Shown: piece by piece, positions 1 through 64,000 of the stretch | Layout: the number at the start of each line of letters is the position of its first letter | Numbering within the stretch: the first letter of the stretch is position 1 | Assembly (NCBI RefSeq): GCF_044704955.1 | Contig: NC_091978.1 | Coordinates: 259,656,001 to 259,720,000, forward strand | Source: Pristiophorus japonicus | Taxonomy: Eukaryota | Reading direction: 5' to 3' | DNA length: 64,000 nucleotides | Made by a program: the position numbers and the translations under genes | Notes under the pieces: generated by a model | What the model saw: the letters and a program-made list of their open reading frames with translations, nothing else | What the model was told of the DNA's origin: nothing | The model's database searches: none

Positions 1-50
1 AGTAACCCAATGCTTGCCATCCCAAAAAAGATATTTAGAGCTGCATAAGC
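1..50 (-). CDS. RRH: Peropsin exon 3 (partial, runs off the window)
   Basis: Acceptor tttctttcag at 60-51, then AYAALNIFFGMASIGL, matching opsin TM3 of peropsin; phase 0 fits exon 2. Confidence 0.92.
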
Positions 51-364
51 CTGAAAGAAAGCAGACATGGTTAAAACAGATGAAGGAAATGCATACAATC
101 TAATAGAAACAATTGTTTGGGGATTGTTGGGGACGATGTCCTTCAGATGACATGCTAAAATGACTTCCATGTGACTGTTCTGCTAGTTCAGGTGGAAATT
201 AAAGATCCTATGCCAATATTCGAAAAGGATAGCGATCTGCCAATGTTCTTCAATTAATCCATTGTATATGGAATTCTTTGTGATGAGAGATATGATATCA
301 ATGCAAGTCTCTCTACAGTTCAATTTTATTCATTTCAAGATTCCCTTATCCTATATGTTAAAGT

Positions 365-823
365 GTCAGCTATGGCTCAGTTGGTGGCACTCTCACCTGA
401 GTCAGAAGGTCCTGGGTTCAAGTCCCACTCCAGAGACTTCAGCACAAAAATCTAGGCTGACGCTCCAGTGCAGTGCTGAAGGAATGCTGCGCTGTCGGAG
501 GCACCATCTTTCAGATGAGGCATTAAATCGAGGCCCCGTCTGCTCTCTCAGATAGACGTAAAAGATCCCATGGCACTATTTTGAAGAAGACCAGGGGAAT
601 TATCCCCAGTATCCTGGCCAATACTTAACCCTCAACATCACTAAAAAACAGATTATCTGGTCATTATCACTTTGCTGTTTGTGGGAGCTTGCTGTCCGTA
701 AATTAGCTTCCGCGTTTCCTACATTACAACAATGACTACACTTCAAAAGCACTTCATTGGCTATAAAGGGCTTTGGGATGTCCGGTACTCATGAAAGGCA
801 CTATATAAATGCAAGTCTTTTTT
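365..823 (+). mobile_element. tRNA-derived Deu-domain SINE (SacSINE1-like) with L2-type tail
   Basis: A/B-box head (TGGCTCAGTTGG...GGTTCAAGTCC), Deu core (GTAAAAGATCCCATGGCACTATTT), tail AAAGGCACTATATAAATGCAAGTCTTT. Confidence 0.8.
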
Positions 824-1007
824 TATATAAAAACTAATATTTGTAATATTTGTGTGGAAGAATATCAGTGGTAATAAAATTATGTTTTCAGTAAAGTTAC
901 AATATATGATGACGTATATCTTTCAGCGTTTTAGTATCCCAAGCAAAGGTTAAATAAATTACAGCAACTAATGTTAAAAAAGAACTGACTGTTCTTTTTT
1001 TATTTGT

Positions 1008-1180
1008 ACTGGAACTTTCAACTTCGGCAGAAGTGTAAGACGTGCAATATTGGATTGGCCGCTCGTTATACACCCCGCCCGATTTTCAAATCAAAGGAAA
1101 GGAAAATTGAGCGGGTGCATGAAGGGCACCTCATCCAATATCGTGCATTTTATGCCCCACAGAAGCTGAAGGTTCCTCCC
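1008..1180. mobile_element. Palindromic MITE
   Basis: GGAACTTTCAACTTC...GAAGCTGAAGGTTCC ends with internal arms that also pair (CCCGCCCGATTTTC / GAAAATTGAGCGGG). Confidence 0.6.
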
Positions 1181-2204
1181 TTGATCGTGGGATGTGGGCA
1201 ACACTGGCAAGGCCACGTTTATTGCCCATCCTTAGTTAGCCTGAGAATATGGTGATGGACAGTCTACTTGAAACGCTGCAGTCCTTATAATGACCATGTT
1301 CGCACAATGGTATTAGATTGGGAATTTCAGGATATTAACTCAATGACAATGAAGCAATGGTGATTTATGTCCAAGTCAGGATGATATGTGACTTGGAGGA
1401 GAACTTGCGGGTGATGGTACTCCTTCGCATTTAGCATGACTCTTCATATTTTATAGGCATACCTTCTAGTCCTACTATTACAATCCATTTTGAATATCTC
1501 CTTCAAATCTACTATATATAGTCTTTCTGAGCTAATGTTTCTCAAAATGAATAACCCTAATTCTCTAAGTCTAATTCTTATAACTAAGAAAACTACGTTT
1601 CAGCAGCATCCTTCATGTCTCATTCTGCATCCTCTCTGGGGACCAAAACTGGACACAATGCACTAAGTGTGGACATACCAAAGCTTTACATAACAAATGT
1701 ATAGTGTTATTAGACTTGTACTTTATTGGTCTCGCAATATTTTCCAGAATTCCATTTGATTTCCCGAGAACTACCTTATATTTGCATGTGAAACTTTAGC
1801 AACTGACCAATTATTATCACTTGCGTTGAGTGGCTGACCCCATTCATACAACATAGCACTTCTCCACATTAAATGTCATCTGCCATTTATAAGTTCATTC
1901 TATTAAATAAGCTAGAAGCCTCCTCCTTACTGCCAACCCTTGTAGATTTTTCTGTATCATTTAATAGCGTTGTCAATGCCCTGCTCAAGATCATGAATAA
2001 AAGCGAACAAACAACCCAACACAGAGCCTTGAGAAACCTCACTCATTGCTCAGCCCCAATTCAAACTCTTCTCATTAATAACTACTGCTTATGAAATTTT
2101 AACCGATTCCCAATCAATTTTGCTATTTCTCCATTAATACCCTGATATCCTTTTTTCTAATAATCATCTGTGCAGCTTAATTAAAAGTCTGCTTGAAGAT
2201 TCAA

Positions 2205-4510
2205 TCTAGGTACATTCCCATAAGGGGTAGAAGGGAGGGAAACCAAAGCCAGAGTTCCCTGGACGACGAAGGAGTTGGAGAGTAGGATGAAGCAGGCATA
2301 TGATAGATTTCAGCTTGATAATACAAGGGAGAATTAGGCTGAATATAAAAAGTACTGAGAGGAAGTGAAAAAGGAAATACAAGGGGAAAAGAGACATTAT
2401 GAGAGTAGATTGATGGCTAACATAAAAGGGAATCCAAAGACAAATTCTATAAGCATATTAACAGTAAAAGGATTGTCAGAGGAGGGATGGGGCCAATTAA
2501 AGGGACCAAAATGGAGATTATTGGTGGAGGCAGAAGGCATGGCTGAGGTATTAAATGAGCATATCTCATCGGTGTTTACCAAGGAAGAGGACTTTGCAAA
2601 AGCTACTGTAATCGAGGAGGTTGCTGTGATACTGGATGAGATAAAAATAGATTAAGAGGAGGTACTAGACAGGCTGGCGGTAATTAAAGTGGATAAGTCA
2701 CCCGGTCCAGACGGGATGTATCCTAGGTTGCTGAGGGAAATAAGGGTAGACATTGCGAAGTTGCCGGCCACAATCTTCCAATCCTCCTTAGGTACAGGTG
2801 TGCTGCCAGACGACTGGAGGATTGCAAATATTACAGCTTGTTCAAAAAAGGGAGAGAAGGATAAACCTGGCAATTACAGGTCAGTTAGTTTAACGTCAGT
2901 GGTGGGGAAGCTTTTAGAAAAAATTATCCAGGAGAAAATTAACAGCCATTTGCTCAAGTATGAACTAATAAAGGAGAGCCAGCACAGATTTGTTGTTTGA
3001 CTACCTTGATTGAGTTTTTTGATGAGGTAACAGAGAGGGTGGGTGAGGGCAGTGTAGTTGATTTTGTGAACATGGATTTTCAAAAGGCATTTGATAAAAT
3101 ACCACATATTAGGTTTGTTAGCAAAATTGAAGCCCATGGGATAAAAGGGGCAGTAGCAGTATGGATTCAAAATTGGCTCAGGGATCGAATACGGAGGGGG
3201 AGAAATTCCATAGCGTCCCAATTAGAGCTGGGAACCGACTCGGTGTGGGAGTTCCTGCGCCCGGTGCAGAAGTTCCGCCCCACCCACAAAATTGCAGTTA
3301 GCGCCCCTCCGAGGAAGTGGAGTGCAATCTCGCACGCTGCACTTCCTCTTGGGGCAGGTTCCGGGGTGACACTGGGGCGCGATCGGCAGCGCTTCGCGGA
3401 TGCTCCGCGTAGTGCTGACACGTTTCAACGCCCCTCCCCTTCAGTTAAAGAGGAGGACCGCTGCGCACTCTACTGGGCCTCCACTAGCTACCAGGGTGGC
3501 GTGATGCTGAGGCCCCAGCCCGGCACCCAAAACAAAGTGCCGGCTGTACGATGGCAGCTCGGACCGCACAATAGAAGAAGTATTTGAAATGCATTAATGA
3601 TTGGGACTTATGCTAAACCTATATAAAACGCTGATGGAATGGGTGGACACATAGCAGATGAAATTCAATACAGCAAAATGTGAGGTGATACATTTTGATT
3701 GGAAGAATGAGACTATACAAGCTAAATGGTACAATTTTAAAAGGGGTGCAAGATGAGAGACCCGAGGGTCTTTGTGCACAAATCTTTGATGATGACAGGA
3801 CAGGTCAACAAAGCAGTTAATAAATCATATGGGATCCTGGGCTTTATAAATAGAGGCATGGAGTACAAAAGCCAGGAAGTTATGCTAAACCTATATAAAA
3901 CACTCGTGTTGTGTCCAATTCTGGGCACCACACTTTCGGAAGGACGTGAAGGCTTTGTAGAGGGTACAAAGAGATTTACTAGAATGGTTCCAGGGATGAG
4001 GGATTAGCGATAAGTGGATGGATTGGAGAATCTAGGGTTGTTCTCCTTAGAGTAGGGACAGATAAGATGAGATTTGATAGATGTGTCTAAAATCATGAAG
4101 AATTTTGATAGACTAACTAAAGAAAAACTGTTTCCAATGGCTGAAGAGGGCACAGATTTAAGGTGATTGGCATAAGTGGATGGATTGGAGAATCTAGGGT
4201 TGTTCTCCTTAGAGTAGGGACAGATAAGATGAGATTTGATAGTTGTGTCTAAAATCATGAAGAATTTTGATAGACTAACTGAAGAAAAACTGTTTCCAAT
4301 GGCTAAAGAGGGCACAGATTTAAGGTGGTTCACTAGTAGCTTTCAAAAGGGAATTGATAAATACTTGAAGCAGAAAAAACTGCAAGGGTATGAGGAAAGA
4401 GCTGGGGAGTGCGGCTAACTGCATTGCTCTATGAAAGAGCTGGTGCAGACTCGATGGGTTGAATGTCTTCCTTCTGTGCTGTTCTAGTCTATGATTCTAT
4501 GATTCTATCT
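2205..4510 (+). mobile_element. Degenerate CR1 LINE (RT to 3' tail) with an insertion at ~3190-3570 and a 162-bp tandem duplication at 4010-4330
   Basis: [27 protein letters not shown] motifs; (ATTCTATG)n tail. Confidence 0.85.
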
Positions 4511-5261
4511 GTCATAGTTACTGCCTCAAAAAATGCAAGTCAAGTTAGTGAGGCATGACTTGGTACTACTAAAGCCATTAGTTTGCCCAAATAACTGTGG
4601 TATTCTCTTGTGTGCGTTTATTGAAAGCTGCTCAGTATGTAAATCAAACATTTATCAGCACGACCTGAGGACGTATAAAGGTCCTGTAACACAGGTGAAT
4701 TAAGTGAGGGAGTTTGAAATTTATTGTTAATCAACATATCTCAAATACGATTAAATAATCCTTTTGTTTAACTTCTTACGATATAGCATTTTCACAAGGA
4801 TACAAGTAATTTTACATGTATTCTGAAGAGAACAGCTAATGTTCATGCATGCATTTTAATTGGTATGAAAATTATTATTCTCTGTCGTTCTCCACCACCA
4901 CGAGAAAAGCAAAAGCGTACTTTTTATACTCTTGTACGAAAGAAAATTCTACATGTCCTTCATTTGTAAATTGGAATAGATGTACTTTTGTTTCAATTAT
5001 ATGAATGCATTATTTTGGATTAGGTTACTTCAGGTGATAGTACTTAAGTTTATTTTTCTGATTCACTACAGTAAAAGAATTATCATACCGAATCGGAGTG
5101 GAGAGGAGAGAGGAAGAGGGAGAAAATGAGATACAAGTTGCCAAAATAATTCTTCAATGAGGAAATTATAATAATGAAGAGAAATGAATACATTTTACAA
5201 ATACTGCAAGAATGTTTTTTCTCTCTTATATCAACAATAGATTTTCTGTCAGCAAACTGAC

Positions 5262-5452
5262 CTGACAGCCCGAATGACCAAACTTCCAGCTACCATGCAG
5301 GTCTGAAGCGGCTGACATTGGGTAGCCAATGGCACTCACCCCAATGTCAGTGAAAGCCAGATTCACGATAATTGCGTTGGTTGCTGTGCGGAACTCCTTG
5401 AACTTCACAAACATAATTAGCACTATTATGTTGCTGAATAGACTTAATACTC
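5262..5452 (-). CDS. RRH: Peropsin exon 2
   Basis: AG/GT-bounded 191-nt exon: GVLSLFSNIIVLIMFVKFKEFRTATNAIIVNLAFTDIGVSAIGYPMSAASDLHGSWKFGHSGCQ. Confidence 0.96.
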
Positions 5453-5872
5453 CTGCAATGAAACACAATGACAAGTTTCTCATTAATGTTTCCACTATAA
5501 TCAAGATAAACATCACATTTAAGATTTGCACAGCTGTAGCTTGTTAACAATGACATCAAGCCTTCACATAGTATAAATGGGGAAAATGAAAAACAAAGTT
5601 GATTTTTTAGTGCCAATTTCAACTTATTGTCACTATTATATATTATAAGTTAGTTAAAAATATATTTCATAAATATGTGCAGTATTTCTTGTTCCACAGT
5701 GCAATCCATTTCTATGTAGAAAACTTAGTGTGGCTAATTACATTTCATTATTGGCCCAAAGTAAAAATTTCATTGAATACTCTTGTTTGCATCTTAAGCA
5801 GCAACATGTTTCGATCTTTTCAATCAACATTTTGTTTACTGTTCATAACTACTTTTAAACAAGATCAAATAC

Positions 5873-6005
5873 CTGCAGTTATCAAATAAGCCGCAATAAT
5901 GTTATGCTCCGTCTGAGAGAAGACAGATTCGGGTTCCATTTCAGTGGAGTCTGCAGAGTAATTGAAGGTAGTATTCCCGGAGAGGTTTTCCAAAGCACCT
6001 TCCAT
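5873..6005 (-). CDS. RRH: Peropsin exon 1 (coding part)
   Basis: ATG at 6005; MEGALENLSGNTTFNYSADSTEMEPESVFSQTEHNIIAAYLITA-G, where SVFSQTEHNI is characteristic of RRH; GT donor at 5872, phase 1 matches exon 2. Confidence 0.94.
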
Positions 6006-6699
6006 TACAGTGGTTAGAAAACTGTTATGATTCCAATAAAACTGGAGAAAGATTCTGTTTTTATCTATTCAATGGTAAAAATGGAGACAAAGGCCTGCCA
6101 CCAAACCACAAAGGCTTTCCGTTACTGTGGCTGCCAAAGGTTAATTGGATCAACCAGTGAAAGGGATTTAAATCTGCAACTCAAACCCCTTGTTACTTGA
6201 ACAATGAGCACCATTTTACTATACAGAGAATTACTTGAACAAGATTTAAGTCACATGCTGCTTTTTTCTCCTTACAATAAATATATTGTACTTGCACACT
6301 CATCCTGAGTATGAGCATATTTCAGGTATCTTTACACTGAACCGGCAAAGGTTCACTCAAGTGTTGTATAAAGAATTGAAAAACAGAGGGGTTACAGCCA
6401 AGTACATAACCAGCACTGTGAAAAATCTTTCTGATCACATCATCAGAGTAATCCTTCCACACTGCTGTGTTCATATCTATGTTCGAGTGACACAGGCTCA
6501 CCCTGCAAGTTGAATCTACCTTCAACCCTTGAAAAAAATTACTATGAAGTGCATTGCAGAGCTCTTTGTGGAAGTTTATTTGCGAGTTAAGTTGGTAAAA
6601 AGTTTTTACCAACTAGAAAAGAACACCTCACCCTGCTGGATTCAGGCTGTACTAGGTTTCCCCCGTATTTCCAGCACTTTTTAATTCACCCATTCACCA

Positions 6700-7315
6700 A
6701 ATATATAGGATATGGCACAGAAACAGGCCATTCAGCCCAACCAGCATTTATGCTCCACTCGAGCCTCCTCCCATCCTTCATCTAATTTTATCAGCATAAC
6801 CCTCTATTCCCTTCTCCCTCATATGCTTACCTAGCTGCCCCTTAAATGCATTTATACTATTCACCTCAACCACTCCCTGTGGTAGCGAGTTCCACATTCT
6901 CACCATTCTCTGGGTAAAAAAGTTTCTTCTGAATTCCATTTGATTTCTTATGACTATCTTATATTGATGGCCTCTAGTTTTGCATCTCCCCAGAAGTGGA
7001 AACATTCTCTCCCTGTCTACTCAAACAAAACCTTTCATAATATTAAATATCTCGTTTAGGTCACCCCCTCAGCCGTATCTTTTTAAGAGCAAAGAACCCC
7101 AGCCTGTTCATCCTTTACCAATAGGTATAACCTTGCATTTCTGGTATCATCCTTGTAAATCTTTTTTGCACCATTTCCAGTGCCTCTATTTCCTTTTTTA
7201 TAATATAGCAACCAGAACCGTACACATTACTTCAAGTGTGGTTTAACCAAGGTTTGGTACAAGTTTAGCATAACTTCTCTACATTTCAATTCAATCCCTC
7301 TAGAAATAAACCCTA
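6700..7315 (-). mobile_element. CR1 3' fragment
   Basis: TRGHQYK...RRNFFTQRMVRMWNSLP C-terminal ORF2 motif. Confidence 0.8.
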
Positions 7316-8110
7316 TTACAGGATTTATTGGTACCACAAGGATTGCATGCGGCATTGTTTTTTAATCTGGAGGATAGCAGAGGCACTATTACACATATTT
7401 AATAATTTGTCAGTGCAAGGTATAGTGCAAGAGGACTGGAGGATAGAACATAAGAAATAGGAGCAGGTGTAAGCCATACTGCCCCTCGAGCCAGCACCGC
7501 CATTTAATACAATCATGGCTGATCTGATCATGAACTCAGGTCCACTTCTCTGCCCACTCCCCATAACCCCTTAATCTCTTATCGGTTAAGAAACTGTCTA
7601 TCTCTGTCTTAAATTTACTCAATGTCCCGGCTTCCACAGCTCTCTGAGGCAGCGAATTCCACAGATTTACAACCCTCAGAGAAGAAATTCTTCCTCATCT
7701 CAGTTTTAAATGGGCAGCCCATTATTCTAAGATTGTGCCCCCTAGTTCTAGTCTCACCTATCAGTGGAAATATCTTCTCTGCATCCCCTCAATCTTATAC
7801 GTTTCGATAAGATCACCTCTCATTCTTCTGAATTCCAATGAGTAGAGGCCCAACCTCCTCAACCTTTCCTCATAAGTCAACCTCCTCATCTCCAGAATGA
7901 ACCTAGTGAACTTTCTCTGAACTGCCTTCAAAGCAAGTATATCCTTTTGTAAATATGGAAACCAAAACTGTACGCAGTATTCCAGGTGTGGCCTCACCAA
8001 TACGCTGTATAATATAGCAAGACTTCCCTGCTTTTATACTCCATCCCCTTTCCAATAAAGGCCAAGATTCCATTGGCCTTCCTGATCATTTGCTGTACCT
8101 GCATACTAAC

Positions 8111-8369
8111 TGTAAAGTCCTGACCCTGCAGTACAGACTTACACGAGGCACATGCTGAAGTCAAGGTCACTCTGGACCTGCACCTTTATTTCACAGCTCT
8201 CGAGTGCCTGAGACCTGCCTTTATATACCTGTGTGGAACAGGTATGCAGTGTCTCCTTCAAGTGCACCTCTGGTGGTAAAGTATGCTTGTGGTTACAGGT
8301 CATATCTAGTTACAGTCATGTATAGCATGGTAAGATACAGTTATATACAGTAGTGTGAGATACATGACA
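8111..8369 (-). mobile_element. Solo LTR
   Basis: TG...CA termini, exact 5-bp TSD CTAAC (8106-8110 and 8370-8374), AATAAA on the minus strand. Confidence 0.85.
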
Positions 8370-10369
8370 CTAACCTTTTGTGTTTCATGCACAAGTACCC
8401 CCAGGTCCCGCTGTACTGCAGTATATTGCAATTTCTCTCCATTTAAATAATAACTTGCTCTTTGATTTTTTCTGCAAGTGTGCATGACTTCACACTTTCC
8501 AACATTACACTCCCACTGCCAAATTTTTGCCCACCCACTTAGCCTGTCTATGTCCTTTTGCAGATTTTGTGTGCCTCCTCACACATTGCTTTTCCTCCCA
8601 TCTTTGTATTGTCAGCAAACTTGGCTACGTTACATTTGGTCCTTTCTTCCAAGTCATTAATATAGATTGTAAATAGTTGGAGTCCCAGCACTGATCCCTG
8701 CGGCACCCCATTCGTTACTGATTGCCAGCCCGAGAATGAACCATTTATCCCAACTTCTTTTTTCTGTTAGTTAGCCAATCCTCTATCCATACTAATAGTA
8801 CCCCCAACCCCGTGAACTATTATCTTGTGCAGTAACCTTTTATGTGGCACCTTGTCAAATGCCTTCTGGAAGACCAAATACACCACATCCACTGGTTTCC
8901 CTTTATCCATCCTCAAAGAATTCCAGCAAATTTGTCAAACTTGATTTCCTCTTCATAAATCCATGCTGACTCTGCCTGACTGAATTATGCTTTTTCAAAT
9001 GTCCTGCTACTGCTTCTTTAATAATGAACTCCAACATTTTCCCAACCACAGATGTTAGGCTAACTGGTCTATGGTTTCCTGCTTTTTATCTATCTCCTTT
9101 TTTAAATAGGGACATTTGCAGTTTTCCCAATCTGCTGGGATCTCCCCAAAATCCAGGGAATTTTGGTAAATTACAACCAATGCATCCACTATCCCTGCAG
9201 TTACTTCTCTTAAGACCCTAGGATGCAAACCATCAGGTCCAGGGGATTTATCTGCCTTTAGTCCCATTATCTTACTGAGTACCACCTCCTTAGTGATTGT
9301 GATTGTGTTAAGTTCCTCCCCCCGCTATAGTCCCTTGACTATCCACTGTTGGAATATTGTTAGTGTCCTCTATCGTAAAGACTGATACAAAATATTTGTT
9401 CAGAGTTTCTGCCATCTCCATGTTCCCCATTACTAGTTCCCCGGTCTTGTCCTCTAAGGGACCAACATTTACTTTAGCCACTCTTTTCCTTTTTATATAC
9501 CTATAGAAACTCTTGCTATCTGTTTTTATATTTTGTGCTAGTTTACTTTCATAGTCTATCTTCTCTTTCTAAGTCATTTTTTTAATCGTTCTTTGCTGGC
9601 TTTTAAAAGCTTCCCAGTCTTCTGTCCTCCCACTAGTTTTGAACACTTTGTATGCCCTTGTTTTTAATTGGATACCGTCCTTTATTTCTTTAGTTAGCCA
9701 CGGATGGCTATCTTTTTTTCTCTTACACCCTTTCCTCCTCACTGTAATATATTTTTCTTGAGAATTGTGAAATATTTCCATAAATGAACCTTCCTACACT
9801 TCAATCTGTTTTCCCAGTCCACTTTACCCAACTCTGCACTCATACCTTCATAGTCTCCTTTATCTAAGCTTAGTATGCTGGTTTGAGATCCAACTTTCTC
9901 ACCCGCCATCTGAATTTGAAATTCAACCATGCTATGATCACTTATTCCAAGGGGCTCCTTTACTAGGAGATTGTGTATTAATCCTGTCTCATTACACAGG
10001 ACCAGATCCACGATAGCCTGCCCCCGGTTGGTTCCGTTACATACCGCAAGTTCAGCAGTCGGGAGGTGCGTCGCTGAGGCGTGAGTCCGGGGTCGGCGAG
10101 AGACCTATAAAGGCCGCGAGTTCAGCAGTCGGGAGGTGCGTCGCTGAGGCATGAGTCCAGGGTCGGCGAGAGGCCTATAAAGGCCCAGCTTATGCAGCTA
10201 CAGGGAGAAGGCAAAAAAGAAGTAGAAAGAAACAGAAAGGTGACGTCACAGCCAAGGGGGTAAGTGATTGGCTGGTGATTGGTGAGTAGTTTTTCTTTTT
10301 TCTCTTCCATAACAGTGAGTACACTTTAGCATTGTTTTTGCCAATTTAAGTGTATCTAAGGGTTAAGTC

Positions 10370-11317
10370 ATGGCACGAGAGCTCGGTCACGTGATATGCT
10401 CCTCCTGTACCATGTGGGAACTCACGGACACTTCCGGTGTCCCTGACGACTACGTGTGCGGGAAGTGTATCCGCCTCCAGCTCCTGACGGTCCGCGTTGC
10501 GGAATTGGAGCTGAGGGTGGATTCACTCTGGAGCATCCACGATGCTGAGAATGACGTGAGTAGCACGTGTAGCGAGTTGGTCTTACCACAGGTGAAGGGT
10601 CCACAGCCAGATAGGGAATGGAAGACCAGCAGGAAGAGCAGTGCAAAGAAGGCAGTGCAGGGGTCCTCTGCGGTCATCCCCCTGCAAAACAGATACACTG
10701 CTTTGAGTACTGTTGAGGGGGATGACTCATCAGGGGAGGGCAGCAGCAGCCAAGTTCATGGCACCATGGCTGGCTCTGCTGCACAGGAGGGCAGGAAAAA
10801 GAGTGGGAGAGCGATAGTGATAGGGGATTCAATTGTAAGGGGAATAGATAGGCGTTTCTGCGTCCGCAACCGAGACTCCAGGATGGTATGTTGCCTCCCT
10901 GGTGCAAGGGTCAAGGATGTCTCTGAGCGGGTGCAGGACATTCTGAAAAGGGAGGGTGAACAGCCAGTTGTTGTGGTGCACATTGGTACCAACGATATAG
11001 GTAAAAAAAGGGATGAGGTCCTACGAGACCAATTTAAGGAGCTAGGAGCTAAATTAAAACGTAGGACCTCAAAAGTAGTAATCTCGGGATTGCTACCAGT
11101 GCCACGTGCTAGTCAGAGTAGGAATCGCAGTATAGCTCAGATGAATACATGGCTTGAGCAGTGGTGCAGCAGGGAGGGATTTAAATTCCTGGGGCATTGG
11201 AACCGTTTCTGGGGGAGGTGGGACCAGTACAAACCGGATGGTTTGCACCTGGGCAAGACCGGAACCAATGTCCAAGGGGGAGTGTTTGCTAGTGCTGTTG
11301 GGGAGGAGTTAAACTAA
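10370..11317 (+). CDS. CR1 ORF1p: zinc finger/leucine zipper plus SGNH esterase, intact 315 aa
   Basis: CxxC...CxxC, IVIGDSIVR, HIGTND and DGLH motifs. Confidence 0.9.
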   Translation: MARELGHVICSSCTMWELTDTSGVPDDYVCGKCIRLQLLTVRVAELELRVDSLWSIHDAENDVSSTCSELVLPQVKGPQPDREWKTSRKSSAKKAVQGSSAVIPLQNRYTALSTVEGDDSSGEGSSSQVHGTMAGSAAQEGRKKSGRAIVIGDSIVRGIDRRFCVRNRDSRMVCCLPGARVKDVSERVQDILKREGEQPVVVVHIGTNDIGKKRDEVLRDQFKELGAKLKRRTSKVVISGLLPVPRASQSRNRSIAQMNTWLEQWCSREGFKFLGHWNRFWGRWDQYKPDGLHLGKTGTNVQGGVFASAVGEELN

Positions 11318-11729
11318 TATGGCAGGGGGATGGGAACCAATGCAGGGAGACAGAGGGAAACAAAATGGAGACAGAATCAAAAGACAGAAAGGAGATGAGT
11401 AAAAGTGGAGGGCAGAGAAACCCAAGGCAAAAAACAAAAAGGGCCACTGTACAGCAAAATTCTAAAGGGTCAAAGTGTAATAAAAAGGCAAGCATGAAAG
11501 CTCGGTGCCTCAATGCAAGGAGTATTCGGAACCCAGGAGAGGGCTCTGAGCTAGTTTGAGTGGGTGAGAGCTCAGATGAACAGGACCCCAAGAAAGAATG
11601 CAAAAGGCAGGAGGCAACAGAGCAGAGTAGCACTGGGGTAAGTGTAAACCACAAGGTCATAGGAAGGGACAATATGTATGAATATAAAGAGGCTGCAGGA
11701 GGGGTCAAAACTAAAAATCATGGTTTAAA

Positions 11730-14464
11730 ACACTCTACCTAAACACACGCAGCATTCAAAGTAAAGTAAATGAGTTGACGGCACAAATCATTACAAATGG
11801 GTATGATTTGGTGGCCATTACAGAAACGTGGTTGCAGGGTGCCCAAGACTGGGAATTAAACATACAGGGGTATCTGACGATTCGGAAAGATAGGCAAGAA
11901 GGGAAAGGAGGTGGGGTAGCTCTGTTAATAAAGGATGATATCAGGGCAGTTGTGAGAGATGCTATTGGCTCTAATGAACAAATGAATCATTGTGGGTGGA
12001 GATTAGAGATAGTAAGGGGAAAAAGTTACTGGTGGGCGTAGTTTATAGGCCCCCAAATAATAACTTCATGGTGGGGCGGACAATAATCAAGGGAATAATG
12101 AAGGCATGTGAAAAAGGAACGACAGTAATCATGGGGGATTTTAACCTACATATTGATTGGTCAAATCAAATCGCACGGGGTAGCCTTGAGGAGGAATTCA
12201 TAGAATGCATACAGGATTGTTCCTTAGAACAGTATGTTACAGAACCTACAAGGGAGCAAGCTATCTTAGATCTGGTTCTGTGTAATGAGACAGGAATAAT
12301 AAACGATCTCCTTGTAAAAGATCCTCTCGGAATGAGTGATCACTGTATGGTTGAATTTGTAATACAGGTTGAGGGTGAGGAAGTAGTGTCTCAAACGAGC
12401 GTACTATGCTTAAACAAAGGAGACTACAGTGGGATGAGGGCAGAGTTGGCTAAAGTAGACTGGGAACACAGACTAAATGGTGGCACAATTGAGGAACAGT
12501 GGAGGACTTTTAAGGAGCTCTTTCATAGTGCTCAACAAAAATATATTCCAGTGAAAAAGAAGGGCGGTAAGAGAAGGGATAACCAGCCGTGGATAACCAA
12601 GGAAACAAAGGAGAGTATCAAATTAAAAACCAATGCGTATAAGATGGCCAAGGTTAGTGGGAAACTAGAAGATTGGGAAAATTTTAAACGACAGCAAAGA
12701 ATGACTAAGAAAGCAATAAAAAAAGAAAAGATAGATTCCGAAAGTAAACTTGCGCAAAACATAAAAACAGATAGTAAAAGCTTTTACCGATATATAAACG
12801 GAAAAGAGTGACTAAAGTAAATGTTGGTCCCTTAGAAGATGAGAAGGGGGATTTAATAATGGGAAACGTGGAAATGGCTGAGACCTTAAACAATTATTTT
12901 GCTTCGGTCTTCACAGTGGAAGACACAAAAACTATGCCAGACATTGCTGGTCACGGGACTGTGGGAAGGGAGGACCTTGAGATAATCACTATCACTAGGG
13001 GGGTAGTGCTGGACAGGCTAATGGGACTCAAGATAGACAAGTCCCCTGGTCCTGATGAAATGCATCCTAGGGTATTAAAAGAGATGGCGGAAGTTATAGC
13101 AGATGCATTCGTTATAATCTACCAAAATTCTTTGGACTCTGGGGAGGTACCAGCGGATTGGAAAGCAGCTAATGTAACGCCTCTGTTTAAAAAAGGGGGC
13201 AGACAAAAGACAGGTAACTATAGGCCGGTGAGTTTAACATCTGTAGTGGGGAAAATGCTTGAAGCTATCATTAAGGAAGAAATAGTGGGACATCTAGATA
13301 GGAATAGTGCAATCAAGCAGACGCAACATGGATTCATGAAGGGGAAATCATGTTTAATTAATTTACTGGAATTCTTTGAGGATATAACGAGCATGGTGGA
13401 TAGAGGTGTACCAATGGATGTGGTGTATTTAGATTTGCAAAAGGCATTCGATAAGGTGCCACACAAAAGGTTACTGCAGAAGATGAAGGTACGCGGAGTC
13501 AGAGGAAATGTATTAGCATGGATCAAGAATTGGCTGGCTAACAAAAAGCAGAGAGTCGGGATAAATGTGTCCTTTTCGGGTTGGAAATCAGTGGTTAGTG
13601 GTGTGCCACAGGGATCGGTGCTGGGACCACAACTGTTTACAATATACATAGATGACCTGGAGGAGGGGACAGAGTGTATGTAACAAAATTTGCAGATGAC
13701 ACAAAAATTAGTGGGAAAGCGGGTTGTGTAGAGGACACAAAGAGGCTGCAAAGAGATTTAGATAGGTTAAGCGAATGGGCTAAGGTTTGGCAGATGGAAT
13801 ACAATGTCGGAAAATGTGAGGTTATCCACCTTGGAAAAAAAACAGTACAAGGGAATATTATTTGAATGGGGAGAAATTACAACATGCTGCGGTGCAGAGG
13901 GACCTGGGGGTCCTTGTGCATGAAACCCAAAAAGTTAGTTTGCAGGTGCAGCAGGTAATCAGGAAGGCGAATGGAATGTTGGCCTTCATTGCGAGAGGGA
14001 TGGAGTACAAAAGCAGGGAGGTTCTGCTGCAACTGTACAGGATATTGGTGAGGCCACACCTGGAGTACTGCGTGCAGTTTTGGCCACCTTACTTAAGGAA
14101 GGATATACTAGCTTTGGAGGGGGTACAGAGACGATTCACTAGGCTGATTCCAGAGATGAGGGGGTTACCTTATGATGATAGATTGAGTAGACTGGGTCTT
14201 TACTCTTTGGAGTTCAGAAGGATGAGGGGTGATCTTATCGAAACATTTAAAATAATGAAAGGGATAGACAAGATAAAGGCAGAGAGGTTGTTTCCACTGG
14301 TCGGGGAGACTAGAACTCGGGGGCACAGCCTCAAAATACGGGGGAGCCAATTTAAAACCGAGTTGAGAAGGAATTTCTTCTCCCAGAGGGTTGTGAATCT
14401 GTGGAATACTCTGCCCAAGGAAGCAGTTGAGGCTAGCTCATTGAATGTATTCAAATCACAGTAG
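11730..14464 (+). pseudogene. CR1 ORF2 (endonuclease and reverse transcriptase), frameshifted
   Basis: [24 protein letters not shown] and FADDTK motifs spread over several frames. Confidence 0.9.
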
Positions 14465-16096
14465 ATAGATTTTTAACCAATCAGGGAATTAAGGGTTACG
14501 GCGAGCGGGCGGGTAAGTGGAGCTGAGTCCACGGCCAGATCAGTCATGATCTTGTTGAATGGCGGAGCAGGCTCAAGGGGCTAGATGGCCTACTCCTGTT
14601 CCTAATTCTTATGTTCTTATGTTCTATACTGCTCAAGGAACCCGTCCCTTATGCACTCTATGAACTCTTAAAGGCTACCCAGACAAATTGGATTTGTCCA
14701 ATCAATATGGAGATTAAAATCACCCATGATTGTTGCTGTACCCTTTTTACAAGCCCCCACTATTTCCTGGTTTATACTCCGACCAACAGAGTTGCTACTG
14801 TTAGGGGGCCTATATACTGCACCCACCAGTGACTTTTTCACCTTTTTAGTCCTTATCTCCACCCAAATTGTTTCAACATCCTGATCATTTGAGCCAATAT
14901 CGTTTCTCACTATTGCAGTGATTCCATCCTTTATCAATAAAGCTACCCCAGCTCCTTTTCCTTTCTGTCTGTCCTTCCAGATTGTCAAATACCCCTGAAT
15001 ATTTAATTCCCAGTCCTGGTCACCTTGCAACCTCGTCTCTGTAATTGCTATTAGATCATACCCATTTGTATCTATTTGTGCCGTCAACTCATCTATTTTG
15101 TTATGAATGCTACGTGCATTTAGAAAAAGTGTCTTTAAATTTGGGGCTAGACTTTCCACTTCACATTGCTGGAACATCACCCATATATCGCCCAAAAGGG
15201 CCTGCTATCGCCCATTTTGACCAAAAAGTGGAAATTCAGGCTGGAACATCGCCGGGAAATTATCCCCCCAACTTTCGGCTCACATTGCCGAGCTGAGCGC
15301 TGAAGTGATTGCCCGCACATCGCCCAGTGCAACTTGCGGCACATCGCCGGACTGATCGCTCGCCGAGAACATCACTGGAGAATAGTTGCTTTTCTTGGCC
15401 CTTCCTCACAGAACTGGGCACTACAGATGCCATTTTGAATTTCGGAGGAAGGGAGTCGGCAGCTAAAAAACTCGAGCTAATAAATTGAGAGTTATTTAAG
15501 GGTCTTTTACAGATAGATCCACTCACATTTATACATATTTAATTATACTGATATTAGCTTCATAGATTAGGCATTTTTTTAACTAAAAAGTGCATTTATA
15601 GCAAGTGAAAATAATATTATTGATAGTGATGGGGCCTATGGCTTCTCTGCCATTACTCGTAACTGCTCACACGCTGGCTTCTGAAAGGATCAATCGAAGA
15701 AGTGGCAGAGTAATGCGGAGACAGAGGAGACGAACGTACAGCCAACGAAGGTACAAAGAAAAGCAATCTTCCTAAACTTGTCTGAAAATGCATGTCTTAG
15801 GAGGCTGTGCTTCCAGAAGGAGGTCATCAATGAGATATGCCAGCTCATGAAGGGGGATCTGCAGCCTTCCAGCACCATCAGAATCGCTCTGCCCGTTGAG
15901 GTAAAGGTTACTGCGGCACTATCCTTCTATGCATCTGAATGATTTCAAGCTTCAGCTGGCAACATCTGTGGTATATCGCAGGATGAACTTTAAAAACTTC
16001 TCTATGACCAGGGAGGCACAGACCGGGAGGGCTTTGGGTTTTTCGAGAATAGCAAACTTCCCCAAGGTGCAGGGAGCAATAGATTGCACGCACATC

Positions 16097-17478
16097 GTCT
16101 GTCAGCTTGCCGTCCTGACCAGAGCAGTTTTGAGTCGCTCCCATTCCCTGATTCTCGGCCTTGGATTTATTAATCAGGGTGTGATAAAGTGCAGCAGACA
16201 ACTGTTTTGTACAAAGAAGGTTCGGGTTTTATTCAAGAAAATAAATAGCACAAATACACTCCAATAAAACTGTAAAATCTTACAAAAAAAAGGTTCTAAA
16301 CAATGGGGAATAATTTATTACAGGTAATAAACACAACAGAAATACCTACCACCTCCCACTTACTCTCTAACTAGGTCAAACTAGGGCTCCAGGGATTTAT
16401 GCTCACCAGATCCTTCCTTTGACAGCTAGGGCTGTTTCGCAGTTTGGGGATTCTTTGGTTATAGCCAGTTTGCCTTGCCGTACCCCGGACGTGGTAGAAG
16501 ATCTCTGCTGCGTATTGAAGCCAGTTGGGGTGAGTCCGCTGATGTGGTTAGACGCGTTTTGGATTTATCTCTGGTGAGTACCCAATTCTCTTTGTTATCA
16601 CTAGGGTTTTAAGTTCTTTAGGTAATTTTTACCCGCTGGATAGTCTAGGCACAGATTGTAGTGTGGAAAACTTGCGTGGACCCCGGTTTTCTTGGTGGTT
16701 GATTTTCCTGGTTGGTTTTGTTGGTTGCGATGGTCCAGTTGATGGCTGTTACCAAGTCAGTTGGTATTGATGTTCCACTGATTGGTTTTTGAACTTTTTT
16801 CTGATGTCGCGATGTTTCTTCCTGTGTTTTCTCACTGTGTGCTCTCGATCTTGATCTTGTCGTTCCAAAGTAATGGTCAGAATAGTTCTTTTGGTACGAT
16901 AGGCCCTCAGTTATACTCTGAGAGGCTGCTTAATCTTCACGTTTCTTTTGTTTAAGTTTTGACGGGCTAGCTAACTGAAACTTGATTAAATGTTTTAATC
17001 TGGCGTGGATAGACTTTGGGATCGCGGTACTCCTTATTTATGAGCTGATGGGCTCTTGTCCATTGTAGTAGCACTGCTTTGGCTTCGGGAAGACTGGGCT
17101 GAGTCAGATATTTCTATGCATGTTGAAAAGGTGTTGGAATATTTGGGTCCTGTAGGCGGGGTGGATAATGTTTCTTCCGTGGTCGATTGTTTAAATACTA
17201 ATGTTTTCTGGGAGCCTGACTATGGTTAAACAGCTCCCCCAGACAAACTGATTAGCTACAATATCTAAATTCTAAAGGTAAAGGTTGATCCCACAGTCTC
17301 TGCAGCTTTTCCTCACAGCCCCAAACATGCCTTTTAAAATCCCAAACTTGATTAAGACTCGTAGATTTCTTCCATATGCATTTTAGGATCCTAAATCTTC
17401 TGTTTAATAGGCCCAATCGAATTTCCTTTTCAGTGAGTCCAAACACTGGGGAGTTTCCATGAATTTTGGAATCTTACA
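16097..17478 (-). repeat. 3' LTR (last ~15 bp deleted)
   Basis: Starts TGTAAGATT after purine tract AAATGGGGGGAC; direct repeat of 23014-24268; two AATAAA near its end. Confidence 0.88.
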
Positions 17479-17832
17479 GTCCCCCATTTAACACTCTTCG
17501 CCACAGACTGTCATCTTAAGTGAAAACCTTCCTTGATATATACCTAGCTAAACCCAAACGTACATTCCCCTTTGAAATGTATTGCTACTTACAGGTAAAT
17601 TCAGTCATTCCAATTACATTACAGCATAGAGGGGGTCCAACGCCCCTCCATTACTCCAGTTTCATAAAAAATACACAGTAAAATACACATAGTACAAACT
17701 TTGTACAACACTTGACCTCTGCGCTTTTCTAGCAGGTGGAATCTAAACCGGACCTCACCATGTGACTGTGATTTTATTGCAGCGTTCTATCATATTTTGT
17801 GTTTTCCTCCCTGATACAATCCTTAAGTTCAG

Positions 17833-20124
17833 CTAGGGCTCGTCCAGCAACCTCTGGTGCTGGGATCGACGACCTCTGCCCCTCACCCTGCAGGTAGTAC
17901 ACCATAAATAAAGAATAATCACGAGCTGGCAGATAACTAAAACGTGGGAAGCTATTCTGATCCAGGGAGGGACCTTTATATTTCTGACAATATTCCACCA
18001 GGGTGGAACGGTGATATCCGAAATTTCGCCCCCTATCTCAACTGTTTTTTGCTCTAGACTATAGAAATGTTTCTTTGATACTTCTACAGCTTTCAGTAGG
18101 GCGGTTAAATGTTTAGGTTTCATATCCAAAGTGTGCAACGTAATCTTATAAATTTGTGAAATTGTTATTTACAGTGAGGCGACTAGTGGAAGGTTCAGGA
18201 ATGGGAACAATCCATTCTTGGGCCACTTGAACTTCCGCCTCGGGTTTAAAACAAAAACTGCTTTCACTCACCGGACACCAAATGTGTTGTCCATGTTGGT
18301 AGTGGGGCGCACTTGTGGTGACACAATATGTCCCACCTCCTATATATACTACCTGTGGAGGAACATGGTCTTATGCCTTTACCTCCATGGTACAGTTGAT
18401 AGGCTGTGCGCCAGCAGCTTTAAACCCACATTGTGGTCTGGAGTAGGTGTTCAAGTGCTGGGGGCACAGTATTATGTGTGCGCCCAGGCTCCGGCACCCG
18501 GAGAGGTCAGTACCCGTCATCGTGTGCTCCCACTTTATAACATAGGGTGGGACCACAGTGAAATGAACATATGCACCTCCTTGAATGATCTCAATATTCT
18601 CCACCCTCTATACCAGCGCGGGTCGGGCTGCCCAACCCATAACCAGCATCCTTACAACTATGGTATGGTTGGACCGCCCACAATCTACTGGGATAGGGTA
18701 GGCTTCAGAAGCTAGACGGAGCTGACACGGACTCAACAAATTGCTATACGGATGGAGGGTTGCGAGGTGCTTGTTGCTGATCCAAGCGGGGACTTGGCCT
18801 TGCTTTAGATCTTCTAGGTTGCTGCGGCCCTCGCCCAGCAACCATGCCCCATATAGCACACACACCTTATTCCTCGCAGCCTGATCTGAGGCATTCCTAT
18901 CCTCCCGTATAAGTGCATTTACTGTTTTTCCGTGTCTTTCCAACTCAGCAATAATCTCTTCTAAATGGACCATCATAGCCTGGTCCTCGTGTAGCTCTGA
19001 GCCTACCACAGTGTTCTCTTCCCTTCGGATTTTCCGTAGTTGGTTTTTTAGACCATTTATTTGCATTTACAGTTCCATATCGTCTGTGCTATTTATCACA
19101 GAGGATCCTGTATTATATGCAGTGAAAATATCATTACAGGTTCCCCTCCTTTGTCTTCCTGTGCCCATAGTGCTCCCAGCGTATATTGTGTATAAATCCT
19201 CTTTGTCTACGTTGGCAAAATATAATTCGTAAAATTTCCTGAACATTTCTCTGAGTAGGGCCTGGTAGAGCTGCTCTGTCTCCTTCGGGCACCATGCAGG
19301 TAAGTGTACTTCTGTAAGGTTTAAGATGACTGAAGCTACTGCATAGTGTACCCCCACCCCCGGTATAATACCTTTTCGGTTGGTACTAACACTAACCCAT
19401 TACCTGGTCCCTTGGTGGTGGAAGGACACCTCTCTATCACTATCCGTACTGTCGGGGTCGTGGGCAGGGGCTTTCTGGTGCACGAGTTCTGTGGCGTTGA
19501 CTGGGATCGGGGGATATGCTTCCAAGCTCTGATTCCAGCCCATCCCCTCCCTGTCATCCTGCCAGTGCCTCGCAAACACAATGGATATGCCTGCGGGACA
19601 AACCCTCTCTGACCCCCACATGCATACATAGATCCCCTGTTCAGACTCCCACCACTTATCCCAATACACACTCACTCCCCCCTGGGTCCCCGTGATCGTC
19701 TGGTAGGTGTCATTCCCCAGTCGTTCCCAGTCGGCTCTATGGTCCCCCGTGTCCTTGCTCAGCTTCCTGAGCCACCACCACCTATCCAGAGGAATCTGCC
19801 CCTTACATGTCAAACACACTCGTTTCTCCTCAGTGACACTGACCCATGCTGCAACGACCGGTACCCTGGGGCATGGGATGGAGGCCTCCCCGTAGGTGAG
19901 CCCGGACTGGCTGGAGTATCGGGTAGATTTGGAACCCAGCCATCCTGGCCAAATCCCCTCGTGGAAGTAGGCGGCGACTTCCTCCACACTGGTGTACCAC
20001 CTCCAGCAGTAACAGTGGGTACTCTTCCTCCTGAGTACCCAAAGATACGAGATTCCTCGATGTCACCTCTGTGACCCGCATTCGCCCCCATTAGGGCGAG
20101 CAGAAGCAAGGCCCCTCTCATCAT
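17833..20124 (-). pseudogene. Envelope/fusion glycoprotein (about 760 codons, with stops and frameshifts)
   Basis: Signal peptide MMRGALLLLALMGANA; ORFs 19400-19987, 19067-19357, 18608-19066 and 18371-18604 share one frame; RQRR site; heptads; Cys-rich region; TM IASHVLVICQLVIILYLW. Confidence 0.82.
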
Positions 20125-20881
20125 TCGGTTCCTTCACTGTAGGGACACAAAATAGATAGCCTTGCTCTTGAGAAAAACAGTTCTCTGGCTTGGCAAAGGT
20201 GATCCAGTTCTACAATCTTAAACTTACTTCTACAAATAACACAAATTCTAAAACTGAAACTACCAAAAATCTTAAAACACACTTAAATCAGAAATTCTAT
20301 GTACATCCTCCACCAGTCTCTGGGCGGCCAGGCTAATTCCTGTTCGGCCTCTGCCTTGTGCGGCCTCTGGGTGTAAGGTGGCCTGTACCTTAGAACTCGG
20401 AGAGTTCTTTCCATGGTAGCTGGGGCCTTTCCCGAGTCCCAGATGATCAGGGAATAACCCCCCCTGTGCCCCCTTCTATGTAGCTGCTGAGTCTATGTCC
20501 TGCCCTGTGGGTTCCGCGCAGCCTGAGGCCGCAGGCTGGGGACCCTTGTCGTTCTCTTGGCCCACCGCTACCTCTCCTCACCGTTGAAGGCTGCAGGCTG
20601 GGGATCCCTATCCCTAGAATGATCCTTGATCTTGGGCATTCTTTTTCGGGCTGAACCACTGAAACTGGGGTGCTGGTGACCATGGTGTCTTTGGCCCTGG
20701 TGTACGGGGAGTCCTTCTTAGGGCTCCGGCTACTGGAGGTGCGTCCAAGTCCCAAACAATTGGTGGGATAGCCCCTCCAGTAATACAATTCACTGCCCCC
20801 ATCTGTACGGTCTGTGAGCCTGCAGCGTCCCCTGTGGGCCTTCCACAGTCGGAGGCTGCTGGCTGAGGATCCCTGTCCTAA

Positions 20882-21074
20882 AACCCCACTAAGCTGTATG
20901 GGACTCCGTTAGACAGAGGTGAGGTGGCGGGGTTATCTGCATAGACGAGAGTGCTTGATGCTCTGGTATCCAGCAGATAAGTCCCCTTCACCTTCTCCAC
21001 CTCCAGCTGAACACCCGGTCTCTTCCATGTATCCTACTCAGGGGACACAGGTAGAGAGGCTGCGCCGGTTCTAG
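20882..21074 (-). pseudogene. Retroviral aspartic protease N-terminal half
   Basis: RPGVQLEVEKVKGTYLLDTRASSTLVY (decayed DTG motif); homology ends abruptly at about 20882. Confidence 0.7.
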
Positions 21075-22996
21075 TCATTGGTCAGTGTTGGATGGGGTGG
21101 ATGGGGTTTCCCTCCCGATAGCCGTAGCTACCTTCCCTGGGCCACCCAATACAGACCAGAGCGCGGCTACGATCTCCTCGAAGAAAGAGGGAGAGTTCTG
21201 CGCTCCGGGTCCGGCCTTTTGGGCAGGTGCTGGGGGTTCCTTAGCTATGTTATCCTTCCAAGGGTTCCTACAATCCTTTCTCCAATGCCCACGTTTCCCA
21301 CACCCAAAGCAGTTACGCTTGGTATTGGAAGAGATACCCCCTTCCTGGTGCCATTCCCACTTTGCTTGGTGGGGCTTTAACTCATGTACCCCCCCCCCCT
21401 TGGGTGGGTTCTCCTCCGTCCCTCGGCTATTCCTAAAACATAGAAACATAAACATAGAAACATAAAGCCAGGGTTAGTTGCCTAACCAGGGTCTCCTCGA
21501 TAGCCTGGGGGTCTCTGGAGTCAAACCAGAGCTCTGCTTTGGCCTTTATCCTTGGAAGGCTGTTTGCCACCAGGATACAGAGCCAGCGAACCCACTGGTC
21601 TCCGACGATGTTATCCCGATTTAAGCTCCCACTACAGGCGCTCTGGAAGACAGGCCACAGCCTGTCTGTGAATGCCTGCGGGATCTCTACTGCAAGATGC
21701 AGTGGCCTCTCCACTCGGGAAAACGGGCTGCCATCGTTGAGACCCATAGCCTTCAGGATTTCTTCCTGGATGGCCGTAAATGTACTTTGCCCCCTCTTGG
21801 TGTTTGTGGAGAGGGACTGGTACAATCTGCTGTCGATGGAAAACAATAGCATTTTGGCCATTTTGGCGTCATTGTAACCGTTTATCCCCCTCACCTGTTC
21901 CACCTCCATGAAGTAGACCGAGGGGTCCCCTTTGTGAGTGAGCTTACCCAGGTGGCTTACCATAGCCCTAAGCTGTTGGGTGCCATGGGGAACCACGAAG
22001 TGACCTTCAAGGGGCCACTGGCCCCCACCACTGTCGGGCGGGCCAAACCTTTGCTGCCGGATCGGGCACATTGGCCCCAATCCCGGCCCTTCTCGCATTG
22101 GCTCGCCCACCTCTCCCTGCTGCCAAACCGAGCTAAAACCCAGCACCACAGGTGGTGATGGTCCGCAATCCCTGCCCGCCTCACAAATCATTCGCCCTTC
22201 CTGCTGCCGAACCAGGTCCAACCCCGGCGCCACAGGTAGTGGTCGAAAGTCTCTCCCCGCTCGTCCCTCCTGCTTTCCAACCGGGTCATTCCCCGGCGCC
22301 ACAGGTGGCAATTGAACGGTTTTCCCTGCTCTTCCAGGTCCACCTGGGCTTATTAGGCATACCGTGCCTTTAGCCTTGGACAGAGCAAGGTTCAGACTAT
22401 TTAATTGTTGCTGGCAGGGGGTGTGGTCTCCCGACTCAAACCCCCTAGTGCTTGCTACTGTGTAAGCTGCCTGGACGTCTCTCAATCTCTCCTCCTGCTC
22501 TTTACTTATCTTGGTGAGGTGGGCGTTTTCTCCCCGCAACACCAGTTCTTGACCCTTCGCTTCGGTGACCTGGCACTGAAGGTAATCCTGGCGGTTTCTA
22601 TGTGTTTCCACTAACTATAGTTTTCCTTGCTTTGGCTTGCCTAACTCCTTAAATAATCTCTTCCCCCATGATAGCTCTGGCACTCGAGCATTCCTCGGAC
22701 TCCCTGAGGTCTGACTCCAGCGACTCGACTTTCTTGTCCAATTGCTGGACCTGACATTGTAGGCAGACTAACCATATTGCTTTCTCCACAGAGCGCTTAT
22801 GGTCCTTACTCTCAGTCCATTTGGCTGCAGCGTCCACAGGACGCTTAGTGCGCAATAGGTTCAGTACCCATTTCTTTGTTATATTGACTTTCTTGAATAT
22901 GTAAGAGGAAATCCTCTCTTCCATTTTGCTTCTTTCTTCAAAAACAGTGTCTACTGCATCACACCCTTTTGACCAAGCTCCTGGCTGGCTCGCCAT
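21075..22996 (-). pseudogene. gag (coiled coil, capsid-like region, CCHC knuckle)
   Basis: CFGCGKRGHWRKDC zinc knuckle; three successive minus-strand ORFs between PBS and protease. Confidence 0.85.
22978..22995 (-). promoter_or_regulatory. Primer-binding site, tRNA-Arg(ACG)
   Basis: TGGCGAGCCAGCCAGGAG is complementary to the 3' 18 nt of vertebrate tRNA-Arg(ACG); lies 3 nt after the LTR end ...CCTACA. Confidence 0.88.
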
Positions 22997-22998
22997 TC

Positions 22999-24268
22999 TG
23001 TAGGGGGTGGTGGGTCTGTCAGCTTGCCTTCCTAGCCAGAGCGGTTTTGAGTCGCTCCCACTCCCTGATTCTCGACCTTGGATTTATTAATCAGGATGTG
23101 ATAAAATGCAGCAGACAACTGTTTTGTACAAAGAAGGTTTGGGTTTTATTCAAGAAAACAAATAGCACAAATACACTCCAATAAAACTGTAAAATCTTAC
23201 AAAAAAAGGTTTGCCTTGCCGTACCCCAGACGTGGTAGAAGACTTCTGCTGCATATTGAAGCCAGTTGGGGTGAGTCCGCTGATGCAGTTAGACGCGTTT
23301 TGGATTTATCTCTGGTGAGTACCCAATTTTCTTTGTTATCAATAGGGTTTTAAGTTCTTTAGGTAATTTTTACCCGCTGGATAGTCTAGGCACAGATTGT
23401 AGAGTGGACCCCAGTTTTCTTGGTGGTTGATTTTCCTGGTTGGTTTCATTGGTTGCGGTGGTCCGGTTGATGGCTGTTACCAAGTCAGTTGGTATTGATG
23501 TTCCACTGATTGGTTTTTGAAGTTTTTTTTTCCGATGACGCGATGTTTCTTCCTGTATTTTCTCACGGTGTGCTCTCGATCTTGATCTTATCGTTCCGAA
23601 GTGATGGTCAGAATAGTTCTTTTGGTACGATAGGCCCTCAGTTATACTCTCAGAGGCTGCTTAATCTTCATGCCAAATCTAACATTTCTTTTGTTTAAGT
23701 TTTGCTGCCCATTGATTTTAAGTGGTCTTCTTTGTTTAAGTTTTGACGGGCTAGCTAACTGAAACTTGATTAAATGTTTTAATCTGGCGTTGATAGATTT
23801 TGAGATCATGGTACTCCTTATTTATGAGCTGATGGGCTCTTGTCCATTGTAATAGCACTGCTTTGGCTTCGGGAAGACTGGGCTGAGCCAGATATTTCTA
23901 TGCATGTTGAAAAGGTGCTGGAATATTTGGGTCCTGTGGGTGGAGTGGATAATGTTTCTTCCATGGTCGATTGTTTAAATGCTAATGTTTTCTGGGAGCC
24001 TGACTATGGTTATACAGCTCCCCCAGACAAACTGATTAGCTACAATATCCAAATTCTAAAAGTAAAAGTTGATCCCACCCCTCTGTCTCTGCAGCTTTTC
24101 CCCAAAGCCCCAAACATGCCTTTTAAAATCCCAAACTTGATTAAAACTCATAGATTTCTTCCATATGCATTTTAGGATCCCAAACTTGCTGTTTAATAGG
24201 CCCAAATCGAATTTTCTTTTCAGTGAGTCCAAACACTGGGGGGTTTCCACGAATTTTGGAATCTTAAA
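22999..24268 (-). repeat. 5' LTR
   Basis: Direct repeat of 16097-17478 with indels; ends in CA next to the PBS; initial TG mutated to TT. Confidence 0.88.
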
Positions 24269-25339
24269 CCCTTTAAAGAATCCAGAGGTGTTTTGTAACA
24301 GAAAGGGCTTCCACTCCCTGAATGTGCAGCTCTTTGTCGACCACAACCAAATAATCATGAAAGTAAATGCTACATTTACAGGCAGCATCCATGATGCGCA
24401 CATCCTGCGTGGGAGTGCTATCTCGGATCTGTTTGTCAATCAGCCAGAAGGTCACGGTTGGATGCTGGGGGATAAAGGATATGGCCTTGCCAGCTGGCTG
24501 ATGACCCCATTGCATAATCCCGTTACTGAAGCCGAGAAGTGTTACAACGAAAGCCACATAGCAACATGCAACATCGTCGAAAAGACAATTGGAGTCCTAA
24601 AGCAGCGCTTCAGATGTCTGGACCACTCTGGTGGCAGCCTACAGTACCATCCTGACCAGGTCACTGAGTTTATTGTGGTGTGTTGCATGTTGCATAATCT
24701 ATCTATAAGGAGAGGACAACAATTGCCAGATGGGGCTGCTGGTCCACCTCCAGAAGGAGTGGAGGTGGAAGAGGCAGATGGCGAGAAGCAGGAGGAGGAG
24801 GTGGCTAGTGAGGACCTTGGGGAGTACAATCAGCCTGCTGATAAAGCCATGGTCCCTCAACCACAACCGCCCCCAACCACCCAGAAGACTGGAGAAACCC
24901 CATGGGAGTTACGCAGCTTCAAAGCTGTTGTGCCAGCACCTCATAAATGAACACTTTGCATGAACTTACATTGGGGACAGTCACAGTTACAGCTACAGTT
25001 ACGGTTAGACAAAAGTTGCATTTGCGTTGAGTTACGTTTTAGCCTTGCCTGCTGTGCCCTGGCCTGGCATTGTTGTACAAAAGTTGTATTAATGCTTAAT
25101 TTATATTATAAGACAATGCACAATAATTGTTAAATTCCATAAAAAATGTATTACTTTAACAAGAATTTTATTGTAATTTTTAACCCACCCCAACTATAAA
25201 CAAACATTAACAGTAACAGAATTATTAAGGTAACAAAACAATAAAAAAACAATTTTAGCAAAAACATCCCCCTTCCCTACCTGGACCTGCGGCCATGTTT
25301 CCCTCCAGATCCTTTCCCCCCCCCCCCCGTATCTTAAGC

Positions 25340-28241
25340 TCATCCGCCCAGTTTTCTCCCCAGAGACCGAAACGAAGTTGGCCTGCAGTGGGCAACGGAA
25401 AGACTTCCTGCTGTGGTGGGGTGTTGGAGTGGAAGATGAAGCTGTCGGATCATCTTCTGAGTCAGGAGGAAGTGGTTCCTCCGTACTCGCTTGAGTGCTC
25501 GGGGTGATACTCCGATGTAACACGACACCTTGGGGTGCAGCGCAGTGTATGACAGAATCGTACCAAGTCAGCATGGATTTATGAAAGGGAAATCATGCTT
25601 GACGAATCTTCTGGAATTTTTTGAGGATGTAACTAGCAGAGTGGACAAGGGAGAACCAGTGGATGTGGTGTATTTGGACTTTCAAAAGGCTTTTGACAAG
25701 GTCCCACACAAGAGATTAGTGTGCAAAATCAAAGCACATGGTATTGGGGGTAATGTATTGACGTGGATAGAGAACTGGTTGGCAGACAGGAAGCAGAGAG
25801 TCGGGATAAACGGGTCCTTTTCAGAATGGCAGGCAATGACTAGTGGAGTGCCGCAGGGCTCAGTGCTGGGACCCCAGCTCTTTACAATGTACATTAACGA
25901 TTGAGATGAAGGAATAGAGTATAATATCTCCAAGTTTGTGGATGACACTAAACTGGGTGGTGGTGTGAGCTGTGAGGAGGAAGCCAAGAGGCTGCAGGGT
26001 GACTTGGGATAGGTTAGGTGAGTGGGAAAATACATGGCAGATGCAGTATAATATGGATAAATGTGAGGTTTTCCATTTTGGAGGCAAAAACACGAAGGCA
26101 GAATATTATCTGAATGGCGGCAGACTAGGAAAAGGTGAGGTGCAACAAGACCTGGGTGTCACTGAAAGTGGGCACGCAGATACAGCAGGCGGTAAAGAAG
26201 GCAAATGGTATGTTGGCCTTCATAGCTAGGGGATTTGAATATAGAAGCAGGGAGGTCTTAATGCAGCTGTACAGGGCCTTAGTGAGGCCTCACCTTGAAT
26301 ATTGTGTTCAGTTTTGGTCTCCTAGTGTGAGGAAGGACATTCTTGCTATTGAGGGAGTGCAGCGAAGGTTCACCAGACTGATTCCAGGGATGGCTGGGCT
26401 GTCATATGAGGAGAGACTGGATCAACTGGGCCTTTATTCACTGGAGTTTAGAAGGATGAGAGGGGATCTCATAGAAACATATAAGATTCTGATGGGACTG
26501 GACAGGATCGATGCGGGAAGAATGTTCCCGATGTTGGGGAAGTTCAGAACCATGGGACATAGTCTTAGGATAAGGGGTAGACCATTTAGGACTGAGATGA
26601 GGAGAAACTTCTTCACTCAGAGAGTTGTTAACCTGTGGAATTCCCTGCCGCAGAGAGTTGTTGATGCCAGTTCACTGGATATATTCAAGAGGGAGTTAGA
26701 TATGGCCCTTACGGTTAAGGGATCAAGAGGTACGGAGAGAAAGCAGGAAAGGGGTACTGAAGGAATGATCAGCCATGATCTTATTGAATGGCGGTGCAGG
26801 CTCGAAGGGCCGAATGGCTTACTCCTGCACCTATTTTCTATGTTTCTAAGTTTCTATGTTCAGCCAACAGCGCCCATGCCACAGGGCCTTGGTAGCGACG
26901 GTCTGCTCACGCATCTCTTCCAGTGTGTGCCATACTACTTCCAGTAGCTCGGCTTGCACAGCAGACACCCGTAAACTGAGTAAAACCCTGGAGAAGCTCG
27001 CGACCGTCTCCGAGCACAGGGAGATCAAGCCCTCTAACTGATCGACCATGGGAGGCGATTGCAGACCTCGCTGATCCGCCCTCCGTGGGACCGGCATGCG
27101 CAATGTGCCTTGGCGTTGCCGGATGCACGCCGCTTGGTCCCAGTGCCTCTACCGTTGTTGCTGCTCCTCCTCCTTCTCTGGTTCATTGGTGGTGGTGTCG
27201 TTCTCCTCCTCCTCCTCACCAGGTGCAAGTGGCACCTCCATTTGCGTCTCAGGTTGACCTTAAAAGCACATTTGAGCTTATTACAGAGCTTATTAGAACA
27301 TAAGGGTACACATTACAAGAGACGTTACATATTAATACATGGATTTCACTGCCCCAGAAAGCTGAAGCCGCTGCATCCCCTGCTCTTATTGCTTCTTATG
27401 CACAAAGACTGCATGCATGGCATGACATGACATCATTCGTATATTGCATTATAATTACAGGGTGTTACATTACTTTTTAAAACTGTTTGACACATTACTC
27501 ACGAGGCGCATAGCTGGCTCCACAAGACCGCAGGTGGTGGTCGAACGGCATTCATGGCCCACCAGCGCGGCTGCAGGCTCCTCGAGATCAGCAAGGGTTT
27601 GCAGCTGAGCAGTGCCGCCTCCGGTGCACCTCTGCTCACTGCGGTTGCTAGATATCTTCTTTTGCAAACGGGAAATGAGCATCGCATAAGCTAATTGACT
27701 AGGTAGTATCATGGAAACACAACAGTTTAAAATGTTACATGCAATTCGGATCATGCACGGTTGAAACAAAGCTCAGCATGTTTGGGAGCTACAGCTTGAC
27801 ACATATACATCTCTCTATACTGCAGCAGCCAGAGACTTAAAAAGGGCACGGGTTCATAGCCTTGTTCATACACTAGCAGGGAATATGTATATATGTACGC
27901 ATGTATGTATGCATGCATTTATGTATGTAAATAATTTACAACAATTAATTAAATTATTAAAATATAAAACCTGTACTTACTCTTGCTCATGATACCAGGC
28001 TGTTCCAGCGTTTGTGGCACTGGTCAGGCCCCCTCGCCTCATGGAACGCTGAAGAGATGACGTCAGCTATTTGAGCCAAAACTTTTCTGTAAACCCGGGT
28101 GGAAGTTTTCCACTGCCACCCTGGGTTAATTCAGCCCACCTTTTTTGGACCTCTTGTACGAGGGCCTCATTAATTTCTTCGGGAAAGGGCTTTGCCCTCT
28201 TCCGATCACCCTCCACATATTCAACGGAAGAAATCTCATTA
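25340..28241 (-). pseudogene. Harbinger Myb/SANT-like DNA-binding protein gene, spliced and decayed
   Basis: RAKPFPEEINEALVQEV...DQCHKRWNSL then a GTAAGT donor at 27980; next exon KKISSNRSEQRCTGGG; interrupted by a CR1. Confidence 0.75.
25549..26860 (+). mobile_element. 5'-truncated CR1 inside the Harbinger
   Basis: [14 protein letters not shown] through to a (TTTCTATG)n tail. Confidence 0.9.
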
Positions 28242-29526
28242 TAATTATTTAAATAGGAGATTAAATAGTATTATTCTCTCGATCTCAGCTTACTCCTCTC
28301 CTCTCTCTCTCCCCCAACAGCCTTCTGCGCATATGTGGATGAACCCTGACCTCCCAAAACGTGGGAAAACCGATCACCAAAAAAAAAAAATCGCATGCGC
28401 AGAAGGCCTTTGCTAGGGAAGCTTTTGCCTTCCACATCGCTGGCCGTTCGCTGGGCCCACATTACATCGCTGACCTTTTGCATTGCCCATTTCACATCGC
28501 CGATCGCCAAGTGGAAAATCATGACCCAAAAAGTGGGCAATGTTCCAGCGATCGGTAAGGCTGAGACATCAACCATCACTGGAACATTGCCCATTTTTTT
28601 GGGCGATAGCGAGCAAAGTGGAAAGTCGAGCCCTTGGTTGTTTACCCTGTTTTCCTGCTTGTTTCTTCTCTCCTTCAAATTCACTTTTTTTATTTTTCCT
28701 TTCTAATTCCAGCTTTACTCCTCTCCCTACTGAATCTATTTTCAGGTTTCCATCCCCCTGCCACGCTAGTTTAAACCCTTCCCAACAGCACTAGCAAACC
28801 CCCCACCCCGCGAGGATACTGGTCCCGGCTCTGTTGAGGTGCAACCCGTCCGGCTTGTATAGGTCCCATCTCCCCCAGAAGCGGTCCCAATGCCTCAGGA
28901 AACTAAAGCCCTCCCGCCTGCACCATCTCTCCAGCCATGTATGCACCTGCTTTATCCTCCTATTTCTGTACTCAGTAGCTCTTGGCACCGGGAATAATCC
29001 CGAGATTACTACCATTGAGGTCCTGCTTTTTAATCTCTCTCCCAGCTCCCTAAACTCTGCCTGGAGGACCTCATCTCTTTTTCTACCTATGTCATTGGTC
29101 CCGCAATGGACCACGATCTCTGGCTGTTCACCCTCTCCCCCCAGAATTCCCTGCAGCCGCTCAGTGACATCCTTGACCCTGCCACCAGGGAAGCAACATG
29201 CTATCCTGCAGTCACGTCTGCGGCCACAGAAACGCCTGTCTGCTCCCCTGACTATTGAATCCTCTACCGCTATAGTTCTTCCATTCTTCTTCTTCCCCTC
29301 CTGTTCAGCTGAGCCACATGTGGTGCTGTGGATTTGGCTCTGGCTGCACTGCCCAGAGCCACCATAGCCCTTACCGGTACACAGAACAGAGTACCGGTTA
29401 GAGAGTGAGATGGACTCAGGGGACTCCTGCACTACCTGCCTAATCCTCCTCTTCTGTCCGGCGGTCACCCAATCCCGATCTACCTGCACATTCTTAAGCT
29501 GCGGGGTGACCGCCTCAAGAAACGTG

Positions 29527-30305
29527 CCACTTTGGTGGCAAAAACACAAAGGCAGAATATTATCTGAATGGCGGCAGATTAGGAAAAGGGGAGGTGCAAC
29601 GAGACCTGGGTGTCATGGTACATCAGTCATTGAAAGTTGGCATGCAGGTACAGCAGGTGGTGAAGAAGGCAAATGGTATGTTGGTCTTCATAGCTAGGGG
29701 ATTTGAGTATAGGAGCAGGGAGATCTTACTGCAGTTGTACAGGGCCTTAGTGAGATCTCACCTGGAATATTGTGTCCAGTTTTGGTCTCCTAGTGTGAGA
29801 AAGGATGTTCTTGCTATTGAGGGAGTGCAGCGAAGGTTCACCAGACTGATTCCCGGGATGGCAGGACTGACATAAGGAGAGACTGGATCGACTGGGCCTG
29901 TATTCACTGGAGTTTAGAAGGATGAGAGGGGATCTCATAGAAACATATAAAATTCTGACGGGACTGGACAGGTTAGATGCAGGAAGAATGTTCCCGATGT
30001 TGGGAAAGTCCAGGACCAGGGACATAGTCTAAGGATAGGGGGTAAGCCATTTAGGACCGAGATGAGGAGAAACTTCTTCACTCAGAGTTGTTAACCTGTG
30101 GAATTCTCTACCGCAGAGAGTTGTTGATGCCAGTTCATTGGATATATTCAAGAGGGAGTTAGATATGGCCCTTACGGCTAAAGGGATCAAGGGGTATGGA
30201 GAGAAAGCAGAAAAGGGGTACTGAGGTGAATGATCAGCCATGATCTTATTGAATGGTGGTGCAGGCTCGAAGGGCCTACTCCTGCACCTACTTTCTATGT
30301 TTCTA
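29527..30305 (+). mobile_element. 5'-truncated CR1 inserted in the host CR1 ORF1
   Basis: KKANGML...RFTRLIPGM motifs and TTTCTATG tail. Confidence 0.88.
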
Positions 30306-32164
30306 TCCACGTAGCTGTCTCACAGATGCACCGCAGTGATTCTGGCCGCCGCTCAAGCTCCAAGACGCGGAGCTCAAGTTGGTGCAGCTGGAGACACCTC
30401 TTGCACACGTGGTCGTCCCGGTTGCGCGAAGCATCCAGGTTGTGCAATCCACGGTACTGAGCTGCCCTGCCATCCCCCTAGTTACACACGGAACTATCAA
30501 GTAGAACTAAACTCTAAACCTTAGCAAAACACACCCAGCAACTTCTCAGCAATCAGCTGATTTAACTAACCTTTATTTAAAGATTAAGTACTAACTTAAC
30601 AGAAAAAAAAAACTCAGCTACTTCCCTTGTGCCGTCACTTTTATACTCTGACGTCCCTTTCGAATGTTGCCTGTAGAGCCTTGCCTTTTAAGCCTCCGCC
30701 TCAGCTCCTGCTGCTGCTCTCACGCAGGTCCGCTGCCTGTGTGAAATATCACTTAACTCTTCCTCTTCTCTGAATTCCCACTCTTTCCAAATTCCCAAAT
30801 AAACCACTTTGTTTAACTCCTCTCTGTTCAGGTGGAGTCCTTCCCATCAGTAGAGCTATTTCCTGCCCCATGAAAAGGAACCCCTTTCCCATACCAGCCC
30901 TTTCTGCTCGTCTCCACAATGCTTCAATTTCCTATTCTGTCCACTGTCCCTTTCATTCCTCTAAACTCACCACATAACTCAAAAGTCTCTTTCCATTTGA
31001 ATCATTCCTTTTAGATTGCTTGCTTAAGATTGATAATATCCCTTTGGTTCTGGTTTCCTGCCTCGTATCATCCCCTTCGGTTTGATCCACATCAGAGGTT
31101 CTCCCTTCCCACTCTTTTTCTCCAAATCGCATTGTAATTCTGGTAACATATTTGAAACAAATGAATACTTTTGTATAAACAGTGGGGAATATCTTATAAT
31201 TGCATATGGGAGTTCCTCCTAATGTCAGAGTGGCCATTTTCCTGCCCACTTATTGCCTCCTGAATTCTCCCATCAACCATTCCTTTATCTTACAGGGAAG
31301 TCAGGAATGTTGGTGCTCCATATGCAAGCATGAACACAATCTTCAGCATACAAACCCAGTCCAAGCCTTGATGTGACAGCACATGGCAATGATGGAAGGG
31401 AAAGTAGGTGTGGACAACAGGTGGGCAATCTTCGACATGGAGGAAGAAGCATCTCAAGAGATGAAAGTTAGCTAGAAAATAATTGCTCTGTGGTTAATTT
31501 CTGAAAGTGTGAAAAATTATTTTGTAACCTGATGAATTTTGAACAAGTTATCTGAGAATGATGCAAAATCTAAATTTGGCAGACTTCACCTCTCCTCCCA
31601 TTCCCTCTAATTTTTCTCGTTCTACTGTCAAAGGATATTTTCCATTTCAAAAGTGCAGCTCACTTAAATGCTGTTCATACGTATGAGTGTTTAAATTTAT
31701 AACCATTAGGAACTATGACAAAAGTAAGATCCCATTACCAAAGTTATTCTGATAAAATGTTTGAATTTTCAGCAGTTTCAGGCTGGAGACAAAAATAATT
31801 CAATCATAAAACAGTGCCGTGTGATTGGTTCACCCTGCATACAACTGATAAATAATTAACTATGCTTGAATGGCAAGATAGTCAAAATCATGAAAACATT
31901 GTTAATAATTTTCTGGGACATAAATCTGTTCTGTTCAAATAAAAGATTCAGTTTCAAAAAAAATTGATCAGTTTAAAACTACTGAAAGGGGAGTTGGCGT
32001 GAATTCCCAACAAACATTGTAGATTAATTAGGCTCCCACAATCGTTAAGAAAAGAAACTCTAAAAAAATTACAATAACTTGAGTCCTTAAACATTGGAAT
32101 CCTTTTATTTTGTCCACTCATGGAGCTAGATGGGTGTCTACTGTCAATATGTAATGATACATAT

Positions 32165-33090
32165 GAACAATGAGCCTTGAGCCTGTCCCACACAATTGCG
32201 ATACCCGTGTACCACAATATATACTCTCCACCCAACCCGAAACCATGTGATCGCCTGGGAGAAGCAAAAAAGATTAAAAACCCAGGTCAATTTGGGGAGG
32301 AAAATTTCTCTCTGAACCTAGGTCCGAACCATTTAAGTGATCGAAACTAGTCCAGATGACTCTGGCCCTGAATTCCCTGCAGTACCTACCTTCTGTAAGA
32401 GGTGATCTCCATCCCAGCCAGAAACATGTCCAGCTCTTTCTTGAAGGAATTCATCGAATCAGCATCCACCGCATGAGAAGGCAGCCTGTTCCAGAGGTCC
32501 ACTATTTCTGGGACGAGAACCAACTCCTGACATCCAACCTTGATCTGGCTTATACAACTTACATTTGTGATCCCTGGTCCTCCCTTACCTATTTAATTGG
32601 AACAAACTGGCAACTGGAACACAATCTATTCCTTTCATTATCTTATAAACCTCAATCAGGACCATCCCCCTATGATTCTCTAAAGTGTAGTCACTACTTT
32701 TTTAGTTTATCTTGATAACTAAGGTGCTTTAAATTGGGAATTAGTCTAGTGCCCTCCTCTGCACCCTTTCTAAAGCCTCAATATCACTCACCATGTGAGA
32801 AGACCAACACTGGACACAGTATTGCAATTTAGGCCTTACTAAGGTCTTGTACAGGACAAAATATTATGCCTCATCTTGTACTCAATTATCCTATGGATGC
32901 ACCCCAACACCCTAATTGCTCTAGCTATCGCTTCACAACATTCTTATAGAATGCCCAAATGTCTGTCTATCTCCACCTTCTTTAAAGCTTTTCCCTGAAG
33001 GGTGTCTGAAGGTTGAGCATTTTCCCTTCCCAGATGCAAAACAATGCACTTATCCAAGCTATACATCATTTGCGGTCATGAGCAACAGTC
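32165..33090 (-). mobile_element. Old CR1-like 3' fragment
   Basis: Degenerate ORF2 C-terminal region, similar to the CR1 end at ~50.2-50.7 kb. Confidence 0.55.
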
Positions 33091-34195
33091 TCAACACAGT
33101 TATGACTGTTACTTATATGCTTGTTTGTCTTTTATTTAATAAACTCAAGTAATATTTTTAACTTAAATGAGGTCTGAAAGTGATGCTCCTGTTTTCAAAG
33201 ACAGGAGTGAGATCTTAAGAAAGTACAAGTCTAGTAGCCAAAAGCAATTACCAGATTGGGTTTGCTGTGTTTTCTCCCAGGCATGTTACCAAAAGCTTAC
33301 CTAGATTTTAAGCCAAGGATGTAGAGAAGTAATAGAGAGTTGGGACTCAGCCAAGGGAGTGATGAGTTAAAAGAGTCAAACTAATGTAGGATAAAATGTT
33401 AGAAAAGGCCCAATACCACAACAGGAACAGTATTAAAAGATAAACTCATTGCTCGTTCGAATTTTAATAGGTGACCTATTAGCTGCCAGAATTTTTAAAT
33501 GTGTGGTTAACAATTTTGACCATAGGTTTTCAAAGGTCTGCTAGTCAGATTTCTGCCTAAATTTGACATGCCAGACCCAAAGAAGCCATCAGACACCGAA
33601 AACATTCCCCACCCAGAGATAAGTGCTGCCAACTGTAAAAAGCATTCTTTCACACTTTCACATTGTGTGATGAAAGACAGACGACAACCCGTACTTCATT
33701 AACATAGGAGACAAAAAGAAATATCTGCTCCATAATAAAAGGAAAATTGAAGCCTCTGTTACCAGTCAGAGAAACCCACTTTTTTTCTTCACTTGCTGAC
33801 GGTACCAGCATGCAATTTGTTACTGTATACTAAAACATTTCCTGTACTGTTTTCACTTGGGTAGCTGACAATTTTTTGACGGTTAAGGTCCCTGGGAGAG
33901 TCAACATTTTATAGGGGATCTTCCCCACTCCCCCAGATTGCAAAGTTTGGAAATCACTGCTTTTGGCTGGATCACATTCGTTTTATGCAAATGTAACAAA
34001 TATAGTCCCAATGATTACCTCCTTGCTTAGGCTACTTATGCATGGTCTCAGTCAGCTAGCTTTCAGCTAAAAATTACATGCTCACAGGTTTATGTAAAAA
34101 CATTTATTTTAAAACAAATATCGTACTAAAACATTATCTCAAACTGTGCTATTTTGTAGACCAAGTATTTGTATAATCAGTAGACCATTGTGCAA

Positions 34196-34201
34196 TTTAT
34201 T
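34196..34201 (-). terminator. Probable GAR1 polyadenylation signal
   Basis: AATAAA about 295 nt after the stop codon in an AT-rich 3' UTR. Confidence 0.55.
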
Positions 34202-34495
34202 TAGTTCAATACAAACTACTTCTTTTGTACTCTTGTGCACGAATGTGTTCAGAACTATGTATAAACAAATTATGTGTGACATACTGGACTCCAATACATT
34301 TATACCAATACATACAGATGTGATGTATTACAATGCAAATAATATAAAAAATACTATCATACAAGCAATAAACCACAAGTTTTTAAAACTTGATGTAGGT
34401 GGCATCTGGGAAAATAATCATCATCATCTGAATTTGCAGAAGCACTAAAAACAGTACACTTGTAGGTTGCTGCCCAACTTCAAATATTCACTTGT

Positions 34496-34512
34496 TCACC
34501 GACCTCCACCAC
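34496..34512 (-). CDS. GAR1: GAR1 last coding exon
   Basis: Acceptor ...ccccttaacag, (G)GGGR-stop, phase 1 consistent with the previous exon. Confidence 0.8.
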
Positions 34513-35686
34513 CTGTTAAGGGGAATAAAAGGATATAAATCACAAGCTCAGTAACCAAGCAAATCAAGACAAGCTATGTGCAATGGAAAACTTTGCACAT
34601 CTGCCATGGAGATCCCACTGAAAAAAGTACATATGTGGACAGGTTTGGGGTCAGCTGACAGCCTGCTGAAATTCAGTCTAGAATGACTACTTCGTCTAGA
34701 GAATTCCACGGAACGGAAAACAAACATAAATAATGGAGGGGGAAAATGAACAAAAATGAAAAAGATGCACTGAATTATGTGTAAAGGTACTGACTGGCAA
34801 TTGAACTTCTTTGCAGTAACCCACTAGATAAATAAAAGGTACTGCAGCAGATGGATTTTCAGAAGCTATTCGATAAAATTATCACCAAGCATGATGAGCA
34901 ATAGGAGAAATTTCTTTATGTAGAGAATTGTTGGAATGTAGAATGCTTTGCCATAGGGAATGGTTTAGGACATTGCTTTTTTTAAAAAGGGAAAATTGGA
35001 TAAATATTTGAAACACAGAAAGATGTAGCACTATGACGGTAAGCGCCGGGGGCAATGCCATTACTTTCGGATTACTCTAGTGATGAGCTGGCACTGCTGC
35101 AATGGGCCAAATGGCCTCCTTATGGGTTGCAAACTTTTATAGTTGTTCACTCAAAAATAGCACAACTGTTAAAAAAAAATTATGAACATTTAAAAAGAAA
35201 GCCTCCTATTCAAAATGAACTTGCCCAGAATGCCATGGTATACATTAGGGAGAAAGGAGAAGGCAAGAACGTTCACATAAATAATCTAAGTGGCTTAAAA
35301 TGATCAGGATCCCAAGTTCCAGTGTTGATCATACCCGATCCTTCAGCATTCCTTTTTGTCTTAATCAAACATCCATTACCACAAGAATTAGAAAGGATTT
35401 GACATCAGGGAGATAACCCACAGGTGACAAAATCTAAATAGGACTGGCAACTTCCAACTGAAGTCTAAACAAAAAGGTGGTATGAGGGCTGGGCAGACTA
35501 AATGGCAACATTGCAGAATAAATCACGGAAGGTTCAAAAGATAAGTCTTTACACTAGAGCTGCAGAAAACTAGGAATTATTTCCAATAAAAAAATGAAGA
35601 AAGAGGATGGCTAGCCAGCTCACAACTAAAAATGAGATACTGGAGTACATGGCGATCTTTGACATTTGCTGGCACTTTACATTTAC

Positions 35687-35779
35687 CTCTAAAGCCACGT
35701 CCTCCTCCACCACCTCTGCCTCCTCCTCCACCACCTCTGCCTCCTCTGAAACCACCTCCCCTGCCTCCACGGAAGCCAC
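35687..35779 (-). CDS. GAR1: GAR1 coding exon 5 (C-terminal RGG box)
   Basis: AG/GT-bounded 93 nt: [31 protein letters not shown]. Confidence 0.9.
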
Positions 35780-36394
35780 CTAGATGAGAACCAAAAATGA
35801 TAATGATTACATTTTTTACTTTTCAAAAATCTTATCTACAGTTCTTAGATTAAAAAATGTGAAGTACTTGTGAAACATTCAGCTTTTAAAGTTGCTACTG
35901 GCTCAAGTTATTAAATAACAAAAATACTAAAATAATCGGGATGTCTTTTCCAAGCAACCCATCACTTCCAAGCATGGCTGAACCTCAACTTTGCCAAAAA
36001 GCCCCACCTGTCCAAACTGCTGTAAGCAGGAGCGCGTGTCAATGTTGGGGCTTTGCAGGACCATGTTACAGTAGTGAATCTCTGGACAAATTGAGATCAA
36101 TGCCACAGGTGATCCACTACAATATATTTATTTATATTAGAAAATTATAAATGGTACAACTCCATTCTGTCTCAGATCTTCTGACCATTTATTCCTTTAA
36201 AGTACTCAAGTAAGTTCATACACACTCAGAAAATAGCTCCAGTAAAATCTATTTTCAAAGAACTAGACATCAAAAGTTACTTAATGTTTTGGTGAGTTAT
36301 GGCTCTTCATCAGCAATACTAGGTAAAAAGGCCATTATATTAAAAAATTTGACAGTCAAGTTACTGAGCAAAAAAATAACAGGCGTTACATTTA

Positions 36395-36815
36395 CCTGTT
36401 AATTACAGAATGACCTACACTGGCTCTCAGTTAACCAACACCTCGACTTTAAAATTCTCATCCTGGTTTTCTAATCTCTCCGTGGCCTTGCCCCTCCCTA
36501 TCTCTAACCTCCCCTAGACCGATAACCCTCATATCTGTGTTCCTCCAATTCTGGTCTGTTGCTCATCCCCGATTTTAATCACTCCACAATTGACGGCTGT
36601 GCCTCCAGTTGCCAATGCCTTGTGCTCTGGAACTCCCTCCCTAATCCTCTCCACCTGTCTTTCCTCCTTCAAGATGCTCCTTAAAACCTACATCTTTGAT
36701 CAAGCTGCCCTAATACCACCTTATGTGGCTCGGTGTCAAATTTTGTTCAATATGCTCCTTGGAACATTTTACTATGTTAAAGGCGCTATACAAATACAAT
36801 TGTTGTTGCTGTTCA
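36395..36815 (+). mobile_element. L2 LINE 3' fragment
   Basis: L2 ORF2 C-terminus (FKILIL...LWNSLP-like) and AAGGCGCTATACAAAT(GTT)n tail. Confidence 0.7.
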
Positions 36816-36835
36816 ATTAATACAATGGTTCTTAC

Positions 36836-36977
36836 CGCCTCGCCCTCCAAATCCACCGCCTCGTCCACCGCGCCCCCCTCTACCTCCTCCACGACCTCCC
36901 CTTCCTCGACCTTTCTCACCAGGTGGCCGAGGCATAAATCGCTGAAGAGGGAGTAGTTTTGCTGGATCAACATAAAA
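36836..36977 (-). CDS. GAR1: GAR1 coding exon 4
   Basis: [28 protein letters not shown]...; AG/GT boundaries. Confidence 0.95.
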
Positions 36978-37065
36978 CTGCAAGAAAATAAAATCAACCG
37001 AGTGAATGCAAAGAGTTTAGTTTCACATTATATATCATATAGATTTATATACACTTACACATGTA

Positions 37066-37304
37066 TAGGTACAACGTCCAAAATCCCGAATCCTTGGGAC
37101 CGAATCAGTGCCGGGGTTTGAGCGGCGAGGTCCGAAATCTGGCACGGATTCGGTCAAGGATTCTGGATTTCAGACTTGATTTTCTTGTCTGAAATCCGGA
37201 TTTTGGGTTTTGCCTATAACAATAATTCTGGATTCCGGACGACTCCATCAGCTATGCGCAAAGTGTCCGGTTTTCGGAGTTCTGGATTTGGGACGTTGCA
37301 CCTG
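37066..37304. mobile_element. Tc1/mariner-type MITE
   Basis: TIR (C/T)AGGTACAACGTCC / GGACGTTGCACCTG, TA on both flanks; related fragment at ~60900-61055. Confidence 0.7.
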
Positions 37305-37633
37305 TATACACATATTTGAAGAAGTTGCTTTTACTGTGCTCCAAGGAAGAGTCCAATAACAAACTTACCCATTTTGGAATTTTACATGGTGTTCACATGA
37401 TATTTGCAGGAGCACCTAAATATCATACATTGTTAAATAAAATGTGTTGGGTGATTTGTAAATGTTAACTAATCCAAATGGGAGACAACTTTCCAGTAGA
37501 ATTGTGGAAATATGTGGTAACCTAGGCTCGTTTCCTAGGAATCTATACAATATCTCCCTCCCAGTTTTATAATTTTCAAAGCAGAATAGTGTGCTAAAAT
37601 GTTTTAGTAGTTAATCTTCACAAGAAAACCTAC

Positions 37634-37693
37634 CTTCTGTAATTTCTTAAAGGAAGCAGCTTTCATATTGTCTGATAATTTAACTGAAAAATA
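37634..37693 (-). CDS. GAR1: GAR1 coding exon 3
   Basis: YFSVKLSDNMKAASFKKLQK, 60 nt. Confidence 0.93.
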
Positions 37694-39979
37694 CTATTAA
37701 TTTCAGTTCAGGAAAAATTAGACAGCATTATTTTTATGCAATTAAAACCAAACATGAGACTATTCCAATCATATGCCAAATACCACCATTACTATAGTTC
37801 AAACATAAAGGAGCATGCTGTACATTTTTAATCTCACATCTGAAGTGATCAATGAGACTGTGCAAGTGTTTCATTTTCACCACTGCCCTTACGCCCTGCC
37901 CCAAGACGTACATCCTGGAAGCAATCTGGTCTGAACCAGCCCAGGAATAACCCTCCGTACAATTTTTTCCCGATGCTCTGTGGGGATTTATGATAAATCA
38001 CTCACCTGCCCCTTTCCCAAAGCAGCAGTGGAGATAAGAGTTAACCTGAAGGGAGGGTAAAGAAAGAAACAAAAAGGGAAATGGGGGTGTGCAGATTTAA
38101 AAAGTATATAAGAGAGCGTGTTAAAGTGACAGAGAGCACATGCTCAAGTGCAAAGGAAGGAAAGGATTCCAATTGCAGCAACTGGTGTTTGCAATTCAGC
38201 ACTCTAAGTAAAACTTGAATTACTTACAATTGTGATTTTTCTTCCATAAAACTGAAATTTCTCAATGTTTGTTCAACTTTTCATATTAACCTTGAGAAAC
38301 ACTTTAAACATTATGGGTGCTGCATTAATGACTATAAAATCTCCTCTTTCACAACCTTCGGCAGATTCTAAAGGGTAGAACATTTACCCACATCCCACTC
38401 AGTGACAAAAGAGAACAGAGGTGGCTGGGTAGCGCTGGTTCCAACCTTCAGACCTGGGCTCCTGTCTAGCCCAGGCTATCGTTCCGTGTTGTCCCTTTTC
38501 TGATTGTAAAGGTCTTAGGTGAAATTAATTGGGGGGAGGGTTTGGGGCTGAGAAGGAAGGATCCAAGATGTGGTTTATCATGGTAGAGGGCCCATACCAC
38601 AATCACCCACATAATTCAACGCAAACCACTAATCTCAATCTAAGCATAGTACGAGTCAAGTGCAGTAAGGGGTATTTTTCCAAAGCCATGGCTAGGCATC
38701 CAGCCTGTGAGAACCTGCTGCTGACAGTGGAGGACAAAGTGAGTGCGCATTCCCCAGCGTCTGCGCACATTTAGAGGCTGAACTCCCAAGTCATAGTCAA
38801 CATCTTCACTAAGGCGTACGAAAGCATGGGTCTTACACTAAACATCCTTAAGACAAAGGTCCTCCACCAGCCTGATCCCACGACACAGCACTACCCCCAG
38901 CCATCAAGATCCACGGCGCGGCACTGGACAACATGGACCACTTTCCATACCTCGGGAGCCTATTATCAACAAGGGCCGACATCAACGACGAGATTCAACA
39001 CCGTCGCCATTGCGCCAGCGCAGCCTTTGGAAGAGAGTGTTCGAAGATCAGGCCCTCAAATCTGCCACCAAGCTCATGGTCTACAGGGCTGTAGTGATAT
39101 CCGCCCTCCTGTATGGCTCAGAGACGTGGATCATATACAGTGGACACCTCAAACCGCTGGAGAAATACCACCAACGATGTCTCCCCAAGATCATACAAAT
39201 CCCCTGGGAGGACAGACGCACCAATGTTAGTATCCTTGACCAGGCCAACATCCCCAGCATCGAAGCACTGACCACACTTGACCAGCTCTGCTGGGTGGGC
39301 CACATTGTTTGCATGCCTGACACAAGACTCTCAAAGCAAGCGCTCTACTCGGAACTCCTACACGGCAAGCGAGCCAAAGGTGGGCAGAGAAAACATTTCA
39401 AGGACACCCTCAAAGCCTCCTTGATAAAAATGCAACATTCCCACCGACACCTGGGAGTCCCTGGCCAAAGACCGCCCTAAGTGAAGGAAGTGCATCCAGG
39501 AGGGCGCTGAGCACCTCGAGTCTCATCGCCGACAGCATGCAGAAACAAAGCACAGGCGGCGGAAGGAGCGTGCGGCAAACCAGTCCCACCCACCCTTTCC
39601 TTCAACGACTGTCTGTCCCACCTAAGACAGGGACTGTAATTCCCGTATGGACTGTTCAGTCACCCAATAACTCATTTTTAAAGTGGAAGCAAGTCTTTCT
39701 CGATTTCGAGGGACTGCCTACGATGATTTTGATCATTTGTATGTTTTCATTTAGGATTCTTATCATCCAAAACAAAGAGAAAAATAGTAATTATGCCCAC
39801 GTGCAATCTGGTGTGTGCCAGGTAATATGATGTGTTCATACCACCAGCACCCCCAATAGAAACACAAGCTATCAAAGAAAATGTTGGCTGGTACAATGCC
39901 TTCAAATGTAGCTCAGGAATGTTATATTGTAGTCACAATAGTTCAGGTTGTACCCCAACACTAACTCACAAAAGGATAC
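37694..39979 (-). other. U12-type (minor spliceosome) GT-AG intron of GAR1
   Basis: Donor GTATCCTTT (39979-39971); branch-like TTCCTGAAC (37714-37706) close to the AG; no polypyrimidine tract. Confidence 0.85.
38750..39728 (+). mobile_element. RTE-clade LINE 3' fragment
   Basis: KLMVYRAVVISALLYGSETW, RLSKQALYSEL...GGQRKHFKD motifs; GAGGGACTGCCTA(CGAT) tail. Confidence 0.85.
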
Positions 39980-40134
39980 AAAATCTCTGAGCTGTCCAAA
40001 TATTTCATCAACTTTTCCGATCTGTTCTTTGTTTTCCAAGTAAACTGGTGCATTGAAATAAGGGACTTGATTTGCTTCTGAGGTGCACTTGCAAACAATT
40101 TCATCTTCACAAGGATGCATGAAATGTCCCAATT
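39980..40134 (-). CDS. GAR1: GAR1 coding exon 2 (core domain)
   Basis: [52 protein letters not shown]. Confidence 0.97.
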
Positions 40135-40956
40135 CTATACAATGGTAGCAAAGGGTTAGACAAGTATAATCTCATTAAATCTGCACATCAGAATTCATGT
40201 GAAAGTGTGATATATGTGGAACATTACATGTTTTCCTCCCACCAATTTTGATAATTTCTCATTTGAACCCCAGTCCCAGAGGTGATAGAAGTGCTGACTC
40301 ACTGCACCATCCAGATCCCCAAGTCAATTTGTTACTTTGAGAGCCTTTTTTAAAAGGATTCTTAAAACAGTATAAATATTGGAAGCAGGTTGAACCTGAT
40401 CTAACACTTTAGACAAGTATTCACTAAAAAGGCTTGGAATCAATTAAATTTGTCAACAGCCTGGAACAGTAAAGACTTAGTTTGATCAAAGACAGGATGC
40501 AAAATGTTTGCAAATTCATTATATACAGACAATGTTTCATAGTAAATAAGGTTTGCATTAGCAATATGGCACTTGTAATGCAGTGTGAAATGATTGACAT
40601 CACTACAACAGGTCATTACTATTTGTTGCAGGAAATTAATAAAAGGGAAACCAGAATCCCTCTTCCTTCGCTGAGCTGAGTGTTCGCCAACACTCAGCTT
40701 TGCTTTATTACTAGTAATCGAGCATAAAATCTGAAGCATTATATGTGCAGAATTTGAATTATTTGTGTAATCAATTAAAAACAAATAGCCGTTAACCTCT
40801 TTAGCCAGTCTGCCTCAATAATCTCTCAAACAATCTAAACTTTATGCCAAGTGGACTAATGACTGAGCTGCAGAAATATTTAATACTTATCTGAATTGCA
40901 ATTAACCCTTGATTTAGGACAGTGGTATTTTTGTCGATTGTATTGTTAGTACATAC

Positions 40957-41185
40957 CTACTACGCTGTCAGGAGGCCCCTGATCATATCCTCTATTGAAG
41001 CCTCCTCGCCCACCACCTCGGAATCCTCCTCCACCACGCCCTCCTCTTCCTCCACCATAGCCGCCACCTCTTCCTCCACCATAGCCACCTCCTCCTCCTC
41101 TTCCTCCGCCGTAACCTCCTCCTCCTCCTCCTCTGAAGCCGCCTCCTCCTCCTCCTCTCCCGCCCCTACCTCCACGGAAAGACAT
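40957..41185 (-). CDS. GAR1: GAR1 coding exon 1 (H/ACA RNP subunit 1, N-terminal RGG box)
   Basis: MSFRGGRGG...YDQGPPDSVV; an acceptor at 41200-41201 implies an upstream non-coding exon. Confidence 0.96.
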
Positions 41186-41555
41186 TTCAATCGAAAATTC
41201 TGAAAGGAAAAGATTAATTTCATCAGTCAGTAAATGAGGATCAGTTCCCTTCATTGAAAAACAGTAACAGAGCTTGCAGTCATACATACAAGGGTTCAGT
41301 ATTCACCATGACTGAGTTGCTAAGGGACAAGCAAACATCCCTGAAATTCTGCATCTCCAAATCTCCAAATGGTTGAACTATTGCTCGACATGGAATGGTT
41401 TCTGTCCATACTGTCAGGAAATGGAGTCACATTTAACAGTACAAAAGATATTGGGCGATTTTAATTATCCGAATCAGACAGGGATGAAGGTAATGTGTCT
41501 TGTCAGAGTGGCAAGGTGTTTTAGAATGCATTTAATACTGCTACCTAATTACTAT

Positions 41556-41865
41556 GGGCTAGACTTTCCACTTTCAGGCTAAGGCCGAAAAAAATGGGCC
41601 TTGTTCCAGCGATGCGGGACCTATCGCCCGTGCTGATCGCCTGCTCAAGGCCCATTTTTTTTTTTTGCGATTTTCCACTCGGCCTTAGCCCAGCGATGTC
41701 AAATGGGCGATGTCATTTCTCGGCGATCTCCTGATCGCCCAAAGAAAACGGAAGTGAATGAAAGAAAGCGCTTTCCTAGCAACGCATTACTGCGCATGTG
41801 CAGGTTGATGCTTCTTCCCATGTTTTGAGAGGTCAAGGATCTTCACACATGCTCAGAGGCTCTGG

Positions 41866-41929
<64 letters not shown>

Positions 41930-43110
41930 AAAGGAAGCAGGTCAGAAAGTCTTATCCAAATTGCAGATAAATTTAAAGAATGGAGGGAGGTGCAGGAAAG
42001 AGAAGGGCCAAACCCTTCAGCGAAGAGGCAAATGAGGCCCTCGTAAATGCTGTCAGCTCCAGGTGAGAGGATCTGACACGGGGCGGGCAGGGGAAACCTC
42101 CACCCCGTGCATATCAAAGGATTTGGTCTGAAATAGCTAACGTAGTCACATCGGCCTCCAATGAAACGCACACACCGGACCAGTGCCACAAACGGTGGAA
42201 CAGCCAACTGGCAGCTGCGAGATTAGTTGAAATTTATATGTATTATTTAATGATCTAAATAGTAACTAGAATCTGCAATGTTATTGGGTTACATTTAAAC
42301 ATAACTAAATTTTACGCAACCCAGCAAAAGTTAAATGTTCACTTGTTATCATTACTTAACTGTTTCCTTTCCATTCTTTCTGAAATGGTCACTTGTTGGC
42401 AGCACTGAAATGGCCACTTGTTCTGTAAAATGTTCATTTCTTCTTGTAACGTTTTGGGGATTTTGAGGGAAGGATGGGTTGGTGCCGGGGGTGGGGGGGT
42501 TGGAGGGAGGGTGTTGTTCATTAGTTCTTTGTTAATAAAAAAAAAATTTCTATAAATTTTTGAACCTTCTCTCTTACTTACATAAGTTTTACAACGTACA
42601 GTTCTTCATGCAGATTTGTTTGTTTATTCTGTTTCCCCACGGAATATCATTAAATAACTTCACTATGTAAAAGCTATTTAATAAATAATTCCAATATATG
42701 CATAAATAAGGTGATAATACCTATTTATATTCCCTGTCCCAAATTTCTGAGTACAATTTGCATCAATTTTACTCTCTAAATAACTCAGCACAATTCTCCA
42801 GCCTTCCTCAGAGGCTAAAAATGGTGTTCCGTAGTGCCCATTCCCCTCTCTAAGGCCCTGCTAAAGCAACTATTTTTGAGCACTCTTTTGGGCCTTGCAT
42901 CGGCCCAGCGAAGTGCATGCTAAGTGCTGAAACTTGGGGTGGGCCCTGTGTGGGCGATCATCTCAGCGATCAAAGTGGAAACTTGGGAGCCTATTTTTCC
43001 GGCGATATTTTGGGCCTAGTTTCCACTTTTTGCTCAAAATGGGCGCTAGAGGTCCATTTTGGGCCATAGATGGGCCTTAGATGGGCGATGTGAGGTGGAA
43101 AGTCTAGCCC
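41556..43110 (-). mobile_element. Non-autonomous Harbinger deletion derivative
   Basis: Same TIR GGGCTAGACTTTCCAC at both ends, TSD TAT, Myb exon remnant (RAKPFSEEANEALV...DQCHKRWNS), (GA)n tract at ~41867-41925. Confidence 0.9.
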
Positions 43111-43648
43111 TATGTATCTAGTCCAACAGGAATGAAGCATGGCTTGAATTCGTTCTGGAAAATGCAGTGTGGAAAACTGATGAGACTCCACAACCAGCTA
43201 CTTCCTTAAACCTCTCCGGAGCTTCTCTGCTCTCACTTCGAACATCAAATGTGAGGAGCTTATATCAAAGCTTGAATAATTATACACAATTGCCTCATCC
43301 TGCCCTTAAACTATATCATGTCTCCTGGCCCTGCCCATAGAACTGTACAAAGTGATTATCTACACAAACATTTTTGCACCTTCTGCACATGCCTGTGGTC
43401 GGCCCGGTAAACTATACCAGGACTTCTGCCCCTGCTAATCTTCATACCCACCATCTCAGTTTCTTCCCCATCAAGATAGAATTAGGAACTTTAAAGTAGA
43501 TAAAGAAGCCAGAATATTTTAGAATTAGAAATGTTTTAGATAGAATTAGGAATCTTAAAATAGACAGGACAGCCAATCCAGATGATAGCTAGTTTTTTTT
43601 TTAAAAGACCATTTTTCTATTTATTCTCAATTTATGTACAACTGTGCT

Positions 43649-44062
<414 letters not shown>

Positions 44063-44266
44063 TTAACAGCTCGGTGGGGGCTGGGACAGTTCCCTTAGAC
44101 TGGAAGGAGACTAATGTAGTTCCAATCTTTAAAAAAAGGACGACAGCAATAGGAAAGATGCTTGAGGGAATCATTAGGGATGCAATATACGATTACTTAA
44201 ACAGAGAACTAAATATTAGGGACAACCAACTTAGCTTCAAAAATGGAGGCCCTTTCTAATTTCATT

Positions 44267-47200
44267 GGGGCCAAGTTTCAGTCTGAGTTGCTCCTGTTTT
44301 TTTGGAGCAACTGGTTTAGAATGGAGTATCTTAGAAATTTGAATTCTCGGCATTTAGTTTGTTCCAGTTCTAGTCAGTTAGAACAGTTTCACTTTGGAAC
44401 AGAATTTTTTTTTTTCAAAAGGGGTCGTGTCCGGCCACTTACGCCTGTTTTCAAAGTTTAGGCAGTACAAACTTACTCAAAACTAACTTAGAATGGAGTA
44501 AGTGAAGATTTTTGTACGTTCGAAAAAACCTTGTCTACACTCTGGAAAATCAGGCAGAGGTTATAAATTAGGCGTAGGGAATGAGGGGTGGTGGGGGGGT
44601 TTAAAGGGAAGTTGACAAACATTAAATACTTCAGTTTTACAAATAAAGAGCCATCATCAATAATAAATGATAAATACATCAATAAATCAATCAATCAAGG
44701 GGGGTGGGGAGGGGGAGGGAAAGAGAGAGAGGGAGGGGAAGGGGGAGGGCGGAGGGAGGGGAAGGGGGGCGAAGGGAGAGGGCGGAGGGAGGGGAAGGGA
44801 GAGGGCGGAGGGAGGGGAAGGGAGAGGGCGGAGGGAGGGGAAGGGAGAGGGCGGAGGGAGGGGAAGGGAGAGGGCGGAGGGAGGGGAAGGGAGAGGGCGG
44901 AGGGAGGGGAAGGGAGAGGGCGGAGGTGGGGAAGGGAGAGGGCGGAGGGAGGGGAAGGGAGAGAGCGGAGGGAGGGGAAGGGAGAGAGCGGAGGGAGGGG
45001 AAGGGAGAGAGCGGAGGGAGGGGAAGGGAGAGAGCGGAGGGAGGGGAAGGGAGAGAGCGGAGGGAGGGGAAGGGAGAGAGCGGAGGGAGGGGAAGGGAGA
45101 GAGCGGAGGGAGGGGAAGGGAGAGAGCGGAGGGAGGGGAAGGGAGAGAGCGGAGGGAGGGGAAGGGAGAGAGCGGAGGGAGGGGAAGGGAGAGAGCGGAG
45201 GGAGGGGAAGGGAGAGAGCGGAGGGAGGGGAAGGGAGAGAGCGGAGGGAGGGGAAGGGAGAGAGCGGAGGGAGGGGAAGGGAGAGAGCGGAGGGAGGGGA
45301 AGGGAGAGAGCGGAGGGAGGGGAAGGGAGAGAGCGGAGGGAGGGGAAGGGAGAGAGCGGAGGGAGGGGAAGGGAGAGAGCGGAGGGAGGGGAAGGGAGAG
45401 AGCGGAGGGAGGGGAAGGGAGAGAGCGGAGGGAGGGGAAGGGAGAGAGCGGAGGGAGGGGAAGGGAGAGAGCGGAGGGAGGGGAAGGGAGAGAGCGGAGG
45501 GAGGGGAAGGGAGAGAGCGGAGGGAGGGGAAGGGAGAGAGCGGAGGGAGGGGAAGGGAGAGAGCGGAGGGAGGGGAAGGGAGAGAGCGGAGGGAGGGGAA
45601 GGGAGAGAGCGGAGGGAGGGGAAGGGAGAGAGCGGAGGGAGGGGAAGGGAGAGAGCGGAGGGAGGGGAAGGGAGAGAGCGGAGGGAGGGGAAGGGAGAGA
45701 GCGGAGGGAGGGGAAGGGAGAGAGCGGAGGGAGGGGAAGGGAGAGAGCGGAGGGAGGGGAAGGGAGAGAGCGGAGGGAGGGGAAGGGAGAGAGCGGAGGG
45801 AGGGGAAGGGAGAGAGCGGAGGGAGGGGAAGGGAGAGAGCGGAGGGAGGGGAAGGGAGAGAGCGGAGGGAGGGGAAGGGAGAGAGCGGAGGGAGGGGAAG
45901 GGAGAGAGCGGAGGGAGGGGAAGGGAGAGAGCGGAGGGAGGGGAAGGGAGAGAGCGGAGGGAGGGGAAGGGAGAGAGCGGAGGGAGGGGAAGGGAGAGAG
46001 CGGAGGGAGGGGAAGGGAGAGAGCGGAGGGAGGGGAAGGGAGAGAGCGGAGGGAGGGGAAGGGAGAGAGCGGAGGGAGGGGAAGGGAGAGAGCGGAGGGA
46101 GGGGAAGGGAGAGAGCGGAGGGAGGGGAAGGGAGAGAGCGGAGGGAGGGGAAGGGAGAGAGCGGAGGGAGGGGAAGGGAGAGAGCGGAGGGAGGGGAAGG
46201 GAGAGAGCGGAGGGAGGGGAAGGGAGAGAGCGGAGGGAGGGGAAGGGAGAGAGCGGAGGGAGGGGAAGGGAGAGAGCGGAGGGAGGGGAAGGGAGAGAGC
46301 GGAGGGAGGGGAAGGGAGAGAGCGGAGGGAGGGGAAGGGAGAGAGCGGAGGGAGGGGAAGGGAGAGAGCGGAGGGAGGGGAAGGGAGAGAGCGGAGGGAG
46401 GGGAAGGGAGAGAGAGGAGGGAGGGAGCGGAGGGAGGGGGGAAGGGAGAGAGCGGAGGGAGGGGAAGGGAGAGAGCGGAGGGAGGGGAAGGGAGAGAGCG
46501 GAGGGAGGGGAAGGGAGAGAGCGGAGGGAGGGGAAGGGAGAGAGCGGAGGGAGGGAAGGGAGAGAGCGGAGGGAGGGGAAGGGAGAGAGCGGAGGGAGGG
46601 GAAGGGAGAGAGCGGAGGGAAGGGAAGGGAGAGGAGGGAGGGGAAGGGAGAGAGCGGAGGGAGGGGAAGGGAGAGAGCGGAGGGAGGGGAAGGGAGAGAG
46701 CGGAGGGAGGGGAAGGGAGAGAGCGGAGGGAGGGGAAGGGAGAGAGCGGAGGGGAGGGGGAAGGGAGAGAGCGGAGGGAGGGGAAGGGAGAGAGCGGAGG
46801 GAGGGGAAGGGAAGAGCGGAAGGGAGGGGAAGGGAGAGAGCGGAGGGAGGGGAAGGGAGAGAGCGGAGGGAGGGGAAGGGAGAGAGCGGAGGGAGGGGAA
46901 GGGAGAGAGCGGAGGGAGGGGAAGGGAGAGAGCGGAGGGAGGGGAAGGGAGAGAGCGGAGGGAGGGGAAGGGAGAGAGCGGAGGGAGGGGAAGGGAGAGA
47001 GCGGAGGGAGGGGAAGGGAGAGAGCGGAGGGAGGGGAAGGGAGAGAGCGGAGGGAGGGGAGCGGAGGGAGGGGAAGGGAGAGAGCGGAGGGAGGGGAAGG
47101 GAGAGAGCGAGGGAGGGGAAGGGAGAGAGCGGAGGGAGGGGAAGGGAGAGAGCGGAGGGAGGGGAAGGGAGGAGAGCGGAGGGGAGGGGAAGGGAGGAGA

Positions 47201-48857
47201 GCGGAGGGAGGGAAGGGGAGAGAGCGGNNNNNNNNNNNNNNNNNNNNNNNNNNNNNNNNNNNNNNNNNNNNNNNNNNNNNNNNNNNNNNNNNNNNNNNNN
47301 NNNNNNNNNNNNNNNNNNNNNNNNNNNNNNNNNNNNNNNNNNNNNNNNNNNNNNNNNNNNNNNNNNNNNNNNNNNNNNNNNNNNNNNNNNNNNNNNNNNN
47401 NNNNNNNNNNNNNNNNNNNNNNNNNNNGGGAAGGGAGAGAGCGGAGGGAGGGGAAGGGAGAGAGCGGAGGGAGGGGAAGGGAGAGAGCGGAGGGAGGGGA
47501 AGGGAGAGAGCGGAGGGAGGGGAAGGGAGAGAGCGGAGGGAGGGGAAGGGAGAGAGCGGAGGGAGGGGAAGGGAGAGAGCGGAGGGAGGGGAAGGGAGAG
47601 AGCGGAGGGAGGGGAAGGGAGAGAGCGGAGGGAGGGGAAGGGAGAGAGCGGAGGGAGGGGAAGGGAGAGAGCGGAGGGAGGGGAAGGGAGAGAGCGGAGG
47701 GAGGGGAAGGGAGAGAGCGGAGGGAGGGGAAGGGAGAGAGCGGAGGGAGGGGGAAGGGAGAGAGCGGAGGGAGGGGAAGGGAGAGAGCGGAGGGAGGGGA
47801 AGGGAGAGAGAGCGGAGGGAGGGGAAGGGAGAGAGCGGAGGGAGGGGAAGGGAGAGAGCGGAGGGAGGGGAAGGGAGAGAGCGGAGGGAGGGGAAGGGAG
47901 AGAGCGGAGGGAGGGGAAGGGAGAGAGCGGAGGGAGGGGAAGGGAGAGAGCGGAGGGAGGGGAAGGGAGAGAGCGGAGGGAGGGGAAGGGAGAGAGCGGA
48001 GGGAGGGGAAGGGAGAGAGCGGAGGGAGGGGAAGGGAGAGAGCGGAGGGAGGGGAAGGGAGAGAGCGGAGGGAGGGGAAGGGAGAGAGCGGAGGGAGGGG
48101 AAGGGAGAGAGCGGAGGGAGGGGAAGGGAGAGAGCGGAGGGAGGGGAAGGGAGAGAGCGGAGGGAGGGGAAGGGAGAGAGCGGAGGGAGGGGAAGGGAGA
48201 GAGCGGAGGGAGGGGAAGGGAGAGAGCGGAGGGAGGGGAAGGGAGAGAGCGGAGGGAGGGGAAGGGAGAGAGCGGAGGGAGGGGAAGGGAGAGAGCGGAG
48301 GGAGGGGAAGGGAGAGAGCGGAGGGAGGGGAAGGGAGAGAGCGGAGGGAGGGGAAGGGAGAGAGCGGAGGGAGGGGAAGGGAGAGAGCGGAGGGAGGGGA
48401 AGGGAGAGAGCGGAGGGAGGGGAAGGGAGAGAGCGGAGGGAGGGGAAGGGAGAGAGCGGAGGGAGGGGAAGGGAGAGAGCGGAGGGAGGGGAAGGGAGAG
48501 AGCGGAGGGAGGGGAAGGGAGAGAGCGGAGGGAGGGGGGAGGGGAAGGGGAGAGAGCGGAGGGAGGGGAAGGGAGAGAGCGGAGGGAGGGGAAGGGGAGG
48601 GAGGGGAAGGGAGAGAGCGGAGGGAGGGAGAGAAGGAGGCTGAACGGCTGGGCCCAAGACTTCGGGCTGGATTTACAGGTCGGTGGCGTCGGGTCTCAGG
48701 GGACGGGAAAGAATTGCGGAGGTCCCGGGCGGTGTTCGGGGGCGGGGGGAGAAAGAGAGTCGTGGAGGTCGAGGGTTGGGGGTGGGCAGAGAGTCGCGGA
48801 GTTCGGAGGCGGGGAGAGAGTCGCGGAGGTCCAGGGATAGGTTGGGTTGGGTCGAGG

Positions 48858-48891
<34 letters not shown>

Positions 48892-49272
48892 AAGAGGCGG
48901 TTGGGGTCGGCTCGGGTCCGGTCAGGTGGGAGGTGAGCCTTATCCACGCAGCCACACTGAGACCATTCGGCCAGGGCCAGGGGCTGCGTGCTTCGGGCCC
49001 CTCCCACAGTTTTGGGCGCCTAGAGCTGCTGCACATGCGCGCCCACCGTAGCGCGCATGTGCAGAGGTCCCGGCACTGTTTTCAGGGCAGGGACCTGGCT
49101 CCGCTCCGCCCCCCCCCCCCCCCCAAAGCTCGTGCTGCGCCTCGCCCAGCTCCAGAGGGCTTGCAGGGTACCGGAGAATCGGTGAGTTTTTTTTCGGCGC
49201 ACTTTGTGGCGCGAAAAACAGGTGTCCAGGTCCGGGCTGCGCCGTTTTAGGCACAACCCGAAACTTGTGCCC
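44267..49272. mobile_element. Harbinger-like non-autonomous element containing the satellite
   Basis: Imperfect TIR GGGGCCAAGTTTC / GAAACTTGTGCCC; flanks ATT and ATA. Confidence 0.65.
44700..48640 (+). repeat. 23-bp polypurine tandem repeat (GCGGAGGGAGGGGAAGGGAGAGA)n with a 200-N gap at 47228-47427
   Basis: Read directly; the 23-aa periodicity in all frames equals 3 units. Confidence 0.97.
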
Positions 49273-50679
49273 ATAGAATCATATAATGATACAGCATAGA
49301 GCAAGCCATAGTGCCTGTGCTACCTCTTTGAGCTATACACTTAGTCCCATTCTCCTGCCTTTTTTTCATAGTCCTGCAAATTTTTCTCCTTCAAGTATTT
49401 ATCCAATTCCCCTTTAAAAGTTATGATTGAATCAGCTTCCATCATCATTTCAGGCAGTGCATTCTAGATCACAACAACTCGCTGCATTTGCATTTTTTGA
49501 TTAAATACCTAAGATAGTGGATGAGCGAAACCCGGGTGTCTCCCTTGACTTCCAAAAAGCTTTTGATCAAGTACCACACGAGAGGCTTCTCTACAAGATG
49601 GGCATTAGTGAAAATCTACTGCGCTGGATTGAGAATTGGCTGGAAGGCCCTCGGAAGACAGTTGTAGATGGATTTGGATCTGCTTGGAGACCGGTGGTGT
49701 CCCGCATTGGTGTTAAGGTCTTTACCATTCATTATTTTTATTAATGATCTAGATATAAGTGTTAATATCAGCTGCTAATTTGCAGATCGTTCCTCTAAGA
49801 TATGTGCGAGAGTTCGGACTGTAGACGATGCTCGACTACTACAGGCAGATTGAGATGCGCTGAGGGAATTGGGCTGATGATTGGCAAATGATGTTTAACT
49901 TAGAAGTGTTATGCATGTGGAAAAGGTCAATCCACGATAAGACAAAGTATACTATTTTGTACAAGATCTTGGTCTGGCCTCAGTTAGAACAGTGCGTACA
50001 GTTTTGTTCTGCTCACATAGCAGGTGATATTGAGGTTTTGGAAAGGGTGCAGAGGAGAGCCACAAGAATAATTCCCAGTATGAAGCATCTCTATTACCAA
50101 GATAGGCTCCAAGAGCTGGCATTCTACACTTTAAAAAAACATAGACTTAGGGATGATTTGATCGAGGGTTATATGATGATGAAGGAATAGATTGTTTGTG
50201 TTAACAGTTTGTTTCAACTAAATAGGTTAGGGAGAACCAGGGGTCACAATTTCAAGTTGTACAAGGCCAGATCTAGGTTAGATACCAGAAGGTGAATCTT
50301 TTCCCAGTGAATAGACGACCAGGTTCAGGTGCAGTGGATAAGATTTGGTGAATTCCTTCAAACGAGAGCTGGACCTGTTTCTGGCTGGGGCAGAGATCAT
50401 CCCGTACTAAAGGTAGGTACTCTATAATATCAGGACCAGAGTGGCCTCTAGGACTAGTTTTGATTGTCTAAGGGAGAGAAGAGGAATTCTCCAGATTTCT
50501 CTCCACTAATTGGCCTGGGATTTTATTTGGTTTTTCACCTCTCCCAGATTACATGGCTTTCATGTGGGGTGGAAAATGTATAAACTGTTATACACAAGAC
50601 ATCAAAGTTGTGTGGTACAGGCTGAATAGACGAGTGTGTTTTGCTGTCTGCCGTTGTTCATATGTAAACCCTTGACGTC

Positions 50680-51823
50680 TCCCAACCTCAAATCATGAGA
50701 CTCACCACTTGTTTTCTTGATTCCCTCTCCATTCAATTCCTTTTCCAAGCCCCCATGCTACCTGACATTGTTCATGATTCTCTCATCAGGGACTGTCCCT
50801 GTGACTGTCAAAATTCACTCAACCCATCTGCTTCCTTAATTTTTTTAGCCCCCCTCAACCTCCATTTCCTCTCTAAGACTGTTCAACATGTTGCCTCCCA
50901 GCTCCATGTCCAACTCTCCCGAAAGTATATTTGAATCCCTCTAGTCTTGCTTCCATTCAGCACTGAAACTACTCTTACCAAAGTCCAGATCAGCTATGAC
51001 TATGGTACAATAATCTCCTTGTCCTCCTGGACCATGTGCAACACCTGCCTTCTCCACCATCCAGTACCATGGTTCCATTCTTACCTATCTGATCATAGGC
51101 ACTGCATCTCTAATAATGGCTTCTCCTCCCTCTCCCGTATTGTTAACTCGAGAGGTCCTCCAAACATCTATTCTCGCGATCTATATACCACCACTTGGTG
51201 ATATCAGTAAGCACAGGGTTAGCTTCCACATATATGCTGATGTTACACAACTATACCTCTCCACTGCTTCTCGGCCCCCTCAGCTCCCTGTACTGACAGC
51301 ATGCTAATGTGACATCAATTCTGGATGAACTACCTGACCAGACCACTCTCAACCTAATGCCATCCCTTCAGGTGGAACCAGACCATTCACAAACTTGGCA
51401 TAATATTCAATCCTGAGCCAAACTTGAAACCCCACATGATATCGATCAGCAAGATCACTTCCTTCCACCTCCACAGCATATTCAACTCTGTGTACGTATT
51501 CCGTGACTATGGTTTTGCCCCACCTGCTCTGGAAGCTCCTCCTGACCTATAACCCTTCCCCCTCCCATTACTCAGTTTCTTTGATTCTAACCTATTAATT
51601 ACCCTTCCTTCATCCAATTTGTATAGTGTTCAGCCACATCCTTTCCTTGCTCTCTTCACCTTAAAAATCGTCTCAAAACCCAACTATTCAGCTAAGCTTT
51701 CTACCTCACCCACTATTCTCTCGTTCTCTTCCTAGATCAGTGTCAATTCCCAACATTCATCTGTGAACTGTCTTAAGACATTTTATACATTAAAGATGCT
51801 TTACAAATTCAAATTATTGCTGT
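50680..51823 (+). mobile_element. Old L2 LINE fragment
   Basis: STETTLTKV, WFHSYLSD, FHIYADVTQLY motifs; L2-like tail. Confidence 0.7.
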
Positions 51824-52016
51824 TCAGTGCAGCAGAATAATTGGAAAATGGTGACCATAACAGTTAGGTTCGAAGTGAAAAACAGAAAAGGAATATGAAA
51901 CAGATAATGAATGGACTAGAAAAACAGTTGAAAGATCTGTCCTAAAATAATTCAACAATGTGCAAGAACACAGAGTCTGTAAAAGTATCATCCACTCTGC
52001 TGCACAGCCCGGGAAC

Positions 52017-53030
52017 GCTCTGTGCAGTGCTGGCTCGGTTTGTGTAGTGCCCGGGGCCGCTCTGTACAATGCCAACCCGTTTGTGCAATGCCCGGGGCCC
52101 GCTCTGTGCAGTGCCCCGGTGTGTGCAGTGCCCAAGGCCCGCTCTGTGCATTGCCCCGGTGTGTGCAGTGCCCAGGGCCAGCTCTGTGCAGTGCCCAGGT
52201 GTGTGCAGTGCCCAGGGCCCGCTCTGTGCAGTGCCCCAGTGTGTGCAGTGCCCAGAACCCGCTCTGTGCAGTGCCCCGGTGTGTGCAGTGCCCAGGGCCC
52301 GCTCTGTGCAGTGCCCCGGTGTGTGCAGTGCCCAGGGCCCGCTCTGTGCAGTGCCCAGAACCCGCTCTGTGCAGTGCCCCGGTGTGCAGTGCCCAGGGCC
52401 CGCTCTGTGCAGTGCCCCGGTGTGTGCAGTGCCCAGGGCCCGCTCTGTGCAGTGCCCCGGTGTGTGCAGTGCCCAGGGCCCGCTCTGTGCAGTGCCCCGG
52501 TGTGTGCAGTGCCCAGGGCCCGCTCTGTGCGGTGCCCCGGTGTGTGCAGTGCCCAGGGCCCGCTCTGTGCGGTGCCCCGGTGTGTGCAGTGCCCAAGGCC
52601 CGCTCTGTGCGGTGCCCCGGTGTGTGCAGTGCCCAGGGCCCGCTCTGTGCAGTGCCCCGGTGTGTGCAGTGCCCAGGGCCCGCTCTGTGCAGTGCCCCGG
52701 TGTGTGCAGTGCCCAGGGCCCGCTCTGTGCAGTGCCCCGGTGTGTGCAGTGCCCAGGGCCCGCTCTGTGCAGTGCCCCGATGTGTGCAGTGCCCAGAACC
52801 CGCTCTGTGCAGTGCCCCGGTGTGTGCAGTGCCCAGGGCCCACTCTGTGCAGTGCCCCGGTGTGTGCAGTGCCCAGGGCCCGCTCTGTGCGCTGCCCCGG
52901 TGTGTGCAGTGCCCAGGGCCCGCTCTGTGCGGTGCCCCGGTGTGTGCAGTGCCCAGGGCCCGCTCTGTGCAGTGCCCCGGTGTGTGCAGTGCCCAGGGCC
53001 CGCTCTGTGCAGTGCCCCGATGTGTGCGGT
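52017..53030 (+). repeat. 40-bp GC-rich minisatellite (CGCTCTGTGCAGTGCCCCGGTGTGTGCAGTGCCCAGGGCC)n
   Basis: Read directly; the unit is a dimer built on TGTGCAGTGCCC. Confidence 0.96.
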
Positions 53031-53460
53031 GCGGGTGAGCAGCGCGCGGCGCCATTGACCTACCGAACCCAGCTGTGGAACGTCCCCCGGAGCACGCGCT
53101 CCCTCCGGCCACGTGCGCTCAGCCCCGCTTGTAAAGGGGAAAAGAGCAAAAGGCAAAACCTAATTTACTTCTCGAGGCGTTGAAGCAAACCAATGGCTTT
53201 ATATAAAATTAGTTGACATTGCACAGCTCAGTCGCCTGTTATGTTTCAAATGCCGATTCATCTCAACTTTGTTTCCAGTTTTCAATTAGACTTTTTTTTA
53301 CCACGCTTTTACGACAGTCTTCGGTCGCTTCGTCTCCGACCGCCGCATCACCAATGAATGTGAGCGCTGTCAGCCGGCGTGCCCTCTATAGGGAGCGCAT
53401 TGCAACGACCCAGAGCAGCACAGTAGTTGTGCGCCGTCTAGCGGCAGAATCTGTGCACCA
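53030..53460 (-). promoter_or_regulatory. CpG-rich unique segment: probable GAR1 promoter and non-coding first exon
   Basis: The only non-repeat CpG-rich block upstream of GAR1; minus-strand donor CG|GTAGGT at 53063; E-box CACGTG at 53110-53115. Confidence 0.55.
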
Positions 53461-53462
53461 CT

Positions 53463-54200
53463 TCAACAACAACAACAACAAAACTTGTAATTATATAGCT
53501 CATTTAAAGCAGCAAAACGCGCTAAGGCGCTGCGCAAGAGTGTTATGAGACAAAAATTTGACACCAAGCCACATAAGAAGAAATTAGATCACCAATAGCT
53601 TGGTCAAAGAGGTAGATTTTAAGCGACTTAAAGGAGGAAAGTCATGTAGAGAGGCAGAGAGGTTTAGGGAGGGGATTTCAAAGCTTAGGGCCTAGGCAGT
53701 TGAAAGCACAGTCGGCCATAGTTGAGTGATTATAATCAGAATTAGAGGAGTGCAGACATCCTCGGGGGTTGTGGGGTTGAAGGAGTTGTGTGATGGTGGT
53801 TCAGTGGTAAGCATGGTTGTCTTCCAAGCAGTTGACCTGGGTTCAATTCCTAGCCATCACATTTGTCAATTTCTACTTGAGGATGAAATGATCCTCTGAT
53901 GACTCTGGTTGCAAGCAGTTCTTACAGCAGCATCTCATGGATTTTCCCCTCCCCTTTTATAGGGGGCACTTGTAAATTATGGTTTTAGAGCCAAAAAAAA
54001 CACAAAAAAAACCTACAAAAATACAAAAAAAAAGGGCCTTGGGAAATGTTTGGAGTGTCCCCCAGATCGGGGGGGGGGGGGGGGCACTTGATCTAATGTT
54101 TATTTTGTTTACACTAATAGAGTTGTGGGGTTGAAGGAGATTGCAGAGATAGGGAGGGGCGGGGCCATGGAGGGATTTGAAAACAAGGACGAGAATCCTT
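53463..54200 (-). mobile_element. L2 3' fragment interrupted by the tRNA-headed insertion
   Basis: (AAC)n tail at 53463; ILVLVFKSLHGPAPPYLCNLLQP. Confidence 0.7.
53790..53861 (+). tRNA. tRNA-Gly(TCC)-like sequence, probably a pseudogene or SINE head
   Basis: 72 nt, acceptor stem GTGATGG/CCATCAC, anticodon loop CTTCCAA, T-loop TTCAATT; the anticodon stem is weakened by G-U pairs. Confidence 0.75.
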
Positions 54201-54230
54201 GCTGATACACTGGAATAGGACTCCTTCGAC

Positions 54231-54834
54231 AACTATTTTAAGTAAACTTTAAATCAATTGTTCCGCCCCCGCCCCTCCTTGTTAAAGGGGCACTAGAACC
54301 AGCAAATTAACAACTGAAACTTTTACAGTAACTTAAATCAAATTAAAATTTGGTTACCAGGGTTGATGATGCACTCCAGTCCCTCCGGTGTACACCTCTT
54401 GTGGAAGGCCACGAGTGTACCGGTGACACCGCGTGCTCCATCTCCAGGGACACCCTGGCGCAAACGTAAGGACTCCCTCTATAACTCTTTTGGAACACAA
54501 AATTAAACAGTTAAACCAAGTACCCCCTGATCTGAGGGACACTCCAAACATTTTCAAGGCCCTTTTTTTCCTTTTTTGTTGTTTTTTTTGTGGGTTTTTT
54601 TGGGCATTAAAACAAATAATTACAAGTGCCCCCTATAAAAAGGCATGGGGGGACACTAAAAACCCAGCAATAAAACAAATTAAACTTTAAACCATATAAA
54701 ATCAAATTAAAATTTGGTTGCCAGGGGTGATGATGCACTCCAGTCCCTCCAGCGCCCACCTCTCGCGCAAGGCCACGAGCATACCGGTGGACACCACGTG
54801 CTCCATCTCCAGGGACACCCTGGCGCGAACGTAA
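54231..54834 (-). mobile_element. Two tandem 5'-truncated Tx1-like non-LTR fragments (54231-54469 and 54483-54834)
   Basis: Both encode YV(R/C)ARVSLEMEH...EGLECII(T/N)PGNQILI-stop, resembling a Tx1 ORF2 C-terminus, followed by 3' UTRs. Confidence 0.65.
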
Positions 54835-55254
54835 GGACTCCCTCTACAAGAAGCAGATGGGATTTACAACTGTGCATATTTTGTTCATCAGCCGCCGATG
54901 CCCAGACTAGGAGAAACCCATCATCATATTTAAGAGTCTCCGCCAAACTACTGAGAAATCCACACAGGGAAAGTTTCTGTTTTTCCTGTAGGGACACAAC
55001 CTAAGTCTAGGCTGCCTAAGTCCAGAGAGTTTAGGCCCATATGGGCTAGAGTGAAGAATTAGAGAATGTCAGATATGCTCAGGAGTTGAAACAGATAAAA
55101 CCATGCAGCCTACCAGGGCAGGACGCTGGTAAGCTTCCTACTACTTGTCTACCCTATCCATTGGGGCATTTTACATACCTGCAGCTGAGCGAGAAACATT
55201 CCAGCTCCCAGAGCCTATGGATGAGTCATGTTGGATGGTTAGTAAGCAAATGTT

Positions 55255-55800
55255 TTCTTACCTAAGAAAGGATATACTTGCCTTAGAGGGAGTGCAACGT
55301 AGGTTTACTAGACTGATCCTGGGATGGGAGCATTGTCCTATGAGGAGAGATTGAGTAGACTAGGAGACTAGGCCTATATTCTCTAGAGTTTAGAGGAATA
55401 AGAGGTGATCTCATTGAAACATATAAAATTCTTAAAGGGCTTGACAGGATAAATTCTGGAAGGATGTTTGCCCTGGCTGGGGAGTCTAGAACCAGGGGTC
55501 ACAGTCTCAGAATAAGGGGTCGGCCATTTAGGACTGACATGAGGAGAAATTTCTTTACTTAAAGGGTTGTGAACCTTTAGAATTCTGTACCCCAGAGAGG
55601 TGTGGATGCTCAAACATTGAGTCTATCCAAAGCAGAGATCGATATATCTTTGGATACTAAGGGAATCAATGGATATGGGAATAGTGCAGGAAGGTGGAGT
55701 TCAGGTAGAAGATCAGCCTTGATCTTAGTGAATGGCAGAGCAGGCTCGAAGGGCCATATGGCCTATTCCTGCTCCTATTTCTTATGTTGTTCTGTTCTTA
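55255..55800 (+). mobile_element. CR1 3' fragment
   Basis: YLRKDILALEGVQRRFTRLI and CR1 tail. Confidence 0.85.
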
Positions 55801-56089
55801 AATGTACCCTGGAGTACTGTAGACCTGCTTGGCTTAGGGATCAGATTACCAAGTCTGCCACAGGGGGATTGACTTGGTTTTAAAACATGCAAACTAATTG
55901 TATATGGTGGGCCTGATCCGATATCCTGGTGCTGGCCACATTCAAAAAAGTTATTGAAATAGAAATAGATAAAGATAAATCATATAGGTATTTACATTTA
56001 GATCTTATTTACTGCTACTGCTGCTCCACAATACCTGGTACCCCTTAGCTTGAACCATTGCACCAACATTTGGAGCAAATGACTGGGCT

Positions 56090-56479
56090 GAGGTTATCTT
56101 GAGTATCGTGTTAGGTTTGTGTCATAAGATTGAGAACATGGTTTAGACTTGTTCATAATTATGATGGAAAATACTTGGACACACCCATGCATAGTCCCAC
56201 ACATGGAAATAATTCTTGATGCAAAGGACTTCAGTTTGGAATAATGCGGTGCCAGATATTGATAACACTTGGTAACATCAATGTTGGAAAACTTGTCCTT
56301 CAATGAAAGTGACACACTGTAGTTCAATAAATTTCAATAACTTCCATTTGGGATTCTTCTGGTACATCATGCACATTGACAGAAAATGGCAAACTGAAAA
56401 TTGCAAACTTACCTTCATGGTTCCTGAAGTCAGAGAATTGTTCTTCAAATTCCTTTCTCAGTTCAGCAATTTTGGCCAT
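56090..56479 (-). mobile_element. hAT (Charlie/GTF2IRD2-like) transposase C-terminal remnant
   Basis: YSKLKSFASRIISMCGTMHGCVQVFSIIIMNKSK resembles the hAT dimerisation domain. Confidence 0.6.
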
Positions 56480-56762
56480 TGTAAGATGTCTAAATCTCTG
56501 GCATTAAATTGACAGCAATACCAATTCTTTTAAAATCACTTGGAATAGTTTATTAAACACACACACATGTACATCTATCAGCAGTCGTCAGCTATCCTAT
56601 GGATCTACTTAGTTACAACAGATATAATGTTGTTACAGTAATGATTTATAAAAAGGTATACATCACTTCCCTCTGGCAAAGCCTGCTTCTTGGTCTGTAG
56701 AGGAAGGTCCTGCTTTTGCCGTGTGCTTAAGAAAAGAGAGAGCTAGCAATCTTTGCTTGGAT

Positions 56763-57815
56763 TATTCATCATAGGCAGTCCCTCGAAATTGAGGAAGACT
56801 TGCTTCCACTCCAAAAGTGAACAGTCCAATTTGGGAATTACAGTCTCTGTCACAGGTGGGACAGACCGTCGTTGGAGGAAAGGGTGGGTGGGGAGTCTGG
56901 TTTGTCACACGCTCCTTCCGCTGTTTGCACTTGCTTTCTGCATGCTCTTGGCGACGAGACCCGAGGTGCTCAGTGCCCTCCCGGATGCTCTTCCTCCACT
57001 TAGTGCGGTCTTTGGCCAGGGACTCCCAGGTGTCGGTGGGGGTGTTGAACTTTATCAAAGAGGCTTTGAGGGTGAGCTTGAAACATTTCCTCTGCCCACC
57101 TGAGCCTCGCTTGCTGTGTAGGAGTTCCGAGTAGACCGCTTGCTTTGGGAGTCTTGTATCCGGCATACGGACAATGGGCCCGCCCAGCGGAGCTGGTCGA
57201 GTGTGGTCAGTGCTTCGATGCTGGGGATGTTGGCCTGGTCGAGAATACTGATGTTGATGTGCCTGTCCTCCCAGGGGATTTGCAGGATCTTGCGGAGACA
57301 TCATTGGTGGTATTTCTCCAGCAATTTGAGGTGTCTACTGTATATGGTCCACATCTCTGAGCCATACAGGAGGGCGAGTATCACTACAGCCCTGTGGACC
57401 ATAAGCTTGGTGGCAGATTTGAGGGCCTGATCTTTGAACACTCTTTCTCAGGTGGCCAAAGGCTGCGCTGGCGCACTGGAGGCTGTGTTGAAACTTGTCA
57501 TCAATGTCTGCCCTTGCTGATAATAGGCTCCCGAGGTATGGAAAGTGGTCTACGTTGTACAGGGCTGCGTCATGGATCTTGATGACTGGGGGGCAGTGCT
57601 ATGTGGTGGGGTCAGGTTGTTGGAGGACCTTTGCCTTACGGATGTTTAGTGTAAGGCCTATGCTTTCGTACACCTCAGTGAAGATGTTGATGATGACTTG
57701 GAGTTCAGCCTTTGAATATGCGCAGACGCAAGCGTCGTCCGCGTACTGTAGTTCGACGACAGAGGATGGGATGGTCTTGGATCTGGCCTGGAGGCGACGA
57801 AGGTTGAACTGGTTC
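56763..57815 (-). mobile_element. RTE-clade LINE 3' fragment inside the LTR
   Basis: Same family as 38750-39728; QYADDA motif; (ATG)n tail. Confidence 0.85.
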
Positions 57816-58411
57816 TATAGTTTAGTTCCACTCCCTTTTTATACCCCTTAAGGCCATTGTTTCTCAGAAAGCTTCAGGATTGGATCTTAGTTCCAGGGCC
57901 GTTCCTGATTGGCTTCTTCTCATATATGTGTCTGACAGGAGGGCCGGTGCAATTCCTTAATTAGATTAATAGCTTTCCAATTAACATCTTTTTTAGTTTG
58001 GTGCGTTTCAAAGCCATGCTTCCTTTGTAACTTGAGCTCTGCCCAGCCAGAGTAGGCATGAACTTGGGGAAGTTATCCATTTTGTTTCTTTCAACACAGC
58101 AGCCTTTCTGTATAATCTACACTTTTAATGTTCAAAATCAATTTTATTATTACTAAACACTTTTATTCTGACAGACTCACCACCTTGAGGGGAAAATATC
58201 CTTATTGACTCCTCATATGGTTTATTTCCTCAGGGCTCACATATCATAAACATTGACAGGGTTCTGATAGCTCTGCTGTTTATGTTTCTTTGAGGTGGCT
58301 GTTCGCTATATAATGGGTTTTAAACTTAGAGAGAGAGAAAAAAGTGGATGGCTTGACTCGGTCCCCACCTCGTAAGTTGTATGTCACATGTAGGGGATTT
58401 ACTATAGCACA

Positions 58412-58893
58412 ATAAGAAAGGATATACTTGCTTTGGAGGCAGTTCAGAAAAGGTTCACTAGTTTGATTCCGGAGATGACTTATGAGGACAGGTTGAGTAG
58501 GTTGGGCCTCTACTCATTGGAATTCAGAAGAATGAGAGGTGATCTTATTGAAACATATAAGATTATGAGGGGTTTTGACAAGGTGGATGCAGAGAGGATG
58601 TTTCCACTGATATGGGAGACTAGAACTAGAGGGCATGATCTTAGAATAAGGGGCCACCCATTTAAAACTGAGATGAGGAGAAATTTCTTCTCTCAGAGAG
58701 TTGTAAATCTGTGGAATTCACTGCCACAGGGAGCTGTGGAAGCTGGGACATTGAATAAATTTAAGACAGAAATAGACAGTTTCTTAAATGATAAGGGGAC
58801 AAGGGGTTATGGAGAGCGGGAATGAAAGTGGAGCTGAGTCCATGATCAGATCAGCCATAATCTTATTGAATGGCGGAGCATATACCACTTGTT
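58412..58893 (+). mobile_element. CR1 3' fragment inside the LTR element
   Basis: EAVQKRFTSLIPEM...RVVNLWNSLP. Confidence 0.85.
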
Positions 58894-61483
58894 CCTACCA
58901 CTTGGAACTACATGGTTTCATTGTCAGGGGATTCATCCCTGTTAAAAATAGCTGGCCTGGCGTTCTCATGAGCCTTCCCATCATGGCTTGATATGAAGAA
59001 GCCCCTGTTGTTTTGTGAGGTGTGGACCTCATTGCCATTAAGCACATTAGCAGCATGTTAGCCCATTGAGTGGGGTGGTTCACGCACAATTTTTTTAACA
59101 TTAACTTGAGGGTTCTGTGCCCCATTTAGACCCCTCCGGACAACTGGGGGTGGTGAGCGATATGTAATTTTTCCTGCAGATGGGTAAAAATTTTACCTGT
59201 AAAGTGTGAACCTTGATCGCTGTCCACTTGTACTGGTACTCCCCACCTACAAAACACATGATTTAATAGTGTTTTGGCTATTGTGATTGCGGTGTTGGAG
59301 CGGAAAGGCAATGCTTTGATCCATTTCGTGAATTGATCCACCACCACGAGGGCAGGCTGAAAATTTGTATAAGGGTTATCAACTGGTCCAATCGTTGATC
59401 TGTCCCAGAGGGCTTGGATTTGTCCCTCGGGAGGTATCTATGTGTTGCACAGTGCCTGCCTGGGTCTGCTGCAGTCTTTTGCTAGGTGGCCTGCCTTCTT
59501 ACAATTAAAGCACTGTCCCTTAAAGGGGTAACACCAAATCCCCCCACCGTTGACACTGGTTTATTTGCGGCGGATGGTGACTTCACATTTAACTGGTCTT
59601 TTAACACCTCCCAGGCTATTTGAGCGCTGGTCTCTATATCTGTCTACTGATTGGTGGGCTTCATGGCAATGCCCAGGATGATTTTAACTAAAGAGTGGAG
59701 TTGGGTCAGGAACATCGATTTAAATTGTTCCTGATTCTTTCCTACTGCAGCATTTGCAGATGCCTGGTTCTGGGTATGTTCATAGGTATCGTACAGGCGA
59801 AGGCTGTAGTGGTATCTTCTGGGCGTTGCTTGGTCTGATTAAGCAGAGCACCAAGTTTAAGTTTTGGATCCCTAAACGTTTAGGATCTCAGTCATGGCTG
59901 CATCGGCCGCTGTGTCAGGCTGGAGGACTGCATCTGGCAGATTATCTTTTAGGGAAGTGGAACAGGCAAAGAGGAGGATTCATGTTAAGTCTCTCTCTCC
60001 AAACTCAGGGTGACTTCTCCTGAAATTTGTCTGCCTCCTGTTAACTTCCAGTGGGTTGTCCCCATCATTAATGGGCCCCAACTCGTGTCTACCTGCCATG
60101 GCGTCAGCACCAGATATGGGCTGTGAATCGGCATGGTTACTGGTGAGGTGACCATGCGCATTACGTTGTAAAGAAGTAGTTACTACTGCTACAATTGGCC
60201 CTCGTGTCTCCAAGGTATCCCATCCCACCTCCTGGGGATTATACTGACTGCCTTCCTGTTCCCAATCTTTTTCCCCTTTGTCCCCTTCTGTTGTCTCTGT
60301 TATGGCTCCCCATGTTACTGCGGATGCCAGGGCCTGCTGCTCCCGAACTTACTTTTTAGCCTCACTTTTTCTAGTTGGCACCAGAAGTGGTCTGCCTCCC
60401 TATGTGGCTTCTTAATTACTTCCCTTAATGCCCCCCTAGCATCTTATACCTCTTACCAGAGCCCCAAGTTTCCAATTTATATTTTTTTAACCCTAATTTG
60501 TTTTCATTCGTTTCAGCGATGGCTGCTGTGGCATTTAAATTAGAAAGGCTTTGTTGCTGTAGCAACGAAGCTGCCTGTTCGGCCCCTCTTTCTAATTGCC
60601 TAATACTGTGGTTTAATTGATCAATTTCTTATCTCAAATGCTGTATTTCTCCCTCCTTTAACTGCTGAATAAATGAAGGCTTTCATCCTTTTGTTCTTTT
60701 ATATTTTGAATCTCTTTTTTGTTTAGTCGAACCTCTTTTATTTGCGATTCTTTTAAATTTTGTATCTCTTTTGTCCTTTGGTCTTTTAAATCTTATATCA
60801 CTTCCCTTAAGCAACGCCCAATGACCTCATTTACGGGGCTAGCGATCCAAACAGTTCCTTGGCGGGGTTCACCCTACCGGTTCCCCCACCCCCCAACTCC
60901 CTCACCTTTCTAACGTTACGAAATCCGGAAATACCCGAACTTTGGCTCGGGTGTTTCCAAATTCGGGATGTCAGAAAAACATCGAAAGTCTGGAAAAGCC
61001 TGGAATCTGGAACGGTCTCGGTCCCGAGGGTTCCAGATTCTCGACGCTGCACCTGTAGTTCAAACTTCGCAACACAGGTTAGAATCGCCACTCCCGAGAT
61101 TTCCAATTGTTCAAAAGAATGATCAAAAGCTGTCTCGCCAGATCCTGGACGAGCCCCCAATTTTGTAAGATTTCTACATTTCTGGCATTAAATTGACAGC
61201 AAGACCGATTTGGAATAGTTTATTAAACACACACACATACGCAAATGTAGCAGCAGTCATGAGCTATCCTACAGATTTACTTAGTTACAACAGATACAAT
61301 GATGTTACAATAATGATTTATAAAAAGGTATAAAAAGCTATACTTGACTTCCCTCTAGCAAAGCACACGACCTTCTTCATTATCTGTAGAGGAAGGTCCT
61401 GCTTTTGCCTGGTGCTTAAGAAAAGCAAGAGCAAGCAATCTTTGCTTGGGTTATTATACCCCTTAAGGCCATTGTTTCTCAGA

Positions 61484-64000
61484 ACCTCAAAGGTAGTAAT
61501 CTCAAGATTGCTACCAGTGCCACGTGCTAGTCAGAGTAGAAATAGCAGGATAGCTCAAATGAATACGTGTCTTGAGGAGTGGTGCAGAAGGGAGGGATTC
61601 AAATTCTTGAGACATTGGAACCGGTTCTGGGGGAGGTGGGACTAGTACAAACCGACGGTCTGCACCTGGGCAGGACCAGAACTAATGTCCTACGGGGAGT
61701 GTTTGCTGGTGCTGTTGGGGAGGGGTTAAACTAATATGGCAGGGGGATGGGAACCTATGCAGGGAGACAGAGGGAAGTAGAATGGGGGCAGAAGCAAAAG
61801 ATAGAAAGAAGAAAAGTAAAAGTGGAGGGCAGAGAAACCCAAGGCAAAATTCAAAAAGGGCCACATTACAGCAAAATTCTAATGGGCAAAGTGTGTTAAA
61901 AAGACAAGCCTGGAGGCTCTGTGCCTCAATGCGAGGAGTATTTGTAATAAGGTGGATGAATTAACTGCGCAGGCAGAAATTAACGAATATGATATAATTG
62001 GCATCACGGAGACATGGCTCCAGGGTGACCAAGGCTGGGAACTCAACATCCAGGGGTATTCAACATTCAGGAAGGATAGACAGAAAGGAAAAGAAGGCCG
62101 GGTAGCATTGCTGGTTAAAGAGGAAATTAACGCAATAGTAAGGAAGGACATTAGCTTGGATGATGTGGAATCTGTATGGGTGGAGCTGCGGAATACCAAA
62201 GGGCAGAAAACGCTAGTGGCAGTTGTGTACAGACCACCAAACAGTAGTAGTGAGGTTGGGGACAGCACCAAACAAGAAATTAGGGATGCGTGCAATAAAG
62301 GTACAGCAGTTATCATGGGCGACTTTAATCTACATATAGATTGGGCTAACCAAACTGGTAGCAATGTGGTGGAGGAGGATTTCCTGGAGAGTGTTGGGGA
62401 TGGTTTTCTAGACCAATATATCGAGGAACTAGCTAGAGAGCTGGCCATCCTAGACTGGGTGATGTGTAATGAGAAAGGACTAATTAGCAATCTTGTTGTG
62501 CGAGGCCCCTTGAGGAAGAGTGACCATAATATGGTAGAATTCTTTATTAAGATGGAGAGTGACACAGTTAATTCAGAAACTAGGGTCCTGAACTTAAGGA
62601 AAGGTAACTTCGATGGTTTCAGGCGTGAATCAGCTAGAATAGACTGGTGAGTGATACTTAAAGGGTTGACGGTGGATAGGCAATGGCAAACATTTAAAGA
62701 TCACATGGATGAACTTCAACAATTGTACATCCCTGTCTGGAGTAAAAATAATACGGGGAAGGTGGCTCAACCGTGGCTAACAAGGGAAATCAAGGATAGT
62801 GTTAAATCCAAGGAAGAGGCATATACTTAAAAAAGCAGCAAACCTGAGGACTGGGAGAAAATTAGAATTCAGCAGAGGAGGATAAAGGGTTTAATTAGGA
62901 GGGGGAAAATAGAATATGAGAGGAAGCTTGCTGGGAACATAAAAACTGACTGCAAAAGCTTCTATAGATACATGAAGAGAAAAAGATTAGTGAAGACAAA
63001 TGTAGGTCCCTTGCAGTCAGAATCAGGTGAATTTATAATAGAGAACAAAGAAATGGCAGGCCAATTAACAAATACTTTGGTTCTGTCTTCACGAAGCAAG
63101 ATACAAATAACCTTCCGATATACTACGGGACCAAGGGTCTAGTGAGAAGGAGGAACTGAAGAAAATCCTTGTTAGGTGGGAAATTGTGTGAGGGAAATTG
63201 ATGGGATTGAAGGCCGATAAATCCCCGGGGCCTGATAGTCTGCATCCCCGAGTACTTAAGGAAGTGGCCCTAGAAATAGTGGATGCATTGGTGATCATTT
63301 TCCAACAGTCTATCGACTCTGGATCAGTTTCTATGGACTGGAGGGTAGCTAATGTAACATCACTGTTTAAAAAAGGAGGGAGAGAGAAAATGGGTAATGA
63401 TAGACCGGTTAGCCTGACATCAGTAGTGGGGAAAATGTTGGAATCAATTATTAAAGATGAAATAGCAGCGTATTTGGAAAGCAGTGACAGAATCAGTCCA
63501 AGTCAGCATGGATTTATGAAAGGGAAATCATGCTTGACAAATCTTCTGGAGTTTTTTGAGGATGTAACTAGTAGAATGGACAAGGGAGAACCAGTGGATG
63601 TGGTGTATTTGGACTTTCAAAAGGCTTTTGACAAGGTCCCTCACAAGAGATTGGTGTGCAAAATCAAAGCACATGGTATTGGGTGTAATCTACTGACGAG
63701 GATAGAGAACTGGTTGGCAGACAGGAAGCAGAGAGTTGGGATAAATGGATCTTTTTCACAATGGCAGGCAGTGACTAGTGGGGTGCAGCAGGGCTCAGTG
63801 CTGGGACCCCAGCTATTTACAATATACATTAATGATTTAGATGAAGGAATTGAGTGTAATATCTCCAAGTTTGCAGATGACACTAAACTGGGTGGCAGTG
63901 TGAGCTGTGAGGAGGACACTAAGAGGCTGCAGGGTGACTTGGACAGGTTAGGTGAGTGGGCAATTGCATGGCAGATGCAATATAATGTGGATAAATGTGA
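61484..64000 (+). mobile_element. CR1 (end of ORF1 and decayed ORF2, runs off the window)
   Basis: Esterase C-terminus, then [26 protein letters not shown] and FADDTK. Confidence 0.92.

Follow-up and report, generated by a model that had tools for sequence, protein, structure and literature searches.

The stretch of DNA analysed here (64,000 nucleotides of the shark Pristiophorus japonicus, hereafter the window) contains an 8.2 kb provirus on its minus strand, organized as LTR-gag-(pol deleted)-env-LTR, and the env of this provirus is the broken gene of a dead endogenous retrovirus (Table 1). The retroviral nature ascribed to the gene in an earlier, sequence-only reading is borne out by its surroundings, as it sits within a provirus that carries gag, two LTRs, a primer binding site (PBS) and a purine tract. 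The env reading frame opens with a methionine at 20124 and a hydrophobic leader, judged by eye, closes with a stop codon at 17833 and comprises about 770 codons, which run from the leader through a probable Ig-like domain, a proline-rich hinge and an F-like core to a transmembrane (TM) helix and a short basic tail. Comparison with an unbroken relative places four frameshifts near 19990, 19480, 19340 and 18120 and three in-frame stops at 19069, 18610 and 18373, with a further stop at 19402 inside a shifted stretch. The leader, the RQRR site with the peptide that follows it, the heptads, the Cys-rich segment, the WW motif and the TM that the earlier reading described were all found on the minus strand. 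Its report that CX6CC and ISD motifs are missing was confirmed, since no CX6CC or ISD-like motif occurs in the three minus-strand frames of the window and no CX6CC, CX7CC or ISD motif in two unbroken natural frames of relatives. The a and d positions of heptad repeats A and B (HRA and HRB) are 73-86% hydrophobic versus 12-31% at the other positions (best of seven phases), and the window peptide after RQRR is weakly hydrophobic, with a mean Kyte-Doolittle value of -0.05 compared with 0.39 in a sister subfamily and -0.52 in SnRV. The probable Ig-like domain, the frame breaks and the pol deletion are all absent from the earlier reading.

Table 1. Features of the provirus and of its insertion site, in positions of the window.
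Feature	Position	Strand	Basis or remark
Harbinger/HARBI1-like transposase, right part	24267..24950	plus	DDE_Tnp_4 E 1.7e-32
5' LTR, ~1.27 kb	22999..24266	minus	ends ...CCCCCTACA as in other copies
PBS for tRNA-Arg(ACG), 18 nt	22978..22995	minus	complementary to genomic tRNA-Arg(ACG)
gag	21075..22996	minus	coiled coil at the N-terminus, then a capsid-like region; a single CCHC knuckle
Protease start	20881..21074	minus	junction of the pol deletion lies near 20880
Remnant of the 3' end of pol/IN, degraded, with spacer before env	20125..20880	minus	tblastn to sister Pol residues 1294-1348
env, broken	17833..20124	minus	frame comparison with unbroken relative; fold basis from sister Env
Probable Ig-like domain, pattern V.V.EG..V.L.C ... 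W ... G.Y.C	19619..19846	minus	Pfam Ig_3, ESM Atlas and PDB matches (all weak, below cut-off or feature-based)
Furin-type site RQRR	19145..19156	minus	sequence motif
Fusion-peptide-like segment and heptad repeat A	18872..19144	minus	long helix 363-424 in sister model
Beta region rich in Cys, with match to F domains I/II	18180..18871	minus	sister model pLDDT mostly 70-93, structural alignments
Heptad repeat B, WW motif, transmembrane helix	17902..18111	minus	sequence features; TM ~17955-17902
Polypurine-tract-like site, directly before 3' LTR	17479..17491	minus	sequence
3' LTR	16097..17478	minus	outer 15 bp missing

The remainder of the provirus is similarly damaged. The gag frame is shifted near 22660 and 21460, its knuckle matches zf-CCHC of Pfam (E 6e-4), and it is closed by a single TGA beyond which protease continues in the same frame. 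Of pol, the deletion has removed RT, the tether and RNase H from the window copy, along with the greater part of the integrase (IN). The two LTRs are 94.5% identical over 1194 columns, and the terminal TG at the outer end of the 5' LTR is missing or mutated; the absence of a target-site duplication in this copy is explained by such damage to the outer ends. The insertion splits the transposase gene, the left part of which ends at 16096, with reading frame present on both flanks.

Forty of 4643 candidates for a 1.2 kb env probe were scored in the same genome and all lay at 85-100% identity, which gives at least 40 copies. The family RT is present in 11 of the 39 other copies (within the 10 kb examined per copy), and the pol-deletion junction of the window is common to five of the 39. 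The 5' flanks of four of these junction-sharing copies differ from one another and from that of the window, and the combination of a shared junction with differing flanks suggests that the pol-less form was copied in trans, probably by pol-bearing relatives. The pol of family copies encodes RVT_1, a tether-type RNase H-like domain, a second RNase H (RT_RNaseH and RNase_H both match) and an integrase with a GPY-like motif. In the sister subfamily, whose env has about 68% DNA identity to that of the window, some copies retain unbroken frames, a single stop separates gag and pol in the same frame, the LTR pairs are 97.9-99.8% identical in seven of the nine examined, and 4-bp target duplications flank all six copies with clean ends among these nine pairs; the window family itself shows one exact duplication and one with a mismatch among three pairs. 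Env is under purifying selection between the two subfamilies (pN 0.20, pS 0.72, with a dN/dS of about 0.09 that is near saturation), and the Ig region gives a pN of 0.23 versus a pS of 0.84. The 40 matching places and the low dN/dS indicate that the env features are no accident of sequence. No RNA record was listed for the env, which says nothing about its expression. The same genome holds further env families that are 25-45% identical, some of which carry a different N-terminal domain. A profile search recovered 38 proteins; six of the nine env matches looked up are from sharks and two from frogs, one of the latter standing for 16 clustered Mantella proteins, and skate homologues were found as well, so that the sharks and skates among the named homologues fit the chondrichthyan origin proposed earlier. 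No relative was recovered from IMG/VR in scans that used the family RT or P0023. The lineage is abundant and was until recently active in the shark, has relatives in frogs, and includes a younger sister subfamily with unbroken frames.

The fold of the Env core was approached through the sister subfamily, whose Env ectodomain, 63% identical to the main frame of the window Env, was modelled in place of the window copy by AF2 from a 77-row alignment of natural frames. The model has a mean pLDDT of 57 and a pTM of 0.42; the core (residues 221-630) lies mostly at pLDDT 70-93, with the surroundings of the cleavage site as the exception, and the Ig region (residues 1-216) falls below 50. In a Foldseek search of the PDB the top matches are RSV F, hPIV3 F and NDV F (E 9e-11 to 5e-9) and all 38 matches listed are paramyxo- or pneumovirus F proteins, the best rows having a TM-score of 0.30-0.33 by query length and a high rmsd. 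Matches in BFVD comprise lispivirus glycoproteins, the Envs of WEHV1 (3e-11) and WDSV (5e-9), baculovirus F and paramyxovirus F. The VIA search, which is independent of Foldseek, returned F or foamy Env in all of its best 13 rows (Z 10.8-6.9), among them NDV F (Z 10.8, 359 residues aligned, rmsd 20) and prefusion foamy Env (Z 8.2, 276 aligned, rmsd 5.8), and orthoretroviral TM cores (gp41, MPMV) align over just 80-86 helical residues. No F family came up when Pfam and the PDB were searched by sequence for the window Env, profile searches of the PDB gave coiled-coil and weak Ig matches alone, AF2 on the single Env sequence yielded no usable fold (pLDDT 33), and the whole Env drew one unnamed match, at 0.75, from the ESM Atlas. 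The Foldseek, BFVD and VIA matches together support an F-type Env as a prediction, in which the family core folds like the F proteins of paramyxoviruses and RSV. The F-like, non-gamma architecture of the sequence-only reading is upheld by this model and fold search of the sister Env, where the best PDB matches are F proteins and not gamma-type TM subunits. The resemblance to paramyxo- and pneumovirus F extends from the predicted fold to the order of elements (F2-like segment, furin site, fusion peptide, HRA, Cys-rich region, HRB, TM). Identity is just 9-14%, however, and the family Env differs in its retroviral context and in about 215 extra N-terminal residues; moreover, paramyxoviruses have a separate attachment protein whereas the family has none.

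Part of the approximately 215 residues that precede the F-like core carries an Ig pattern, with the B-strand Cys, the C-strand Trp and the F-strand G-x-Y-x-C all present. The Pfam Ig_3 model matches at E 0.038 in the window and 6e-5 in the sister subfamily, both below the curated cut-off, and an Ig match at E 0.1 or better is found in six of the 77 alignment members. Features of the domain match Ig clusters of the ESM Atlas at 0.90-0.92, its 59 weak PDB matches are mostly to Ig domains, a homologue from the bamboo shark bears the UniRef name 'Ig-like', and one further homologue has a weak V-set match. An Ig-like domain ahead of the F core is therefore probable, with all Ig matches below Pfam cut-offs. 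The F-type core may instead follow an N-terminal domain that is not Ig, or an Ig domain that serves as a shield or decoy and not as a receptor binder, a reading with which the sub-threshold Pfam scores, the low pLDDT of this region in the sister model and the use of a different N-terminal domain by other env families of the genome all agree. Against it stand the Pfam, ESM feature and PDB profile matches and the UniRef name, which favour Ig and are not fully independent of one another, together with the purifying selection on the Ig region; we consider it a serious possibility, yet the lesser one.

Several lines of comparison relate the family with its probable Ig-headed Env to SnRV, for which the reference was a 10,688 nt IMG/VR sequence whose RT matches the SnRV RT printed in the available part of PMC7947760. 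The 18-nt tRNA-Arg PBS of the family is identical to that of SnRV, and both have a Gag with a coiled coil and one CCHC followed by an in-frame stop before pol. Of seven named frog and coelacanth ERVs, five share 50-52% identity with the sister RT (264 aa) and the other two 37% and 44%; the identity of the sister RT to SnRV is 43% (113/264), as against 37-38% for gamma, 32-35% for foamy and 30-33% for Gypsy RTs and about 32% for Loki-Str (approximately 84/264, a hand count against the printed supplement). At the level of Env, profile A3 of the family matches WDSV Env at 95.6% (E 1.2e-8, 449 columns) and SnRV Env at 84.5% (E 6.9e-6, 285 columns), compared with 43.6% for foamy Env and 19.6%, in the TM alone, for MLV Env. 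An hmmsearch of the Env profile gave E 1.7e-4 for WDSV Env and E 0.71 for SnRV Env, and a direct BLASTP comparison between the Envs of the window and SnRV returned no match. The SnRV Env also opens with an Ig-like pattern by eye, and its N-terminus has no Pfam Ig match. The family differs from SnRV in the length of Env (about 770 codons, with a short tail, versus 1134), in LTRs of around 1.3-1.4 kb, in the absence of any 3' ORF seen and in an integrase that is 39% identical. The ERV clade of SnRV, named Huo by Xu et al. (2018, PMC6001957), is widespread according to the available text of that study and of PMC12193657. On this evidence the window holds the broken env of a pol-deleted provirus belonging to an abundant and likely SnRV-related family with a predicted F-type, and likely Ig-headed, Env.

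An RT tree was among the checks proposed in the sequence-only reading. A split uniting SnRV, frog, coelacanth and shark RTs against foamy and class I has support of 87/92 in the tree of 32 rows and of 96/94 in an unrooted tree from which four Gypsy and two delta rows are left out; the trees are without Loki, Odin, ERV-L and XtERV-S rows, and class II is represented by delta rows alone. AU tests rejected neither shark plus foamy (p 0.11) nor shark plus class I/delta (p 0.10). When the shark RTs are placed alongside the Gypsy outgroup, the resulting tree surpasses the free one by 1.8 lnL. A row labelled 'gamma3' in the RT tree falls together with WDSV and probably represents an epsilonretrovirus of walleye.

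The earlier suggestion of a loki-like element is partly right: the integrase resembles that of Loki, but the suggestion is not supported for RT, primer site, Gag and Env layout, which point toward SnRV. Over a 127-residue stretch the family IN is about 50% identical to Loki-Str (approximately 63/127, by hand count), as compared with 39% for SnRV and 44-51% for the frog and coelacanth ERVs. Lokiretroviruses further share with the family a tether plus RNase H and an F-like Env that has heptads, a TM and a site of RXKR type and whose core opens with a GP.xG motif (PMC7947760 supplement, in its available part); the dual RNase H of the family pol and a basal RT position that fits equally well would suit a lokiretrovirus of cartilaginous fish, or a mosaic lineage that branched early between Loki and the SnRV-like viruses. 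The RT, in contrast, is closer to SnRV than to Loki-Str by the counts given above, and has the motif LPQGF as in SnRV where all four Loki RTs compared have PFGY. In Loki-Str no domain intervenes between signal peptide and Env core, whereas the family has an Ig-like domain and hinge there, and the Loki-Str fusion peptide is strongly hydrophobic, unlike the weakly hydrophobic one of the family. The available text of Wang and Han (2020, PMC7947760) reports the F-like Env of Loki and does not report Loki in cartilaginous fish; the five chondrichthyan genomes in its Table S2 lack the asterisk presumed to mark Loki-positive species. A lokiretroviral or mosaic origin thus appears improbable to us, and strict Loki membership in particular is unlikely. 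With RT, PBS, Gag and Env profile pointing toward SnRV and IN toward Loki, the family is likely, as judged from sequence comparison, to be SnRV-related with a Loki-like integrase, and it is not classed here among the lokiretroviruses.

The best Env profile match is to the walleye viruses WDSV and WEHV, which also appear among the BFVD structural matches; they differ from the family in a Pol of class I (32% RT identity by BLAST) and in an Env of about 1225 aa. The available text of PMC9967133 terms the epsilonretrovirus Env 'distinct' and non-gamma without giving a fold, and in the available parts of that paper and of 10.1101/2021.11.05.467493 this Env is left unclassified and unmodelled.

Foamy viruses are not known to carry a CCHC in Gag, have pol in a separate frame and a leader not of the cleavable type, and use another PBS. 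The family has a CCHC knuckle, gag, stop and pol in one frame, a cleavable-looking leader and a tRNA-Arg PBS, all of which speak against an endogenous foamy-like virus of the Spumaretrovirinae, as do an RT identity to foamy of just 32-35% and a split from foamy RTs that is starred in the tree without Gypsy and delta rows. A foamy-like virus would accord with foamy RTs being the best PDB sequence matches (159 bits versus 148 for MLV), with the foamy Env among the structural matches (Z 8.3) and with the AU result for shark plus foamy, and we regard this reading as highly improbable. The available text of Fernandez et al. (2024, PMC11468914) describes foamy Env as F-like, and it resembles the family Env in its F-type core and in combining attachment domain and fusogen in one protein; it differs in that its leader peptide contains a TM and its surface subunit an inserted receptor-binding domain (RBD) of novel fold (PMC11468914, likewise in its available text), whereas the probable Ig domain of the family is N-terminal, and RT, Gag and PBS differ as well.

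An env-carrying, errantivirus-like Gypsy element or a host or co-opted gene is more remote still: the Gypsy elements of invertebrates widely carry Envs of the F type (10.1101/2023.10.26.564294, in its available text) and baculovirus F is among the BFVD matches, but the family pol has a tether and second RNase H, the RT scores 159 and 148 bits against retroviral RTs versus 88 against Ty3, and the window copy is broken and one of at least 40, which also largely refutes the host-gene alternative raised earlier; errantivirus identity, on sequence grounds, is unlikely. Two further assignments disagree with the data, namely a gamma-type Env, given the absence of CX6CC/ISD and an MLV Env profile match limited to the TM; and ERV4, which according to the available text of Chong et al. 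(2014) has a 5-bp target duplication, no zinc finger and no GPY/F motif, where the family has a 4-bp duplication, a CCHC and a GPY-like motif.

The biology of F proteins and foamy Env suggests how the protein of the ancestral virus may have worked. Judging by its motifs, the Env precursor would enter the ER by means of its leader, trimerise and be cut by furin at RQRR, giving an N-terminal subunit that would consist of the Ig head, the Pro-rich hinge and an F2-like strand and helix. A Cys pair, conserved in the Env alignment, may hold this subunit on the membrane subunit. By analogy, the Ig head would bind a cell receptor, which would bring attachment and fusion within one protein; this is the weakest step of the scheme and we consider its chances evenly balanced. 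HRA would refold to a long coiled coil, inserting the post-cleavage peptide, and HRB would zip back to fuse the membranes.

By itself the window copy is merely a dead element. The Env profile of its family provides a link to the Envs of SnRV and WDSV, both exogenous retroviruses of fish, to whose Envs the papers covered assign no type. F-type Envs were previously known from foamy viruses, by structure, and from lokiretroviruses, by sequence; the family is predicted, on the basis of the model, to extend this type to SnRV-like and epsilon viruses. In the literature covered, with subscription papers and Repbase/Dfam outside its scope, there was no description of an F-like Env for the SnRV clade or WDSV, nor of an Ig domain on an Env of either kind, and the available texts of PMC12440569, PMC13709493, PMC12583693, PMC11521997, 10.1101/2023.10.26.564294 and 10.1101/2024.07.05.601823 do not describe the family. 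An Ig head on an F core would represent a one-protein attachment-plus-fusion design comparable with foamy Env and coronavirus spike. Ig folds have been associated with retroviruses in other settings, in the available accounts of the IgV-like RBD of MLV and FeLV (10.1101/2024.03.17.585361) and of nectin3 captured by CrocERV31 (PMC4299795); the former places an Ig fold on a gamma-type Env and in the latter nectin3 replaces env, whereas here an Ig-like domain would be carried on an F-type core.

How retroviral env originated has long been debated, and with an F core in four deep lineages an F-type ancestry of retroviral Env becomes testable. Tentatively, the F-type Env could be ancestral, retained in Loki, in the SnRV clade and in the foamy and walleye epsilon viruses, and gamma and beta types would have replaced it later; the shark lineage could be an early branch, with SnRV-like RT and Loki-like integrase, that added a host-type Ig domain for attachment and went on invading the germ lines of sharks and frogs until recent times. 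ERV surveys with gamma- or beta-type Env queries would miss the F-type class, and a survey of anamniote Envs (10.1101/2021.11.23.469661) screened, by its available text, gamma and beta types alone.

The SnRV (snakehead retrovirus) Env opens with an Ig-like pattern, recognized by eye, that aligns with the probable Ig-like domain ahead of the shark env core, but its N-terminus gives no Pfam Ig match. The Envs of walleye epsilonretroviruses, represented by a WDSV-like contig and the predicted viral structures Q9WHI8 and A4GTG3 in BFVD, appear from profiles and predicted structure to be of the F type. Among public matches to the env family, the Mantella aurantiaca cluster P0065 comprises 16 env proteins, mostly of 677 aa, which suggests that a related ERV underwent a recent burst in this frog. 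In three public gene models (P0005, P0006 and P0009), a zinc-finger protein, a Niban-like protein or a frog Pol is joined to env pieces of the window family, and these fusions are likely annotation artefacts.

Two more high-copy env families of the shark genome (loci L096-L120 and L151-L170), with many copies free of stops, combine the same core with different Cys-rich N-terminal domains, as if heads had been swapped among families. Another family presents an unbroken env of 786 codons (L064/L121, contig C18 of the shark genome, about 30.167-30.170 Mb) that matches a bamboo-shark protein at 42-45% and can be regarded as a candidate co-opted env. The remaining listed matches of its family (86-92% at the DNA level) are broken or partial, and of its pol only an IN fragment lies upstream.

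In both the window provirus and its younger sister subfamily the gag frame's first ATG (window 22996, minus strand) overlaps the start of the tRNA-Arg primer-binding site, so that a 5′ leader is nearly absent. The second Met comes about 24 codons further on. Comparison of L013, L019, L044 and L078 revealed variants of the primer-binding site both within and between subfamilies, one sister-subfamily variant matching a genomic tRNA-Arg(CCG).

Other elements of the window are tabulated with the walleye env. SGNH-esterase-like ORF1 remnants, likewise labelled by eye, accompany the LINE fragments.

Other elements in the window, and the env of the WDSV-like contig
Feature	Position	Strand	Remarks
Harbinger/HARBI1-like transposase	window 15685-16096 and 24267-24950	+	split by the provirus
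CR1/L2-like LINE fragments, several	window 7400-15140, 25500-29450, 57000-64000	both	labels by eye
Long tandem repeat	window 44600-49000		purine-only, 23-bp period, AT skew 1.0
Integrase fragment	window 58958-59392	-	unrelated; 42% to sister Pol; probably a Gypsy-type element
WDSV-like contig env	L205 5962-9648

Follow-up and report, generated by a model that had tools for sequence, protein, structure and literature searches.

A one-off chimeric retrocopy of a tRNA-Gly array transcript and a Tx1-type LINE in Pristiophorus japonicus, one of dozens of separate captures

Introduction

A tRNA standing 5' of a LINE-derived tail, with both enclosed in a direct repeat, raises the question of whether the combination belongs to a SINE family or was put together on a single occasion. 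Such a segment lies in the 64,000-nucleotide stretch of the Pristiophorus japonicus genome analysed here (the window). The earlier note on this DNA proposed either a tRNA SINE mobilised by a Tx1-type LINE or a chimera formed by Pol III read-through or template switching. The identity of the parts, the number of comparable loci, and the manner in which the parts were joined are considered in turn below.

Boundaries and parts of the insert

The direct repeat that had drawn attention to this locus was confirmed as an exact 18-mer at 53768-53785 and 54122-54139, with a chance expectation of ~4e-4 per window. The host repeat is continuous across the insert site in 9/9 other copies examined, and the segment is therefore an insertion. 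Because sister inserts carry duplications of 14-15 bp, each starting directly after the AAGAGT end of the element, the true target-site duplication is most likely 14 bp in length (53770-53783 and 54124-54137, plus strand), which places the insert itself at 53784-54123; the additional two plus two nucleotides of the 18-mer would then most likely represent junction microhomologies. The host is a fragment of an old and abundant LINE on the minus strand (5,361 candidates at first look, with 75-83% identity), located at 53560-53769 to the left of the insert and resuming at 54138-54196 by comparison with other host copies. We take it to be L2-like on account of a C-terminal ORF motif.

Along the plus strand, the insert opens with a 6-nt pre-tRNA leader (53784-53789), at which homology to the array units described below begins; its first A is the presumed Pol III start, and its first two nucleotides are also microhomologous to the target. 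The complete 72-nt tRNA-Gly(TCC) that had been recognised from the outset follows at 53790-53861, with internal promoter boxes and without CCA, and was recovered by both ARAGORN and Rfam (52.7 bits). Next comes an 84-nt trailer (53862-53945) ending at the first T4 (53942-53945), a predicted Pol III terminator, to which the last 178 nt of a Tx1-type LINE 3' UTR (53946-54123) are joined without microhomology. This tail is 91-92% identical to two head-less Tx1 copies (L003 and L013).

Outside the insert, two 5'-truncated Tx1 fragments in tandem (~54232-54469 and ~54484-54834, together 54232-54834 on the minus strand) form a separate neighbour with its own duplication. The insert tail is indeed the inverted homologue (76-77%) of the second of these fragments, as had been claimed, and the AAGAGTT end is common to both. 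Two further features of the window are a 40-bp tandem repeat of ~25 copies just upstream of the insert (51961-53040) and a purine-rich low-complexity tract (44000-50000) with a GC skew of up to 0.875 and an AT skew of 1.0.

The head: a predicted precursor from a tandem tRNA-Gly array

A genome search, in which the best 40 of 3,322 candidates were scored, matched positions 1-160 of the insert to tandem genes on contig C19. These genes form a tRNA-Gly(TCC) array with a unit of ~670 bp and ~1,400 copies (G000:C19:44.4-50.7 Mb; L004-L030, L384). An exact 25-mer of the array occurs at 1,413 places and, among the 100 matches listed, 86 lie on C19 and 14 on C5-C18. Head and array are homologous from an A at position -6 relative to the tRNA up to the first T4, which lies 84 nt beyond the tRNA, and no further in either direction; the nearest among the sampled array units has 7 differences from the window's head over 162 nt. 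A T4 stands at the head's position in 66 of 127 distinct sampled array units, and at ~150 or 86-87 in most others. Since the head extends from the array leader to the first T4, the ~90 bp previously regarded as unique sequence is the 3' trailer of the tandem tRNA-Gly array. We infer that transcription starts at the A at -6 and terminates at the T4, the head being the whole predicted primary Pol III transcript, with leader, tRNA, and trailer.

Capture of a mature tRNA was considered and rejected, as an exact pattern for a start at the mature 5' end, which would miss copies with a T in front, matched three array genes and no dispersed locus. Starts farther upstream were represented by 14 off-array matches on C1-C18 with C at -1, from which four were kept and the ten with an array-type flank were left out, being set aside as putative orphan genes or DNA fragments. 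A rare trailer variant was found in four array genes (G000:C19:44458902-44466967) and in 4/37 dispersed loci with a Gly head (L091, L097, L103, and L113), the junctions of which differ. Compared with its four occurrences among 1,413, the variant is enriched in the dispersed loci (Fisher p ~2e-5), and either biased germ-line expression or later array turnover may be suggested to account for the excess. The acceptor stem of the array tRNA-Gly carries U2:A71, presumably a departure from the usual glycine identity pair. An orphan tRNA-Gly cluster was also noted on C18 (51.4-59.8 Mb), as was a similar tRNA-Gly unit in a 627-nt contig from organism B (run X7).

The tail: a Tx1-type partner LINE

The partner LINE is 7.1 kb long and contains ORFs of ~702 and ~1306 aa, which are open in several copies. 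Its ORF2 carries endonuclease (APE) and reverse transcriptase (RT) domains according to Pfam, and, over 99% of its own residues 1-880, shares 54% identity with the ORF2 of Xenopus Tx1 (YTX2_XENLA), which is of similar length. Two ORFs, this pair of domains, and proximity to the Xenopus protein are the marks of the Tx1 clade. The target-site preference of Tx1 elements is likewise seen, one subfamily having 7,008 exact 3'-end/target junctions with a single 14-bp site of a different LINE. The window's own Tx1 subfamily prefers a second, different target motif and uses other sites as well; the targets of Xenopus Tx1 differ from those of the partner LINE here. The 7,008 ends belong to a young Tx1-type family with open ORFs (L136-L172), whose inserts stand in tandem at that 14-bp site, many of them just 11-13 nt long.

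Dispersed relatives and their frequency

The census of Gly-headed loci relied on exact patterns, with the loci sorted by script and by eye, and its counts are lower bounds. The pattern, which required a start at the A at -6, gave 59 matches, 34 of them outside array context and corresponding to 32 loci; the addition of L059 and of the four loci kept from the 25-mer matches brought the total to 37 dispersed loci. A sense join to a Tx1 end is present in 23 of these, an antisense join in two, and a CR1-like LINE in seven, with five left unsorted. Among the 23 sense joins, 14 have long tails, at 13 junction positions (-170 to -1182), and nine have just the last ~6-13 nt; the head ends inside the T-run in 15, within ~10 nt before it in five, and earlier in three. 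Additional RNAs, several of them pre-tRNAs, are carried by ~10/37 Gly loci. Gly heads on the second LINE, which we presume to be CR1-like, are mostly truncated, with a cut near position 80-90. Both tRNA-Gly and U6 heads were noted on this LINE (L096, L100, L116, L122, L124, L308, L309, and L379-L381). Antisense pre-tRNA-Gly pieces on Tx1 tails (L123 and L307) resemble the human twin-priming type.

The frequency of small-RNA heads was estimated from a tail-anchored sample, comprising 90 of the first 100 listed C1 ends out of 7,008. In 35 of these the Tx1 sequence exceeded the fetched stretch, leaving 55 classifiable inserts, including four near-duplicates. Three of the 55, chosen by their Tx1 3' end alone, had a small-RNA head (5.5%; Wilson interval 2-15%), namely the 3' half of a tRNA together with a trailer, a tRNA-Asp likewise followed by a trailer, and a SINE-like fragment combined with a full 5S; for long Tx1 copies the figure was 2/37. 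By extrapolation, a few hundred headed inserts would be expected for one subfamily and target. Human L1 amounts to about half a million copies. The human catalogue, in the available part of PMC13174262, has 253 chimeras of known types and 21 with tRNA, and a comparison of frequencies with it is rough because the present sample favours young inserts on one contig.

SINE family or separate captures

A tRNA SINE mobilised by Tx1 should recur in many copies with the same head and tail, and this expectation was not borne out. The window's head and junction were both found at just one other locus, L115, and a tree of 50 tails separates the tail of that locus from the window's; the junction of L104 lies 5 nt from that of the window. 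The tree comprised nine Gly tails (9/11 long Gly tails tried were recovered) and 41 others, with homopolymers shortened. A single clade of the nine Gly tails was rejected against the 41 others (p-AU 2e-64), and the window's tail was placed among head-less copies. None of its 29 nearest tail relatives bears a Gly head, and one of the 29 bears tRNA-Val with trailer. Four Gly tails (L095, L104, L109, and L115) cluster at 97/95 with four different junctions, and the clustering of the Gly label in the tree exceeds shuffles (7 of 500); head-less copies of this tail subfamily exist and were left out of the tree. The window's exact junction preceded by TTT occurs nine times genome-wide, with two Gly, one Thr, and one intron-retaining tRNA (read as Arg-TCT), three plain truncations, and two longer Tx1 variants. 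Judged from these sequences, it is a recurrent Tx1 break point and not a family signature. At L336 (G000:C1:318.83 Mb), an intron-retaining tRNA is followed by a ~100-nt segment ending in TTT, which is joined to Tx1 at this same junction; this second RNA-like segment matched no Rfam family.

Re-copying of a chimera has been encountered at L113/L114 (G000:C18:7.81 Mb), where the upstream insert copies the neighbouring chimera from the exact Gly start, takes in its tail together with 54 nt of downstream flank, and ends in a new Tx1 tail. This one case would fit Pol III transcription of a chimera that had lost its T4, followed by recapture, and is possibly a proto-SINE step. L127 and L157 are tandem chimeras with an identical head type; the L127 copies agree fully over the first 263 nt, with about ten differing positions and indels in the last ~200 nt. 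For both tandems, DNA-templated copying could be an alternative to recapture. The window's copy is predicted to be a dead end because it retains T4 ahead of the tail, and no re-copied progeny of it was seen.

The insert shares with SINE2 elements a tRNA-derived head with an internal Pol III promoter and a LINE-shared 3' tail inside a target duplication, but many copies of one head-body-tail unit from a master were not found and, at the level of sequence, the T4 stands between head and tail. It corresponds to U6/L1-type chimeras in having a small RNA 5' of a truncated LINE 3' end on the same strand and within one duplication, with independent events and variable junctions. Descent from a single master copy, as a tRNA-Gly SINE of low copy number with a Tx1 tail, would account for the promoter head, LINE tail, and duplication, and could draw on the junctions of L115 and L104 and on the re-copying seen at L113/L114; it is nonetheless largely refuted for the window's copy and improbable, given that the window tail and the L115/L104 tails fall into different groups, the nearest tails lack the head, the junction is common to other RNAs, and T4 precedes the tail. 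A new SINE family was rejected on the two loci with head and junction, the failed clade, the nearest tails, and the shared junction. Still more improbable is the insertion of Tx1 at the terminator of an array gene with Pol III read-through, or two successive insertions at one site. Some Tx1 families target RNA genes, as the available part of PMC4494074 describes, and the window's Tx1 family inserts in tandem; however, Tx1 was absent from all 95 array loci inspected (overlapping, and covering part of the array), head and tail have no duplication between them, and junctions vary. Read-through, one of the two chimera routes entertained in the earlier note, thus finds no support, while the other, a template switch involving a Tx1 3' end and a Pol III RNA, agrees with the observations. 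The insert is a chimeric retrocopy that arose once, as one capture among dozens of independent ones in this genome; within its class it is ordinary.

Joining of the parts

An unprocessed tRNA-Gly array transcript and the last 178 nt of a Tx1-type LINE were likely combined by an RT template jump. The Tx1 RT would reach the end of a broken Tx1 RNA, then switch to the precursor at its oligo-U 3' end and copy this RNA to its start; capture would be nuclear, before RNase P/Z cleavage and splicing, and the parts would be joined by template jumping, not by RNA ligation. What is observed is a head bounded by the array leader and the first T4, a single duplication enclosing both parts, and numerous sister inserts that differ in junction or in captured RNA, or that contain several RNAs in a chain. 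Microhomology amounts to 0-2 nt at 8/9 junctions examined and to 3 nt at one that stopped short of the T-run. The 3' end of another RNA abuts the Gly start at five loci (L091, L105, L110, L113, and L122) and lies directly against the U6 start at L374. The chains read Leu/5S/Gly/tail at L105, Gly/Val/Gln/ORF2 at L109, 5S/Gln-like/Gly at L110, Phe-like/U6/ORF2 at L374, and U6/tRNA/CR1-like at L381. The captured 5S copies (L105, L110, L145, and L202) have one sequence type in common, which we take to be divergent from the usual vertebrate 5S and possibly part of an oocyte-type gene set; a tight pattern for 5S with a short Tx1 tail, which was too specific, gave no matches. A tandem U6 gene array with a unit of ~2.55 kb was also noted (G000:C8:186.57-186.83 Mb).

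Alternatively, an RtcB-type ligase could join the precursor 3' end to cleaved Tx1 RNA, with the fused RNA retrotransposed in cis, as for U6/L1. The anatomy is U6/L1-like, with a whole small RNA, a T-run, a variably truncated LINE, and the scant microhomology given above; the window's junction recurs with plain truncations, as expected of a cleavage site, and U6/Tx1 chimeras are present in this genome too. Against this, primary Pol III transcripts have 5'-triphosphate and 3'-OH ends, the ends of pre-tRNA and 5S being normally 3'-OH, and U6, the cyclic-phosphate RNA, was found in none of the six small-RNA heads from three tail-anchored samples. RtcB requires a cyclic-phosphate 3' end and a 5'-OH and, in the in vitro work covered by the available text of PMC6789731, does not ligate to a 5'-triphosphate, so that the chains would require joining to primary 5' ends which the enzyme refuses. 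The R2 non-LTR RT serially copies at least 10 templates in vitro, according to the accessible part of bioRxiv 2021.04.30.442027. Because the chains join precursors end to start, RtcB needs other ends, and the R2 RT jumps serially, we infer that template jumping is favoured over RtcB ligation, which is regarded as unlikely. In the opposite direction, the evidence for jumping is genomic, the chemistry of the precursor 5' and 3' ends is assumed, and the blunt junctions would fit ligation equally well. The antisense loci L123 and L307 need another route, such as twin priming.

Comparison with known systems

Small-RNA/LINE chimeras are known for several LINE clades, and human pre-tRNA retropseudogenes are mentioned, in the available part of PMC4476161. 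The U6/LINE-1 retrocopies, as described in the accessible portions of PMC6789731 and PMC4476161, are alike in their whole sense Pol III RNA, the T-run where the parts meet, a LINE 3' end truncated to varying extents, a single duplication, and independent origins, whereas the present inserts combine an unprocessed pre-tRNA head with a LINE of Tx1 type and involve many RNA species and chains, and RtcB ligation is unlikely for them. Human tRNA/L1 and 5S/L1 chimeras likewise place a tRNA or 5S 5' of a LINE fragment inside one duplication, but in the part of PMC13174262 available the 21 tRNA cases are mostly half-length and antisense and the 5S cases mostly truncated and antisense, in contrast to the mostly full sense precursors here. 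The tripartite template-jump chimeras of Magnaporthe and mammals also fuse several RNAs by successive switches within one duplication and at preferred switch sites; the portion of PMC2104539 consulted gives one tripartite against 33 bipartite cases, compared with the share of Gly loci carrying extra RNAs here. In crocodilians, the SINEU elements and Tx1-Mar of PMC4494074, in its available text, resemble the present case in the repeated addition of small-RNA 5' sequence by Tx1 machinery, a transposon-targeting Tx1, and tandem insertion, and differ in being amplified families with U1/U2 heads. That paper's test for independent chimeras, a 3' end common to many LINE copies, gives a positive result here. 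Whole sense pre-tRNAs on Tx1 tails, such chains, or cases from cartilaginous fish were not found in the literature searched, the scope of which excluded most subscription journals, Repbase reports, and supplements.

Significance

A broader reading, held tentatively and with a little less than even confidence, is that serial, end-to-end copying of nascent Pol III transcripts is routine for LINE RTs in this genome, taking place in about 1 in 20 Tx1 insertions, such that hundreds of inserts would record germ-line Pol III starts and stops; chimeras that lose the terminator would be expressed from the tRNA promoter they carry and captured again at a neighbouring site, and the first steps of SINE birth would be directly visible. 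How a SINE first acquires its LINE tail usually has to be worked out backwards, starting from finished families. In this genome the intermediates are plentiful and young and can be linked to intact LINE copies, and the choice between ligation and template jumping is therefore directly testable. The captured ends map Pol III starts, terminators, and unspliced precursors from DNA alone, and the chains suggest that R2-like serial jumping, known in vitro, occurs in a vertebrate germ line.
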